In this document: positions 1 to 64,000 of the stretch, in pieces
Numbering within the stretch: position 1 is the stretch's first letter
Layout: each line of letters opens with the position of its first letter
NCBI GenBank assembly: GCA_046052125.1
Contig: JBJOMY010000007.1
Coordinates: 16,448-80,447 of the forward strand
Length of the DNA stretch: 64,000 nt
Direction: 5' to 3'
DNA from: Cyanobacteriota bacterium
GTDB taxonomy: Bacteria > Cyanobacteriota > Cyanobacteriia > PCC-6307 > Cyanobiaceae
Notes under the pieces: generated by a model
Told to the model about the DNA's origin: nothing
Seen by the model: only the letters and a program-made list of their open reading frames with translations
Database searches by the model: none
Made by a program: the position numbers and the translations under genes

Positions 1-23
1 AAGCACTGGACCGATAAAGGGGG

Positions 24-611
24 TCACGTCAGGGCACTCACCAAGGTGGTGCTCGCCAGCAGCAGTCCATAAGCCACGCTGCGGCGCCAACTGTGGGCAA
101 CGGCAAACAGCGGCGTGGCTGCACGACCTGGATCAAGGGGAACCAGCCGGGCCTGCAACAGGATCGTGAATCCACCCGAAAGCAACACAGCACCGGCAAG
201 CCGGATCAGATCAGCGACCGCTGGGGCGCCCGTGAAGGGACTGTTGGTGATCAGCAAACAGAGACTGACCACCAACAGCCAGTACACCTGCTGCAACTGC
301 CAGCGGGCACTCACCCCCAAAGCGAAGGCAGTGAGCGCGATCACGCCGGTGGCCCTGAGCGGATCGCTCTGAGTGAGGGCGGCGGGGATCGAGAGCAGGG
401 CCAGCCCCGCCACGCCAAGTAAGGCCTGACGCCAACCCAGGCGCACACACACCACAAGCGCTGCGAGGCTCGCCAGGCAGAGCAGGCCAGCGGCCCTAGG
501 AATGCCGCACTGGTGGGCGATCTGATCGGCCGCCAGCAGCGACACAATCGCTACCGCCGCCTGAATCAAGAAACGAAGGCGCTGGTTCAGGGCTGGGGAT
601 CGCCATCTCAA
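24..611 (-). CDS. Multi-pass membrane protein, FUSC-like N-terminal part; possibly truncated
   Basis: 195-aa ORF with about 6 hydrophobic segments; it stops inside a hydrophobic stretch (LLASTTLVSALT*). Confidence 0.55.
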   Translation of the reverse strand: MRWRSPALNQRLRFLIQAAVAIVSLLAADQIAHQCGIPRAAGLLCLASLAALVVCVRLGWRQALLGVAGLALLSIPAALTQSDPLRATGVIALTAFALGVSARWQLQQVYWLLVVSLCLLITNSPFTGAPAVADLIRLAGAVLLSGGFTILLQARLVPLDPGRAATPLFAVAHSWRRSVAYGLLLASTTLVSALT

Positions 612-752
612 CTGCCCATGATTTCACCAAGAGCCGGGGTGAAGGGATCCTGGAGAATCGGGCACTCCATACCGATATTGATACGCAGTTCGATCAGGCC
701 CTGCTGCAGATGAAACAAAGAGGGGACGCATCGCGGCGCTGATCGGCCCAAT

Positions 753-776
753 AAAAAAGCCCCCTTTCGGGGGCTT
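753..776 (-). terminator. Rho-independent terminator of psbD
   Basis: Minus strand reads AAGCCCCC-GAAA-GGGGGCTT followed by a T run, about 25 nt after the psbD stop. Confidence 0.9.
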
Positions 777-801
777 AGCGAACACAGCTGGTGGCCAGCA
801 A

Positions 802-1857
802 TCAAAGAGCGTTGCCCCGGGGCAGAACCTCTTCAGGGAAGACGAAGTTTTCGTGCGGCTGGTCAGCCGGTGCCATCCAGGCACGCAGACCTTCGTTCAG
901 AAGAATGTTCTTCGTGTAGAAGGTCTCGAACTCGGGGTCCTCAGCAGCGCGGATTTCCTGCGACACGAAGTCGTAGGCACGCAGGTTGAGGGCCAGGCCG
1001 ATGATGCCGATGCTGCTGGTCCACAGACCCATCACCGGCACGAACAGCATGAAGAAGTGCAGCCAGCGCTTGTTGGAGAAGGCGATCCCGAAGATCTGGC
1101 TCCAGAAGCGGTTGGCGGTGACCATCGAATAGGTCTCTTCTTCCTGGGTGGGTTCGAACGCCTTGAAGGTGTTCGCCTGGTCGGAGTCTTCGAACAGGGT
1201 GTTCTCCACCGTGGCGCCGTGGATGGCGCAGAGCAGAGCACCACCGAGGATGCCGGCCACGCCCATCATGTGGAAGGGGTTCAGCGTCCAGTTGTGGAAG
1301 CCCTGCAGGAAGAGCAGGAAGCGGAAGATCGCTGCCACACCGAAGCTGGGAGCAAAGAACCAGCTGCTCTGGCCGAGGGGGTACATCAGGAAGACACTGA
1401 CGAACACCGCGATCGGGCCGGAGAAGGCGATGGCGTTGTAGGGGCGAATGCCCACCAGGCGGGCGATCTCGAACTGACGCAGCATGAAGCCGATCAGGGA
1501 GAAGGCACCGTGCAGGGCCACGAAGGTCCACAGGCCGCCGAGCTGGCACCAGCGCACGAAGTCGCCCTGTGCCTCAGGACCCCAGAGGAGCAGGAGGGAA
1601 TGGCCCATGGCATCCGCCGGGCTGCTCACCGCAGCGGTGAGGAAGTTGCAGCCCTCCAGGTAGGAGCTGGCAATGCCGTGGGTGTACCAGGAAGTGACAA
1701 AGGTGGTGCCGGTCAGCCAGCCACCCAGCGCCAGGTAGGCGGTGGGGAACAGGAGCAGACCCGACCACCCGACAAAAACGAAGCGGTCGCGCTTGAGCCA
1801 GTCATCGAGGACGTCGAACCATCCCCGCTGCGGCGCGCGCCCTACAGCGATCGTCAT
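802..1857 (-). CDS. psbD: Photosystem II D2 protein, monocistronic second copy (psbD2 type)
   Basis: [33 protein letters not shown]...[10 protein letters not shown]; followed by a terminator instead of psbC. Confidence 0.99.
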
Positions 1858-1887
1858 GAGAGCGGCTTCATGAAGCGTTACATCGCC

Positions 1888-1893
1888 ACTGTA
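1888..1893 (-). promoter_or_regulatory. Putative -10 box (TACAGT) of psbD
   Basis: Reverse complement of ACTGTA, about 30 nt upstream of the psbD ATG. Confidence 0.5.
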
Positions 1894-2004
1894 CGGGGAA
1901 CCGGGGGAGCATGGCGGGTTCCCCGACTCAATAGGTAAAAGCTCCTAGTGAGCGCCTGGACCGGCGCTAATTCGCCAAAGTGGAGCCTGGCCGAAATCCC
2001 CGAC

Positions 2005-2268
2005 GTGTTCGTTGTTGAGCTCTCCCTCAAGCTGAGCCCCATGCCCGTTGCCGTGCAGCGCAAGGAGCAGTCGGCCGCTGACGCGCTCTATCAACAGGTG
2101 AAGCAGGCCATGGAGAGCGGCCAACCTCGCCTGCTCGAGCTCACCTGCGAAAAGGAGGAGAGCAAGCGGGTGACACTGCTGACCAGCGAGGTGGTGGCCG
2201 TGCAGACCTACGAGAAATCCGCCATGGGCGGCGGCAGCAAGCGACCCGGCTTCAGCTTCGATGGCTGA
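2005..2268 (+). CDS. Conserved cyanobacterial hypothetical protein
   Basis: Likely GTG start at 2005 ([21 protein letters not shown]...RPGFSF); overlaps the next gene. Confidence 0.75.
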
Positions 2269-2950
2269 GGCCAGCAGCCCCCGGCTCACGGTGGATCAGC
2301 TGGGCTTTGCCTGGCCCACCGGACACAGCGCTCTCAATCACTGCAGCTTCACCATCCCCACACCGGGGCTTTGGATGCTGGTGGGTGGCAATGGCAGTGG
2401 CAAGAGCACCCTGCTGCGCCTGATTGCCGGCCTACTCAGTCCCAGTCGCGGTCGACTGTGGTGCCCGCTCAAAGCGGCCCTGGTGTTTCAAAACCCCGAC
2501 CATCAGCTGTTGCTGCCGAGCTGCGGCAGCGAGATCGAGCTCGCCCTGCCCGCCACCACGCCTGCCGAGCAGCGACTGGAGCAGGTGGAGCAGGCTCTCC
2601 ACCAGGTGGGGCTCTCCGGATTCCGGCAACGGCCGATCCACAGCCTGAGCGGCGGCCAGAAACAGCGCCTGGCGATCGCCGGGGCACTGGCCAGCAAGGC
2701 TCAGCTGCTCCTGCTCGATGAGCCCACGGCCCTGCTGGATGAGACCAGCCAACTGGACGTGCTGCAGCTGATCCGCGCCCTTTGCGATCGCCCAGAGGAC
2801 CCGATCACGGCGCTCTGGATCACGCACCGCCTCGAGGAACTGCGCTGGTGCAACGGCGCTGCCCTGATGGAACGGGGGAGCGTGGGGCCCTGGCAGCGCG
2901 GCGAGGTGATGGAACGGAAGCTCAGCCCCCTTGCCGGCGGGAAGGCCTGA
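2261..2950 (+). CDS. ABC/ECF transporter ATP-binding protein (CbiO-like)
   Basis: Walker [18 protein letters not shown]-loop, LSGGQKQR signature, LLLDEPT Walker B. Confidence 0.9.
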
Positions 2951-2985
2951 GGGGTAAGTTCTTCAGGCACCCGTCAGGGCCGCAT

Positions 2986-3057
<72 letters not shown>

Positions 3058-3064
3058 CTTTTTC

Positions 3065-3091
3065 ACCCCAGCCTCCCGGCTGGGGTTTTTT
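3065..3091 (+). terminator. Rho-independent terminator after tRNA-Asn
   Basis: ACCCCAGCC-TCCC-GGCTGGGGT followed by TTTTT. Confidence 0.85.
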
Positions 3092-3362
3092 CTTGCCTCG
3101 ACAAACGCAGCAATCAGGCAGCCGCTTCGCATCAATCGCCGCCAAATTGCAACACCACAAACGGAAGAAAACCTGTAAATCCGACTCAATGATCAGATCA
3201 AGCTGAGACGAAGAAGCCAGGCACTGCAAGCGTTCCCGGTGATTTTTCCTTCATTGGAGCATCCGCCGAAGTTCTGCAGATCCTCAACTTTGCAGGGAGA
3301 ATGTGCCCAACGTACAGCGGACTAACCCCGCAGCGTCTGCACTCCAGCCCCGGAGCCCGACC

Positions 3363-4133
3363 ATGAAGCCCTGCATCTTGCTGATCGAAGACGACGGCGA
3401 CATGCGCGAGCTGGTGGCCGGCCACCTCGAGCACAGCGGCTTTGATGTGCAACGCGCCGAAGACGGCATCAAGGGCCAGGCCCTAGCGCTGCAGTACACC
3501 CCCGATCTGATCCTGCTGGATCTGATGCTGCCCAAGGTGGATGGCCTCACCCTCTGCCAGCGCCTGCGGCGGGATGAGCGCACCACGGGCATCCCAATCC
3601 TGATGCTCACCGCCCTGGGAAGCACCAAAGACAAGGTGAGTGGCTTCAACTCCGGCGCCGACGACTACTTGGCGAAGCCCTTTGATCTGGAAGAGCTGCT
3701 CGTGCGGATCAAGGCGCTGCTGCGCCGCAGCGACCGTGCTCCGCTCTCCACCAAGCACAACGAAATCCTCAGCTACGGGGCCCTCACCCTTGTGCCGGAG
3801 CGCTTTGAGGCGATCTGGTTCGACGAGCCGGTGCGGCTGACCCACCTGGAGTTCGAGCTGTTGCACTGCTTGCTGCAGCGCCATGGCCAGACCGTGGCTC
3901 CCTCGCTGATCCTCAAAGAGGTGTGGGGCTACGAGCCGGACGACGACATCGAGACGATCCGGGTGCACATCCGCCACCTGCGCACCAAGCTCGAACCCGA
4001 TCCCCGCAAACCGCGCTTCATCAAAACCGTGTACGGGGCGGGCTACTGCCTTGAGCTGCCCACCGGCAATCAGGAAGCGGAACTTGCCCAGTTGGTGCAC
4101 AACGCTCGCGAAACCCGCCGCAGCGCTGCTTAG
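3363..4133 (+). CDS. rpaA: OmpR-family response regulator RpaA (circadian output)
   Basis: [11 protein letters not shown]...[15 protein letters not shown]...[38 protein letters not shown]; convergent with holB. Confidence 0.92.
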
Positions 4134-5104
4134 CCCTCAACGGCACCACTGAGCTCCAGCAAGGCCACTTCCCAGGCCAAACGAGGCTGCACGTAGGCGC
4201 GCAGCTGGCGCCTGAGGGTTTCAAAGCGATGCTGCTGGGCGGGATCGATGCGCTGACGCCACAGGCGCAGCTGCCACCAATCGAGCAACCAAAGCTGCTG
4301 CTCCACCTCGAGGGCCTCACAAAGGTCGCGAGCCAGGCTGAGGGCCTCCACCGGACTCACGGAGCGCTGGGCTTCTCCCACCAACTCCGCGCAGCGCTGG
4401 GCCAGCCCATCGGGCAACGCTTGCCACTGCTGCCGCTGCTCCAGCAGCGCACCGGGTGAACCGGCGGCCAGCTCCACCAGCTCCGGCGGATCAGAACCTT
4501 GGGGTTGCTCCGGCTGCTCAGCAAGCACTTGCTTCAGCTGATCCGGCGTGAGCCGGGAGAAGGGAATGGACTGGCAGCGGGAGCGAATCGTGCTGAGCAA
4601 GCGATCCGGGGCTGCACTCAGCAGGATCAACAGCCCATCACCAGGCTCCTCCAGGGTTTTGAGCAAGGCGTTGGCCGCACCCTCCGCCATCGCCTCCACC
4701 GCTTCGATCACCACCAGACAACGACTGGCCTCCACCGGCCGGCGCCCCAGAAACTGCGACACCGCACGCACCTGCTCGAGACGCAGCTGGGGTGGTGCTT
4801 TGCGGCTGATGCCAGCCGCGGCCGCTTGCGATGCGGGCACCAACTGCCCCTTCTCGCTGTAGGTGGGCTCCACCCAGAGCAGATCGGGATGGTTGCCCTC
4901 CTGGAGGCGGCGGCGGACTGAGGCCGATCCAGCAGGCCCGGCAATCACCCCCTCAAGGAAACGGCGCGCCGTGATCGATCGGCCCACCCCATCGGGCCCG
5001 CAGAACAGATAGGCGGGGGCCAGACGCTGCTGCTCCAAGGCCGCCAACAGCAACCCCGTGGCCTGCCCCTGACCCACCAACCCCGCAAACAGCGGTTCAG
5101 TCAT
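4130..5104 (-). CDS. holB: DNA polymerase III delta-prime subunit
   Basis: [43 protein letters not shown]; follows tmk. Confidence 0.92.
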
Positions 5105-5744
5105 GGGGAGCGCAGCAGCCAGCAATGGCACGCTGCAGTTCAGCGCTCACCAGCTCAACCGGCTGGCCGGCATCGAAGCGCTGCCAGCCGGGCTGGGCCG
5201 CCAGCGCGGAAAACCCAGCGCAGACCCGCGCCAGAAAGGCCTCACCACTGGCCTCGATCCGATCAGCAACCCGGTGACCTCGGCGCCGCAGGGAGTCCTG
5301 CAGGGGCAGGTCGAGCAGCAGGGTGAGATCGGGCTCGAGCCCTCGGCAGGCAATCCGGCTGAGCTGATCGATCAACTCCAGCGATAAGCCGCGGCCGTAG
5401 CCCTGATAGGCAGCGGTGGAGCCGTGGAAGCGATCGCTGAGCACCCAATGGCCGGCCTCCAGAGCCGGACGAATCCGCTCCTGGACGTGCTGAGCGCGAT
5501 CAGCGGCATAGAGCAGGAGCTCAGCGGTGCTGCATGGCTCAGCTGCACCGGGCGGATGCAACAGCAGCTGGCGCAAGGCGAGGCCGAGTTCGGTGCCACC
5601 GGGCTCACGGGTCACCAACAGCTCCGCACCGGCGGGCATCAGGCCACTGGCCGGCAACCAATGCCGCAACCGCTCGATCTGCGTGGTCTTGCCACAGCCA
5701 TCGATGCCTTCCAGAACAAAAAAACGTCCGCGCTCAGTCATCAC
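5097..5744 (-). CDS. tmk: Thymidylate kinase
   Basis: FVLEGIDGCGKTTQ, TREPGGT, LYAADRAQH, SDRF, AYQGYGRG. Confidence 0.96.
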   Translation of the reverse strand: MMTERGRFFVLEGIDGCGKTTQIERLRHWLPASGLMPAGAELLVTREPGGTELGLALRQLLLHPPGAAEPCSTAELLLYAADRAQHVQERIRPALEAGHWVLSDRFHGSTAAYQGYGRGLSLELIDQLSRIACRGLEPDLTLLLDLPLQDSLRRRGHRVADRIEASGEAFLARVCAGFSALAAQPGWQRFDAGQPVELVSAELQRAIAGCCAPHD

Positions 5745-8088
5745 GCCCCAGCAACAGGGCGTTCACCACCACCGTGATTGAACTAGAGGCCATCAACAGC
5801 GCTGCCAGGGGAGGGGAGAGCACAACGCCAAAGCCTGGCAGCAGAACACCAGCAGCGATGGGCAGCACCACCAGGTTGTAGCCAAAGGCCCAGGCCAGGT
5901 TCTGCCTCACCTTGGCCATGATCCGGCGCGCCAGGCCCAGCGCCTGCGGAATGGCCATCAGCTGATCGCCCAGCACCACCAGATCGGCTGTATCCATGGC
6001 GATCTGGGTGCCGGTACCCACCGCGATGCCCAGATCGGCCGCTGCCAGGGCCGGCGCATCGTTGATCCCATCGCCCACCATCGCCACCGGTGCGTGGGCG
6101 CGAGCCTGCTGCAGCCGCTCAAGCTTCTGCTGCGGGAGAAGCTCCCAGACCAGTTGATCGGGGCGCAGGCCGAGCGTGCGGCCAAGGCGCTGCACCGGGC
6201 CCTGGCGGTCGCCGCTGAGCACCGCAAGGCTGAATCCCATGGCGCCAAGGGCTGCCAGAGCCGCTTGCGCATCAGGGCGCAGGGGATCGTCAATCGCAAG
6301 CAGGGCCAGCAAACGCCCTTCGCCGGCCAGAGCCACCACCGTGGCGCCATGGCTCTCCTGCTCCTGCAACCAGGTCTGCTGTTCCGGCTGAAGGGGTGTG
6401 CCCTCAGCTACCACCCAAGCGAGGCGGCCCAGGCGGCAGCGACCGAACCCGGGAACATCGCCCTCAAGGCCATCACCAGCGAAGGTCTGAGCCTCCTGCA
6501 CCGCCAGCAGCGGCAAGTCGAGCTCCTGGGCGCGCTGGAGCAGCGCGTGGGCCAGGGGGTGGCGGGTGTCTGCTTCCAAGCTGGCCGCCACGTGCACAAC
6601 AACCTCCGGACTGAGCCCGGGCTGCGATGCATGAATCCCCACAAGGCTGGGGCGACCCAGCGTGAGGGTGCCGGTTTTATCGAAAAACACGGCACGCAAA
6701 CCAGCCGCGGCCTCAATCACATCGCCACCGCGAAACAGGATGCCGGCCTTGGCCGCCAACCCCGTCCCGACGCTGATCGCAGCCGGCGTGGCCAACCCCA
6801 ACGCACAGGGACAGGCCACCACCAGCACGGCGATGCTCAGCTGCAGCCCGAGCACAAAGGGCGTTTCCGCTCCCATCCCCAGGCTCTGATGCCCTCCATG
6901 GGCATGGGCCGAGGGAGCAGCGGCAAGCACCTGGGGCCAGAGCTGGGCGCCCACAAGCCACCAAAACAGCAGGGTGGCCAGGGCAAACAGCATCACGGCC
7001 ACGCTGAAACGACCTGCCACTCGGTCGGTGAGTCCCTGAATCGGCCCCTTGCGGGATTGGGCCTGCTCCACCAAGGCAATGATCCGCGCCACGGCGCTGT
7101 CGCGGCCGGCCCGCAGCACCTCCAGCACGAGCGGTGCCTGCAGGTTGAGACTGCCGGCGGCTAGCTCAGCACCAATCCCCACCTCGAGTGGCAAGGGTTC
7201 GCCAGTGAGGCTCGACACATCCAGGCTGGAGGCCCCCTCGAGCACGCGGCTATCCACGGGGACGCGATCCCCCGGCAGCAGCCGCAGGCGATCGCCTGGC
7301 CTCAGCGCACCCACACGCACAGGCCGGGTTGTGGCCTCTGGGCCCTCCCCCACGAGCAGCAATGCCTCATCGGGCTGCAGCAGGGCCAGATCCTGCAGGG
7401 CCCGACCGGTCCGGAAGCGGGCCCGCTCCTCAAGGAAGCGCCCCAGCAACACGAAGCCCAGCAGCATCACCGGCTCGTTGAAGAAGCACTGCCAACCCAC
7501 CGCGGGCCAGATCAGGGCCACGAGGCTCGCGGCATAGGCGCTGGCCATCCCCAGGCCCACCAGGGTGTCCATCCCCGGGGCACCAGCGAAGGCCGATCGC
7601 CAGCCGCGCACAAGAATCGGGCGCCCCGGCAGGGCCAGGGCCAAGGTGGCCACCACGGCATGCACCCAGATCTGGGCAAGCCAGGGCAGCGGCAGCTGAC
7701 CCACCTCAGCCAGATGCCCTGCAGCTGAAACGAGCAGCAGCAACAACGCCACCAGCAGCTGCCGCCAGCGCTCCCACCAACTGAGCCGCTGCTGGCGAAT
7801 CAGCGGAGAATCGGGGCTCTGCTCCTCACGGCGGTGGGCCTGATAGCCCATCCCAGCGAGAGCTTCAATCAACGTCTGGGCCGGATCAGTGGCCAGCTGG
7901 GCGGCAAGGTCCGGGTCAAGCCCCACCCAGGCGGTGCGATTCAGCAGGCTCACGCTGGCCTGACGCACGCCGGGCTGCGCCAACAAGCGCTGCTCCACGG
8001 CTCGCACGCAGCCACCGCATTTCATTCCTTCCACATCCAGCAGCAGGGCAGCCACGGGCTGCGGAGCCTGGTTAATGCCGCTGCTCAC
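5734..8088 (-). CDS. ctaA: P1B-1 Cu(I)-transporting P-type ATPase (CtaA-like)
   Basis: N-terminal GMKCGGC, TGE, ACPCAL, DKTGT, HP, GDGINDAP, YN and MASSS motifs. Confidence 0.85.
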   Translation of the reverse strand: MSSGINQAPQPVAALLLDVEGMKCGGCVRAVEQRLLAQPGVRQASVSLLNRTAWVGLDPDLAAQLATDPAQTLIEALAGMGYQAHRREEQSPDSPLIRQQRLSWWERWRQLLVALLLLLVSAAGHLAEVGQLPLPWLAQIWVHAVVATLALALPGRPILVRGWRSAFAGAPGMDTLVGLGMASAYAASLVALIWPAVGWQCFFNEPVMLLGFVLLGRFLEERARFRTGRALQDLALLQPDEALLLVGEGPEATTRPVRVGALRPGDRLRLLPGDRVPVDSRVLEGASSLDVSSLTGEPLPLEVGIGAELAAGSLNLQAPLVLEVLRAGRDSAVARIIALVEQAQSRKGPIQGLTDRVAGRFSVAVMLFALATLLFWWLVGAQLWPQVLAAAPSAHAHGGHQSLGMGAETPFVLGLQLSIAVLVVACPCALGLATPAAISVGTGLAAKAGILFRGGDVIEAAAGLRAVFFDKTGTLTLGRPSLVGIHASQPGLSPEVVVHVAASLEADTRHPLAHALLQRAQELDLPLLAVQEAQTFAGDGLEGDVPGFGRCRLGRLAWVVAEGTPLQPEQQTWLQEQESHGATVVALAGEGRLLALLAIDDPLRPDAQAALAALGAMGFSLAVLSGDRQGPVQRLGRTLGLRPDQLVWELLPQQKLERLQQARAHAPVAMVGDGINDAPALAAADLGIAVGTGTQIAMDTADLVVLGDQLMAIPQALGLARRIMAKVRQNLAWAFGYNLVVLPIAAGVLLPGFGVVLSPPLAALLMASSSITVVVNALLLGRDD

Positions 8089-8189
8089 GGATTCGCGGGT
8101 GAGTGGCTACAGGCTAGGGAGTGCGAACAGCTCAAGCAGCCGCCACCGCAGGCAGGTGAGGATGGGCCCACGAAGCTCCGCGAACCGCC

Positions 8190-8711
8190 GTGCCCCGCTC
8201 TCAGCGCAACGACAACTTCATCGACAAGAGCTTCACGGTGATGGCGGACCTGATTCTCAAGGTGCTGCCCACCAACCAACGGGCGAAAGAAGCGTTTGCG
8301 TACTACCGCGATGGCATGAGTGCCCAGGCCGATGGCGAGTACGCCGAAGCCCTCGATAACTACGCCGAAGCGCTGAAGCTCGAAGAAGACCCCAACGACC
8401 GCGCCTTCATCCTCTACAACATGGCGCTGGTGTACGCCAGCAACGGTGAGCACGAGAAGGCCCTCGAGCAGTACGGCCAGGCCCTTGATCTCAACAGCAA
8501 GATGCCGCAAGCCCTGAACAACATGGCGGTGATTCACCACCACCTGGGCTCCCTCGCCGAAGAGCAGGGCGACAGCGACCTGGCTGATCGCCACTTCGAT
8601 CAGGCCGCTGATCTCTGGACCAAGGCGATCCGCCTGGCCCCGAACAACTACATCGAGGCTCAGAACTGGCTGAAGACCAGCGGCCGCGGCAGCGTCGATG
8701 TGTACTTCTGA
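8190..8711 (+). CDS. ycf3: Photosystem I assembly TPR protein Ycf3
   Basis: [20 protein letters not shown]...[18 protein letters not shown]...[12 protein letters not shown]. Confidence 0.98.
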
Positions 8712-8750
8712 GGCAAGGCCAGCGCTTTAGGCGTTGAGCAAACGCTGGAT

Positions 8751-10202
8751 TCAGGCGCGATCGTCGGCCGGGTTCACGCCCAGCGCCGCCACCAGCGCTT
8801 CGGCGACGCCGCCGGCCTCGAGCAGCTGAAGATCCAGGCCTGCAGCCAGCCGTCCCAGGCCACTGCCCTTGGGCACCACGGCCCGGCGGAAGCCGAGGCG
8901 CGCCGATTCCTGCAGGCGCTGCTCCAGCTGGGCCACCGGGCGCAGCTGCCCGCCCAGGCCCAGCTCACCGATCAACACCGTGCCCGGCGGCAGGGTGAGA
9001 TCGCGGTAGCTGGCCACCACGGCCGCGGCCACTCCCAGATCCGCCGCCGGTTCCTCCACCTCAAGTCCACCCGCCACCGCCAGATAGCAATCGAAGCGTG
9101 AGAGGGGCAGGCCCAAATGCTTCTCCAGCACAGCCAAGATCTGGTGAAGCCGGTTGGTGCCAATGCCCGTGGCCGTGCGACGCGGGCTCGCGTAGCTGGT
9201 GGTGCTCACCAGGGCCTGCAGCTCCACCACCAAAGGGCGTGTGCCTTCGCAGGCCACGATCGTGGCGGTGCCGGCGCTGGGCTCATCGCTGCCCAGGAAC
9301 AGCTCACTGGGGTTGAGCACCTGGGCCAGGCCCTGGCCGCGCATCTCAAACACGCCCAGCTCATGGGTGGCACCAAAGCGGTTCTTCACCGCCCGCAGCA
9401 GCCTGTGGCTAGCGAAGCGGTCCCCCTCAAAGGTGAGCACCGCATCCACCAGGTGCTCCAGCACCTTCGGCCCAGCGAGCATGCCTTCTTTGGTCACGTG
9501 GCCCACCAGCAGCAGGGCCGTGTCCTGGCGCTTGGCGATGCGGGCTAGGGCAGCCGCGCACTCCCGCACCTGGGCCACCGAGCCCGGAGCGCTGCCCAGC
9601 TCGCCGTCGTGCAACGCCTGGATGCTGTCGATCACCGCCACGGCCGGGCGCAGCGCCTCCAGCTCCTGCAGCACCAACTCCAGATCGGTTTCAGCCAGCA
9701 ACTGCAGGCCAGGACCGCCGGGCGCAGCATCCGCCGGCAACGGCGCGAGCTCCCCCTGCTCCTCCGCCAGGCGGCGCCAGCGCAACTTCACCTGCTGAGC
9801 TGATTCCTCAGCGCTCACATAGAGCACGGAATGGCGGGCCGCCATGGCCTGGGCGCTCTGCAAGAGCAGGGTGCTCTTGCCAATGCCCGGATCCCCGCCG
9901 AGCAACACCAGCGAGCCGGGCACCAAACCGCCACCCAGCACGCGATCCAGCTCGCCGTAGCCACTGCAGAGCCGCTGCAGGGGGCGATCCCCCACCGCCG
10001 CGATCGGCTCGGAGCGGCGCGGCGCGGCCGGGATGGCGGCTTCCGCTGGGGCAGCCACCGGACGGCGGCGGCGGTTGTCGGTGGGGGCAGCGCTCTGCTC
10101 CACCAGGGTGTTCCAGTTGCCGCAGCCGGAGCAGCGACCAAAAAACTGACGGCTCTGCGCTCCGCAGCTCTGGCAGACGTAGAGGCTGGTGGCGCGGGCC
10201 AA
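8751..10202 (-). CDS. radA: DNA repair protein RadA/Sms
   Basis: CQSC..CSGC zinc finger, GDPGIGKSTL, KNRFG motif, Lon-like C-terminal domain. Confidence 0.97.
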   Translation of the reverse strand: MARATSLYVCQSCGAQSRQFFGRCSGCGNWNTLVEQSAAPTDNRRRRPVAAPAEAAIPAAPRRSEPIAAVGDRPLQRLCSGYGELDRVLGGGLVPGSLVLLGGDPGIGKSTLLLQSAQAMAARHSVLYVSAEESAQQVKLRWRRLAEEQGELAPLPADAAPGGPGLQLLAETDLELVLQELEALRPAVAVIDSIQALHDGELGSAPGSVAQVRECAAALARIAKRQDTALLLVGHVTKEGMLAGPKVLEHLVDAVLTFEGDRFASHRLLRAVKNRFGATHELGVFEMRGQGLAQVLNPSELFLGSDEPSAGTATIVACEGTRPLVVELQALVSTTSYASPRRTATGIGTNRLHQILAVLEKHLGLPLSRFDCYLAVAGGLEVEEPAADLGVAAAVVASYRDLTLPPGTVLIGELGLGGQLRPVAQLEQRLQESARLGFRRAVVPKGSGLGRLAAGLDLQLLEAGGVAEALVAALGVNPADDRA

Positions 10203-10299
10203 AACGGTGTATGAAGAAAGGTGGCTACCGCAGAACCCGGAGGCCTGCCGACCTTTTCAGTAGGTCGAACTACTTAACCCGTCCACAGCGAGTGGCGCA

Positions 10300-11061
10300 A
10301 TGACGGCCTCAACCGCCACACCTTCCTCCTCCGCCAAGGAAACCATCCTGGTGGTCGACGATGAAGCAAGCATCCGCCGCATCCTCGAGACCCGCCTCTC
10401 GATGATCGGCTACCAGGTGGTGACCGCCTGCGACGGCCAGGAAGCGATCGAAGCCTTCCGTCAGTGCAACCCCGATCTGGTGGTGCTCGACGTGATGATG
10501 CCCAAGCTCGATGGCTACGGCGTCTGCCAGGAGCTGCGCAAGGAATCCGATGTGCCGATCGTGATGCTCACGGCCCTCGGCGATGTGGCTGACCGCATCA
10601 CCGGCCTGGAGCTCGGTGCCGACGATTACGTCGTGAAGCCGTTCAGCCCCAAGGAGCTAGAGGCCCGCATCCGCTGCGTGCTGCGCCGGGTGGAGAAAGA
10701 CAGCGTGGCCGGCATCCCCAACTCCGGCGTGATCCGGGTGGGTGAGCTGCGCATCGACACCAACAAACGCCAGGTGTACCGCGGTGAGGAGCGCATCCGG
10801 CTCACCGGGATGGAGTTCAGCCTTCTGGAACTCCTGGTGGGCCGCAGCGGCGAACCCTTCAGCCGCGGCGAGATCCTCAAGGAGGTGTGGGGCTACACGC
10901 CGGAGCGGCATGTGGACACCCGGGTGGTGGATGTTCATATCTCCCGCCTGCGCTCCAAACTGGAGGACGATCCGGCCAACCCTGAGCTGATCCTCACGGC
11001 ACGGGGCACCGGTTATCTGTTCCAACGCATCGTTGACGCTGTTGCCTCCGAAGCCCTCTGA
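10300..11061 (+). CDS. rpaB: Response regulator RpaB (Ycf27)
   Basis: ETILVVDDEASIRRILETRLSMIGY...TPERHVDTRVVDVHISRLR. Confidence 0.96.
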   Translation: MTASTATPSSSAKETILVVDDEASIRRILETRLSMIGYQVVTACDGQEAIEAFRQCNPDLVVLDVMMPKLDGYGVCQELRKESDVPIVMLTALGDVADRITGLELGADDYVVKPFSPKELEARIRCVLRRVEKDSVAGIPNSGVIRVGELRIDTNKRQVYRGEERIRLTGMEFSLLELLVGRSGEPFSRGEILKEVWGYTPERHVDTRVVDVHISRLRSKLEDDPANPELILTARGTGYLFQRIVDAVASEAL

Positions 11062-12406
11062 CGCCCCAGGCCACGGTTCCGGCAATCGCCGGGGGCGTCC
11101 CCGCGCCATTCGGCGGCTGGAGATCTGGTATCGCCGCAATGCGGCGGTGACCAGCTTGGTGGGCACAGCAACGGCAACGGCCAATGCAGCAGCCACAGCC
11201 GCCAATGCGGCGGGATCCGTGGCGGGATCGGCGGCCGGTGCAGCCGCTGGCGCTGCGGCCGGGGCGGCCAACATGGTGCTGCAGCCGCTGGTGTTCGATC
11301 CCCTGCGCCGGCTGCAACGGGGTGTGGGAGGTAGCGAAGGAACGCCGATCAACGACGCCGAGCGGCTCTGGGTGGCCGTGGATGGCATGGGCGGCGACTA
11401 CGCCCCGGGGCCAATCCTCGAGGGCTGTCTGCGGGCGGTGCGCCTGCTGCCTTTGCGGGTGAAGTTTGTGGCCGAGGCCAGCGCGGTGGAAGCGGCGGTG
11501 GCCGAGTTGAACCTCACGGAGGAGCTCGAGGCCGCCCAACAGGAAGGCCTGCTGGAGCTGGTGCCCAGCGGCGTGTCGGTGGGCATGGATGAAGAAGCCA
11601 CCGTGGTGCGCAAAAAGCGCGACGCCAGCATCAACCTGGCCATGGATCTGGTGAAGGCGGGCGAGGCCACCGCCGTGTATTCAGCCGGCAACTCCGGGGC
11701 GGTGATGGCATCAGCGATCTTCCGCTTGGGTCGCCTCAAGGGGATCGATCGCCCCGCCATTGGAGCTCTCTTTCCCACCAAGGACCCCGAGCAGCAGGTG
11801 CTGGTGCTGGATGTGGGCGCCAACATGGATGCCAAGCCCGCCTACCTGCACCAGTGGGCCCTGCTGGGCAACATCTACAGCCGCGATGTGCTTCAGGTGG
11901 CAAAGCCCCGCGTTGGCCTACTCAACATCGGCGAAGAGGAGTGCAAGGGCAACGACCTAGCCCTGCGCACCTATCCCCTGATGGCGGAAGAAACGCGCTT
12001 CACCTTCGCCGGGAACTGCGAAGGCCGCGATGTGCTCTCCGGTGAATTCGATGTGGTGGTGTGCGACGGCTTCACCGGCAACGTGCTGCTGAAGTTCCTG
12101 GAGAGCGTGGGCAGCGTGCTGCTGGATGTGCTCAAGGCCGAGCTACCCCGGGGCCGCCGCGGCAAGGTGGGCTCCGCCTTCTTGATGAGCAACCTGCGCC
12201 GCATCAAGAAGCGCCTCGACCACGCGGAACACGGCGGTGCACTGCTGCTGGGCGTGAACGGCGTGTGCGTGATCGGCCATGGCAGCAGCAAGGCCCTCTC
12301 AGTGGTGAGCGCATTGCGCATCGCCCACTCCGCCGCCAACCACGGGGTGATGGATGACCTGCAGCAGCTGAGCAGCGGCGCCGAGGCCGCCATTGCCTGT
12401 GGTTGA
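11042..12406 (+). CDS. plsX: Phosphate acyltransferase PlsX with Ala-rich N-terminal extension
   Basis: VAVDGMGGDYAP, SAGNSGA, IDRPAI, DVGAN, VVCDGFTGN, IGHGSS; start codon uncertain. Confidence 0.94.
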   Translation: MPPKPSDAPGHGSGNRRGRPRAIRRLEIWYRRNAAVTSLVGTATATANAAATAANAAGSVAGSAAGAAAGAAAGAANMVLQPLVFDPLRRLQRGVGGSEGTPINDAERLWVAVDGMGGDYAPGPILEGCLRAVRLLPLRVKFVAEASAVEAAVAELNLTEELEAAQQEGLLELVPSGVSVGMDEEATVVRKKRDASINLAMDLVKAGEATAVYSAGNSGAVMASAIFRLGRLKGIDRPAIGALFPTKDPEQQVLVLDVGANMDAKPAYLHQWALLGNIYSRDVLQVAKPRVGLLNIGEEECKGNDLALRTYPLMAEETRFTFAGNCEGRDVLSGEFDVVVCDGFTGNVLLKFLESVGSVLLDVLKAELPRGRRGKVGSAFLMSNLRRIKKRLDHAEHGGALLLGVNGVCVIGHGSSKALSVVSALRIAHSAANHGVMDDLQQLSSGAEAAIACG

Positions 12407-12431
12407 CTGAGCCCACCGTTGGGTTGAACGG

Positions 12432-13466
12432 GTGGGGCTCGGCCAGACAAGCAGCATCGGCCACCCGATCGGGATGGCCCTGGTGGGCTGCGGCAGTGCC
12501 GTGCCGGCGATCAGCGTCAGCAACCAACAGCTGAGCGAGCGGGTCGACACCAGCGACGAATGGATCCGCACGCGGACAGGGATCGGCGCACGCCGCATCT
12601 GTGCCGCCGATGAACCCCTCACCGTGCTGGCCAGCCGCGCCGCCCAGGCCGCCCTCGACCACGCCGGCTGGGCCGCCGAGGATCTGGACCTGATCCTGAT
12701 GGCCACCTCCAGCCCCGACGATCTCTTCGGCACGGCACCGCGGGTGCAAGGCGCCATCGGGGCTCGCAACGCTGTGGCCTTCGACCTCACCGCGGCCTGC
12801 AGCGGTTTTCTGTTTGCCCTGATCACCGCGGGGCAATACCTGCGCAGCGGTGCCATGCGCCGCGCCCTCGTGATCGGCGCCGATCAACTGAGCCGCTGGG
12901 TGGACTGGGACGACCGCACCACCTGTGTGCTGTTCGGCGATGGTGCCGCCGCGGTGGCGGTGGAAGCCTGCCCGGATGAGCAGAACGGCCTGCTGGGCTT
13001 CCGCATGCACTCCGATGGCAGCCGCAACGGCTGTCTCACCCTGGCCCAGACCGACAGCCATACCGATGTGTTGGGGGGCGTGAGCGCCCAGGTGGGCGGT
13101 TTCGCCCCGCTGCGCATGAACGGCCAAGAGGTGTACAAATTCGCCGTGCGCGAGGTGCCGGCCGTACTCAAAGAACTGCTCGAGAGCACGGGAACGCCCG
13201 CCTCGGATCTCAACTGGCTGCTGCTGCACCAGGCCAACCAGCGCATCCTTGATGCCGTGGCCGATCGCTTCGCGATTCCCCATGAGCGGGTGCTCAGCAA
13301 CCTGGCCAGCTACGGCAATACCTCCGCCGCCACCATCCCGCTGATGCTCGATGAAGCGGTGAAGGATGGCCGCGTTAAAGCGGGTGATCTGATCGCCAGC
13401 AGCGGCTTCGGCGCCGGCCTCAGTTGGGGTGGGGCGCTGCTGCGCTGGGCCGGACCTCAGGGCTGA
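12432..13466 (+). CDS. fabH: 3-oxoacyl-ACP synthase III
   Basis: TSDEWIRTRTGI, AACSGF, HQANQRI, YGNTSAA, GFGAGLSWG; alternative ATG at 12474. Confidence 0.96.
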   Translation: MGLGQTSSIGHPIGMALVGCGSAVPAISVSNQQLSERVDTSDEWIRTRTGIGARRICAADEPLTVLASRAAQAALDHAGWAAEDLDLILMATSSPDDLFGTAPRVQGAIGARNAVAFDLTAACSGFLFALITAGQYLRSGAMRRALVIGADQLSRWVDWDDRTTCVLFGDGAAAVAVEACPDEQNGLLGFRMHSDGSRNGCLTLAQTDSHTDVLGGVSAQVGGFAPLRMNGQEVYKFAVREVPAVLKELLESTGTPASDLNWLLLHQANQRILDAVADRFAIPHERVLSNLASYGNTSAATIPLMLDEAVKDGRVKAGDLIASSGFGAGLSWGGALLRWAGPQG

Positions 13467-13528
13467 CCTGCGGGCTGGCTTAGCTCCCGCCGCGTAATGT
13501 CCCCCCCGACAGTGCAACGCGAGCGGCC

Positions 13529-14419
13529 ATGGGTATCGCCTGGGTGTTTCCCGGACAGGGCTCACAAAAGCTGGGCATAGCAGCCGGCGTGCTCGAGCTT
13601 CCCGGCGCGAAGGAGCGCTTCGCCGCTGCCTCCGAGCTGCTGGGCCGCGACCTGCTGGCCATCTGCGCTGGCGAAGCAGCCGGTGAACTGAGCGATCTCA
13701 ACGACACCCGCAACACCCAGCCGGCCCTGTTCGTGATCGAAAGCCTGCTGGTGGATGGCCTGCGCGCCCAGGGACGCCAGGCGGATCGGGTGGCAGGCCA
13801 CAGCCTCGGCGAGTTGGTGGCGCTCTATGCCGCCGGTGTGTTCGACGTGGAGACGGGTTTAAAGCTGATGAAGACCCGCAGCGAGCTGATGGCAGCCGCC
13901 GGTGGTGGCGCCATGACCGCTGTGATGGGATTTGATCGCGGCGAACTCGATCAATTGGTGGCTGCCACCGACGGCGTGGTGATCGCCAACGACAACAGCA
14001 GCGCCCAGGTGGTGCTCTCGGGCTCACCCGAGGCTGTGGCCACCGTGAGCGGTGCCCTCAAGTGCAAACGAGCCATCCCCCTGGCCGTGAGCGGCGCCTT
14101 CCACTCTCCGTTCATGCAGCAGGCCGCTGAAGCCTTTGCTGCTGAGCTGGAGGCCGTGCCCTTTGCCGATGCCAGCATCCCCGTGCAGAGCAACACCGAT
14201 CCGAGCCCCGAAACCAGCGGTGCGGCCCTGAAGGCCCGGCTGAAAAGCCAGATGACCACCGGCGTGCGCTGGCGCGAAACCATGGAGCGCTTCAGCAGCG
14301 ACAGCATCGACACCGCCGTGGAGATCGGCCCGGGCAACGTGCTCAGCGGCCTGATCAAGCGCAGCTGCGAGGGAATCACCACCGCCCAGATCAGCAGCGC
14401 CGCCGATCTCGGCCTGTGA
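13529..14419 (+). CDS. fabD: Malonyl-CoA-ACP transacylase
   Basis: FPGQGSQ, TQPAL, GHSLGE, VSGAFHS, EIGPG. Confidence 0.97.
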   Translation: MGIAWVFPGQGSQKLGIAAGVLELPGAKERFAAASELLGRDLLAICAGEAAGELSDLNDTRNTQPALFVIESLLVDGLRAQGRQADRVAGHSLGELVALYAAGVFDVETGLKLMKTRSELMAAAGGGAMTAVMGFDRGELDQLVAATDGVVIANDNSSAQVVLSGSPEAVATVSGALKCKRAIPLAVSGAFHSPFMQQAAEAFAAELEAVPFADASIPVQSNTDPSPETSGAALKARLKSQMTTGVRWRETMERFSSDSIDTAVEIGPGNVLSGLIKRSCEGITTAQISSAADLGL

Positions 14420-15171
14420 ACAAGCCCGTGCAGGCGATGAAACGGGCCCTGCGGCGGCGCCGCAAACCGGCTGAGCCACCGGCGCTGCTGCGCACACCGC
14501 GCCCGAGCCTCACCTACCGGCTGGTGAGCTACCTGCTGGTGTTCCCGATCTACCGGCTGCTCTTCCGCGGCCGCACCGCCGGCAACGCCAACGTGCCCCA
14601 AGAGGGTGCCCTGGTGGTGGTGGCCAACCACGGATCCCACCTCGATCCCCCACTTCTGGGTCACGCTCTGGGCCGCCCGGTGGCCTTCATGGCCAAGGCG
14701 GAACTGTTTCGAATCCCCGTGCTCGGGCCGATCATCCGCGCCTGCGGCGCCTACCCCGTGGCCCGCGGCGCCAGCGATCGAGAAGCGATCCGCACCGCCA
14801 CCGACCGGCTCGAGCAGGGCTGGGCCACCGGCGTGTTCATTGATGGCACCCGCCAGGCCGATGGCCGGGTGAACAACCCCCAGCCGGGCGCCGCCCTATT
14901 GGCAGCCCGCGCCGGGGTGCCGCTGCTGCCCGTGGCGATCATCAACAGCCACCGAGCCCTCGGCACCGGATCCAAACAGCCGCGGCTGGTGCCTGTGCAC
15001 ATCCGCATCGGCACGCCCATCCCGCCACCGGCCTCCCGCAAACGGGCCGACCTCGATGCCGCCACCGCGGCCTGCCAGGCCCAGATCAACGCCCTGCTGG
15101 AGCAGGGACTGATCAGCGGCCCGGCGCTTGCTCCAGCAGCGGAGCGAACCGCGCTGCCGCCCAGCTCCTGA
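14416..15171 (+). CDS. plsC: 1-acyl-sn-glycerol-3-phosphate acyltransferase
   Basis: NHGSHLD, FMAKAELF, FIDGTR motifs. Confidence 0.9.
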   Translation: MNKPVQAMKRALRRRRKPAEPPALLRTPRPSLTYRLVSYLLVFPIYRLLFRGRTAGNANVPQEGALVVVANHGSHLDPPLLGHALGRPVAFMAKAELFRIPVLGPIIRACGAYPVARGASDREAIRTATDRLEQGWATGVFIDGTRQADGRVNNPQPGAALLAARAGVPLLPVAIINSHRALGTGSKQPRLVPVHIRIGTPIPPPASRKRADLDAATAACQAQINALLEQGLISGPALAPAAERTALPPSS

Positions 15172-15787
15172 GATCACGGCCCGTGAGCACCCAAAGGGCG
15201 GCCCGGGCGCCATCGCCCCAGATCTTGCGCCAACCCTCCGGCTGACAGCGCTCACCGCAAGTCACGGCCACAGGCGTGAGGCCGATGCCGCGGCTGCCTG
15301 CCACCAGCCGCCCCACGAGCATCGCCCGCTCCATGTGGTCGCTGCTCGTCACCAAGAGCACATGGCGCACCTTGGCGCGCTTGAGCTCGTCCACGATCGA
15401 GGTGAAGTTGGTGAGCGTGTCGGTGGCGCGGTAATCGAGCTGAACCCTTCCGGCATCAAGGCCCTGGCGGCCGAACAGCCAGTGGGCATATTCGGGATTG
15501 CTGCCTCCGCTCACCAGCACCGGCAAGCCGTCGCGGCGAGCCAGCTCGCCGGCCACGCGCTCGCGCTCCACATCACCGCCGAGCACCAGGATCATTTGAG
15601 GCGGCGGCAACGGGGGCTGCCAGAGCCCCCGCGACAGCACCACCAGACCACCGGCCGCCAAGAGCGCCAGCAACCAGCGGCCCCGGCTGGGCCGCCGGCG
15701 CGGCGAACGCGTCTTGGGGCGCGGGCGCCGGCGAGGCGTCTGGCGCTGAGTGGGAACCGAGCGGCGGCGGACCGGCTCAGCCATCAC
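15113..15787 (-). CDS. YdcF/ElyC (DUF218) family protein
   Basis: N-terminal TM helix, ILVLGG, VSGG, ATDTLTNF, LVTSSDHMERA. Confidence 0.85.
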   Translation of the reverse strand: MMAEPVRRRSVPTQRQTPRRRPRPKTRSPRRRPSRGRWLLALLAAGGLVVLSRGLWQPPLPPPQMILVLGGDVERERVAGELARRDGLPVLVSGGSNPEYAHWLFGRQGLDAGRVQLDYRATDTLTNFTSIVDELKRAKVRHVLLVTSSDHMERAMLVGRLVAGSRGIGLTPVAVTCGERCQPEGWRKIWGDGARAALWVLTGRDLRSWAAARFAPLLEQAPGR

Positions 15788-16425
15788 AAGCCCTCCACCG
15801 GACTAGTGGGGTAGAGGGGAAGCACCGGTGCCCAGGGGCCTTCCAGCCCCGCCGCATGGGCCAATTGCCCAAGCTCGAGCAGCTGCAGGGCGTCAGCCTC
15901 AGGATCCACCAGCGCTGCTTCCCTGGGATCGCTGCCACCCCAGGCTTCTTGGGCGGGGATCAGCCTGGGCTGCTCCAGCTCTGCAACACCGCCTAACGCG
16001 CGGGGATCGACGCCGTAACAACCCACCACGCTGCCGCGCCGGGGCAGCACCTGCTCGAGCCAGATCCGCTCACAGCCGGCCATGGCGGCGCCGGGTGCCA
16101 CCAGCCGCCGCGCCATCAACAAAAAGCTGCTGAAGCCATGCAGAGGAATCTGCAGCTGCTGCGCCAGGGTGCGGGCGAACACCACCGTGAGCCGGGTGCC
16201 GGTGAAACCACCCGGGCCAGTCGCCACCACCAAACGCCCGATCTGCGGCCAGTGCTCGGCGGGCAGCAGCTGTTCCACGCAGGGGAGCAGTTCATTGGAC
16301 AGGCGGCGGCCCAAAAGGAAACTCGCCACCTGAGCAGACGCGCCAGACGGGCCAAGGGGCTGCAGAGCCACGCCAAGGGTCTCGCTCGAGCTGTGCAGAG
16401 CCAGCAACAGGGGCTCAGCACTCAT
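15784..16425 (-). CDS. tsaB: tRNA t6A biosynthesis protein TsaB
   Basis: LLALHSSSE, VATGPGGFTGTR, LPLYP. Confidence 0.9.
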   Translation of the reverse strand: MSAEPLLLALHSSSETLGVALQPLGPSGASAQVASFLLGRRLSNELLPCVEQLLPAEHWPQIGRLVVATGPGGFTGTRLTVVFARTLAQQLQIPLHGFSSFLLMARRLVAPGAAMAGCERIWLEQVLPRRGSVVGCYGVDPRALGGVAELEQPRLIPAQEAWGGSDPREAALVDPEADALQLLELGQLAHAAGLEGPWAPVLPLYPTSPVEGL

Positions 16426-16673
16426 GTGGGCACCACCTGATCAGGGCAGAGCCGCTGCCAGCGGCCGCGATCGAGGGCAAAACTGCCGCAGCTGCGTACA
16501 TCCCACTCCACGCCCACCTGATCACCAGGCAGATCGAGCACCTGCACATGAATCCTGGGCTGCTCGGGCACGAAGACGGGGGCATCGCTGAGATGGGGCA
16601 CCCCATGCTGACGCTCCACCGCGTGGTAGGCCTGGCACTGGTCGACCCAGCGGCAATCCACGCAGATGCACAT
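16422..16673 (-). CDS. ycf34: Ycf34 family small Fe-S protein
   Basis: MCICVDCRWVDQCQAYHAVERQH...EWDVRSCGSF; real start is inside the longer ORF at 16673. Confidence 0.9.
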   Translation of the reverse strand: MCICVDCRWVDQCQAYHAVERQHGVPHLSDAPVFVPEQPRIHVQVLDLPGDQVGVEWDVRSCGSFALDRGRWQRLCPDQVVPT

Positions 16674-17964
16674 GCCCGGCGCCGCAGCGGAAAGGGCCAT
16701 TGTGACCCCTGCTCTGGCAGCGCAACTGGCCTGGCAGCGGCTGCAGCCCGAAGGCTGGCCCCTGCCCCGCCAGGCCTTTCCCGAGGGGTCCGCATTGGTG
16801 GGTGGAGCCGTGCGGGATGCGCTCCTGAATCGCCTGGGCCCAGCTCCTGATCTGGATCTGGTGGTGGAGGGTGATGCCATCGCGCTCTGCCGCCAGCTCA
16901 GCCGCCGCCATGGGGGCACGGCCGTGGTGCTGGATGGCGAACGCTCGATCGCTCGGCTGGTGATCCAAGGCTGGAGCGTGGATGTGGCCCGCCGGGAAGG
17001 CACGAGCTTGGAAGCCGATCTGCATCGGCGCGATTACACGGTCAACGCCATGGCCCTGCCGCTGGCGGAACCCTCTCAGCTGGTGGATCCCCTTCAGGGC
17101 CTTACGCATCTCGGCCAGGGCGTGCTGGTGGCTGTGGCAGAGCGCAACCTGCTGGACGACCCGCTGCGGCTGCTGCGGGGCTTGAGGCTGGCGTCCGAAC
17201 TCGGCTTTGAGCTCGATTCCCAGACACTGAGCTGGGTGGAACAGCACCACCAGACCATGGCAACAGTGGCGGGAGAGCGGGTGCTGGCGGAGCTGGAGAA
17301 ACTGGCGGCGGCCCCCAGCGGCGAACAGGAGCTGGCGTTGTGTCTGCACCTGGGCCTGCTCAACCCATGGCGCCAAACCATTGCTGCCCAGGAGGAAGAC
17401 ACCGGCGCCACCCTGCTCAGCCGCTGCAGTGAACCTTCAGCCCTAGCGCTGGGGCTGAGCCAGGCCGAACAGGCCCAGGCGCTGCCGCTGGCTCGCCTGG
17501 CAGCCGCCCTCGATGGGCCCTCGCTGCAGCACTTGCGCAGCAGCCGCAAACTGCAGCAGCGGCTGAACGTGCTGCGGCGCTGGCAGCAACAGCTGGGAGC
17601 CACCGTCCCCTGGACAGCGGCCGAAGCATTGCCAGAGGGCGAACGACTCCAACTGCACCGCGAGCTGGAAGCGGATCTGCCGGCGCTGCTGCTGGGCTGG
17701 CCTGAGACAGTCGCTCAGCCCTGGCTGGAGCGTTGGCGCCACAGCGACGACCCGCTCTTTCACCCGAGGCCTGCAATCGATGGCAGCAGCCTGCAGCGGG
17801 AGCTGGGGATCCCGGCCTCACCCGCCCTGGGCCAGCTGCTCCTGCATCTGATGCAGGAGCAAGCGTTTGGTCGCCTGCAAGGCCGCAGCGATGCACTGCA
17901 GATCGCCAGAAATTGGCTCAGATCAACTGAGCGCTGTAGCGAAAGGGCACCGCGGCGTGATTAA
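16672..17964 (+). CDS. Class II tRNA nucleotidyltransferase (likely CC-adding)
   Basis: VGGAVRD, DLD, RRDYTVNAMA, DDPLRLLR, ERVLAEL; start uncertain. Confidence 0.88.
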   Translation: MPGAAAERAIVTPALAAQLAWQRLQPEGWPLPRQAFPEGSALVGGAVRDALLNRLGPAPDLDLVVEGDAIALCRQLSRRHGGTAVVLDGERSIARLVIQGWSVDVARREGTSLEADLHRRDYTVNAMALPLAEPSQLVDPLQGLTHLGQGVLVAVAERNLLDDPLRLLRGLRLASELGFELDSQTLSWVEQHHQTMATVAGERVLAELEKLAAAPSGEQELALCLHLGLLNPWRQTIAAQEEDTGATLLSRCSEPSALALGLSQAEQAQALPLARLAAALDGPSLQHLRSSRKLQQRLNVLRRWQQQLGATVPWTAAEALPEGERLQLHRELEADLPALLLGWPETVAQPWLERWRHSDDPLFHPRPAIDGSSLQRELGIPASPALGQLLLHLMQEQAFGRLQGRSDALQIARNWLRSTERCSERAPRRD

Positions 17965-18168
17965 CTTCCTACGCAAAGGCGTTTAAGACGACCTGATTCG
18001 CGCCAGTTCGGACGCTGAGATCTCGCCAGTTCGGTTAACAGCCTTGAAACGCTCTTCCCTAGTACTGCAATCGCAGTGCTCTGTTGAAGTGCAGGCTTCG
18101 GCCAACTGCGTGATTGCCGCCCGATAGGCCAGAACACGTTTTTCCATCTCTTCCCTCTCCCTTTTCCC

Positions 18169-18597
18169 ATGAGCGTTCGTTTGTACGTTGGCAACCTGCC
18201 CCAGAGCTTTGATGCCAAAGAGCTCGACGCTCTGTTCACCAGCGTGGGTGAGGGCATCCGTTTCAAGGCGGTGCAAGACCGTGAGACCGGCGCTGGCCGC
18301 GGTTTCGGCTTCGCCAACGTGGACGACGAGAAAGTGGCTGATGCTGTGATCGAGCAGCTCAACGGCCGTGAGTTCGGCGGCAACGCGCTGCGCATCGAAC
18401 GCTCCGAGCGCCGCGATGAGCGCCGCGGCAACGATCGCCGTCCCGGCGGTGCACCGGGCACCCCGGCTGTAGCCCGCAAGGCTGTCAACAAGGTGGTGCA
18501 CCGCGACACCGTTGAGGAAGGCGCACCCGATCCCCGCTGGGCCGGCGAACTGGCCAAGCTCAAGGGCCTGCTCGACAACCAAAAGGCGGCGGTTTGA
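18169..18597 (+). CDS. rbp: RRM RNA-binding protein (Rbp family)
   Basis: RNP2 LYVGNL, RNP1 RGFGF, C-terminal PDPRWAGELAKLK. Confidence 0.92.
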   Translation: MSVRLYVGNLPQSFDAKELDALFTSVGEGIRFKAVQDRETGAGRGFGFANVDDEKVADAVIEQLNGREFGGNALRIERSERRDERRGNDRRPGGAPGTPAVARKAVNKVVHRDTVEEGAPDPRWAGELAKLKGLLDNQKAAV

Positions 18598-18604
18598 AGC
18601 AGTG

Positions 18605-19540
18605 ATGCAGGAGCTGTGCTGGACCTGGCGCGGCTTCAGCATCAGCTACTGCCACATCAATGCAATGGCCAACGGCTCTCCTTCTGGGAGGGCCGTTCTT
18701 TGTATCCATGGGTTCGGAGCCTCCAAAGGGCACTGGCGCCACAACCTGGGGCCGCTATCGCAGGACACATCGGTTTATGCAATTGATCTGCTGGGCTTTG
18801 GTCACAGCAGCAAACCGATCTCCTGCCTCAGCGGTGAAGCCGAGATCCCTGGAGGTGTGCGCTACTGCTTTGATCTATGGGCCGAGCAGATCCGGGATTT
18901 CTGCATCGACGTGATCGGCATCGATGCCAAGTGCGAGCTGCAGCTGATTGGTAATTCCATCGGCGGCGTGGTGGCCCTCAACGCCACCCGCCTGCTGGAA
19001 ACCAGCGGCCACGCTCCCAAGCAAGTGATTTTGATCGACTGCGCCCAACGGGAACTCGATCTCAAACGCCTGAACGAGCAGCCCTGGGCAGCTCAGATCG
19101 GCAGGCCCCTGCTGATGGCCGTGGTGCGCCAACGCTGGCTGATCCGCAGCCTCTTTCAGATCCTCGCGCGGCGCCCATTTGTGCGCAGCGTGCTCAAACA
19201 GGCCTACCCCAGCGGACAGAACGTTGATGACGAGCTGGTGGACCTGTTGGTGGGTCCCAGCCGAGAGCCTGGCGCCACCGAGAGCTTCCGGGGCTTCGTG
19301 AATCTGTTTGATGACTGGCTGGCCCCGCAACTGCTGGCCCAGATCCAGACACCTGTTCGTTTGTTGTGGGGCGAAGCGGATCCGTGGGAGCCAGCGCCAG
19401 AAGCCCGGCGCTGGGCCCAAAACTACAGCTGCATCCAGGAGCTGCAAGTACTCCCAGGGCTGGGCCATTGCCCCCACGACGAAGGCCCTGAGCAGGTGAA
19501 CCCAATCCTGCTGGCGTGGCTCCAGCTGGCTTGGAGCTGA
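18605..19540 (+). CDS. Alpha/beta-fold hydrolase (pheophytinase/CLD-like clade)
   Basis: IHGFGAS, DLLGFGHS, GNSIG nucleophile elbow, WGEADPW, GHCPHDE. Confidence 0.88.
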   Translation: MQELCWTWRGFSISYCHINAMANGSPSGRAVLCIHGFGASKGHWRHNLGPLSQDTSVYAIDLLGFGHSSKPISCLSGEAEIPGGVRYCFDLWAEQIRDFCIDVIGIDAKCELQLIGNSIGGVVALNATRLLETSGHAPKQVILIDCAQRELDLKRLNEQPWAAQIGRPLLMAVVRQRWLIRSLFQILARRPFVRSVLKQAYPSGQNVDDELVDLLVGPSREPGATESFRGFVNLFDDWLAPQLLAQIQTPVRLLWGEADPWEPAPEARRWAQNYSCIQELQVLPGLGHCPHDEGPEQVNPILLAWLQLAWS

Positions 19541-19561
19541 TCAAGCAGGTTGGCGCCTAAG

Positions 19562-20488
19562 TCAGCGGGCCTGAGCGATCACAAACGAGCGCGGCAAATC
19601 GAGAAACTTGCCGGATGTGGGCACATAGGCGCGGTTGTTGAACACGTCGTAATCGAGTTCTTCGATTACATCCAGGATGCCCCGATACAGCCGCAGCGAT
19701 GCCCACACAGGCCAGCGGGCATCGGGCGCAAGCCAGCGCACACCCGCTTCTGAGCGGGCAAACCACTCGCGGGCGCGGGCCACTTGGAAACGCATCAATT
19801 CGCGCCAGCTGTCATTGAGCGTGCCGGCCAGCAGCTCCCCTTCGCTGTAGCCGAAACGGGCAAGATCTTCCTGGGGGAGATAGATGCGGCCGCGGCCGCG
19901 ATCTTCGCCCACATCGCGCAGGATGTTGGTGAGCTGATTGGCGATGCCAAGGGCCACGGCCGCTTCGCTGGTGTCGGGCGGATCACTCCAAGGGGCTGAG
20001 GTGTAAGCCGGATCGATCCCCATCACTTCCTGCGTCATCAGGCCAACCGTGCCGGCCACGCGGTAGCAGTAGAGCTCGAGCTGAGCGAAGTCGGCATAGC
20101 GATGGGTATGGAGATCCATGCGCATGCCCTCGATCATGTCGAGGTAGGGCTGAAGCGGCTGGGGATAGCGCTCGAGCGTGTCAAGCATCACCCGATCAAG
20201 ACCATCGCGCACCTTGCCTGCAAACAGCTCACGGGTGCGCTCTTCCCAGGCATCCAACCGCGCCGCCAACTCATCCACCGGTCTGGCCTGGGCCTCCGGG
20301 CTGTCCATCAGCTCATCGGTGCGGCGACACCACACGTAGATGGCCCAGATGGCGCGGCGCTTGGCCGGCGGCATCAGCAGGGTGCCGAGATAAAAGGTTT
20401 TGGCCCATTCCGCCGTTTCCCGGCGACAAGCCTCGTAGGCCTCCTCAAGGGAGGGCAGCGAGGTGGGCGAGGAAGGGGCTGCAACCAC
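19562..20488 (-). CDS. crtB: Phytoene synthase
   Basis: AKTFYLGT, WCRRTDELMD, YCYRVAGTVG, NQLTNILRDVGED, GRIYLP. Confidence 0.97.
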   Translation of the reverse strand: MVAAPSSPTSLPSLEEAYEACRRETAEWAKTFYLGTLLMPPAKRRAIWAIYVWCRRTDELMDSPEAQARPVDELAARLDAWEERTRELFAGKVRDGLDRVMLDTLERYPQPLQPYLDMIEGMRMDLHTHRYADFAQLELYCYRVAGTVGLMTQEVMGIDPAYTSAPWSDPPDTSEAAVALGIANQLTNILRDVGEDRGRGRIYLPQEDLARFGYSEGELLAGTLNDSWRELMRFQVARAREWFARSEAGVRWLAPDARWPVWASLRLYRGILDVIEELDYDVFNNRAYVPTSGKFLDLPRSFVIAQAR

Positions 20489-20493
20489 AGGCT

Positions 20494-21984
<1,491 letters not shown>

Positions 21985-22042
21985 CTAAAGTCATGCAAGC
22001 CGGCCATTGGGTCTGCCGGCCTGTGCTGCCCTCCGCTCCACC

Positions 22043-22390
22043 ATGGCCGACACGCTGATCAAATCCACCACCCGCCACGTGCGGATCTTCACGGCGCGTG
22101 TGGAGAACGGCCAGCTGGTGACCGATCCCCATCAGCTCACCCTCGATCTCGACCCCGACAACGAATTTCTCTGGGACAACGCCAGCCAGGAGGCGGTGCA
22201 GCAGCGCTTCCGCGAACTGGTGGATGCCCATGCCGGCCAAGACCTCAACGACTACACCCTGCGGCGCATCGGCTCCGAGCTGGAGGGCAAGATCCGTGAG
22301 CTGCTGCAAGCCGGCCAGCTCCGCTACAACCCGGATTGCCGGGTGCTGAATTACTCCATGGGCCTGCCCCAGGCTCCCCAGAGCGCATGA
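22043..22390 (+). CDS. ndhM: NDH-1 subunit M
   Basis: [35 protein letters not shown]. Confidence 0.95.
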
Positions 22391-23046
22391 CCCGATCACG
22401 CAGCGGCCGCGGCTACGACGACGATCGCTACGGCTACGCCGATGAGCGCCGGAGTCGTGATCCGCGGGGCCGCGATGCCTACGACATTCCCCGGCGTGGC
22501 GGTGGCGGGCGGCCCGGTGGGCCCGGTTCAGGTGGTGGGCCCGGCGGTGGCGGCGGCGGTTTTCAGTTCAACGTGGCGAGTATTGCGGTGCTCGCCGGCG
22601 TGATGGTGGTGGGCATTGGCATTGGCACCGGCATCTCCAGCACCACCCAGGGCGACCAAGGCAACATCGCCAGCTCGCAGCAGCTCGATATGGCGGTGCC
22701 CGATCCCGAGTTCTGCCGGCAGTGGGGTGCCAGTGCCTTCGTGATGGACATCGAGCTCTACACGACGATGAACCCCAGCACCAGCTTCGTGACCCAGCCC
22801 TCGCTCAAACCGGGCTGCGTGATCAGGCGGGAAAACTGGAGTGTGCTCCAGAAGGAAGGAGCGGTGACCGCTGAGCAGATGCGCCAGTGCAAGCAGCGCA
22901 TGAACACCTTTGCCTACATCGGTTCGGTGAAGGACAAGCCTGTAGTGCGCTGCGTCTACCAGACCGACACCAGCGAGAACAAGTTCCTCACCAAGGGCAT
23001 CGCTGACGACACCGTGGGCATCACCCCAGAAGCCGATCAGTTCTGA
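22387..23046 (+). CDS. DUF3172 family membrane-anchored protein
   Basis: Arg/Gly-rich N-terminus, one TM helix, [23 protein letters not shown]; follows ndhM. Confidence 0.75.
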
Positions 23047-24038
23047 TCAGCAGCTCCAGCCTCTGAGCCAGCCGGGGGCACCTGGTTCTGGAGCAGGGGC
23101 CGGCGCAGAGGGCTATCAGGGCTGGCAAACACCGGTAGCACCTCCTTGCGGAACGCATCCGCAGCGCGCGAGCAGTAGCGGGATGGGTGGCTGATCAGCT
23201 TCAGCTGCCGCCGCACAGACAGATCAGCCAAGGCCGGACGGTGCAGGCTGCCGGCGGCCAGCTCCCGCTCGATCGACACCACCGGCAGGAACGCCGCGCC
23301 CAGGCCGCTCTGCACCGCGTTCTTGATGGCCTCAAACGAGTTGAGCTCCATCTCAATCTTCAGCCGCGATACATCCAGGCCCGATCTCGCCAACAGCTGG
23401 TCAACCATCTTGCGGGTGGTCGACTGGGCATCGAGGCAAACAAAGCCGAGGCGATAGAGATCGTCTTTGTTCAGTTCAGGCAGCCGGGCCAGGGGATGTT
23501 TGGTGGGCAGCACCAGAGCCAGCTCATCGCTGGCGTAGGGCACCACCTGCAGCAGATCGTTGAGCTCGCTGGGCAGCTCACCGCCAATGATCGCCAGGTC
23601 GATCTGACCATTGGCCACACTCCAGCCCGTGCGGCGGGTGCTGTGCACCTGCAGCTGCACGGCCACATCGGGATATTTCTGGCGGAACAGCCCGATCATC
23701 CGAGGCATCAAATAGGTGCCCGTGGTCTGGCTCGCCCCCACCACCAGCGAGCCGCCCTTGAGGTTGTGGAGATCGTCGAGGGCGCGGCAGGCCTCCTGGC
23801 ATTGGCTCAGGATCCGATCGCAGTAGCTGAGCAGCAGATGCCCCGCTTCGGTGAGCTGGGCCTTGCGGCCGCCCCGATCGAACAGCGACACATTCAGCTG
23901 CTTCTCCAGGTTCTGGATCTGCAGGCTCACCGCCGGCTGGGTGACGTACAGGCTGTCGGCCGCTTTCTTAAAGCTGCCCTCGCTGGCAATCGCCCGCAGG
24001 ATGCGCAGCTGATCGAGGGTGAAGGGCAGATCAGCCAT
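23037..24038 (-). CDS. rbcR: LysR-type regulator RbcR/Ycf30
   Basis: [14 protein letters not shown]...[24 protein letters not shown]...[12 protein letters not shown]. Confidence 0.9.
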
Positions 24039-24152
24039 TGCTCTGGAGAATCCAGCGTCGCCCCAAGGCGCAGCGGCAGTCGTTGCTGAACTCTAGGGGC
24101 AGGAAGCCTGCTCCTGGTCTGGCGGCATCAATCGTCAGAATCGAAAGCCCTC

Positions 24153-24905
24153 TTGCCGCAGCAACCCGAGATGCCCAGCTCACCGCACCACAGCAGCTGG
24201 GTGATGTTGGCGCTGTTGCTGGGCTTTGCCGTACTCCACAGCGGCGGTGCTTCCCTGCGCTATTGGGGTGTGGAGCGGATTGGCGAACGGGCCTGGCGGC
24301 TGCTGTTTGCGGCGGTGAGCATCCCCTCGGCGGTGGTGGTGATCGGCTATTTCCTCGCCCACCGCTACGACGGCCTGCGCCTTTGGAACCTGCAGGAGCA
24401 GCCCTGGATCATCCCGGTGGTGTGGGTGGGCACCGCCATCAGCTTTCTCTTTCTCTATCCAGCCACTTACAACCTGCTGGAGATCCCGGCCGTGCTCAAG
24501 CCGCAGGTGCGGATGTACGCCACCGGGATCATCCGCATCAGCCGCCATCCCCAGGCGATCGGCCAGATCCTCTGGTGCTGCACCCATCTGCTCTGGATCG
24601 GCAGCAGCTTCATGGTGGCCACCTGTGCGGGCTTGATCGCCCATCACTTGTTTGCCATCTGGAATGGCGATCGGCGCCTCAGCAATCGCTTCGGCGCTGC
24701 TTTTGAGGAACTCAAGGCGAACACCTCGGTGATCCCGTTCCAAGCGGTGATCGACGGACGCCAGCAGCTCCAGCTCAGCGAATTTCTGCGGCCCGCCCAG
24801 CTGGGAATCGTGATCGCGGTGGGCGTGTTCTGGTGGGCCCACCGCTTCATTGGCACCGGAGCCGTGGCCTTCAGCCGCACGGGGCTGGCCCACTGGCTGG
24901 GGTAG
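24153..24905 (+). CDS. NnrU-family 15-cis-zeta-carotene isomerase (Z-ISO)
   Basis: FAVLHSGGASLR, HRYDG, YPATYNLLE, TGIIRISRHPQ, TSVIPF; close to pds and crtB. Confidence 0.85.
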   Translation: MPQQPEMPSSPHHSSWVMLALLLGFAVLHSGGASLRYWGVERIGERAWRLLFAAVSIPSAVVVIGYFLAHRYDGLRLWNLQEQPWIIPVVWVGTAISFLFLYPATYNLLEIPAVLKPQVRMYATGIIRISRHPQAIGQILWCCTHLLWIGSSFMVATCAGLIAHHLFAIWNGDRRLSNRFGAAFEELKANTSVIPFQAVIDGRQQLQLSEFLRPAQLGIVIAVGVFWWAHRFIGTGAVAFSRTGLAHWLG

Positions 24906-24963
24906 CTGCGCAGGAAAGCGCCCTGAGGGCTGCCTACACTCGCCCTGACTGCTCCACCGCCGG

Positions 24964-26976
24964 ATGCCCTCGCCTGCCGAACTCGCCTGGCTGATCCCGG
25001 TCTTGCCCTTGGTGGGGGCTGCACTGGTGGGTTTGGGCCTGATCAGCTTCAACCGCACCGTGAATCGGTTGCGAAAACCGGTGGCGCTGCTGCTGATCAC
25101 CAGCGTGGGAGCGGCCGCCGTTCTCAGCTACGCCGTGTTGGCGCAGCAGCTGGCGGGGGCAGGCCCCACCGAAGTGTTGTTCAACTGGGCTAGCGCCGGC
25201 GCGTTCACCCTTGAGATGGGTTTCCGGGTGGACGCCCTGGGCGCCGTGATGCTGGCCCTGGTGACCACCATCGCCGTGCTGGTGATGGTGTACTCCGACG
25301 GCTACATGGCCCACGACAAGGGCTACGTGCGCTTTTTCACCTACCTGGCCCTGTTCAGCAGCTCGATGCTGGGCCTGGTGATCAGTCCCAACCTCCTGCA
25401 GATCTACGTGTTTTGGGAGCTGGTGGGCATGTGCTCCTACCTGCTCGTGGGCTTCTGGTACGACCGCGATGGCGCCGCCAACGCCGCCCAGAAGGCCTTT
25501 GTGGTGAACCGAGTGGGCGACTTCGGCCTGCTGCTGGGCATGCTCGGCCTGTTCTGGGCCACCGGCAGTTTTGGCTTTGAGCAGGTGGGCACAGGCCTGC
25601 AAGCCGCGATTGCCAATGGCAGCGTGTCGAACGGCATCGCTGTACTGCTCTGTCTGCTGGTGTTCATGGGGCCGATGGCGAAATCTGCCCAGTTCCCGCT
25701 TCACGTGTGGCTGCCCGATGCCATGGAGGGCCCCACACCGATCTCAGCCCTGATTCACGCCGCCACGATGGTGGCGGCCGGCGTGTTCCTGGTGGCCCGG
25801 CTCCAACCCGTCTACGTGCCCTTCCCTGAAGTGCAGGTGGTGGTGGCCGTGATCGGCACGATCACGCTGTTCCTGGGGGCCTCGATCGCCCTCACCCAGA
25901 TGGATCTCAAGAAGGGCCTGGCCTACAGCACCGTGAGCCAGCTCGGCTACATGATGCTGGCCATGGGCTGCGGCGCCCCGGTGGCCGGCATGTTCCACCT
26001 GGTGACCCACGCCTTCTTCAAGGCGATGCTCTTCCTGGGCTCCGGCTCGGTGATCCACGCCATGGAAGAGGTGGTGGGCCACGAACCGGTGCTCGCCCAG
26101 GACATGCGCCTGATGGGCGGCCTGCGCAAACACATGCCGATCACCAGCAGCACCTTCTTCATCGGCTGCCTGGCGATCAGCGGCATCCCGCCCCTGGCGG
26201 GCTTCTGGAGCAAGGACGAGATCCTCGGCCAAGCCTTCGGCAGCTTCCCGGTGCTGTGGGTGGCCGGCTTCATCACCGCCGGCATGACTGCCTTCTACAT
26301 GTTCCGGCTCTACTTCCTCACCTTCGAGGGCAGCTTCCGGGGCAACGACAAAGCGATGCAGGCCCAGCTGATGGCCGCCGCAGGCAAAGGATCCGACGAC
26401 CACGGCGATGACCATGGTCATGCCCACGCCGATCACCCCCACGAATCCGGCTGGCAGATGGCCATGCCTCTGGCGGTCCTGGCAGTGCCCTCAGCCCTGG
26501 TGGGTCTGTTGGGTGTGCCCTGGAACAGCCGCTTCGGCACCCTCCTCGATCCCCATGAAGCCGCCGAGGTGGCCGAACACTTCAGCTGGGGTGAATTCCT
26601 GCCCCTGGCCGGCGCTTCCGTTGGCATCTCCCTAGTTGGCATCACCGTGGCCGTGCTGGCCTACGCCCTGCGCAAGATCGATCTGGGCACCGCCGTCGCG
26701 GCGCGCTTCCCCACGATCAATGCCTTCCTGGCCAACAAGTGGTACCTCGATGCCATCAACGACAAGCTGTTCGTGCAGGGCAGCCGCAAGCTGGCCCGCT
26801 CGGTGCTCGAGGTCGACTCCAAGGTGGTGGACGGCGTGGTAAACCTCACCGGCCTGGTGACCCTCGGCAGCGGCGAAGGCCTCAAATACTTCGAAACCGG
26901 CCGCGCCCAGTTCTATGCCCTGATCGTGTTCGGCGGGGTGATCGCACTTGTGGTGCTGTTCGGAGCACTCGGTTGA
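24964..26976 (+). CDS. ndhF1: NDH-1 subunit 5 (NdhF1)
   Basis: YSDGYMAHDKGYVRFF, NRVGDFG, KSAQFPLHVWLPDAMEGPTPISALIHAATMV, GEGLKYFETGRAQFY. Confidence 0.96.
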   Translation: MPSPAELAWLIPVLPLVGAALVGLGLISFNRTVNRLRKPVALLLITSVGAAAVLSYAVLAQQLAGAGPTEVLFNWASAGAFTLEMGFRVDALGAVMLALVTTIAVLVMVYSDGYMAHDKGYVRFFTYLALFSSSMLGLVISPNLLQIYVFWELVGMCSYLLVGFWYDRDGAANAAQKAFVVNRVGDFGLLLGMLGLFWATGSFGFEQVGTGLQAAIANGSVSNGIAVLLCLLVFMGPMAKSAQFPLHVWLPDAMEGPTPISALIHAATMVAAGVFLVARLQPVYVPFPEVQVVVAVIGTITLFLGASIALTQMDLKKGLAYSTVSQLGYMMLAMGCGAPVAGMFHLVTHAFFKAMLFLGSGSVIHAMEEVVGHEPVLAQDMRLMGGLRKHMPITSSTFFIGCLAISGIPPLAGFWSKDEILGQAFGSFPVLWVAGFITAGMTAFYMFRLYFLTFEGSFRGNDKAMQAQLMAAAGKGSDDHGDDHGHAHADHPHESGWQMAMPLAVLAVPSALVGLLGVPWNSRFGTLLDPHEAAEVAEHFSWGEFLPLAGASVGISLVGITVAVLAYALRKIDLGTAVAARFPTINAFLANKWYLDAINDKLFVQGSRKLARSVLEVDSKVVDGVVNLTGLVTLGSGEGLKYFETGRAQFYALIVFGGVIALVVLFGALG

Positions 26977-26977
26977 T

Positions 26978-27057
26978 GGTCTGAGGCGTTGCCCTTTCGC
27001 CGGCTGCCGCTCGCGCTGCGCGCGGCGGATGCCGGCTGCAGGGCAACGCCTCAGACC
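26978..27057. repeat. Long inverted repeat, hairpin 1 (18-bp perfect arms)
   Basis: GGTCTGAGGCGTTGCCCT (26978-26995) and AGGGCAACGCCTCAGACC (27040-27057), with further internal pairing. Confidence 0.95.
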
Positions 27058-27067
27058 CTCCGCAGGC

Positions 27068-27120
27068 GGGTGCTGGCGCGAGGATGTGAGCCTCATGGGT
27101 CACGAAGCCGCCAGCGCCCG
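27068..27120. repeat. Inverted repeat, hairpin 2 (12-bp arms, one G-U pair)
   Basis: CGGGTGCTGGCG (27068-27079) and CGCCAGCGCCCG (27109-27120). Confidence 0.8.
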
Positions 27121-27160
27121 GCGGCCTCAGCCTGGTGAGGCTCTTTGGCAACAACTCCTG

Positions 27161-27233
27161 GTGGCGGGTGTGTGTCCGCGGGGCGATGTCCGCCCCCAGC
27201 GGTGATCGCCCCGCGGACACACACCCCAGCCAC
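27161..27233. repeat. Long inverted repeat, hairpin 3 (22-bp perfect arms)
   Basis: GGGTGTGTGTCCGCGGGGCGAT (27166-27187) and ATCGCCCCGCGGACACACACCC (27205-27226); outer GTGGC/GCCAC and inner CCGC/GCGG also pair. Confidence 0.95.
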
Positions 27234-27315
27234 AACGCTCTGTGTGACATCCGCCACGCCATCGATGCAGCAGCGGAAGTGATTTCTACACTCCGCCCAG
27301 AGCCGTTGCCCCTCT

Positions 27316-28947
27316 GTGCACCTGGATGTCGCCACGTTCCTGGCCACCACCGCAGGCCAGGGCAGCAGCACTGCCTTTCCGTGGCTGAGCGCCTCGATCC
27401 TGTTCCCGATCGGCGCCGCGCTCTGCATTCCGTTTGTGCCCGATGAGGGTGATGGCAAGAAGGTGCGCTGGTTCGCCCTTGGCATCGCCCTGATCACCTT
27501 CCTGCTCACGGTGGGGGCCTACCTCACGGGCTACGACCCCAGCAACCCGGATCTGCAGCTGGTGGAGAAGGTGAGCTGGCTCCCGGATCTGGGGCTGGCC
27601 TGGTCGGTAGGGGCCGACGGTATCTCGATGCCACTGATCCTGCTCACCAGCTTCATCACCGCCCTGGCCGTGCTCGCCGCCTGGCCGGTGAGCTTCAAGC
27701 CAAAGCTGTTCTATTTCCTGTTGCTGGCGATGGACGGCGGCCAGATCGCCGTATTCGCCGTCCAGGACATGCTCCTGTTCTTCCTGGCCTGGGAGCTGGA
27801 ACTCCTCCCGGTCTATCTGCTGCTGGCCATCTGGGGCGGCAAAAAACGCCAGTACGCCGCCACCAAATTCATCCTCTACACGGCCGGCAGCTCGCTGTTC
27901 ATCCTGCTGGCGGGCCTGGCCATGGCCTTCTATGGCGGCCACATCAGCTTCGACTACAGCGAGCTGATGGCCAAGGGCTTCCCGGTGAAGTTCCAGTTGC
28001 TGGCTTACGCGGGGCTGTTGATCGCCTTTGGGGTGAAGTTGCCGATCGTGCCGCTGCACACCTGGCTACCGGACGCCCACGGCGAAGCCACCGCTCCGGT
28101 GCACATGCTGCTGGCGGGCATCCTGCTGAAGATGGGCGGCTACGCCCTGCTGCGCTTCAACTGCCAGATCCTTCCCGATGCCCATGCGGTGTTTGCGCCG
28201 CTCTTGGTGGTGCTGGGGGTGGTGAACATCATTTACGCCGCGCTCACCTCCTTTGCGCAGCGCAACCTCAAACGCAAGATCGCCTACAGCTCGATCAGCC
28301 ACATGGGCTTCGTGTTGATCGGCATCGGCAGCTTCAGCGCCCTGGGCTCCAGTGGCGCCATGCTCCAGATGATCAGCCACGGCCTGATCGGCGCTTCGCT
28401 GTTCTTCCTGGTGGGGGCCACCTACGACCGCACCCACACCCTCCAGCTCGATGAGATGGGGGGCGTGGGCCAGAAGATGCGCAAGATGTTTGCCCTCTGG
28501 ACGGTCTGCTCGCTTGCCTCACTCGCCCTGCCGGGGATGAGTGGTTTTGTGAGTGAGCTGATGGTGTTTGTGGGCTTCGCCACCGATGACGCCTACACCC
28601 TGCCGTTCCGGGTGGCCGTGGATGGCTTGGCGGCAATTGGCGTGATCCTCACGCCGATCTACCTGCTCTCGATGCTGCGGGAGATCTTCTACGGCCAGGA
28701 AAAAGCGGAGCTCGTGGGGCACACCAACCTGGTGGATGCCGAGCCGCGCGAGATCTACATCATTGGCTGCCTGCTGGTGCCGATCATCGGCATCGGCCTC
28801 TACCCCCGCCTGATGACCGACAGCTACAAGGCCTCGATGGAGGTGCTGGTGGCACGCGATGAAAGCGCCATGAAAGCGATGAACGCTCCGGCGGGGGCGG
28901 GCCTGATTCGCCAGGCTCCCTTGAGAGCGCCGGCTCTGGCTGGGTAA
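27316..28947 (+). CDS. ndhD: NDH-1 subunit 4 (NdhD1)
   Basis: [55 protein letters not shown]; follows ndhF1. Confidence 0.95.
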
Positions 28948-29034
28948 CAAAGCTTTCAGGCTCTCGCCCCAGCGTTGAACATCGCCGATCGAGCTTCGTA
29001 ATCTCGGGCTCCAGGATTCCGCACCAACCGATCG

Positions 29035-29394
29035 ATGAAGCAGCTGAACTTCCTGCTGATCTTCAGCTTCGGCCTCGCCATGGTGATGTTCACGCTGGAG
29101 AACACCGCCGCCACCACGGTTCAGTTCCTGCCCGGGCTGAGTGCCACCCTGCCGCTTGCAGCCCTACTGCTGCTCGTGGGTGGCATCGGCGCGACCGCCG
29201 CCTGGGTGTTTGCCGTGTGGACCGGTGTGGTGAAGCGGGTGGAAAGCCAAGTGGATCCCGGTGAGATGGAAGCGCAGCAGGTGCGCATCCGCGAGCTTGA
29301 ACAAGACGTGCAGCGCTACCGAGCCACCGTGGATGCTCAGCTGGGGCTATTGCCGGCAGCCGGAGAGAGTTCAGCCCAGAGCGAAGCCGCCTGA
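29035..29394 (+). CDS. LapA-domain (DUF1049) membrane protein
   Basis: Two TM helices separated by FTLEN...VQF, followed by a coiled-coil tail. Confidence 0.7.
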   Translation: MKQLNFLLIFSFGLAMVMFTLENTAATTVQFLPGLSATLPLAALLLLVGGIGATAAWVFAVWTGVVKRVESQVDPGEMEAQQVRIRELEQDVQRYRATVDAQLGLLPAAGESSAQSEAA

Positions 29395-29459
29395 AATCCA
29401 GCTCTGGCCTGGCTTTTCAGGCTCATAGCCGATAAGGTCGGACGAGTTCAGGCGGATCC

Positions 29460-30341
29460 GTGGCCACAGATGGCGCCAGGCTGGCCATCCGCCTGTTGCA
29501 GGACGCCGCGGAACGAGGCGAACTGGACCCCTGGGATGTGGACGTGATCGCCGTTGTGGACGGCTTTCTCGACCAATTGCGCCAACGGATTGAAGTGCCC
29601 AGGCTCGTAGCCGCCATGGGCCGGGGCGGCAGCTACGAACAAGACCTCGCCGAAACCAGCGAGGCCTTCCTGGCCGCTTCGATGCTGGTGAGCCTGAAGG
29701 CGGAGGTGCTGGAGGCACAAACCTTCCCGCCGGAGCCCCTCGCCGAGGACGACTTCAGCTTCGACTTCGATGCCGAAGGGCAGGGCTGGCTGCTCAGCCC
29801 CGGCGTGGAACTGCCCAGGCGCCCGGAGCGGCATCTGCTGCGGCGGCCTGTGGCGCCGCCGCCCCTGCAACGCCCGGTGACCCTGGGGGAACTGATCCGC
29901 CAGCTGGAGGACATCGCCGAGCGCCTTGAGCAGGACGAGGTGCAGCGCAGCAAGCGCCAACGCAGCAAGCGCTACAGCGATCGGGCGGTGATCGAGCAGG
30001 TGGCAGCCCTGGCCCACCGCGAGAAGCTGCCGGAAACCACCGCCGCCCTCAGTCAGTTCCTGCTGCAGTGGCCCCAATCTCTGGAGTGGACCTGCTTCGA
30101 AGGCCTCGTGCAGGAGTGGCGGGCCGTTGCCCCGGCCGATCTGGATAGCGATCGGGTGGGGGTGTTCTGGGCTCTGTTGTTTCTCTGCTCCCAGGGAAAG
30201 GTGGAGCTGGAGCAGCAGGGGGGATTGTTTGGGCCGTTGCAGCTCAAGCGGCTGCTCGATGAGCGTGAGAGCGTGCAGTTGCCCCTGCCTGCAGAACTGG
30301 GGTCAGCTCGGGGGCCGGCTCGAGAGCCGCTTGCGGCCTAG
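29460..30341 (+). CDS. scpA: Segregation and condensation protein A
   Basis: GELDPWDVDVIAVVD, FLAASMLVSLKA, RPVTLGELI, VGVFWALLFL, VELEQ. Confidence 0.88.
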   Translation: MATDGARLAIRLLQDAAERGELDPWDVDVIAVVDGFLDQLRQRIEVPRLVAAMGRGGSYEQDLAETSEAFLAASMLVSLKAEVLEAQTFPPEPLAEDDFSFDFDAEGQGWLLSPGVELPRRPERHLLRRPVAPPPLQRPVTLGELIRQLEDIAERLEQDEVQRSKRQRSKRYSDRAVIEQVAALAHREKLPETTAALSQFLLQWPQSLEWTCFEGLVQEWRAVAPADLDSDRVGVFWALLFLCSQGKVELEQQGGLFGPLQLKRLLDERESVQLPLPAELGSARGPAREPLAA

Positions 30342-30387
30342 TCGTGGTGCGTAAGGTGGCTGGACTCACCGAAAGCAGACAGCGCCG

Positions 30388-31569
30388 ATGAAGGCGATGA
30401 TCCTGGCGGCCGGTAAGGGGACCCGGGTGCGACCGATCACCCACATCGTCCCCAAACCGATGATTCCCATCCTTCAGAAACCCGTGATGGAGTTTCTGCT
30501 GGAGCTGCTGCGGGAACACGGCTTCACCGAAATCATGGTGAATGTCTCCCACTTGGCTGAGGAGATTGAGAACTACTTTCGCGATGGCCAGCGCTTCGGC
30601 GTGGAAATCGCTTACAGCTTTGAAGGCCGCATCGAAGACGGCCAGCTGATCGGTGATGCCCTCGGATCCGCCGGCGGACTGAAGAAGATCCAAACCTTCC
30701 AGCGCTTCTTCGACGACACCTTCGTGGTGCTCTGCGGCGATGCCCTGATCGATCTCGATCTGAGCGAAGCGGTGCGGCGCCACAAGGCCAAAGGGGCCAT
30801 GGCCAGCCTGATCACCAAGCGCGTGCCGCGCGATCAGGTGAGCAGCTATGGCGTGGTGGTGACCGATGCCGACGGCCGGGTGCGCTCCTTCCAGGAGAAG
30901 CCGGCGGTGGATGAAGCCGCTAGCGACATGATCAACACCGGCATCTACATCTTCGAGCCCGAGGTGCTCGATTATGTGCCGGAGGGCGTGCCCTTCGACA
31001 TCGGTTCGGATCTGTTTCCGCGCCTGGTGGCCGACGATGCCGCCTTCTACGCCCTGCCGATGGAATTCGAATGGGTGGATATCGGCAAAGTGCCCGATTA
31101 CTGGCAGGCGATCCGCAGCGTGCTGCAGGGCCAGGTGCGGCAGGTGCAGATCCCCGGCAAGGAGGTGCGCCCGGGCATCTACGCCGGCCTCAATGTGGCC
31201 GCTAACTGGGACAAGATCAATGTGCAGGGCCCCATCTACGTGGGCGGCATGAGCCGCATCGAAGACGGCGCCACGATCATTGGCCCGGCAATGATTGGCC
31301 CCAGCTGCCACATCTGCGAGGGCGCCACGATCGATAACTCGATCATCTTCGATTACTCCAGGATTGGCCCAGGCGTGCGGCTGGTGGAGAAGCTGGTGTT
31401 CGGCCGCTACTGCGTGGACCGCAATGGTGACCACTTCGACCTGCAGGAAGCAGCGCTCGACTGGCTGATCACCGATGTGCGCCGCCAGGATCACGTGAGC
31501 CCCTCACCGCAGCAGAAAGCCATGGCCGAACTACTCGGCACCGATCTGGCGATCAGCAACGCGAGCTGA
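30388..31569 (+). CDS. cugP: NDP-sugar pyrophosphorylase (CugP-type UDP-glucose pyrophosphorylase)
   Basis: MKAMILAAGKGTRVRPIT..PKPMIP, GSAGG, CGDA, FQEKP, WVDIG, C-terminal hexapeptide repeats. Confidence 0.8.
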   Translation: MKAMILAAGKGTRVRPITHIVPKPMIPILQKPVMEFLLELLREHGFTEIMVNVSHLAEEIENYFRDGQRFGVEIAYSFEGRIEDGQLIGDALGSAGGLKKIQTFQRFFDDTFVVLCGDALIDLDLSEAVRRHKAKGAMASLITKRVPRDQVSSYGVVVTDADGRVRSFQEKPAVDEAASDMINTGIYIFEPEVLDYVPEGVPFDIGSDLFPRLVADDAAFYALPMEFEWVDIGKVPDYWQAIRSVLQGQVRQVQIPGKEVRPGIYAGLNVAANWDKINVQGPIYVGGMSRIEDGATIIGPAMIGPSCHICEGATIDNSIIFDYSRIGPGVRLVEKLVFGRYCVDRNGDHFDLQEAALDWLITDVRRQDHVSPSPQQKAMAELLGTDLAISNAS

Positions 31570-32473
31570 TTCCAGCGCGCTCCAGGATCAGGGGAATGCG
31601 TTCCTCGGCTTTCACCGCCATCAGGTGCACGCCCTGGGCAATGCCCGCGTAAGCAGCCACCTGCTCAGCGGCGATGCTGATGCCCTCATCGGCGGGATTG
31701 GCAGCCGCCGCCAGCCTGTCGACGATCGTTTGTGGGATGTTCGCGCCTGGCACCACGCGGTTGATGAAGGCGGCATTTTTGGCCGACTTGAGCAGAAACA
31801 CCCCGGCCAGCACCGGCAGGCCCAAAGGGCCGGTGATCTCACCCACAAAGCGCCGCAGGCACTCGCTGTCCATCACCATCTGGGTTTGAAGGAAGCGTGC
31901 GCCGGCTTGATGCTTGCGGGCGATCCGGCTCTTGAGGCCACTCCAGCTGGGGCTCTGGGGATCGGCGGCGGCACCGGGGAACAGAGCCGTCGGCCCATCG
32001 GGCAAGGCACCCTGCACAGGATCCACGCCCTGATTGAACGCCTGCAGCTGCTGCAACAGCCGCACGGATTCGAGCTCATTCACCGGCCGGGCCCCAGGCT
32101 GATCACCCGCCCGCACCGGATCACCAGTGAGGCAAAGCACGTTGCGGATTCCAAGGGCATGGGCGCCAAGCAGATCGGCTTGCAGGCCAATGCGATTGCG
32201 ATCGCGGCAGGCCAGCTGCCACACAGGCTCAATCCCCTCATCGAGCAACAGACGGCAGACCGCCAGGCTGCTCATCCGCATCACGGCACGGCTGCCATCG
32301 GTGACATTCACCGCATGCACCAGGCCTTTGAGGGCGCGGGCGTGGGAGAGGGTGCCGCTGGCATCCCCTCCCCGTGGCGGCATCACCTCGGCTGTGATGG
32401 CAAGCGAGCCCACCTCCAGTGCCTGCTGCAGCCCCAAAACGCCTTGGTTCAGATGCTGGCCATCATCGGCCAC
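31553..32473 (-). CDS. metF: Methylenetetrahydrofolate reductase
   Basis: TAEVMPPRG, NVTDGSRA, CRDRNRIGLQ, LTGDP, GARFLQTQ, GVHLMA. Confidence 0.92.
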   Translation of the reverse strand: MADDGQHLNQGVLGLQQALEVGSLAITAEVMPPRGGDASGTLSHARALKGLVHAVNVTDGSRAVMRMSSLAVCRLLLDEGIEPVWQLACRDRNRIGLQADLLGAHALGIRNVLCLTGDPVRAGDQPGARPVNELESVRLLQQLQAFNQGVDPVQGALPDGPTALFPGAAADPQSPSWSGLKSRIARKHQAGARFLQTQMVMDSECLRRFVGEITGPLGLPVLAGVFLLKSAKNAAFINRVVPGANIPQTIVDRLAAAANPADEGISIAAEQVAAYAGIAQGVHLMAVKAEERIPLILERAGISSRC

Positions 32474-32530
32474 AGCCCTGTCCGCACAGCGCCACTCTCC
32501 CTAGAGTGAGGCCTCGGCCGGCGGGCGTGG

Positions 32531-32773
32531 ATGGATCTCTCGGAGCGCGAACTGGAGATCATCGATCTGGTGGCTCAGGGGCTCACCAACCAGGAAATCG
32601 GCGAGCGGCTGATGATCAGCAAGCGCACGGTGGATAACCACGTGAGCAATGTGTTCACCAAAACGGGCGCCAAAAACCGGGTGGCCCTGCTGAACTGGGC
32701 CATGGATCACGGCAAGATCTGCCGGGACGGCTTCAACTGCTGCAACCTGCCTCAGGAGGGCGGGGCCGGCTGA
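32531..32773 (+). CDS. pedR: Small LuxR-type redox regulator PedR
   Basis: LSERELEII...GLTNQEI...ISKRTVDNHVSN; C-terminal ICRDGFNCC with three Cys. Confidence 0.88.
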   Translation: MDLSERELEIIDLVAQGLTNQEIGERLMISKRTVDNHVSNVFTKTGAKNRVALLNWAMDHGKICRDGFNCCNLPQEGGAG

Positions 32774-32943
32774 GCGCCAGAACGCTGCGTGATTTGCTCC
32801 CGCGCCAGGCTCGGCTCATGCACCAGGGGCTCCAGGCTGAAGCTGCCCTCCGCCAGAGCAAAGAGCTCGGCATAGGCCAGGCAGTCGGCCAGGTCGCGGC
32901 CGCTGAAACGCAACAACCCTTGCTGGTCGTAGAGCCCCAGCAC
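32752..32943 (-). CDS. Small hypothetical protein
   Basis: 63-aa ORF LGLYDQQGLLRFSGRDLADCLAYAELF, co-oriented with the CYTH gene. Confidence 0.55.
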   Translation of the reverse strand: MLGLYDQQGLLRFSGRDLADCLAYAELFALAEGSFSLEPLVHEPSLAREQITQRSGAQPAPPS

Positions 32944-32971
32944 CAGCCGCCCTCAAATCCTTAAAAGAATC

Positions 32972-33490
32972 CTAAGCCTGTGGAACGCTGAGCTTTGCCA
33001 GCCAGGGCGCCTGCTCGGCCATTGACCAGTGCTGAAACGGGTGCTGGGCAAGCGCTGCATTGCTGAACACACCCAGGCCCGTGATCTCACAGCCACACCA
33101 TGGCGGGATGGCCACCGCCGCCTGCTCATGCTCCAGCTCCACTTCAGCGATCACCAGCGGTGCGTTCTCCGCTTCAAACACATCGAGAACCCACTCACCG
33201 CCAGGAAGATCCAGCCCAAAGCGAGCCTTGATCAGCCTGGCTTCGCTGCGCTCGAGTAGGGCCTCAGCATCGAGGGGTGGGATCGCGTATTCGAACTCAT
33301 GGCGGGCAATGCCGGCCGCGGGATATTTGAGCGTGATCCAGGCAGAACCGGCGCCATCGCTGCGTACCCTCAGGGTGAGACCGTCCGCCGAGCCAGCCAG
33401 ATAGCCCTGCTGCAGGCTTCGGCTCCAGGACACGTGCGGCCTCCAGCCATCGCCAGCCACGAGAAAACGCCGCTCGATCTCCAGGGCCAT
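32972..33490 (-). CDS. CYTH-domain (triphosphate tunnel) protein
   Basis: EIERRFLV, QGYL, RVR, RHEFEYAIP, IAEVEL, EITG..FSN. Confidence 0.9.
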   Translation of the reverse strand: MALEIERRFLVAGDGWRPHVSWSRSLQQGYLAGSADGLTLRVRSDGAGSAWITLKYPAAGIARHEFEYAIPPLDAEALLERSEARLIKARFGLDLPGGEWVLDVFEAENAPLVIAEVELEHEQAAVAIPPWCGCEITGLGVFSNAALAQHPFQHWSMAEQAPWLAKLSVPQA

Positions 33491-33520
33491 GGAATCCTTC
33501 GCGAATGAGAGGGGTAAGGC

Positions 33521-34432
33521 TCAGTTGGGGGAGGGTTCTGCAGCCGTGAGGCTGCCGGCCCAGTGCAGTTTGCGACTGAGGGTGCGGTAGTACGAGGGGT
33601 TTTGCTCGAGCAGCACCATCAGGGCGTGGTGCGGCGAGCGGCGCACATCGCAGCGATCGCCAGGCTCCAGCACGGTGGCGTGGGCGCCGTCGTTCCAGAG
33701 GCGCACCCGCCGGCTCACCTCACCCAGGGGCCACACCGCCAGCTGCGCCCGCGGCGGCACCACAACCGGCCGGCTGGAGAGGCTCATCGGGCAGATCGGA
33801 TTCACCACGATCGCCTCCACCCCCGGGTGCAGGATCGGACCACCGGCCGCCATGGAATACCCCGTGGAGCCCGTGGCTGTGGAAATGATCAGCCCATCGC
33901 CACGGTATTGATCCACCACCTCACCATCGATTTCCAGCTCGAGCACGCAGGTGGGCGACACCTCATCGAGGCCAGGCCGGAAATAGAAATCATTGAGGGC
34001 CACATACACCGCGTCGCTGCGATCGGTGCTGGCCTCCAGCATCATGCGGCGCTCGAGCGCAAAGCGATCGTCGCGTAAGCGCTCCCACAGATCACTCTCG
34101 CCATCAGGGCCAGCGCCCTGGCTCAACAGCTTGCGCTCATGGGTGAGAAAGCCAAAGTGCCCGCCCACGTTGAAACACAAGATCGGTACCCCAAGAGGCG
34201 CCAGATGACGGGCCGCTCCGAGCACGGTGCCATCACCACCCAGCACGACCGCCAGATCCGGCGGACCACCTTCGTCGGCCAGTAAACCCGGAAACGGATT
34301 GGCCGTGGCGCCACTCATGGCTACGGCCACCTTCACCCCTTGCTCCCGCAAGGTTTCTGCACTGCGACGGGCCTGGCGCAAGGCTGCCTGACTGGCAGCC
34401 CTGTGAATCAACCAAACAGTCTCAAGGCGCAT
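33521..34432 (-). CDS. ppnK: NAD kinase
   Basis: [43 protein letters not shown]. Confidence 0.93.
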
Positions 34433-34459
34433 GGCACGCGGGCAGTGCCCCCAGCCTGC

Positions 34460-34789
34460 CTACCAACGCAGCAAATTGAAGCGCTCCATGTCGACCGTCT
34501 CACGGTTGCGGTAGAGCGAGAGCAGGATCGCCAGACCCACAGCGGCCTCAGCAGCCGCCACGGTGATCACAAAGATGGTGAACACCTGGCCGCGGATCAG
34601 CTGACCATCGAGGTAGCTGGAGAAGGCCATCAGATTGATGTTCACGGCGTTGAGCATCAATTCAATGCTCATCAGCACCCGCACGGCGTTGCGGCTGTTG
34701 ATCAAACCCCAGACACCTGTGCAGAACAGGATCGCCGCGAGAGCCAGGTAGGCCTGCAGGGGAACAGTGGTGGGCAGCTCGAGGTTCAT
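34460..34789 (-). CDS. ndhE: NDH-1 subunit 4L
   Basis: [30 protein letters not shown]. Confidence 0.97.
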
Positions 34790-35388
34790 CAGTTGGTTTT
34801 CTCCAGCAGCAGAGGAGTGCGGGATTTTTCGATCAGGCCCTGATCAGCGGGCTCGCCGGTGGAGATGTCGGACGTCATCACATCGCGGCGGGCCAGCACG
34901 ATCGCACCGATCATGGCCATCAGCAGCAGCACCGAGGCCAGCTCGAACGGCAAGAGGTAATCGCTGAAGAGGTGCTCACCGATGCGGATCGTGGCTTCCT
35001 CACCCACCGGCTCAGGACCGGGGGTGGCCCAAGGGGTGGTGAAGGCGACCCGCAACAGCAGCGTGAACAAACCGGCGCAAACCGCACCGGAGAGCAGGCG
35101 CCGCAGCCCCAAGCCGGGGATCGCCGAAAGATCTTCCTTCTTGTTCACGAGCATGATCGCGAACAGGATCAGCACGTTCACCGCGCCCACGTAGACGAGC
35201 ACCTGAGCCGCGGCCACGAAACTGGCATTGAGCAGCAGGTAGAGACCCGCCACCGACAGGAACACCCCGCCAAGCAGAAAGGCGGAATACACGATGTTGG
35301 GCAGGAGCACCACACCGAGGGCACCGATGGCTACCACAGCCGAAAGCACCGTGAAGCAGATCAGCTGCGTGGAGGAGGCAATGGTCAT
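34789..35388 (-). CDS. ndhG: NDH-1 subunit 6
   Basis: [42 protein letters not shown]. Confidence 0.97.
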
Positions 35389-36023
35389 CAGGCGTTCTCC
35401 TCGCTAGCGGCAGGGGCAGTTTGGCTCTTAGCCGGCTCAGGCTTGGGCAGAGTTTCCAGCACCTGGGCGGGCAGCTGACCGGCCCGCGGGCGCTTGGGAT
35501 CCACGCCGTGAGGGTCGAGCTCGCCTTTGGGCAGATAGGCCAGCTCGCGCAGGGGGATCACCGCGGGATCGCTGGTGACGCTCGTGGGCAGACGTCCGAG
35601 GGCGATGTTGTCGTAGTTGAGGCTGTGGCGATCGAAGGCGGCCAGCTCGTACTCCTCAGTCATCGAGAGGCAGTTGGTGGGGCAGTACTCCACGCAGTTG
35701 CCGCAGAAGATGCACACCCCGAAATCGATCGAGTAGTTGCGCAGCTCCTTCTTCTTGGTGGCTTTGTTCATGACCCAATCCACCACAGGCAGGTTGATCG
35801 GGCACACCCGCACACACACCTCGCAGGCGATGCACTTATCGAACTCGTAGTGAATCCGCCCCCTGTAGCGCTCCGAGGGGATCAGCTTCTCGTAGGGGTA
35901 CTGAACCGTGATCGGGCGGCGGCGCAGGTGGTCGAAGGTGACCGACAACCCCTGGGTCAGGTAGTTGGCTGCACCCACGGCATCGCGGGTGTAGTCACCG
36001 ACTTTTTTGAGGAACCCGAACAT
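35388..36023 (-). CDS. ndhI: NDH-1 subunit I (2x[4Fe-4S])
   Basis: [32 protein letters not shown]. Confidence 0.97.
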
Positions 36024-36087
36024 GAACAGGCGAGCAGGGGCGGAGACGCCGGCACCATGATGGCCCGGCCTGAAGGAAGGCTGGGGA

Positions 36088-37230
36088 TCAGCCGCCGAAG
36101 AAGGCGGGGAAGGCGAGCTTGAGGCCGGCCGTCACCAGCAGGTTCACCAGAGCGATCGGCAACAGGAACTTCCAGCCCAGATCCAGGAGCTGGTCGATGC
36201 GCACCCGGGGCACGGTCCAGCGGAGCAGGATCGCGAAGAACACCAGCAGGTAGGCCTTGAGCACGGTCATCACGATGCCGGTGGTGGCCGTGATCACCTG
36301 CACCAGCGGTGCATCGATGGGCTGGCCGGTGAGGTTCACCACCCACTCCACCGGCAGGGGGAAGCCCCAACCGCCGAGGTAGAGCACCGCCACCAGCAGG
36401 GCGGAGAGCACCAGGTTGATGTAGCTGCCCAGATAGAAGAGGGCGAACTTCATGCCGGCGTACTCGGTCTGGTAGCCGGCCACCAGCTCTTCTTCAGCCT
36501 CAGGAAGGTCGAAGGGGAGGCGCTCGCACTCAGCCAGGGCGCAGATCCAGAAGATGGCGAAGCCCACAGGCTGGCGCCAGATGTTCCAGCTGAGGATGCC
36601 GGCGCCGGTCTGCTGATTAACGATGTCGACAGTGCTGAGCGAGTTGCTCATCATCACGACGGCGAGCACCGCCAGGGCCAAAGGGATCTCGTAGGAGATC
36701 GACTGAGCAGCTGCGCGCAGACCGCCGAGCAAGGAATATTTGTTGTTCGAGGCGTAGCCGGCCATCAGCAGGCCAATGGGCTGGATGCTGCTGAGGGAGA
36801 TCCAGAGGAAGATCCCAACACCCACATTGCTGATGAGCAGGTTCTGGCCGAAGGGCACCACGAGCCAGCTGAGGATCACCGGCACCAGCACGAGCACCGG
36901 GCCGAGCGTGAACAGCAGGCCATCGGCGCGGGCCGGGATCACATCCTCCTTAAAGAGGAGCTTCATGCCATCAGCCAGGGGCTGAAGGATGCCCAGGGCG
37001 CCGGCGTATTCAGGACCGATGCGCTGCTGCACGGCAGCGGAGATCTTGCGCTCCAGCCACACGTTCACCAGCACACCCACGACCGCTGCCACCAGCACCA
37101 GCAGCATCGGCAGAGGAAGCCAAAGCAGGTGCGCAGCGCCCGGCGAGAGCCCCAGACCCTGCAGGAGGTCGGTGAAGCTCGCCTCCAGGTCGAGGCCGGC
37201 GCTCACGACAGCGGGATTGGCAAACACCAT
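36088..37230 (-). CDS. ndhA: NDH-1 subunit 1
   Basis: [57 protein letters not shown]. Confidence 0.97.
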
Positions 37231-37279
37231 GGGTGGCCTGTGGATGGGGGCAACTTAAGCGGCCGCAGCCGCACTCGGG

Positions 37280-38452
37280 TCAGCGGGCTTGAAGCGGTGC
37301 CCAGGCGCGGGCCTCCGAACCGGTGTAGATCTGCGTGGGGCGGAAGATGCGATTGGCCCCGAGCTGCTCCTTCCAGTGGGCCAGCCAGCCGGCGGTGCGG
37401 GCAATGGCAAAGATCGGAGTGAACAGATCCACCGGGATGCCGAGCTTGCGGTACACAAGCCCGGAATAGAAGTCCACGTTGGGGTAGATGCCCTTGGGGC
37501 CGAGGCGCACGGCTGCGGCTTCTTCGAGCTTGCGGGCCAGGTCGTAGAGGGGATCGTGGCCGAACTGATCGAAGAGCTGCTCCGCGAGCTTCTGCAGGAT
37601 CACAGCGCGCGGATCCTTCACCTTGTATTCGCGGTGGCCGAAGCCCATGATCTTGCGCTTCTCGGCGATGGCCTGATCGAGCCAGGGCTCCACCTGATCA
37701 GCGCTGCCGATGCTGTCGAGCATCTCGAGCACATCCTCATTGGCACCGCCATGCAACGGACCCGCAAGCGTGCCCACGGCCGAAGCCACCACCGCATAGG
37801 GATCGGTGAGGGTGCTGGCGGTGACGCGGGCGCTGAAGGTGCTGGCGTTGAGGCTGTGCTCGGCGTGCAGGATCAAGCAGGCATCAAAGATGCGGGCCGC
37901 CAGGGGATCGGGCTCCCGCTCAGTGAGCATGTAGAGGAAGTTGGCCGCATAGGCCAGATCGTCGCGGGGCTGAATCGGATCCTGGCCTTTGCGGATCAGC
38001 TGAAATGCCGCCACCATCGTGGGGATCTTGGCGATCAGGCGCACCACCGCGGAAACGATGTATTCCGGGTTATCGAGAGCGCGGCGGGAATAGAAGAGCC
38101 CTAGGGAGGCGGCGCTGGCCTGCAGCGCATCCATCGGGTGCCCCTGGGAGGGGAAGCTCTTCATCATGTCGCGGATGCGGAAGCTCACCCGCCGGTGCAT
38201 CTGCACCTCATGCTCAAACTCCTGCAACTGGGCTGCAGTGGGCAGCTCTCCCCAGATCAGGAGATAAGCGGTTTCCAGGAAGGTGCTGTGTTGCGCCAGC
38301 TCCTCAACGCTGTAGCCGCGGTAGGTGAGCAGCCCGCGCTGGCCATCGATATCGCAGACGGCGGACTGGGTGGCCGGCACCCCTTCCAAACCAGGCCGAT
38401 ACACCGGGGCCGCCGTTGCCGCGATCGCATCAGCTCCCGCTGCCCTCACCAT
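37280..38452 (-). CDS. gltA: Citrate synthase
   Basis: GLEGV, HAEHSLNAST, GPLHGGANE, MGFGHREYK, YPNVDFYSG. Confidence 0.96.
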   Translation of the reverse strand: MVRAAGADAIAATAAPVYRPGLEGVPATQSAVCDIDGQRGLLTYRGYSVEELAQHSTFLETAYLLIWGELPTAAQLQEFEHEVQMHRRVSFRIRDMMKSFPSQGHPMDALQASAASLGLFYSRRALDNPEYIVSAVVRLIAKIPTMVAAFQLIRKGQDPIQPRDDLAYAANFLYMLTEREPDPLAARIFDACLILHAEHSLNASTFSARVTASTLTDPYAVVASAVGTLAGPLHGGANEDVLEMLDSIGSADQVEPWLDQAIAEKRKIMGFGHREYKVKDPRAVILQKLAEQLFDQFGHDPLYDLARKLEEAAAVRLGPKGIYPNVDFYSGLVYRKLGIPVDLFTPIFAIARTAGWLAHWKEQLGANRIFRPTQIYTGSEARAWAPLQAR

Positions 38453-38512
38453 CGCTGCAACCAGCACATCTGATTGGCAACCTAAGGCCGCTGCTCGCGC
38501 GGTTCGGTGCCA

Positions 38513-39070
38513 TCAGCCACCGGATGACTGGCTTTCGCGCCGGCCCAGCAGCACCCGCGGCGGCAGCAGCAACTCCAGCCGGGCACTACCGAGCAACCCC
38601 GCCTGGGGCGGCTTGGACCACTGCAACAGCACCACCCCAGCTTTCTTGAGGTGCAGGGCTTCAGGCGCCATCGCCATCGGCACACCGATCAACAGGGCCG
38701 CGAGGGTGCTGAGGTCTGGTTCGTGGCCCACCAGCGCCAGCCGGCGCCAGGCCGGCCGCGGTGAAACCGCCCCGAGCCAGCGCTCCAAAAGAGGCAACGG
38801 ATCGGCCAGGGGAGCCAGGGCTGCCGCCAACTCGAGCTCCGGGGCCAAACCCGCCTCCACGGCGAGCTCAGCCGTCTGCCGGGCACGCACCAGGGGGCTG
38901 CTCAACACCAGATCGCAGCTGAGCTCCAGATCCACCAGGGCCTGAAGCTGGGCCATGGTGCGCTCCCGCCCCTCGGGGGTGAGGCTGCGCTGGGCATCTT
39001 CCAATCCCTCGGCCCGCTCCTCCGCGATGCCGTGGCGCAGCAGCAGCAATTCCCGCTTGCGAGAGGCCAT
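38513..39070 (-). CDS. sixA: Phosphohistidine phosphatase SixA
   Basis: LLLRHGIA, SSPLVRARQTA, LVGHEP. Confidence 0.88.
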   Translation of the reverse strand: MASRKRELLLLRHGIAEERAEGLEDAQRSLTPEGRERTMAQLQALVDLELSCDLVLSSPLVRARQTAELAVEAGLAPELELAAALAPLADPLPLLERWLGAVSPRPAWRRLALVGHEPDLSTLAALLIGVPMAMAPEALHLKKAGVVLLQWSKPPQAGLLGSARLELLLPPRVLLGRRESQSSGG

Positions 39071-39074
39071 GGCT

Positions 39075-40682
39075 TCAGCCCTTCAGCTGCAGCTGGGCCC
39101 GCAGCCGCAGGGCGCGGGCGGAGGGGCCATCACCCTCCAGGCTCAGGGCTGCCCCATCCACCAAGGGAGTGAGCGAACTGCTGGAGAGGGCGCTGATCAG
39201 CCGCCAGGGCTGCCAACCCGCCAGCAGCTGCTGGGCCGTGGAGGCGTCCATGGCCCATTGGAAGGGGGCCTCTGGGGTTCCCAACGATTCCAGTTGGTCC
39301 AGACGCTGATCGGAACCGTGGTGGCCCTCGTCCTGCTGATTGAGCACCGCCAGCCCCTGTCCCCACCAAGCCCAGCTGTTTTGCAGCGTGCGCGCCCCTG
39401 CCAACTGGGCCTGCAGCTGATCGGGATTGCCCTTCACCGGCTTCGACTCCAAACGAGTCCAGGCCTGAAGCGCAAGGCCACGGCTCTGCAGCGGCGAGCT
39501 GCTGTAGCCCTCAGCCGACAGGGAGGCATCGAGGGCATCGAGGGGCGGTTGTTGAGCCGTTGTGCCAAGCAGCCAGCCATCGCGCGACTGCGCCCACAGC
39601 AGCGGGCCATGATCCGCCGCCGCCACCAGAGCAGGCAGGGCACCGGGCATGCGATTGAGGGCCTGACGCAGCAGGGGGGAGAGCAGCTCGCCCCAGGGAT
39701 TCGGGTCAGCCTCCAGCACCTGAGCTGGATCGCTCAGTAGAGCGAGGCTAGTGGCGGACACCTGAAGCTGCTTCTGCAAAGCCTGCGGTGGCGCGGGCAA
39801 CGCAGGAAGCCCCTGACGCAACTGTGTGATGGCATCCAGCTGCAAGCCACGGCCCGAGGGGGCGACCGCCGCCACCAGCTCAATCGCGGGCGACTCCGCA
39901 TCGGCATCTCCAGAGCTGGTGGCGGCCGGGAGACCCAACCACTGCTCCATGGCCTGCGGACGGGCGGTGAGCAGGGCCACACCTCGGCCGAGACGATCCA
40001 CGGCCTGCTGCAGCGGAACGCTGGCGGCCTGATTCAGTTCATCAATCTGGGACACGTCGAGGGCCTGCTCGAGAACGCCTCGACCTGAGGCGATCAGCAC
40101 CAACTCGTCGTTGATCAACGCTGTGGCCAGCGGCTGCGGCTCCTGCCCCAGCAGGGCGCCACGACCACTGATCAGCCCCATGCCGCGATAGCTGCTGATC
40201 TGCAGATCAGTGCCAGCCAGGCTGCGGCTCTGCCAGAACCGCTGGAGAAAACGGCGCGCACCCTCACTATCGCGGCTGCGCAGAGCCAGCACCCAACCGG
40301 GGGGCTCCTGCGCCGCCGGAGGGGTGAGCAAAGCAAAACTGCTTTCGCGCCCCAGCCAAGGAGCCAACTCACTGGCGTAGTCGAGCCCGGCGGCAGCAAA
40401 GGCGCCATCACGCAGACGATCCGCGGCTGCCGCGGCCTCTCGGCGCTGGCGCGGCGCCGCCACGGCGCGTGCGTAGGCAGCAGGCTGCTCAGGCGAGAGC
40501 AACCAGTGCACGCTCAGGGGCGCCGTGCGGGGCACAAAGCGGGCCGCCAGGGGCAAGGCGAGGCGCTGGTTCTGCAACCCCAGCGGACTGTGCTGCAGGA
40601 GCAACCACCAGCCCGCGGCTCCCAAGCTCAGCAAGGCCACGGCCGCCGCCAACACTGCCGCCAGGAAGGGGCGGGCCTTCAT
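39075..40682 (-). CDS. DUF3352-like exported protein
   Basis: N-terminal anchor, AARFVP, GLDYASELAPWLG, SSYRGMGLI; upstream of sixA-gltA. Confidence 0.7.
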   Translation of the reverse strand: MKARPFLAAVLAAAVALLSLGAAGWWLLLQHSPLGLQNQRLALPLAARFVPRTAPLSVHWLLSPEQPAAYARAVAAPRQRREAAAAADRLRDGAFAAAGLDYASELAPWLGRESSFALLTPPAAQEPPGWVLALRSRDSEGARRFLQRFWQSRSLAGTDLQISSYRGMGLISGRGALLGQEPQPLATALINDELVLIASGRGVLEQALDVSQIDELNQAASVPLQQAVDRLGRGVALLTARPQAMEQWLGLPAATSSGDADAESPAIELVAAVAPSGRGLQLDAITQLRQGLPALPAPPQALQKQLQVSATSLALLSDPAQVLEADPNPWGELLSPLLRQALNRMPGALPALVAAADHGPLLWAQSRDGWLLGTTAQQPPLDALDASLSAEGYSSSPLQSRGLALQAWTRLESKPVKGNPDQLQAQLAGARTLQNSWAWWGQGLAVLNQQDEGHHGSDQRLDQLESLGTPEAPFQWAMDASTAQQLLAGWQPWRLISALSSSSLTPLVDGAALSLEGDGPSARALRLRAQLQLKG

Positions 40683-40759
40683 GGGTTGCCTGCAGGACTG
40701 GCCTCATCTTTATGCATGGGGGCAGTGTTTGGCACCCTGAGCAGCCCTAGCTTCTGGCG

Positions 40760-41104
40760 ATGAGCACACCCACACCCCTCAGCGCCCACCAACTGCACCA
40801 GCGCCTCGAAGCCGGTGAGCCGTTGCAGCTCGTGGATGTGCGCGAGTCAATGGAACTGGAGCTGGCGCGGCTCAACGCGCCTGTGGTTCACCTACCGCTG
40901 AGCGAATCGGAGCGGTGGATCCCCTCCCTGCGGGAGCAGCTCGATGCCGAACGGGATGTGGTGGTGCTGTGCCACGCCGGCATCCGCAGCTGGCAATTCG
41001 GCTGCTGGCTGATGGAGGCCCAGGGCTTCCCACGGGTGTGGAACCTGCAGGGCGGCATCGACGCTTGGAGCGCCGAGGTTGATCCGAGCGTGCCGCGCTA
41101 CTGA
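40760..41104 (+). CDS. Rhodanese-like sulfurtransferase
   Basis: LVDVRE, VLCHAGIRS, NLQGGIDAW, DPSVPRY. Confidence 0.9.
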   Translation: MSTPTPLSAHQLHQRLEAGEPLQLVDVRESMELELARLNAPVVHLPLSESERWIPSLREQLDAERDVVVLCHAGIRSWQFGCWLMEAQGFPRVWNLQGGIDAWSAEVDPSVPRY

Positions 41105-41154
41105 GCCGCAACCGCCCCTACGATCCCCGCACCTCTCGCACCAGGCGCGTTTCC

Positions 41155-42147
41155 GTGCAGCCGTTGCCCCGCCGGCAAGAGCAGGTGCTGCAGGCCACCG
41201 TGCGCCACTACGTGGACACCACCGAGCCGGTGGGCAGCAAAACCCTGGTGCAGCGCTTCGGGCTGGAGGCGAGCCCGGCCACGATCCGCTCGGCGATGGG
41301 CGCCCTCGAACAGCGGGGTCTACTCACCCAGCCCCACACCTCCGCCGGCCGGGTGCCGAGCCCGCTGGGCTACCGGCACTTCGTGAACTGCTTATTACCG
41401 GCCCCCGGCGCGGCAGCCGGGCAGCTGCAGCGGGAACTGATGGGCTTGAGCCTGCAGTGGGCCGCCCTCGACGACCTCCTGCTGCACCTGGCCCGCCGGC
41501 TCGCGGATCTCACCGGTCTGCTGAGCCTGATCACCCGGCCGCAGCGCCTCACCCCCGGGCTACAAACCGTGCGTCTGGTGCCCAGCGGCGATCGCCTGCT
41601 GGTGTTTCTGGTGGATGGAGGGGCCTGCGCCACGAGCCTCAACCTGCGCCTGCCGCATGGCAGCGCGCACAACCTGCCCGCCCTGGAACGCTGGGTGAGC
41701 GATCAGCTGGCCCAGGGAGCTATCAACTGGCAGAGCCTGCCGCCGCAGCTCCAGGGCTGCGGTGATTTGCTGCGCCAGGGGCTGATCAGCCACCACCAGG
41801 CCAGCGCCAGCCAACCCAGCAGCGCCGTCACCCTCGGCCTGGGCGGTTTGCTGAGCCAGCCGGAATTCCAACGCAGTGAAAGTCTGCGGCCGCTGCTGCA
41901 GTTGGTGGAACAGGAGCCGCAGCGGGTGTTGCAGGCGGATCAGGTGAGTCCGCTCGGGGGCGTGTGGATCGGTGCCGAGCACCCGGATCCGGCACTGCAC
42001 CAATGCGCGGTGGTGCAGTCGCGCTACGACACCGCCACTGGCGGTTCGGGCCAGGTGGCCCTGATCGGACCAATGCGGATGCCCTATGCCACAGCCCGCT
42101 CAGCCGTGCAGGCGGTGGCCAACACGCTGGAACGGCTGCTGAGCTGA
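41155..42147 (+). CDS. hrcA: Heat-inducible transcription repressor HrcA
   Basis: EPVGSKTL, SPATIRSAM, QPHTSAGRVPS..GYR, LIGPMRMPY. Confidence 0.93.
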   Translation: MQPLPRRQEQVLQATVRHYVDTTEPVGSKTLVQRFGLEASPATIRSAMGALEQRGLLTQPHTSAGRVPSPLGYRHFVNCLLPAPGAAAGQLQRELMGLSLQWAALDDLLLHLARRLADLTGLLSLITRPQRLTPGLQTVRLVPSGDRLLVFLVDGGACATSLNLRLPHGSAHNLPALERWVSDQLAQGAINWQSLPPQLQGCGDLLRQGLISHHQASASQPSSAVTLGLGGLLSQPEFQRSESLRPLLQLVEQEPQRVLQADQVSPLGGVWIGAEHPDPALHQCAVVQSRYDTATGGSGQVALIGPMRMPYATARSAVQAVANTLERLLS

Positions 42148-42150
42148 GCT

Positions 42151-43425
<1,275 letters not shown>

Positions 43426-43576
43426 TGCAGCGTAGGAACTGGCGGTGGCGGCAGGACGGGCCAGCCAGCCGGCTCGTCAAAACGCACCATCTCCAGCTGC
43501 AGAGGAGGCATCTCCATCGAGCGAGACGGCGCTGTCCAACCCGTGCGCTGAACTGGGTGTAGCGAACAACCAAGCA

Positions 43577-43900
43577 ATGGCCAAGGGCGGCTGGCAGGAA
43601 TTCAGCAGGCCGGAGAGCCTGCAGCGAGGGATGCCAGCGTCGGACCCCACCCCGAAAAACCAGCAGCGCGTGCGGGTGCAACGCACCAAAGCTGGCAAGG
43701 GCGGAAAGATGGTGACGGCGATCACCGGTCTAGAAGCAGCTGAAGCCGAGCTGAAGGCCCTGCTAAAGCAGCTCAAGGCCGCAGCCGGCACCGGCGGCAC
43801 CGTGAAAGACGGGGTGATTGAACTGCAGGGCGATCAGGTAGCGCCTGCGCTCGCTGCACTCGAGAAGGCGGGCTACAAACCAAAACAGGCCGGAGGTTGA
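43577..43900 (+). CDS. SUI1/YciH translation initiation factor
   Basis: MAKGGWQEF...VRVQRTKAGKGGKMVT...GTGGTVKDGVIELQGD. Confidence 0.9.
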   Translation: MAKGGWQEFSRPESLQRGMPASDPTPKNQQRVRVQRTKAGKGGKMVTAITGLEAAEAELKALLKQLKAAAGTGGTVKDGVIELQGDQVAPALAALEKAGYKPKQAGG

Positions 43901-43904
43901 GGCA

Positions 43905-45032
43905 TTGCTGAAACCCTCCCTCGGCCTGCTCCTGGCGGGCAGCCTGCTGAGTGGTCCTCAGGCGGCGCTTGCTGAAACCAGCAAGGACTGCCAAACCGCT
44001 CTGGCAGCAGCAGCGCAGCAGCAAAGCGATCTGCTGCAGCGCGCACCAGAGTTGGCTGTGCTGATGCTGGGCGAAATCCACACCAGCAGCGCCGACCATG
44101 AGTGGCAGCTGCGCACCCTCGAGCGGTTGAGCTTGCAACGCCAACTGGTGCTCGGACTCGAGATGATTCCGGCAGCCCGGCAACCTGTTCTCAACCGCTT
44201 CAACAACGGTGAGATCGATCTGGCGACCTTGCCGAAGGAGGTGGACTGGGCATCGGTCTGGGGCCATGACCCTGAGCTGTATGCACCCTTGCTGCGCTGG
44301 GCTCGCTTGAAACGAGTGCCCCTACTGGCCCTGAATGCCGAGCCTGCGCTTGTTCGGCAGGTGAGACAAGGCGGGTTGGCGGCGCTTTCACCGGCTCAGC
44401 TCCAAAGAATCGACCAACCAGCACCGGCCAGCCAGGCCTATCGCCAACGGTTGACCATCAGCTGGCGAGTGCACCAACCCCCGGGGGATTCACACAGCAA
44501 CGCTGCAGACCTGGAGCGCTTCATCGATAGCCAAGTGCTGCGTGACCGCGTGATGGCCAAGCGACTCCTGGCTGCTCATCGCCTGAATCCCCAGCCGTTG
44601 CTGGTGGCCCTCATCGGGGCGGGGCACATGGAAGGGAACGATGGCGTTCCCCAACAGCTCCAGCAGCTCGGCCTCAAACAACAACTCGCCCTCAAGCGCC
44701 CCCTTCTGCCGGATGGCTGCGTTCCACCCCCGAGTGGTGCACGTTTAGGTGCCTTCCTGGAAAGCGATCCGTCCGGGGTCTGGGTGCGCCAGGTAGCGCC
44801 TGGGTCTGCAGCCGCGGCGGCAGGGCTGCGACCAGGCGATCGAATCCTTGAACTGAACGGACAGAGTGTTCAACGGGCCGGCCAGGTGATCCGTGGGGTG
44901 CGGCTCCATCCCGATGGCGTTCAGCTGCGATTGACCATCGAACGCAAAGGCCAGCGCATCCAGTTGGACCTGCAGCTGCCCGCCTCGAACGAACCGGCGA
45001 TTGCCGCCAGGGACAATGGCGCCAACGTCTAG
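43905..45032 (+). CDS. ChaN/DUF399-like exported protein with C-terminal PDZ domain
   Basis: Signal peptide, MLGEIH, LGLEM, Y.PL, LLALN, Q.LRD..MA, GAGH; PDZ segment [29 protein letters not shown]. Confidence 0.78.
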
Positions 45033-45039
45033 CGCCCTG

Positions 45040-45687
45040 ATGACCACGACCCCCTCCTACGGCGAACTCACCACCAAAGGCGCCTCGACCAACATCGCCT
45101 GGCACCACGCCTCCGTGGATCGGGCGGCACGGGCAGAGCAGCGGGGCCATCGCAGCGCGATTCTGTGGTTCACCGGCCTGAGCGGCTCGGGCAAGAGCAC
45201 CCTGGCCAACGCCGTGAACCAGGCCCTGTTCGAGCGGGGGCTGGCCTGCTACGTGCTCGATGGCGACAACATCCGCCACGGCCTCTGCAAAGACCTCGGC
45301 TTCTCTGATGCCGACCGCGAAGAAAACATCCGCCGCATCGGTGAGGTGAGCAAGCTCTTCCTCGATGCCGGCGTGGTGGTGCTCACCGCCTTCGTGTCGC
45401 CCTTCAAAGCCGATCGCGACCGTGCCCGCGCTCTGGTGGCTGCCGGTGATTTCGTGGAGATTCACTGCGCCGCCGACCTAGCCGTGTGCGAAGAGCGCGA
45501 CACCAAAGGCCTCTACGCCAAGGCCCGCGCCGGCGAGATCAAGGAATTCACCGGGATCTCCAGCCCCTATGAGGCCCCCGAGGCGCCCGAGCTGAAGGTG
45601 GACACCGGCAGCCAGACCCTCGAGCAGAGCGTGGAGCAGGTGCTCGCCTACCTGAGCGCTGAGGGCGTTATTCCCCAGCAGGGCTGA
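45040..45687 (+). CDS. cysC: Adenylyl-sulfate kinase
   Basis: [51 protein letters not shown]. Confidence 0.96.
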
Positions 45688-46768
45688 GGCCAGAGCTGCT
45701 CGGTGATGCCTGGCCCAGTCCCCGCTGCTGGGCCCAGGCATCGAGAAAGGTCTTCAGGCAGCTGGCCACCGGCACCGCCAGCAACAAACCGAGCAGGTCA
45801 CCGAATCCCATCAGGTTGCCCACCCGTGCTCCTACGGGGAGCGACACCAATAGCCAGGCGGGTTGAAGCCCCACGATGCTGCCCATCAGCCGCGGCTGAA
45901 TCACCTGATCCACCAGCTGGCCCACCGTGATCGCTGCAGCCAACACCTCGAGGGCCGTGCGCGGATCATCCAGAGCCAGCAACACGCTCACCAACACGAT
46001 CGTGACCGCGCTGGCGTAAGGCACCAAGGTGGTGAAGCCGATGGCGACGGCAAACAGCACCCCATAGGGGATGCCGAGCAACGTGAACACCACGATCTGC
46101 AGCACGCTGAGGATCAAAGCCAACAGCACCTGTCCGGCGAAGTAGCCCCGGAAGGTGCGATTGAGCGTGGTGGTGACCAGGTCGCGAACGCCGTCCGGCA
46201 GCCAGCGGGCCAGACCCGCCACGATCCGATCGCCGCCCAGCAGCAGGAAGACCGCCAGCACCGTGACGATCACGGTGTTCACCGTGATGCCCACCGTGGC
46301 TCCAAGGATGCCAAGCAGGCGCTGGCTCAACTGACTGGCCAGCTGACTGGCCCGGGTGAACAGGGTGCTGCTGAGATCGGTGAATTCCGTTGGCAGGCCG
46401 CGATCCGCCGCCCAGGCCTCAAGGCGATCCAACCAGGCCTCGCCCTCCACCAGCCAGCCAGGCAGGGCGCTCACCAATTCACCCAGCTGCTCGATCAAGC
46501 GGGGCACCAGCCAGAGCGCCGACAGCACCAGCAGCCCGAAGCCAAGGCCCACCACTGCCAACACCGCCAGGAGCCGCGGCAAGCCCCGATCCGCCAGCCA
46601 ACGGGTGGGCAGATCCAGCAAAAAGGCGATCAAAGCGGCCGCCAGGAACAGGGCCGGAAAGGGCGCCAGCGGCAGGAGCAGCTTCTGCAGCACCCATAAG
46701 TTGAGTCCAAGCAAGGGCAGCGCCAAGCTCAGCTGCAGCCACAGGGGCAGAACGAGGCGCTCGAGCAT
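45668..46768 (-). CDS. AI-2E (PerM) family transporter
   Basis: [43 protein letters not shown]. Confidence 0.85.
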
Positions 46769-46783
46769 TCGCAGCCCGCTAGA

Positions 46784-47410
46784 TCAGCTCTGAACCTTCA
46801 GCTTGGCGGCACCAGCGCTGGCCTGCCACCAGAACGAGAGCCAGCAGACGATCCCAAGGAACTTGGCCCCTTCTTCGTAGAGCTGAAGGGTGGTGTAGGG
46901 CACCGGAATCAACTCCTGGAGCAGGTCGAGCAACACCGATAGGCCCAAAAGCGCCACCGCCAGGATGAAACTGCCTCCCCCAAGGGCAAGCACCTGCTGG
47001 CGAAAGCGAAACAGGATCAGCAGCGCGAACACCGCATACAGCCCATACAAAAAGCTGGAGCCGATGTAGCGGTCGTGCAGGAGGAACATGTCGTCCAAGC
47101 AGAGCAGCAGGGAAAAGCCACCACCACAGAGCAGCAGCTGCCGTTCCCGGCCGCGCACCCCACCCACCCGGGCCAGCGCCGTGAACAAGGCGATCGCTGC
47201 CGCTGAGATCCAAAGCAGGTAGCCGAGGTTGGACAGGAAGCCAACGCCCAACGGCGTATCGCAACTCTGCGCCAGATCTCGGATCACGAGCTGGGAATTC
47301 ACCCCCGCAGCGCTACTCAGCGCCAGCGCCAGCAGGTACACGACCAGAGCAGGCAGCAAGCCCACCAGCACAGTCCGCACGACAGGACGGTTCGGCATCA
47401 GCCCGCGCAA
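46784..47410 (-). CDS. Multi-pass membrane protein of unknown function
   Basis: About 6-7 TM helices; GFLSNLG, LDDMFLLHD and YEEGAK motifs; ATG at 47398 is an alternative start. Confidence 0.7.
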   Translation of the reverse strand: MRGLMPNRPVVRTVLVGLLPALVVYLLALALSSAAGVNSQLVIRDLAQSCDTPLGVGFLSNLGYLLWISAAAIALFTALARVGGVRGRERQLLLCGGGFSLLLCLDDMFLLHDRYIGSSFLYGLYAVFALLILFRFRQQVLALGGGSFILAVALLGLSVLLDLLQELIPVPYTTLQLYEEGAKFLGIVCWLSFWWQASAGAAKLKVQS

Positions 47411-47450
47411 ATGACTGGATCCAGCGAAGCAGATCCCGCCCAGCGCCGCC

Positions 47451-47984
47451 TCACATCTGGGCCAGATAAGCGGCGCTGCCTAACTCCAGTAGGCGTTGAT
47501 CCTTCGCCACCACCTGATCATGCAGGCCCTGGCGATAAGCCTGAACGCGCCCGGCCAGATCTGAATCAGCCGTGGCCAGGATCTGGGCGGCCAGCAGCCC
47601 GGCGTTGGCACCGGTACCGATCGCCACGGTGGCCACGGGGATGCCGGCGGGCATCTGCACGATCGAGTGCAACGAGTCCACGCCGGAGAGGGCGCGGGTT
47701 TGCACGGGTACGCCGATCACCGGCAGGGTGGTGAGCGAGGCCACCATGCCCGGCAGATGGGCGGCGCCGCCGGCGCCGGCAATGATCACCTTGAAACCGC
47801 GGTCGGCGGCCTGCTGGGCAAACGCCACCATTTCGAGGGGCGTGCGATGGGCCGAGAGCACCCGCACCTCGGTGGCCACGCCGAAGTTCTGCAGCATCTC
47901 CACCGCAGGCTGCATGGTGGGCAGATCGGAATCGCTGCCCATCACCACAGCAACGAGCGGTGCGGGGGCGGACAGATCAGACAT
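47451..47984 (-). CDS. purE: N5-CAIR mutase
   Basis: [40 protein letters not shown]. Confidence 0.97.
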
Positions 47985-48037
47985 CAGTGAAAGCCTGCGA
48001 AGCCGGCGAGGATGGCATTCTCACGCCCTGCCGCCCG

Positions 48038-49171
48038 ATGCGCTGGCTCAGCTCCGTTCGCCTGCCAGCTATCGACGGCCTGTGGCGGATCGGCGTGGAT
48101 GGAGAGGAGCGCATCACTGCGGTGCACCCCTTGCCCCCCGGCAGCAGCTCCGCCGGTGAGGATTGGAACTGCGACTGGCTCAGTCCGATGGGGGTGGACC
48201 TGCAGATCAACGGCGGTCTTGGGCTGGCCTTCCCCGAGCTGAGCTCCAGCGATCTGCCCAACCTGCTGGAGTTACTGGAGCTGCTGTGGCGCGATGGCGT
48301 GGAGGCGATCGCCCCCACCCTGGTGACCTGCGGCGTAGCGGAACTGCGCCAGGCACTGGGGGTGCTGCGCGAGGCGAGGGCGCTACACCAGCCGGGGCGC
48401 TGCCAGCTACTGGGGGCCCATCTGGAGGGGCCCTTCCTGGCAGAGGCGCGGCGGGGGGCCCATCCGCGCCAGCACCTGGCGGCACCGAGCCTGGAGGCGC
48501 TCAACAGCCGCATCGGCGGCTTCGAGCAGGAGATCAGCCTGGTGACCCTGGCCCCTGAACTCGATGGTGCCGATGCCGTGATCGAGGCCTTGCTGCAGCT
48601 GGGCATCCAGGTGAGCCTTGGCCACAGCGAAGCCAATGAAGCCCAGGCCAGCGCAGCCTTTGAAAGCGGCGTGGGGATGATCACTCACGCCTTCAACGCC
48701 ATGGCCGGGCTGCACCACCGGGCCCCCGGGCCCATCGCCGCGGCCGCCCTACGAGGCGATGTGGCCCTGGGGCTGATCGCCGACGGCGTGCATGTGGCGC
48801 CGTCGATGGCGGTGCTGTTGCAGCGGTTGATGCCCAATCAGGTGGTGCTGGTGAGCGATGCCCTCGCCCCCTATGGCCTGGCCGATGGCGTGCACCGCTG
48901 GGATGAACGGGCGCTGATCGTGGAGAAGGGCAGCTGCCGGCTGGAGGACGGCACCCTGGCCGGGGTGACCCTGCCTCTGCTCGAGGCCGTGCGGCGCCTG
49001 GCCAGCTGGAGCGGCAAAGCAGGCCAGGCCATTGCGGCAGCCACGCTGCTGCCGCGACGCGTACTGGGCGAGCAGCGCGGGAGTCAGGAACTGCTCTTGG
49101 GCCGACCGCTGGCCCACTGCCTGCGCTGGAGCGGCCCGGCTCAGGATCTGCGCTGGCAACGGGCGGCCTGA
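48038..49171 (+). CDS. nagA: N-acetylglucosamine-6-phosphate deacetylase
   Basis: DLQING, PTLVT, GAHLEGPF, RGAH, TLAPE, GHS, THAFNAM, IADGVHV, VSDA, LAG. Confidence 0.9.
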   Translation: MRWLSSVRLPAIDGLWRIGVDGEERITAVHPLPPGSSSAGEDWNCDWLSPMGVDLQINGGLGLAFPELSSSDLPNLLELLELLWRDGVEAIAPTLVTCGVAELRQALGVLREARALHQPGRCQLLGAHLEGPFLAEARRGAHPRQHLAAPSLEALNSRIGGFEQEISLVTLAPELDGADAVIEALLQLGIQVSLGHSEANEAQASAAFESGVGMITHAFNAMAGLHHRAPGPIAAAALRGDVALGLIADGVHVAPSMAVLLQRLMPNQVVLVSDALAPYGLADGVHRWDERALIVEKGSCRLEDGTLAGVTLPLLEAVRRLASWSGKAGQAIAAATLLPRRVLGEQRGSQELLLGRPLAHCLRWSGPAQDLRWQRAA

Positions 49172-49213
49172 ATAGGATCCGCGCTTCTCTCTCCACGCCC
49201 CAGGCCCGAGCCG

Positions 49214-49939
49214 ATGCCCGCCGAGCAGCTTCTCAACAGCACCGAGGCCCAGAAAGCCGCCGAGAAGCAGGAGGTGAAGGGCTACTTCGAAACCACAGGC
49301 TTCGATCGCTGGAACCGCATCTACAGCGATTCCGACGACGTGAACAAGGTGCAGCGCAATATCCGCATCGGCCACCAAAAAACGGTGGACAACGTGCTTG
49401 CCTGGCTGCAGGAGCAAGGCAACCTGGCCGGCCGCAGCTTCTGCGATGCCGGCTGCGGCGTGGGCAGCCTCACCCTGCCCCTGGCCCAGCTCGGAGCTGG
49501 CTCGATCGCTGCCTCCGACCTCTCCGCCGCGATGGTGCAGGAGGCCGAGCGGCGGGCGAACGAGGCCGGCGTGCAGAAGGGCCAAATCAGCTTCCTGGCC
49601 TCCGATCTGGAGAGCCTCAGCGGCCGCTTCAACACCGTGGTTTGCCTGGACGTGTTCATTCACTACCCCCAGCAGCCAGCCGAGGAGATGGTGCGGCACC
49701 TGGCCTCGATGGCCGAACAGCATCTGATCGTGAGCTTCGCCCCCTACACGCCGCTGTTGGCGCTGCTCAAAGGCATTGGCCAGCTCTTCCCGGGCCCCAG
49801 CAAAACCACCCGCGCTTACACCCTGAAGGAGGCAGGCATCGTGAAGGCGGCCGAGGAAGCGGGCTTCGTGCTCAAGCGCCGCAGCCTCAACAAGGCTCCC
49901 TTCTATTTCTCTCGCTTGCTGGCGTTCGAAAAGGCCTGA
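49214..49939 (+). CDS. chlM: Mg-protoporphyrin IX methyltransferase
   Basis: VKGYFETTGFDRWNRIY, CDAGCGVG, CLDVFIHYP, SFAPYT, FYFSRL. Confidence 0.95.
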   Translation: MPAEQLLNSTEAQKAAEKQEVKGYFETTGFDRWNRIYSDSDDVNKVQRNIRIGHQKTVDNVLAWLQEQGNLAGRSFCDAGCGVGSLTLPLAQLGAGSIAASDLSAAMVQEAERRANEAGVQKGQISFLASDLESLSGRFNTVVCLDVFIHYPQQPAEEMVRHLASMAEQHLIVSFAPYTPLLALLKGIGQLFPGPSKTTRAYTLKEAGIVKAAEEAGFVLKRRSLNKAPFYFSRLLAFEKA

Positions 49940-49943
49940 AGCA

Positions 49944-50708
49944 GTGGAGCCCTCCCAGCTGCTGATTCCGGCGCTGCTGGGAGCCGGAGCCATCGCCTCC
50001 GGCCTTGCTCGCCGTCATCAGGTCCGCCAATTGAGCCACCTGCTGGATGCCCGCAGCACCAGCGTGGCCGAGCTGCTGGATCTGCAGCGCACCGTGGCCG
50101 AGCAGATGGGCGCCGGCTCCTTCAGCGAGCGGGTGAAGCTCTCGGGAGAGATCGTGTGCAACGAGCCGCTCACGGCCCCATGGAGCGGTGAGCCGTGCAT
50201 TGCCTTCAGGCAGAGCACCACAGCCCTGCTGGAGGTGAGGGAGGAACGCACCAGCAGCGACAAGGAAGGCAACACGACAACCGACGTGTACTGGGAACGC
50301 CGGGAGGACACCATCAGCACCCTCGAGCGCCGCTGCAGCTTTGAACTACGTCAGGGTCAGCAGAGCCTGAGGCTGGATCCTGAGGGCGCGGAACTTGAGC
50401 TTGAACCGGTGTTCAGCGAGATGAGCCCCGCCAGCAACCCAGACACCTTCAACACGCGCCAGTTGGGCATCCGCCGCGAGGAAGCGGTGCTCCGCCCCAC
50501 GGGCATGGCCTTTGTGGTGGCCGAGTGCAGCGATGCCAGCGGCACCCTCACCCTGCAGGCCCCCAGCGAGCAGGGGATGTTCGTGGTGCGTCGCGGCAGT
50601 GAAGCTGAATTCAGTCGCAACATCCGACGCTGGCGACGGGTCTGGACTGTGAGCACCTGGGTGTTGACGCTTGCCGCAGCGCTAAGCGGGCTGCTGATCG
50701 CGCTGTAA
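49944..50708 (+). CDS. GIDE-domain membrane protein (MUL1/SP1-like, no RING)
   Basis: N- and C-terminal TM helices around a beta-rich domain with VKLSG, PLTAPWSGEPC and REEAVL motifs. Confidence 0.6.
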   Translation: MEPSQLLIPALLGAGAIASGLARRHQVRQLSHLLDARSTSVAELLDLQRTVAEQMGAGSFSERVKLSGEIVCNEPLTAPWSGEPCIAFRQSTTALLEVREERTSSDKEGNTTTDVYWERREDTISTLERRCSFELRQGQQSLRLDPEGAELELEPVFSEMSPASNPDTFNTRQLGIRREEAVLRPTGMAFVVAECSDASGTLTLQAPSEQGMFVVRRGSEAEFSRNIRRWRRVWTVSTWVLTLAAALSGLLIAL

Positions 50709-50752
50709 CGACGCAAGCTGGAAGAGCAGTGATCTCCTGAACCAGGTCGCCC

Positions 50753-51058
50753 ATGTTCAAACAACTGCTTGCGTTGATGGGCTGCATCGGCCTGGCCCTG
50801 GTGCCAACAACCGCTCAAGCCTGGGAGCCTGGGGATGACTGGCAAGACAGCCAGTGCCGCACCACCCGCGATGAAGGGGGAAACAGCGTGGAGGTGTGCC
50901 AAGCCATCTATGACGGCAACAAGGTGTATCTCGGTGCTTATTGGAATGACGGCTCCGAAGTGGTGGGTCCCTGCTCCACCGAAGACCCTGAGCCGATCGA
51001 GTACAAGGGCATGACGAAGTCCGAAGCCCGCACCTGGGTGAAGACCTACTGCCCCTGA
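50753..51058 (+). CDS. Small secreted protein with four Cys in the mature chain
   Basis: Signal peptide ending AQA; acidic mature domain. Confidence 0.75.
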   Translation: MFKQLLALMGCIGLALVPTTAQAWEPGDDWQDSQCRTTRDEGGNSVEVCQAIYDGNKVYLGAYWNDGSEVVGPCSTEDPEPIEYKGMTKSEARTWVKTYCP

Positions 51059-52062
51059 ACGGTGAGCGCCTCTGGCAGCGCCGCTTCGAGTTGCAGAACA
51101 CCCCCAACTGGCGGCTGGAGTTCCAGGCGATGGGCATGCAGCCGATAGCCCCCTGCTCCCGGGAGTGACCCCGAATCAGCGAGGCCTCCGGCGCGATAGA
51201 GCGGATCACCGAGCAACGGTGCACCGATGGCGGCCGTGTGGATGCGGATCTGATGGGGGCGGCCTGTGGCAATCGCCACCTCCACCAAACAAGCCTCCGC
51301 GCGGCGTTCCAGCAGGGTGATGGTGCTGAGGGAGGGCAGGGCGGCAGGGTCGCCGGGTTCTGCTGCGCACCAGATCTGACCGAGTAAGGGGTGCGCCCGT
51401 CTGCCGATCGCAGCCGTGATCGCTCGTGTCTCCCCCAGCCGCCACTCGGATGGGAGCGGCTGGCAAAGCGCGCGGTAAAGCTTGCGACAGGCGCGATGGG
51501 GAGCAGCATCAGCCGCTCCACTGGTGCTCTCCCGCAACTGAGCGCTGAGCCAGGCGCGGGTTTGGCTGCGGCGGGCGCACACCAGCAAACCGGAGGTGAA
51601 GCGTCCGAGCCGATGCACCGGCCGGGGCCGACCAGCCATGGCGCAGATCCGCCCAGCCGTCACCCAGCCCTGCAGCTGGGCCAAGAGCGTGTGGCTGAGA
51701 AACCCTCCGGCCGGCAGCACTGGAAGGCCGCTGGGCTTGTTGAGCACCAGCAGATCGCCATCGTCAAACACGATCGAGCGCTCGCTGAGCACCGGCACGG
51801 CCGCCTCCTGCCAGGGGGGCCGATGCCACAGCAAACGATCACCGGCTGCGAGCGCTGCATCGGCCCGGAGCTGCTGGCCGTTGCACCAGATCTCGCCGGC
51901 GGCGAGCCGCTCGATCCAAGTGGACTGATCGGAATGGGCGTAACGCCCGGCATAAAAACCAGCGATGCTGGCGGCCGGTTCGCTCACGCGATCGCGATAG
52001 GCATGGCCGGCATTCAGCGCAGCCGGCAGCCAGGACTCGCCAGCAACCTGCTCGCTACTCAA
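51046..52062 (-). CDS. RluA-family pseudouridine synthase
   Basis: LNKPSGLP, VHRLGRFTSG, KLYRAL, TGRPHQIRIH, LLGDPLY, LHAH. Confidence 0.88.
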   Translation of the reverse strand: MSSEQVAGESWLPAALNAGHAYRDRVSEPAASIAGFYAGRYAHSDQSTWIERLAAGEIWCNGQQLRADAALAAGDRLLWHRPPWQEAAVPVLSERSIVFDDGDLLVLNKPSGLPVLPAGGFLSHTLLAQLQGWVTAGRICAMAGRPRPVHRLGRFTSGLLVCARRSQTRAWLSAQLRESTSGAADAAPHRACRKLYRALCQPLPSEWRLGETRAITAAIGRRAHPLLGQIWCAAEPGDPAALPSLSTITLLERRAEACLVEVAIATGRPHQIRIHTAAIGAPLLGDPLYRAGGLADSGSLPGAGGYRLHAHRLELQPPVGGVLQLEAALPEALTVQGQ

Positions 52063-52789
52063 CCAGCCCGTTCTCGAGGGCGTAGCGCACCAATTCGGTG
52101 CGGCTGGCGGTGCCGGTTTTGGTGAACAGGCGGCTCACGTATTTCTCCACGTTGCGAATGGAGGTTTCCAGGCGGCGGGCAATCTCCTTGTTCATCATTC
52201 CCTCCGCCACCAGCTGGAGCACCGAAGCCTCACGCGGGGTGAACTCATGTTTGACGCCTCCGGGAGCCTTCTTGCTACCGCCGGTGGCCAGCAGGGAGCG
52301 GATCTCGGTGATCTGCTTGGCCATCTGGCCGATATCGGCATCGGCGAAACGGGCGGCCTCCTGCAGCAAGCGCTCCTGGCGGCGCACCACGTTGTGCACC
52401 CGGGCCACCAGCTCATCGGGATCGAAGGGCTTGGGGATGTAGTCGTCGCAGCCGGCCTGGAAGCCCTCGATGCGATCGGCCGTCATCCCCTTGGCGGTGA
52501 GGAAAATCACCGGGGTGCCGCCGAGGCGCTCGTCGTCGCGCAGTTTGCGCAGCAGCCCATAGCCATCGAGGCGGGGCATCATCACGTCGCTGATCACCAC
52601 ATCGGGCAGCAGCTCCTGGGCCTTGGTCCAGCCGTCTTCACCGTCGACGGCGGTGGTCACCTGGAAGCCCTCGTCTTCCAGGTAGGCCTGCACGGCGGTG
52701 CGCAGGCCGGGTTCGTCATCCACCAACAGCAGCCGCGCCGGGGGCTGGGGCACCGCTTCCGGGGCCTGGGTTTCAGGTTCGAGGTTCAT
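52055..52789 (-). CDS. ycf29: NarL/LuxR-family response regulator Ycf29 (Rre1)
   Basis: LLLVDDEPGLR, ISDVMMP, FLTAKGMTADR, FTPREASVL, IRNVEKYVSRL. Confidence 0.88.
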   Translation of the reverse strand: MNLEPETQAPEAVPQPPARLLLVDDEPGLRTAVQAYLEDEGFQVTTAVDGEDGWTKAQELLPDVVISDVMMPRLDGYGLLRKLRDDERLGGTPVIFLTAKGMTADRIEGFQAGCDDYIPKPFDPDELVARVHNVVRRQERLLQEAARFADADIGQMAKQITEIRSLLATGGSKKAPGGVKHEFTPREASVLQLVAEGMMNKEIARRLETSIRNVEKYVSRLFTKTGTASRTELVRYALENGLVE

Positions 52790-52798
52790 GGGCGCAAT

Positions 52799-53323
52799 CT
52801 ATCGAGGGTTGCCAGGAAGCACCTGCTGCTGCTCCCGCAGCAAGCCCGAGTAGCCAAGCTTCCGGGCCAGGGCCTGGAGAGTGGCGGGGTCCTTGCCGGC
52901 CTGCTCCGGGACACAGGCGGCCCACCAGATCTGGTGATCCAGGCGGTTGGCGTCGTTGATCGACCCACCAGGGTTGAGCTCTTTGATGAGGAGGCTGCTG
53001 CCCTTGCGCGTCAGCCGCATCGGCGCATCCGGGCTGCAACGCAGGGTGTCGATCGCCAGCTGCACCCCCGTCGGGGATTCCACCCACACCACGATCGTGC
53101 GGGCCGTTGGATCGCGCGGATCGGGCTTCACACCATGCACGCCGATGGCGAAGCCGCCTTCCATGGTGCTCCACTCGCGCAGCAGCACCAGATCAGCGGG
53201 CCGCTGCTCGTTGGACGCCCGATGCGGGTTGCTGGGGTCGGGGGCACCGAGGGAGGTTTGAGCAGCGGCGGGGAGCGTAAGCATGGCCACAGCCAGCAGC
53301 AGCTTCAGTGATCGAGCAGCCAT
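52799..53323 (-). CDS. Exported hypothetical protein
   Basis: Signal peptide MAARSLKLLLAVAMLTLPAAA; two Cys (LRCS, AACV). Confidence 0.65.
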   Translation of the reverse strand: MAARSLKLLLAVAMLTLPAAAQTSLGAPDPSNPHRASNEQRPADLVLLREWSTMEGGFAIGVHGVKPDPRDPTARTIVVWVESPTGVQLAIDTLRCSPDAPMRLTRKGSSLLIKELNPGGSINDANRLDHQIWWAACVPEQAGKDPATLQALARKLGYSGLLREQQQVLPGNPR

Positions 53324-53354
53324 AACGCTCAGCGGTGGCAGGGAGCTTGCCAGC

Positions 53355-54509
53355 ATGGTGTCCATGCCGTCCCCTGTCATCTACCTCGACCATCAAGCCA
53401 CCAGTCCCTGCAGAGCGGAGGTTCTGGCGGCGATGGAACCGTGGTGGCGGGAGTCTGGGGCCAATCCCAGCAGCCGGCTCCACCGACCGGGGCTTCAGGC
53501 TGCCGCCGCGATCGAGCTAGCCCGCGAACAGATCGCCCAGGCCCTGGGGGGCTCCGGAGGCCGGTTGGTGTTCACCAGCGGTGCTACGGAAGCCAACAAT
53601 CTCGCTCTCAAAGGCCTGGCGGAGGCTGAACTGGAATCAGGCGGTGGGCGACGCCATCTGATCACCGTCTGCACCGAGCATCGATCCGTGCTCGATCCCC
53701 TGCGCCACCTCAGCCGCCATGGCTTCGAGCTGACGGAACTTCCGGTGCACGCCGATGGGCTGGTGGATCTGGAGGAGCTGGAGGCCGCTCTGCGAGCCGA
53801 CACGCTGCTGGTGAGCGTGATGGCTGCCAACAACGAGATCGGGGTCATCCAGCCGATCGCGGCCATGGCCAACCTCTGCAGGCGCCGTGCTGTGGCGCTG
53901 CACTGCGATGCCGCCCAGGCTCTGGGCCACATCCCTCTGGATGCGGCTGAGCTCGGCGTGCAGCTGCTCAGCCTCAGCGCCCACAAGCTCGGGGGCCCGA
54001 TGGGCATCGGCGGTATTTGGATCGCGGATGGCATCCGCATCGCACCGCAACTGCATGGCGGCAGCCATGAGGGGGGATCGCGGGCCGGCACCCCAGCACT
54101 CCCTCTGATTGTTGGCTTCCAGAAAGCCCTGGAGCTAGCCCTTCAGGAGCAACCCGAGCGGTTACACCAGCTCACAGTCCTGCGTGATGCGTTGTGGCAT
54201 GGCATCCGCGACCTGGGCGGCATCGTTTGCAATGGGGCCGGCACACCACGGCTGGCCCACAACCTCAACATCTGGGTGGACGGCGTGGATGGCGTCGAAC
54301 TGCACAGGCAACTGCGCCGGCATCTCGCCGTGAGCAGTGGATCCGCGTGCAGCAACGGTGAACCCTCCCACGTGCTGCAGGCGCTGGGGCTGAGCCGTCA
54401 GCAGGCGGCTGCCGCTGTTCGCTTCAGCCTCGGCCCCGAGAGCACGGCTGCGGATGTTGAGCGCGCCATCGACGTGTTCTGCACAACCGTGCAGGCCCTA
54501 CGGCGTTAA
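53355..54509 (+). CDS. iscS: Cysteine desulfurase (IscS/NifS group I)
   Basis: IYLDHQATSP, FTSGATEANN, ANNEIG, HCDAAQ, SAHK, RAGT, VSSGSACS. Confidence 0.92.
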   Translation: MVSMPSPVIYLDHQATSPCRAEVLAAMEPWWRESGANPSSRLHRPGLQAAAAIELAREQIAQALGGSGGRLVFTSGATEANNLALKGLAEAELESGGGRRHLITVCTEHRSVLDPLRHLSRHGFELTELPVHADGLVDLEELEAALRADTLLVSVMAANNEIGVIQPIAAMANLCRRRAVALHCDAAQALGHIPLDAAELGVQLLSLSAHKLGGPMGIGGIWIADGIRIAPQLHGGSHEGGSRAGTPALPLIVGFQKALELALQEQPERLHQLTVLRDALWHGIRDLGGIVCNGAGTPRLAHNLNIWVDGVDGVELHRQLRRHLAVSSGSACSNGEPSHVLQALGLSRQQAAAAVRFSLGPESTAADVERAIDVFCTTVQALRR

Positions 54510-55327
54510 GCCGTTTTGCGCGCTGACGCACGGGGCTTGCGCTCCCGGGGCTTGGACGATTTAGAGGCCTTGGTGGATGGCGTCTCCGTTGCCTGAACGA
54601 GACTGACGGGAGGCACGGGCGACTGCACCTGAGCGATCCGCGACAGCACCCGCTGCTGGGCTGTTTCAGAGAACAGGAATGTCCCGACGTGACCAAGAGC
54701 AAAGCGCTTGGAAAGGAACACTTTGCCGCCGAGATCACGCCAACGATTGCAGAACATCCAGTCTTCACTCATGTAAACGTCATGCCCTGGCACCAGGCCG
54801 CAATCGAAGTAGGCGTAGAGGAAGGGATTCAATGAAGGATCCAGGCCGCAGTCATCGGTGTATTTAAGATGGGGATTGGCCTCCGCCAGCCGCACAAACA
54901 CCTCCCTCCGAATCAGCAGAAACCCTGTACCCAATCGCAACACCTCCACCTTGCCATCATCTTGGAAACCACCAGGGCAGGGATTGATGACGTAATCAAC
55001 AGGCAGGCTTTTCTTGGGGTAACCACCACCAATAACATCCACATTCTCCTGCAACAGAGTCAGCACATCAGACGGCTCAAAGAGAATGTCCGAGTCGATG
55101 AACATCAGATGCGTGGCCAGCGGGTTCGCCATCGCCCGGGCCACCAGAGCATTGCGACCGCGGGGAATCAGGCTCTCATTCACCAAGGTGTCAAGAGTCC
55201 AGTCGACCCCCCAGTCGCGGGCTTGAACCGTGAACCGAACAAAACTGGTGAACGTGGCTTCAGAAATCTGCCCCCCGTAACAAGGAATCAGAAAATGAAC
55301 GTGGGGAACAGCAGCGCCATAAACCAT
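54506..55327 (-). CDS. GT-A-fold (GT2-like) glycosyltransferase
   Basis: FLIPCYGG, ESLIPRGRN, HLMFIDSD (DxD), GGGYPKK, LGTGFLLIRREVF, SEDWMFC, LGHVG; basic low-complexity tail. Confidence 0.7.
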   Translation of the reverse strand: MVYGAAVPHVHFLIPCYGGQISEATFTSFVRFTVQARDWGVDWTLDTLVNESLIPRGRNALVARAMANPLATHLMFIDSDILFEPSDVLTLLQENVDVIGGGYPKKSLPVDYVINPCPGGFQDDGKVEVLRLGTGFLLIRREVFVRLAEANPHLKYTDDCGLDPSLNPFLYAYFDCGLVPGHDVYMSEDWMFCNRWRDLGGKVFLSKRFALGHVGTFLFSETAQQRVLSRIAQVQSPVPPVSLVQATETPSTKASKSSKPRERKPRASARKTA

Positions 55328-55431
55328 TTTGAGTTACAGATGCGCTCAGTGCGGTCCCGGGAATCTAGGCGAAAAACCCCAAAAAACTGATAGGGTCGCC
55401 GACCGAAACAGCCCTTCACGCAGCAGTCAGC

Positions 55432-56220
55432 ATGACCTTTGCGCGCCGCTTTCGTCGCCGCCTGTCGGCTCCTCTGCTGCTCCTGATCACGTCGGCCTCG
55501 TCAGTGCCGTTGGCCATGCCGGCTCACGCTCTCGACGATGCAGCCCTGGCACGGAAACTCGCCTCGATTCCCGTGCTCCTGCCCACGGACACGGCAGGCA
55601 AACCGGTGCTGATCGATCGTCCCGTGGGGGGCAAGAGCACGCCGGTTCTGTTCGGCGCTTTCTCACCCGAAGCCGCTGAGGCGCTCCAACAACAGATCAT
55701 TCAGCCGCAGCTCAAGGCGAAGGCCGCCAGCATCCAATTCAGGGCCACCAACCTGGTGGATTTCGAAGCCGTGCTGCTGGATTCACGTAAACAGCAACCT
55801 GCTGTTGTGCGCGCTTACATCCCCGATCCCCTGCAGGAGTCAGCTGTGGTGCCGATGCTGATCGAACAGGGGGCCAAACCCGAGGAGGCGCGCCAACTTG
55901 CACGCAGCCAACCGGTGATCTTCTGCCCGGACCCGTTGGTTCAGGTCAACGTCAAACGCGACAAACTCAACACCACCACAGTGCCCTGCGGCCTGGATTT
56001 CCGCGAGATGGCGCTGTTTGTGCTCGGACCTCGCCTCAAAGATCGCCGCCCCGGCCTGGTGGGCTTACCGCTGGAGCGGATGGTGACGCTGATGCGCACG
56101 CTAAAGGGAAGCGAAGGCGACCATCTCACCATCACCCCATCGCCATCGATGCAGGCGCTGCTGAACCGGCTGGCCAGCAGCAACACCACTCCCGCATCGC
56201 CAGCAACCAAGAAGCCCTAG
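55432..56220 (+). CDS. Tic22-like periplasmic chaperone
   Basis: Signal peptide ending AHA, then LDDAALARKLASIPVLLPTDTAGKPVL, resembling the Tic22 start (KL..vPVF.itd..G.Pl); second half-repeat QPVIF; size fits Tic22. Confidence 0.7.
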   Translation: MTFARRFRRRLSAPLLLLITSASSVPLAMPAHALDDAALARKLASIPVLLPTDTAGKPVLIDRPVGGKSTPVLFGAFSPEAAEALQQQIIQPQLKAKAASIQFRATNLVDFEAVLLDSRKQQPAVVRAYIPDPLQESAVVPMLIEQGAKPEEARQLARSQPVIFCPDPLVQVNVKRDKLNTTTVPCGLDFREMALFVLGPRLKDRRPGLVGLPLERMVTLMRTLKGSEGDHLTITPSPSMQALLNRLASSNTTPASPATKKP

Positions 56221-56224
56221 GGCA

Positions 56225-56551
56225 TCAGGCAGCGATTGGCTCCTCAACCTGGGTCAGGGGCTCAACGCCCTGGACGTCAAGCTCCTGCTTGATCAGCGTC
56301 ACATAAGTTTGTTGAGCCGCTTGAAGGTTGCGCAAACGAAACTGCAGCTCGTTCTGCTCCTGACTGCAGCGCAGGAGGTCGTTGATCATCGCCGTCACGG
56401 TTTCGGGAAGGCTGTCGATGGCGTAGGTCACACCGTCGATGTTGAACAACGGACGCTCTGCCGCACTGTCCAGCACCTCAAGAGTTCTCGGATCGGGGCT
56501 CTCACCGGTCACATCGGTCTCGAGCTCGGCCTCGAAATGGTCGTCGGACAT
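56225..56551 (-). CDS. DUF6447-like small acidic protein
   Basis: FNIDGVTYAIDSLPE followed by a coiled coil ending LQAAQQTYVTLIKQEL. Confidence 0.6.
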   Translation of the reverse strand: MSDDHFEAELETDVTGESPDPRTLEVLDSAAERPLFNIDGVTYAIDSLPETVTAMINDLLRCSQEQNELQFRLRNLQAAQQTYVTLIKQELDVQGVEPLTQVEEPIAA

Positions 56552-56707
56552 ACCAGGGACCTCCCCAACAGTGCGGTGAACTTAAGCCCATTTCCCAGCG
56601 GCGCCGCACAAGCCGCAGCGGGGGGGGCATCAGAAAGGCGAACAAATTCCGAAGAGCCCTTTCTTTTTCATACGGCAATGCAAAAATGGCGCACCTTTCC
56701 GTCGTAA

Positions 56708-59700
56708 GTGCGCCAAAACCGCGCTGCTCTGGGTCTCCTGCCTGCCTTCCTGCTCCTGAGCGGGACGGCAACCTCCGTGCTGGCACAGACCCAGAACATC
56801 GGCACCAGCAGCGGCACTTACACCTCTCCGAGCTCTCAGCCCTTCGTCTACGGCCAGGGCAACAACGGCAGCACACCCAGCTACAACCCCTGGGGTAATG
56901 GCCGCACCGGTGGCACCGGCGGCAGCGGCCCGACGATCACCTACAGCCTGATCAACGGCTCCTCCATCGGGACAACAGCCGGAGCCAGCTCCGCCGGCGG
57001 ACGCGGCGGCAACGGCGGCACCAGTGCCGGTGATGGTGGTGATGGCGGATCCGGTGGGTCCCCGGGGAACGTCACGGTCACCATTACCTCCGGCACGAAC
57101 ATCAGCGCCAGCTCGCTGGTGAATGGCGGCTATACGAGCGTTCTTGGAGCCATTGCCAGCGTCAGCGCTGGTAATGGCGGCGATGGCGCCAATGCCGGAC
57201 TGGTGAGTGGTGGTTCCGGCGGTGTCGGAGGTAGCTCCGCCGGCCAGACGGCCCAGCTGAACACCCAGGGCGGCAGCTCCATCAGCGCCACCAGCACCTC
57301 GGGCTCCTACGGCGCCATCGGCCTGCTGTCGCAAGCCACCGGGGGGATCGGTGGCGATGGCGGCAGCGGCACCTTTGGTGGCGGTGGCAGCGGTGGCAGC
57401 GGCGGTTTCTCCGGCACCGCCTCGGTCAACAATGCCGGCAACATCACCGTTACCTCCAGTGGCGGCGCTGGTGGCGCCGGCATCCTGGTTCAGTCGGTGG
57501 GCGGCCAGGGCGGCTCCTCTGGCAGCGGCGGCATCATCTCCTTCGGCAACCTCGGGGGCACCGGCGGTAATGCCGGCACGGTGAACGTGGTGAACTCCGG
57601 AAACATCACCGTGAGCGGTAACGGGGTGTTTGGCATCAACGCCCAAAGCGTGGGCGGCGGCGGCGGTGCTGTGGCTCCCAGCATTTCCCTAGCCAACCTT
57701 GGTTCCTCCGAGGGCGGCGGCGGCGGTGCCGGCGGCAGTGCCACCGTAACCATGAGCGGCGGCAGCATCCGCACCAATGGCTCCAATGCCATAGGCATCA
57801 TTGTTCAGTCGATTGGCGGCGGCGGCGGCGCCATCGGCAGCAGTGCCGCTGCGATCAATCTGGGCGGCTCATCCTCGGGTGGCTTCGGCGGCAATGCCGG
57901 TAGCGCCACGCTGAACTTCAGCGGCGGAAGCGTCACCACTGGTAGCGCCACCGTTGGCACGCTCTCCAGCGGCATCCTGGTGCAGAGCATCGGCGGCGGC
58001 GGCGGCAGTGCCGGCACGAGCTATGGCCTGATCTCTTTTGGCGCATCCGGTGGCAACGGAGGCAACGGAGGTACTGCCACTGCTTATCTCAGCAGCGGCA
58101 GTGTCACCACCTACCAGGATTTCGCCCCCGGTATCACCGTGCAGAGCATCGGTGGCGGTGGTGGCAATGGCGGCAATGCTTCATCAGCCGGCGTGGGCGT
58201 ATCGGTGGCCGTGGGCGGCACCGGTGCCGCTGGCGGCGTCGGCGGCACGGCTCAGGTCTTTGCTCCATCGCTGAACAGTGTTCCGATCACCATCAACACC
58301 TCCGGCAACAGTTCGCCAGGCCTGTTGGTGCAAAGCATTGGTGGCGGTGGCGGCAATGGCGGCAGCTCCACCAGCGCCTCCGTTGGCATTGCCAGTGCCT
58401 CAATCGCCGTGGGCGGCAGCGGCGGCAGCGGTGCAACCGCCGGCAAAGTCACAGTTGGAACGTCGAGCGTCCCTCTCTATATCAATGTCACCACCCAAGG
58501 AGCTAGCTCGCCCGGCATCAGCCTGATGTCGGTTGGCGGGGGCGGCGGCAGCGGCGGTGCCAGCGGGTCGCTGGCCGGCGGCGCCGCGGGCAGCTTCAGC
58601 CTCGGCATCGGTGGCACCGGCGGTACCGGCGCCAACTCTGGCGTCGTCTACGCCAACATCGCCGGCAACATCACAACCAGCGGCTTCCAGTCACCCGGCA
58701 TCTATGCCGCCAGCATCGGTGGCGGTGGAGGCAGCGGCGGCGCCAGCATGAGCCTGAGTGCCGGGGGGGTTGTCGCCGCCTCCCCATCGGTTGGAGGCAG
58801 CGGCGGTGCGGCTGGTAACGCCAACACCGTCAGCGTCACCTACAGCGGCAACATCGTCACCGCCGGCGATTACTCACCCGGTGTGAGCATCAACAGCATC
58901 GGTGGCGGTGGTGGCAGTGGCGGTAGTTCGCTATCGGCCTCCGCCAGCGGGGGCGTGAGCATGTCAGTTGCCGTTGGAGGCCAAGGGAGCGGTGGTGGCT
59001 ATGGCTCCAGCGCGACCGGTTCGATCAGCGGCAACATCACCACAACGGGGGCTTACTCACCGGGCATTTTCATCCAGAGCATCGGTGGCGGTGGCGGCAG
59101 CGGTGGTTCGGCCGTCACAGGCAGCATGAGCATCAACCCGGTGGCATCCGGTGCGATTGGGGTTGGCCTCGGCGGCAGTGCCGGTGGTGGTGGCAACGGC
59201 GGGGCCGTGACCCTCACCTACAACGGCGGATCGATCAGCACTACTGGCGACTTCTCCCTCGGCATCCTCGCTCAGAGTGTGGGTGGTGGTGGTGGCCAAG
59301 GCGGCATCAGCACCAGTGGTTCAGTGGCGGTCTCCGGGGGAGCCTCCGTGAGTGGTGCCGTAGCCATGGGTGGCAGCGGCGGCAATGGTGGCAATGCCTC
59401 CAGCGTGTCGGTCACCGCGTCCGGAAACGTGCTCTCCACCTCGGGCAACGTGGCCCCGGGCATCCTGGCCCAGAGCATCGGCGGTGGTGGTGGCAGCGGT
59501 GGCTCCAGCCTCACCCTCCAGGGCTCGGCCGGAGGGGCCGCAGGCGTCAACCTCGGGGGCTCCACCGGCGGCACGGGCGGCGCCGGTGGCAATGCCTCCT
59601 CAGTCAGTCTCACCTCCTCGTTCACCACGATCCTCACCACGGGCAATTACTCCCCAGGACTCCTGGCCCAGAGCATTGGTGGTGGTGGTGGTGGTGGTGG

Positions 59701-62700
59701 CTCTTCAGCCTCCCTCAGCGCGTCAGGGGGCGGCACGGCGGGCGTGAATGCAGTGGCCACTGTGGGTGGCGCCGGCAGTTCCGGCGGTTCCGCTGGCAGT
59801 GTCACGCTCAACTCGTCGAGCAACATCTCGACCAGCGGCTACAACTCCTACGGAATCTTTGCCCAGAGCGTGGGCGGCGGTGGCGGCAGCGGCGGCAGCG
59901 CTGCGAGCGTGAGTCTCTCGGGTGGTGGCAGCGCTGCCATTTCCGCAGGGGCCACGATCGGTGGTTCCGGGGCCGGCGGGGGTTCAGCCGGAACCGTCAC
60001 GGTGACCTCCACCGGCTCCAGCATCCAAACGACAGGCAACTCAGCAACTGGGATCCTCGCCCAGAGCATTGGCGGTGGTGGTGGCAATGGCGGCAGCGCC
60101 AGCACGATCAGCGCCACCGCCTCAGGCGGTGCCTCGGTGAACGCCAACCTCACCATGGGAGGCCAGGGAGGCGGCGGGGGCAATGCCGGTCAGGTGTCGG
60201 TCACCAGCTACAGCTCGATCACCACGACAGGCAATTCCTCCTACGGCATCTACGCGCAATCGGTGGGCGGTGGTGGTGGCAGCGGCGGCATGAGCACCAA
60301 CATGCAGGCCGGCATTGCCGCCAGTGGTGCCGTGAACGTGGGGGTCACCATGGGAGGGGCCGGCGGCGGCGGCGGCAGCGGCGGTGCTGTGCAGGTGAAC
60401 TCCTACGGAAATCTGATCAGCACAAGTGGTTACAACGCCGCTGGCATCTACGCCCAATCACTGGGCGGCGGCGGCGGTAGCGGCGGCCAGTCGAACAGTT
60501 TCAGCCTGGCGGCCAGCGGCTCCGGCAGCGTGAACGCCAATGCCCAGATCGGCGGCAGTGGAGGTGGTGGCGGTAGCGGTAGCACCGTGACCATCTACAG
60601 CACCAGTTCGATCATCACGAGCGGAAATTCCGCCTACGGAATCTTCGCCCAGAGCGTGGGCGGCGGTGGTGGCAACGGGGGTGGAACCCTCAGCGGCCAG
60701 CTGGCTGCTGGCGCGGGCCCCACGGTGAATGCCGGCGTCAGCCTCGGAGGCAGTGGCGGTGGTGGCGGCAGCGGCGGCGCTGTGAGCGTGACTTCGCTCG
60801 GGAACAGCATCACCACAACGGGTGACCAGGCAACCGGCATCCTGGCCCAGAGCATCGGTGGTGGTGGTGGCGCTGGCGGCAGCACCATCAGTCTTCAGGG
60901 CGCCGGTGGCACAGCACCGGCCGTGAACGCGGGAGTGAGCATCGGTGGCAGCGGTGGCAGTGGCGGTGCCGCCGGTTCGGTGACGGTGATGAGCGAAAGC
61001 ATCATCAACACCTCCGGCAATTCGGCGTACGGCATCTTTGCCCAAAGTGTGGGTGGCGGCGGCGGCAGCGGCGGCAGCACCATCAGCGGCCAGATCGCTC
61101 TCTCCACCGGTGCAACCGCCAGCGTGGGTGTGAACCTCGGTGGAGCCGGCGGCTCCGGCAACACCGCAGGCAACGTGAGCGTGACCTCCAAGGGAGCCTC
61201 GATCACCACCCGCGGCAACAACGCAGCAGCCATCTACGCCCAAAGCATCGGCGGCGGTGGCGGCAGTGGCGGCCAAGCCTCAAGCTTCAGCCTCAGCGGC
61301 TCGACGGGTGGGCCATCCATCACCGCCAATGCCAACGTTGGCGGCAACGGTGGTAGTGGCGGTTCTGGCGGCAACGTCACGATCGTGAACAGCTCCACGA
61401 TCAGCACCGGCTCCGTCGTCGACGGTGTGGTCTATGGCGTTAACTCCTTCGGTTTGTTTGCCCAGAGCGTGGGAGGCTCCGGGGGATTCGGCGGCAGCAC
61501 CCTCACCGGACAGCTCAGCGCAAGCAACGCCTCCCCCAGTGTGAATGCCGGGGTGTCGATCGGGGGCTCCGGCGGCAGTGGCAATTCCGGCGGGTCGGTG
61601 AGCATCACCTCGACGGATGCCTCGATCACCACCCTCGGCGACTACGCCGCTGGCATCTTCGCCCAGTCGGTGGGTGGAGGAGGTGGCGCCGGCGGCAGCA
61701 CCCTCAGCATTCAGGGATCGGGCTCTTCCTCCGGCACCACCGTGAATGGTGGTGTGAGCTTGGGCGGTGCGGGCGGCAGCGGCAGCAACGGTGGCACGGT
61801 CACCGTGACCAGCAACTCCAACATCTCCACCGGTTACGACCTTGGCAATGGCGTTATCAGCGGCGCCTACGCCTACGGCATCTTTGCCCAAAGCATCGGT
61901 GGCGGTGGTGGCAGCGGTGGGTCCACCAAGTCGTACACCGGAACGGTCTCCTCCTCAGGCCAACCCATCACCCTGGGCGCCTCCGTCGGTGGCAGTGGCG
62001 GCAGCGGCGGCAGCGCCTCAACGGTGACCGTCTACGCCAGCGGGAACATCACCACCCGGGGCTACGCCGCCACAGGCCTCTTGGCCCAGAGCATTGGCGG
62101 CGGCGGCGGCGCCGGCGGCTCCACCAGCTCCATGTCGCTCAACGCATCCCAAAGCGGCAGCAAGGTTCAGGGCAGCATCGACATCAGCATCGGCGGCAGC
62201 GGCGGCAGCGGCGGCAACGCCGGCAAGGTGGTGGTGCAGCCCTACCAGCAGGGACAGGCGCTCACCATCACCACGTTCGGCGACCAAGCCCATGGGCTCT
62301 ATGCCCAGAGCGTGGGTGGCGGTGGCGGCCAGGGTGGCAGCAGCCAGAACAGCTCCACCAACAAATCCGATTCGAAATACAGCTTTGGCGGCTCCGCCAC
62401 CGTGGGCGGCGGCGGCGGCCAGGGCGGCACCGGCAATGCGGTGCTGATCGGCACCAACCAGCGCAAGCCCCTGCTGGTCGAGATCGAAACCCAAGGTGAT
62501 AATGCCTACGGCCTGTTTGCCCAAAGTGTGGGCGGCGGCGGCGGCAGCGGCGGTAGCTCTTCCAGTGAAACCTCCGGTGGAGCCCTCTCCGCCAGCTTCA
62601 GCTTTGGCGGCAGTGGCGGCTATGGCGGCAGCGCCGGCAGTGTCAAGGTTTACGCCAGCGGCAACATCATCACCAGCGGCAACAACTCCGCTGGCCTCAC

Positions 62701-64000
62701 TGCTCAATCCATCGGCGGCGGCGGTGGTGCCGGCGGCAGCAGCACCAGCGTGAGCCAAGCCGACAGCTCCCAGTCGGCCAATGCCAGCTTCAACTTCGGT
62801 GCCAGCGCCAGTGTGGGCGGCAGCGGCGGTGGCGGCGGCAATGGCGGCCGGGTGGTCGTGAGCTATGCGGGCAACATCGCCACCTTCGGCGCCTTTGGAT
62901 CGCCGGGGATGCTGATCCAATCGGTGGGTGGCGGCGGTGGTGCGGGCGGCAGCTCCACCAGCAGCGCCAGCTCCGGATCCGGCAGCACCCTTGGGGCGTC
63001 GGTGTCGATGGCCTTCGGCGGCAGTGGTGGCAACGGTGGACGCGGCGGCAACGTCAGCTTCCTCAGCAACGGCAACCTCAACATCTCCACCGTTGGCGAG
63101 AACTCGCCAGGTGCCCTGATTCAGAGCATCGGTGGTGGTGGCGGAGCCGGTGGCGCTGTGAGCAGCGTGGCCACGACCACCGGCAATGCCAGTTTCAGCT
63201 TCGGGGGCTCTGCCAGCGTGGGCGGCTCGGGTGGTGGCGGTGGCAGCGGTGGCGCTGTTGTCTTCGGCAAGAACGCCAAAAAAGCGGTTCCGATCAGCAT
63301 CAGCACCGAGGGCATCAGCTCCCCAGGCCTGCTGGTTCAGAGCGTGGGCGGCGGCGGCGGCCAGGGTGGTCGTTCCCTCAGTAACGCCTCAGCCGGCAAC
63401 CTTTCGGTGTCGTTCGGGATGGGCGGCAGCGGCGGCAACGGTGGCAGTGGCGGCGCGGTCACCTTCAACGCCCTTGGCACCGTTCAAACCCTGGGTGAAC
63501 TGGCTCACGGCATCGTCGTGCAGTCGTTGGGCGGCGGTGGCGGTCAGGGCGGCTCCGTTGTGAGCGGTGCTTCGGCGGCGGCCGAGTCGGCCAATTCCTC
63601 CTTCTCCTTCGGGGCATCGGCCGGAGTTTCCGGAAGCGGCGGCGGTGGCGGCAGCGGCGGCACGGTGCAGGCCTTGATGTCGGGACAAATCACCACCCAA
63701 GGTGATGGAGCCATCGGCTTCTTCGCTCAGTCCGTTGGTGGTGGTGGTGGTTCCGCCGGGTCAGTCACCAGCACAACCTCGACCGGTGGTAACTCCTCAA
63801 TCGCCGGTTCGGCCACCTTCTCCATGGGTGCCAGTGGCGGTGATGGTGGGGCCGGCGGGAATGTGTCGCTGATCGTTCCCTCTCAACTCACCGTCATCAC
63901 CGGAAACCTCACTGCAGGTACCGGCACTGGCGCTCACGGCATCCTCCTCCAGTCCATCGGTGGCGGTGGCGGTCAAGGCGGTTCCATCCTCTCCGGCAAC
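56708..64000 (+). CDS. Giant Gly/Ser-rich repetitive surface protein (autotransporter/adhesin-like passenger), 3' end outside window
   Basis: GTG 56708 gives MRQNRAALGLLPAFLLLSGTATSVLA/QTQ; same reading frame holds at 63962-64000; absent from the ORF track because there is no stop in the window; at least 2431 codons. Confidence 0.93.
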   Translation, partial: MRQNRAALGLLPAFLLLSGTATSVLAQTQNIGTSSGTYTSPSSQPFVYGQGNNGSTPSYNPWGNGRTGGTGGSGPTITYSLINGSSIGTTAGASSAGGRGGNGGTSAGDGGDGGSGGSPGNVTVTITSGTNISASSLVNGGYTSVLGAIASVSAGNGGDGANAGLVSGGSGGVGGSSAGQTAQLNTQGGSSISATSTSGSYGAIGLLSQATGGIGGDGGSGTFGGGGSGGSGGFSGTASVNNAGNITVTSSGGAGGAGILVQSVGGQGGSSGSGGIISFGNLGGTGGNAGTVNVVNSGNITVSGNGVFGINAQSVGGGGGAVAPSISLANLGSSEGGGGGAGGSATVTMSGGSIRTNGSNAIGIIVQSIGGGGGAIGSSAAAINLGGSSSGGFGGNAGSATLNFSGGSVTTGSATVGTLSSGILVQSIGGGGGSAGTSYGLISFGASGGNGGNGGTATAYLSSGSVTTYQDFAPGITVQSIGGGGGNGGNASSAGVGVSVAVGGTGAAGGVGGTAQVFAPSLNSVPITINTSGNSSPGLLVQSIGGGGGNGGSSTSASVGIASASIAVGGSGGSGATAGKVTVGTSSVPLYINVTTQGASSPGISLMSVGGGGGSGGASGSLAGGAAGSFSLGIGGTGGTGANSGVVYANIAGNITTSGFQSPGIYAASIGGGGGSGGASMSLSAGGVVAASPSVGGSGGAAGNANTVSVTYSGNIVTAGDYSPGVSINSIGGGGGSGGSSLSASASGGVSMSVAVGGQGSGGGYGSSATGSISGNITTTGAYSPGIFIQSIGGGGGSGGSAVTGSMSINPVASGAIGVGLGGSAGGGGNGGAVTLTYNGGSISTTGDFSLGILAQSVGGGGGQGGISTSGSVAVSGGASVSGAVAMGGSGGNGGNASSVSVTASGNVLSTSGNVAPGILAQSIGGGGGSGGSSLTLQGSAGGAAGVNLGGSTGGTGGAGGNASSVSLTSSFTTILTTGNYSPGLLAQSIGGGGGGGGSSASLSASGGGTAGVNAVATVGGAGSSGGSAGSVTLNSSSNISTSGYNSYGIFAQSVGGGGGSGGSAASVSLSGGGSAAISAGATIGGSGAGGGSAGTVTVTSTGSSIQTTGNSATGILAQSIGGGGGNGGSASTISATASGGASVNANLTMGGQGGGGGNAGQVSVTSYSSITTTGNSSYGIYAQSVGGGGGSGGMSTNMQAGIAASGAVNVGVTMGGAGGGGGSGGAVQVNSYGNLISTSGYNAAGIYAQSLGGGGGSGGQSNSFSLAASGSGSVNANAQIGGSGGGGGSGSTVTIYSTSSIITSGNSAYGIFAQSVGGGGGNGGGTLSGQLAAGAGPTVNAGVSLGGSGGGGGSGGAVSVTSLGNSITTTGDQATGILAQSIGGGGGAGGSTISLQGAGGTAPAVNAGVSIGGSGGSGGAAGSVTVMSESIINTSGNSAYGIFAQSVGGGGGSGGSTISGQIALSTGATASVGVNLGGAGGSGNTAGNVSVTSKGASITTRGNNAAAIYAQSIGGGGGSGGQASSFSLSGSTGGPSITANANVGGNGGSGGSGGNVTIVNSSTISTGSVVDGVVYGVNSFGLFAQSVGGSGGFGGSTLTGQLSASNASPSVNAGVSIGGSGGSGNSGGSVSITSTDASITTLGDYAAGIFAQSVGGGGGAGGSTLSIQGSGSSSGTTVNGGVSLGGAGGSGSNGGTVTVTSNSNISTGYDLGNGVISGAYAYGIFAQSIGGGGGSGGSTKSYTGTVSSSGQPITLGASVGGSGGSGGSASTVTVYASGNITTRGYAATGLLAQSIGGGGGAGGSTSSMSLNASQSGSKVQGSIDISIGGSGGSGGNAGKVVVQPYQQGQALTITTFGDQAHGLYAQSVGGGGGQGGSSQNSSTNKSDSKYSFGGSATVGGGGGQGGTGNAVLIGTNQRKPLLVEIETQGDNAYGLFAQSVGGGGGSGGSSSSETSGGALSASFSFGGSGGYGGSAGSVKVYASGNIITSGNNSAGLTAQSIGGGGGAGGSSTSVSQADSSQSANASFNFGASASVGGSGGGGGNGGRVVVSYAGNIATFGAFGSPGMLIQSVGGGGGAGGSSTSSASSGSGSTLGASVSMAFGGSGGNGGRGGNVSFLSNGNLNISTVGENSPGALIQSIGGGGGAGGAVSSVATTTGNASFSFGGSASVGGSGGGGGSGGAVVFGKNAKKAVPISISTEGISSPGLLVQSVGGGGGQGGRSLSNASAGNLSVSFGMGGSGGNGGSGGAVTFNALGTVQTLGELAHGIVVQSLGGGGGQGGSVVSGASAAAESANSSFSFGASAGVSGSGGGGGSGGTVQALMSGQITTQGDGAIGFFAQSVGGGGGSAGSVTSTTSTGGNSSIAGSATFSMGASGGDGGAGGNVSLIVPSQLTVITGNLTAGTGTGAHGILLQSIGGGGGQGGSILSGN
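57491..63980 (+). repeat. About 34 tandem coding repeats of roughly 51-75 aa with core GIxAQS(I/V)GGGGGxGG
   Basis: Motif starts read at 57491, 57644, 58142, 58331, 59075, 59273, 59471, 59669, 59864, 60062, 60257, 60455, 60650, 60848, 61043, 61241, 61463, 62087, 62522, 63122, 63950 and others. Confidence 0.92.

Follow-up and report, generated by a model that had tools for sequence, protein, structure and literature searches.

A giant autotransporter gene in an accessory island of a freshwater picocyanobacterium, adjoined by genes for a Tic22 paralog, a putative glycosyltransferase, and a DUF6447-like protein

Aah and TibC are heptosyltransferases, and neither these two nor HMW1C are known as GT-A enzymes. 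SwmB of the marine Synechococcus WH8102 is a giant repetitive cell-surface protein encoded in accessory DNA; we know of no description of it as an autotransporter. Tic22 is described in PMC12895209 as a holdase that interacts with Omp85 and POTRA. A review of two-partner secretion (TPS; PMC5422565) covers HMW1C and passenger glycosylation and presents FHA as a substrate held by the chaperone DegP; passages of its section on extra TPS partners name cdiI, cdiO, cdiC, and hmw1c, with no dedicated periplasmic chaperone among them. No description of a giant surface protein combined with its own Tic22 copy, a small partner, and a glycosyltransferase was found in the literature searched.

Such a set of genes is located in the last part of the window, which is the whole stretch of 64,000 nucleotides analyzed here. 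The host is a freshwater picocyanobacterium, and this last part is an accessory island past iscS. Judged from gene context and fold, the island may couple a giant autotransporter to a dedicated Tic22 holdase, a glycosyltransferase, and a DUF6447-like partner to yield a surface product, and this is the reading toward which we lean slightly. A sequence-only reading of the window had proposed a dedicated module of this kind. All its genomic predictions held, and the proposal is supported in part: chaperoning and glycosylation are putative functions, the glycosyltransferase turned out to be separable from the autotransporter, given a same-genus genome that carries it alone and cyanophages with homologs, and the small protein appears to be just a divergent relative of DUF6447.

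Borders of the island and the giant autotransporter

The coordinates and strands of the iscS-like gene, ORF1, ORF2, ORF3, and the giant open reading frame were verified in the window (Table 1). The iscS-like product matched Pfam Aminotran_5 (E 2.3e-68), and its best NCBIfam matches were IscS-subfamily models, each below its own cut-off. In five of five genomes of the same genus without the four genes, rluD-RR-p193-iscS-269aa-rsmH-ndhH were contiguous. The 269-aa gene that directly follows iscS in all of them is the gene past the giant open reading frame in the genome studied here, where it is on another contig. Because iscS adjoins the 269-aa gene in these relatives, the four genes are one insertion, an island of at least 26.7 kb between iscS and the conserved 269-aa gene that contains exactly four genes. 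This agrees with the earlier statement that the core genes end at iscS and are followed by four accessory genes in two divergent pairs with A/T-richer spacers, namely ORF1/ORF2 and ORF3/giant gene; ORF2 and ORF3 are convergent with a 4-nt gap. Compared to a GC content of 65.7% for the window, ORF1 (56.3%) and ORF3 (58.7%) were also lower. A simple scan of the ORF1/ORF2 spacer detected neither a sigma-70-like nor a terminator-like site. RNA-library contigs from four studies contained near-identical pieces of each of the four genes, which is only a weak hint of their transcription because DNA carry-over is possible.

Table 1. Features of the island and its left border in the window
Feature	Position	Strand	Basis or remark
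iscS-like cysteine desulfurase	53283..54509	+	Last core gene; left border of insertion
ORF1, 273 aa, predicted GT-A fold glycosyltransferase	54506..55327	-	AF2 + Foldseek, DxD
ORF1/ORF2 divergent spacer, 104 nt, 54.8% GC	55328..55431	.	Base composition
ORF2, 262 aa, predicted Tic22-family paralog	55432..56220	+	Pfam, profile, AF2 + Foldseek
ORF3, 108 aa, small acidic DUF6447-like protein	56225..56551	-	Family-level DUF6447 matches
ORF3/giant gene divergent spacer, 156 nt, 56.4% GC	56552..56707	.	Base composition
Giant autotransporter 5' part, 2431 aa, no stop	56708..64000	+	Open to contig end

The giant protein starts with a signal peptide (...SVLA/QTQ), as read by eye, followed by a passenger of repeats of about 66 aa with the motif QS[IV]GGGGG, for which no Pfam or NCBIfam family was found. 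Thirty copies of QS[IVLM]GG[GS]GG were counted in the part inside the window, mostly spaced by about 65 to 75 aa. With 30% G, 18% S, and 8% T, this part is Gly/Ser-rich and not just Ser/Thr-rich as had been claimed. The gene is broken by its own repeats over the contigs C7, which ends in the window, and C2: the open reading frame resumes at C2:2-17209 with 5735 aa, the beta-barrel coming last. The join of both contigs is indicated by the synteny in five of five relatives and by the repeat motif, which in the whole genome was confined to the end of C7 (the 30 copies) and the start of C2 (67 copies). A further indication is given by a closed relative, in which one open frame of 10,689 aa includes the beta-domain and a start resembling the N terminus lies about 32 kb upstream. 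The translation of C2:12707-17206 matched Pfam Autotransporter, the model of the 12-stranded beta-barrel translocator (PF03797, E 2.1e-35), and terminates in ...FRWRF, so that the type V assignment made from the 5' part was correct. Since the C-terminal domain is an Autotransporter beta-domain, the protein is predicted to belong to the classical autotransporters (type Va), with a length of at least about 8,000 aa and about 97 Gly/Ser-rich repeats.

Tic22 paralogs and DUF6447-like proteins

ORF2 scored 23.9 bits against Pfam Tic22 (PF04278), with a cut-off of 23 and a match to the N-terminal half only. The profile of the ORF2 family gave a full-length match to the Anabaena Tic22 structure 4EV1 (E 2.7e-6), and hhalign aligned it to the housekeeping Tic22 of the genome with a probability of 92%. 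Foldseek with the AF2 model (pLDDT 84.8) gave just four matches at E ≤ 0.001, all of them Tic22 chains (4ev1, 8xks_I, 4e6z, and 8xqw_Q), the best being 4ev1 (E 7.5e-13, TM 0.62/0.71), which identifies the fold as that of Tic22, defined by two related alpha/beta halves. As modeled, ORF2 is a true Tic22-fold protein. Its Sec-type signal peptide (...AMPAHA/LDD), read by eye, implies a periplasmic location. A cysteine pair, C165 and C186, is invariant within the ORF2 clade, and a long branch separates ORF2 from housekeeping Tic22 in the tree. A separate housekeeping tic22 was found in a core neighborhood on contig C3, so that the view of ORF2 as a Tic22 paralog was confirmed on both counts.

The two other Tic22 paralogs of the genome and its two other DUF6447-like genes are located together on contig C1. 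This locus encodes a TpsB protein (ShlB, E 1.3e-20; POTRA_2, E 5.6e-21) and TpsA proteins of 4,666 and 9,619 aa (TPS domain, E 3.8e-24), and these domains identify it as a two-partner secretion locus (type Vb). Type V loci of this genome thus contain three of three non-housekeeping Tic22 paralogs and three of three ORF3-family genes. One of the C1 paralogs is situated between two tpsA genes, starting 5 nt past a tpsA stop codon on the same strand. Neither the pair of Tic22 paralog and small protein at C1 nor the arrival of the four genes as a single insertion had been part of the sequence-only reading.

ORF3 had been called DUF6447-like. ORF3 itself reached only 13.1 bits against DUF6447 (PF20045), below the cut-off of 27 bits, and a C1 paralog 19.6 bits, but 20 of 23 family members matched DUF6447 at E ≤ 0.1 (best 5.9e-7), one homolog has a precomputed PF20045 match, and the family alignment has a conserved core. 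ORF3 may be read from these similarities as a divergent branch of the DUF6447 family. No signal peptide was visible by eye, which argues against a simple partnership with a periplasmic Tic22 paralog. Rather than helping with export, ORF2 and ORF3 might keep the giant protein under control, for instance, ORF3 as a transcription regulator of the divergent giant gene and the paralog as a periplasmic quality-control or anti-aggregation factor that shields the cell if secretion stalls. The missing signal peptide and the position of ORF3 divergent from the giant gene would agree with this, as would a “predicted transcriptional regulator” label on two ORF3-family members (one source) and those loci of a second genus, three of eight, in which the small gene adjoins the autotransporter start and no paralog is present in the 20 kb around the glycosyltransferase gene. 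Nevertheless, neither the Pfam scan nor the family-wide check linked ORF3 to a DNA-binding family, and an anti-aggregation holdase would be mechanistically so near to a dedicated export chaperone that the sequence hardly separates them. A role in control instead of export is regarded as quite improbable.

Recurrence of the gene set and the glycosyltransferase

The four genes occur together in other genomes, as expected of a module. The set is fully syntenic in three related genomes (L042, L043, and L044), linked with a different flank (rsmH) in a fourth (L045), and recurs with a rearranged gene order in the second genus (g37). In eight of eight g37 genomes with the glycosyltransferase gene, giant-autotransporter repeats and an ORF3 homolog were within about 10 kb of it, and in five of these eight the Tic22 paralog was as well; each of the other three contains a single Tic22 paralog at a different place, where it is oriented divergently to the start of a further giant autotransporter-like open reading frame.

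The survey of the Tic22 paralog yielded at least 21 matches in at least 18 of the 401 genomes of the family, numbers that are lower bounds because six candidates were scored per genome, and the genomes surveyed include non-independent kin. The context was tallied for 18 copies (three more, in G497, G512, and G537, are outside this tally): 14 were next to giant or type V genes or in a cluster with them, two at contig ends were ambiguous, and two were not adjacent to such genes. No giant gene was present within 14 to 20 kb around the copies in G049 and G139, and the scanned parts of the giant open reading frames beside some clade-D paralogs (G127 and G510) revealed neither a TPS nor an Autotransporter domain. 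Five of five paralog-positive genomes without the glycosyltransferase possess TpsB and/or an autotransporter domain. TpsB was found in none of five same-genus genomes without the paralog, and autotransporter domains in three of these five, in open frames of just 583 to 1077 aa. The paralog is therefore not a general requirement of type V secretion, since paralog-free relatives have ordinary autotransporters.

No Pfam family scored above its cut-off with ORF1, the only candidate being Anp1 at E 0.037. The search with GT2 (Glycos_transf_2) models that the sequence-only reading had suggested failed in the same way; one homolog reached Glyco_tranf_2_3 at E 0.009, below the cut-off, and some homologs carry the NCBI name “glycosyltransferase family 2 protein.” The GT-A assignment itself was upheld by the fold. 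The AF2 model (mean pLDDT 79.9) had 289 Foldseek matches at E ≤ 0.001, the best 43 of which were GT-A glycosyltransferases; at the top were the glycosyltransferase domain of LH3 (E 1.3e-8), STIV A197, COLGALT1, Mnn9, and ppGalNAc-T. The DxD motif, D78/D80, is invariant in both aspartates across 25 homologous sequences. The protein has a basic disordered tail, no signal peptide was visible by eye, and the genome contains no paralog of ORF1. As judged from the model, ORF1 is a cytoplasmic GT-A fold enzyme with a DxD motif. An Aah/TibC- or HMW1C-family enzyme was considered and rejected: the fold is GT-A, and no heptosyltransferase, GT41-type, or HMW1C-type family was found for ORF1 in the Pfam and NCBIfam scans (E ≤ 0.1).

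The family of ORF1 comprises 1,217 homologs. It is matched by PHROG 1574 (E 9.7e-33), and homologs occur in 65 phage records, 43 of them Synechococcus phages with about 37% identity. ORF1 could accordingly stem from a phage and serve to modify the surface, by a change to a receptor or a glycan there, with no enzymatic tie to the autotransporter and with a shared avoidance of phages or grazers as the reason for the linkage. The nearest solved relative detectable by sequence, the viral glycosyltransferase STIV A197 (2c0n, matched by the ORF1 profile with E 0.0024), and the lower GC content of ORF1 point in this direction. On the other side, 10 of the 11 genomes with a strong glycosyltransferase match, from two genera with differing gene orders, have a giant autotransporter gene no more than about 10 kb away from it, and the top fold matches include the protein-glycosylating GT-A enzymes LH3, COLGALT1, and ppGalNAc-T, which makes such an origin and role very improbable.

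The phage homologs also bear on the coupling as such, and so does a genome of the same genus (G149) in which the glycosyltransferase gene adjoins that for a second glycosyltransferase and no autotransporter-domain match or Tic22 paralog exists in the whole genome. Because of both, the link of ORF1 to the autotransporter is weaker, and the ORF1 family is separable and not intrinsically an autotransporter enzyme. The g37 cluster additionally encodes a second glycosyltransferase, a UDP-glucose dehydrogenase, and an epimerase, a content as compatible with the synthesis of a polysaccharide as with protein glycosylation. The island may thus be a bundle of surface genes linked only by their joint arrival, the glycosyltransferase making or decorating a polysaccharide or lipopolysaccharide and the Tic22 paralog being an extra general chaperone for outer membrane proteins that was duplicated in response to envelope load; the two paralog copies away from giant genes would be in agreement. 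This absence of direct coupling appears rather unlikely, however, when paralog and small gene recur as a pair in three independent type V settings of a single genome, one paralog is inserted between two tpsA genes, the linkage to a giant autotransporter survives rearrangement in a second genus, and the paralogs are missing from relatives that have no giant type V genes.

Proposed export route and comparison with known systems

If the island couples its four products, Sec would export the giant pre-protein, the passenger of which would probably have been glycosylated in the cytoplasm by the GT-A enzyme, the weakest link in this scheme. The dedicated Tic22 paralog would serve as a periplasmic holdase that prevents the very long, aggregation-prone chain from folding, and would pass it to a machine of the Omp85 family, BamA for the autotransporter and TpsB for the TpsA proteins, in a step parallel to that of housekeeping Tic22 and Omp85. 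The DUF6447-like protein may be a cytoplasmic partner, perhaps in holding or targeting before export or in regulation of the divergent giant gene. The product would be a cell-surface fiber or coat, with adhesion, aggregation, or avoidance of grazers or phages as possible roles. If this is true, type V secretion with locus-encoded chaperones of the Tic22 family would be a new variation on a known theme.

ORF2 shares the fold and the implied periplasmic location with Tic22 of Anabaena sp. PCC 7120 (4EV1), which works with Omp85, and with chloroplast Tic22 at the POTRA domains of Toc75. It differs from 4EV1 as a divergent paralog on a long branch, with a Pfam score barely at the cut-off and with a clade-specific cysteine pair that is missing at the aligned positions of 4EV1. 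In contrast to housekeeping Tic22, the ORF2 type is accessory, island-borne, and located beside giant type V substrates, with the core copy retained elsewhere. Its proposed role, holding an unfolded type V substrate for BamA or TpsB, would resemble that of SurA, Skp, and DegP in proteobacteria, but these are housekeeping proteins of unrelated folds that are unlinked to the genes of their substrates, whereas ORF2 is encoded in the locus of its putative substrate.

As in AIDA-I/Aah, TibA/TibC, and HMW1/HMW1C, a gene for a cytoplasmic glycosyltransferase adjoins that for a repeat-rich type V passenger. Unlike Aah, TibC, and HMW1C, ORF1 is predicted to be a GT-A enzyme with a DxD motif and has homologs in phages and in the absence of autotransporters, and glycosylation of the passenger is a candidate function here. 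The C1 locus is like TpsA/TpsB systems such as FHA/FhaC but additionally contains Tic22 paralogs and DUF6447-like genes, two of each, whereas the locus in the window is type Va and not Vb. SwmB is similar to the product of the giant gene in being a giant repetitive surface protein of a picocyanobacterium that is encoded in accessory DNA.

Insertion of the four genes and structure of the giant gene

Open reading frames were found at the gene positions that the sequence-only reading had proposed downstream of the iscS-like gene. They encode a GT-A glycosyltransferase (GT, ORF1), a Tic22 paralog (ORF2), a small DUF6447-like protein (ORF3), and a giant protein. The two spacers of 104 nt (54.8% GC) and 156 nt (56.4% GC), and likewise ORF1 (56.3%) and ORF3 (58.7%), are below the 65.7% GC of the window. 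A simple scan of 54300-56900 for promoters and terminators found none. Pieces 95 to 100% identical to parts of ORF1, ORF2, ORF3, and the giant gene's 5' end occur in contigs of four RNA libraries from four studies, a weak hint of expression that indicates presence only, not level, strand, or operon structure, and may stem from DNA carry-over.

Features of the accessory genes after iscS and of the two-partner secretion locus in the same genome
Feature	Position	Strand	Properties
iscS-like gene	53283-54509	+	ORF
ORF1	54506-55327	-	273 aa; 56.3% GC
ORF2	55432-56220	+	262 aa
ORF3	56225-56551	-	108 aa; 58.7% GC
Giant ORF	56708 to window end, still open		2431 aa
Giant gene, part on contig C2	C2:2-17209		5'-open ORF; 5,735 aa; C-terminus ...FRWRF
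TpsA-2	C1	-	9,619 aa
Tic22 paralog after TpsA-2	C1	-	start 5 nt past TpsA-2 stop
TpsA-1	C1	-	4,666 aa; TPS domain, E 3.8e-24
First DUF6447-like gene	C1	-	19.6 bits
TpsB	C1	-	ShlB and POTRA_2 domains
Genes after the second DUF6447-like gene	C1	+	134-aa ORF, then another Tic22 paralog

The window corresponds to positions 16448-80447 of contig C7 of its genome (G000), and the end of C7 is also the window end. Within the window, the giant ORF product consists of 30% Gly, 18% Ser, and 8% Thr and contains 30 copies of the motif QS[IVLM]GG[GS]GG, mostly spaced by about 65 to 75 aa. In the whole 2.64-Mb, 10-contig genome, this motif is seen 30 times at the end of C7, 67 times at the start of C2, and nowhere else. 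The last 1,500 aa of the ORF that is open at the start of C2 match the Pfam Autotransporter family (E 2.1e-35). Judged by sequence, the giant gene appears to be a classical (type Va) autotransporter that the assembly divided between two contigs. Its passenger (2,430 aa) was assigned to no family by Pfam or NCBIfam. A beta-domain within a single open frame of 10,689 aa is present in a closed genome of g37, a second genus carrying the gene set.

A stretch of roughly 100 nt at the very end of C7 is found again at C2:456-556, and the 200 nt before it are about 83% identical. A direct overlap of both contigs was rejected, because identity limited to about 100 nt indicates a repeat. The contigs thus break at a collapsed repeat, and the 8,165 aa of the joined pieces may lack some repeat copies (G 24.8%, S 15.0%, T 7.9%).

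The connection of C7 to C2 follows from gene order instead. In all five genomes of the same genus without the four genes, rluD, a response regulator gene, p193, iscS, a 269-aa gene, rsmH, and ndhH are contiguous. In G000, iscS is on C7, and the 269-aa gene, rsmH, and ndhH are on C2 after the autotransporter stop. C7 thus joins C2, since the flanks divided between them are contiguous in 5/5 relatives, and the same synteny indicates that the genes for GT, Tic22 paralog, small protein, and autotransporter entered together between two core genes, as one insertion of at least 26.7 kb.

Tic22 paralogs and DUF6447-like proteins in type V secretion loci

ORF2 reached 23.9 bits with Pfam Tic22 (cutoff 23), restricted to the N-terminal half. 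A family profile of 17 sequences matched the Anabaena Tic22 (4EV1) over the full length (E 2.7e-6), and an hhalign comparison of the paralog with the housekeeping Tic22 of G000 gave a probability of 92%. For the AF2 model of ORF2 (pLDDT 84.8), four Tic22 chains were the sole Foldseek matches at E<=0.001, the best being 4ev1 (E 7.5e-13). C165 and C186 are invariant across the paralog clade, located on neighboring strands, and absent from the aligned positions of 4EV1; we infer a periplasmic disulfide between them.

The housekeeping tic22 is a separate gene on C3 that scores highest against Pfam (37 bits) and is situated between core genes whose translations resemble ppsA and ilvB. A long branch separates housekeeping Tic22 from the paralogs in a tree that was used for this branch alone, given its poorly supported backbone, and in which the row HK_G087, an ORF from the wrong strand, is to be disregarded. 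Weak family-level matches in G069 and G087 were rejected as paralogs; these are housekeeping tic22 genes beside ppsA and ilvB.

ORF3 is acidic, and no signal peptide was seen by eye. Conservation centers on a core of about 60 aa, and DUF6447 matches were obtained for 20 of 23 family members at E<=0.1 (best 5.9e-7). Among 301 genomes across the phylum, the ORF3-family profile matched strongly in G000 only, with four weak matches (E 2.6e-4 to 9.4e-4), so that the small protein looks narrowly distributed in this sample.

Searches for loci with the paralog profile yielded one locus in genome contigs and ten in metagenomes. The loci L042, L043, and L044 are syntenic in the order iscS, GT, Tic22 paralog, small gene, autotransporter, with L042 sharing about 82% DNA identity with window positions 48004-63999. 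In L045 (63 to 75% amino acid identity), the four genes are still linked, yet the GT gene abuts rsmH, and three extra genes (Nif11-like, PhyH-like, and a 651-aa ORF) precede the autotransporter. This trio also stands between small gene and autotransporter in the g37 clusters, and it recurs in G000 at C5:1-7139, where the Nif11-like gene, the gene for a PhyH-like dioxygenase, and the third gene (here about 645 aa) accompany another large ORF (973+ aa) open at the contig start. Another large ORF (C9:27082-31914, 1,610 aa) came from the genome-wide list of ORFs of at least 1,500 aa.

The GT profile matched 13 of 401 family genomes. The 11 strong matches (E 1.6e-136 to 2.4e-130) were in G000, G149, and G658, all of the own genus, and in eight g37 genomes. 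Within 10 kb of the GT gene in the 10 genomes other than G000, giant-autotransporter repeats were present in nine, an ORF3 homolog in nine, and a Tic22 paralog in six. In the three g37 genomes whose GT gene has no paralog close by, a single paralog is located elsewhere and diverges from the 5' end of a different giant autotransporter-like ORF. The exception is G149, with the GT gene beside a second GT gene and with neither an Autotransporter match nor a Tic22 paralog in the genome.

At least 21 paralog copies in at least 18 of the 401 genomes were detected at E<=1e-12, both counts being lower bounds with at most six candidates scored per genome. Of 18 copies whose context was tallied, 14 are next to or clustered with genes that are giant or of type V, two (G070 and G134) are ambiguous at contig ends, and two (G049 and G139) have no such neighbors. 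Each of five paralog-positive genomes that lack the GT has TpsB (4/5), an Autotransporter domain (3/5), or both, whereas five paralog-negative genomes of the same genus have no TpsB (0/5), and Autotransporter domains (3/5) only in frames of 583 to 1077 aa. This contrast is suggestive, coming from small, related samples, and is not a statistical one.

No type V assignment was possible for the giant ORFs beside the paralogs of G127, G070, and G510. In the closed genome G510 (C1:843000-893000; L064, L072, and L073), the region immediately upstream of a Tic22 paralog is occupied by two successive giant ORFs, of at least 6,340 aa and of more than 10,400 aa. One of them has a DUF5649 repeat, and the parts scanned contained no TPS or Autotransporter domain.

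A two-partner secretion (type Vb) locus is present in G000 at C1:556102-604578 (L021, L022, L024, and L025), with two giant TpsA substrate genes, which contain YDG, DUF5649, MBG_2, and PATR repeats, and one gene for a TpsB transporter. The order on the minus strand is TpsA-2, Tic22 paralog, TpsA-1, DUF6447-like gene, TpsB, and second DUF6447-like gene, and the metagenome loci L048 to L052 keep this type Vb arrangement. All three non-housekeeping Tic22 paralogs of G000 are in type V loci, as are all three of its ORF3-family genes. A DUF4177-like gene adjoins the Tic22 paralog in four loci (L036:10314-10940, L037:3922-4281, L064:8770-9264, and G000 C1:556102-556563), namely, at the "clade D" paralogs of G139, G127, and G510 and at the C1a copy of G000, and may be a further conserved partner.

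The glycosyltransferase and its possible substrates

No Pfam family scored above the cutoff with ORF1. Its AF2 model (pLDDT 79.9) matched GT-A enzymes, namely, the glycosyltransferase domain of LH3 (E 1.3e-8), STIV A197, COLGALT1, Mnn9, and ppGalNAc-Ts. Among 25 homologs, D78 and D80 are conserved without exception. No ORF1 paralog was found in G000. Glycosylation of a passenger by an adjacent cytoplasmic transferase is known for HMW1C and type Va passengers, according to a published review (PMC5422565). The GT-A enzyme may add sugars to the Ser/Thr-rich repeats while these are still in the cytoplasm.

Alternatively, the GT may serve the modification of a polysaccharide or another surface structure. 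The ORF1 family comprises 1,217 homologs and matches PHROG 1574, a family without known function (E 9.7e-33). Homologs occur in 65 phage records, 43 of them from Synechococcus phages, at about 37% identity, and in g37 the GT gene is flanked by genes for a second GT, a UDP-glucose dehydrogenase, and an epimerase. Given this breadth, the phage homologs, and the sugar genes, glycosylation of the passenger protein by the GT is no more than plausible, and surface modification is a live rival. The phage homologs (H1 to H12) are annotated "hypothetical protein" in T4-like Synechococcus phages of the ACG-2014f group and in phages of Sinorhizobium, Caulobacter, and Pelagibacter.

Genes for 2OG-Fe(II)/PhyH-type oxygenases are located near the GT gene at L034:7660-8358 (G149), at L045:3990-4856, and in the g37 clusters. 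With the glycosyltransferase domains of LH3 (a collagen lysyl hydroxylase) and COLGALT1 as the best fold matches of the GT, they raise the idea of a candidate hydroxylation followed by glycosylation.

A proposed dedicated Tic22-type chaperone for giant type V proteins

In the proposed mechanism, Sec would export the giant pre-protein, and the locus-encoded Tic22 paralog would hold the unfolded chain in the periplasm and pass it on, to BamA in the type Va case and to TpsB in the type Vb case. ORF3 would be a putative cytoplasmic partner. The role of the paralog is assigned by analogy, because Tic22 is described as a holdase interacting with Omp85/POTRA (PMC12895209). It is quite possible, if somewhat short of probable, that substrate-dedicated Tic22-family chaperones, encoded beside giant type V proteins, deliver these to BamA and to polypeptide-translocating TpsB in picocyanobacteria, and that DUF6447-like and GT-A proteins complete an undescribed four-component type V accessory set.

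The combination is new; its components are known families. The openly accessible literature yielded no connection between type V loci and either Tic22 paralogs or DUF6447, no papers on DUF6447 or on giant-protein autotransporters of Synechococcus, nothing by title or abstract on picocyanobacterial autotransporters of this kind, and only Omp85 papers for Tic22 with two-partner secretion or autotransporters. For cyanobacterial TpsB with a periplasmic chaperone, the matches listed were, by title and abstract, general reviews and studies only.

In the usual account, type V secretion requires no more than the substrate, a barrel of the Omp85 family, and housekeeping chaperones. A Tic22-family periplasmic chaperone that is encoded in the locus and recurs with giant substrates of both type Va and type Vb would be a new class of accessory factor and would help to explain how proteins of 8,000 to 10,000 residues cross the periplasm. 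DUF6447 gains its first genomic context. Among abundant freshwater and marine picocyanobacteria, the largest surface proteins are products of these islands, and such proteins may take part in aggregation, grazing, and phage interactions. Unlike the housekeeping tic22, described as essential in published work, the paralogs would provide a testable, non-essential, and deletable model for the poorly understood cyanobacterial Tic22 family.

If true, a Tic22-TpsB/Omp85 partnership moving whole polypeptides across the outer membrane would exist already in free-living cyanobacteria. This bears on the origin of the cooperation of Tic22 with Toc75, the polypeptide-conducting Omp85 relative of plastids, and the bacterial partnership would then be a living analogue of Tic22-Toc75 in chloroplast protein import.
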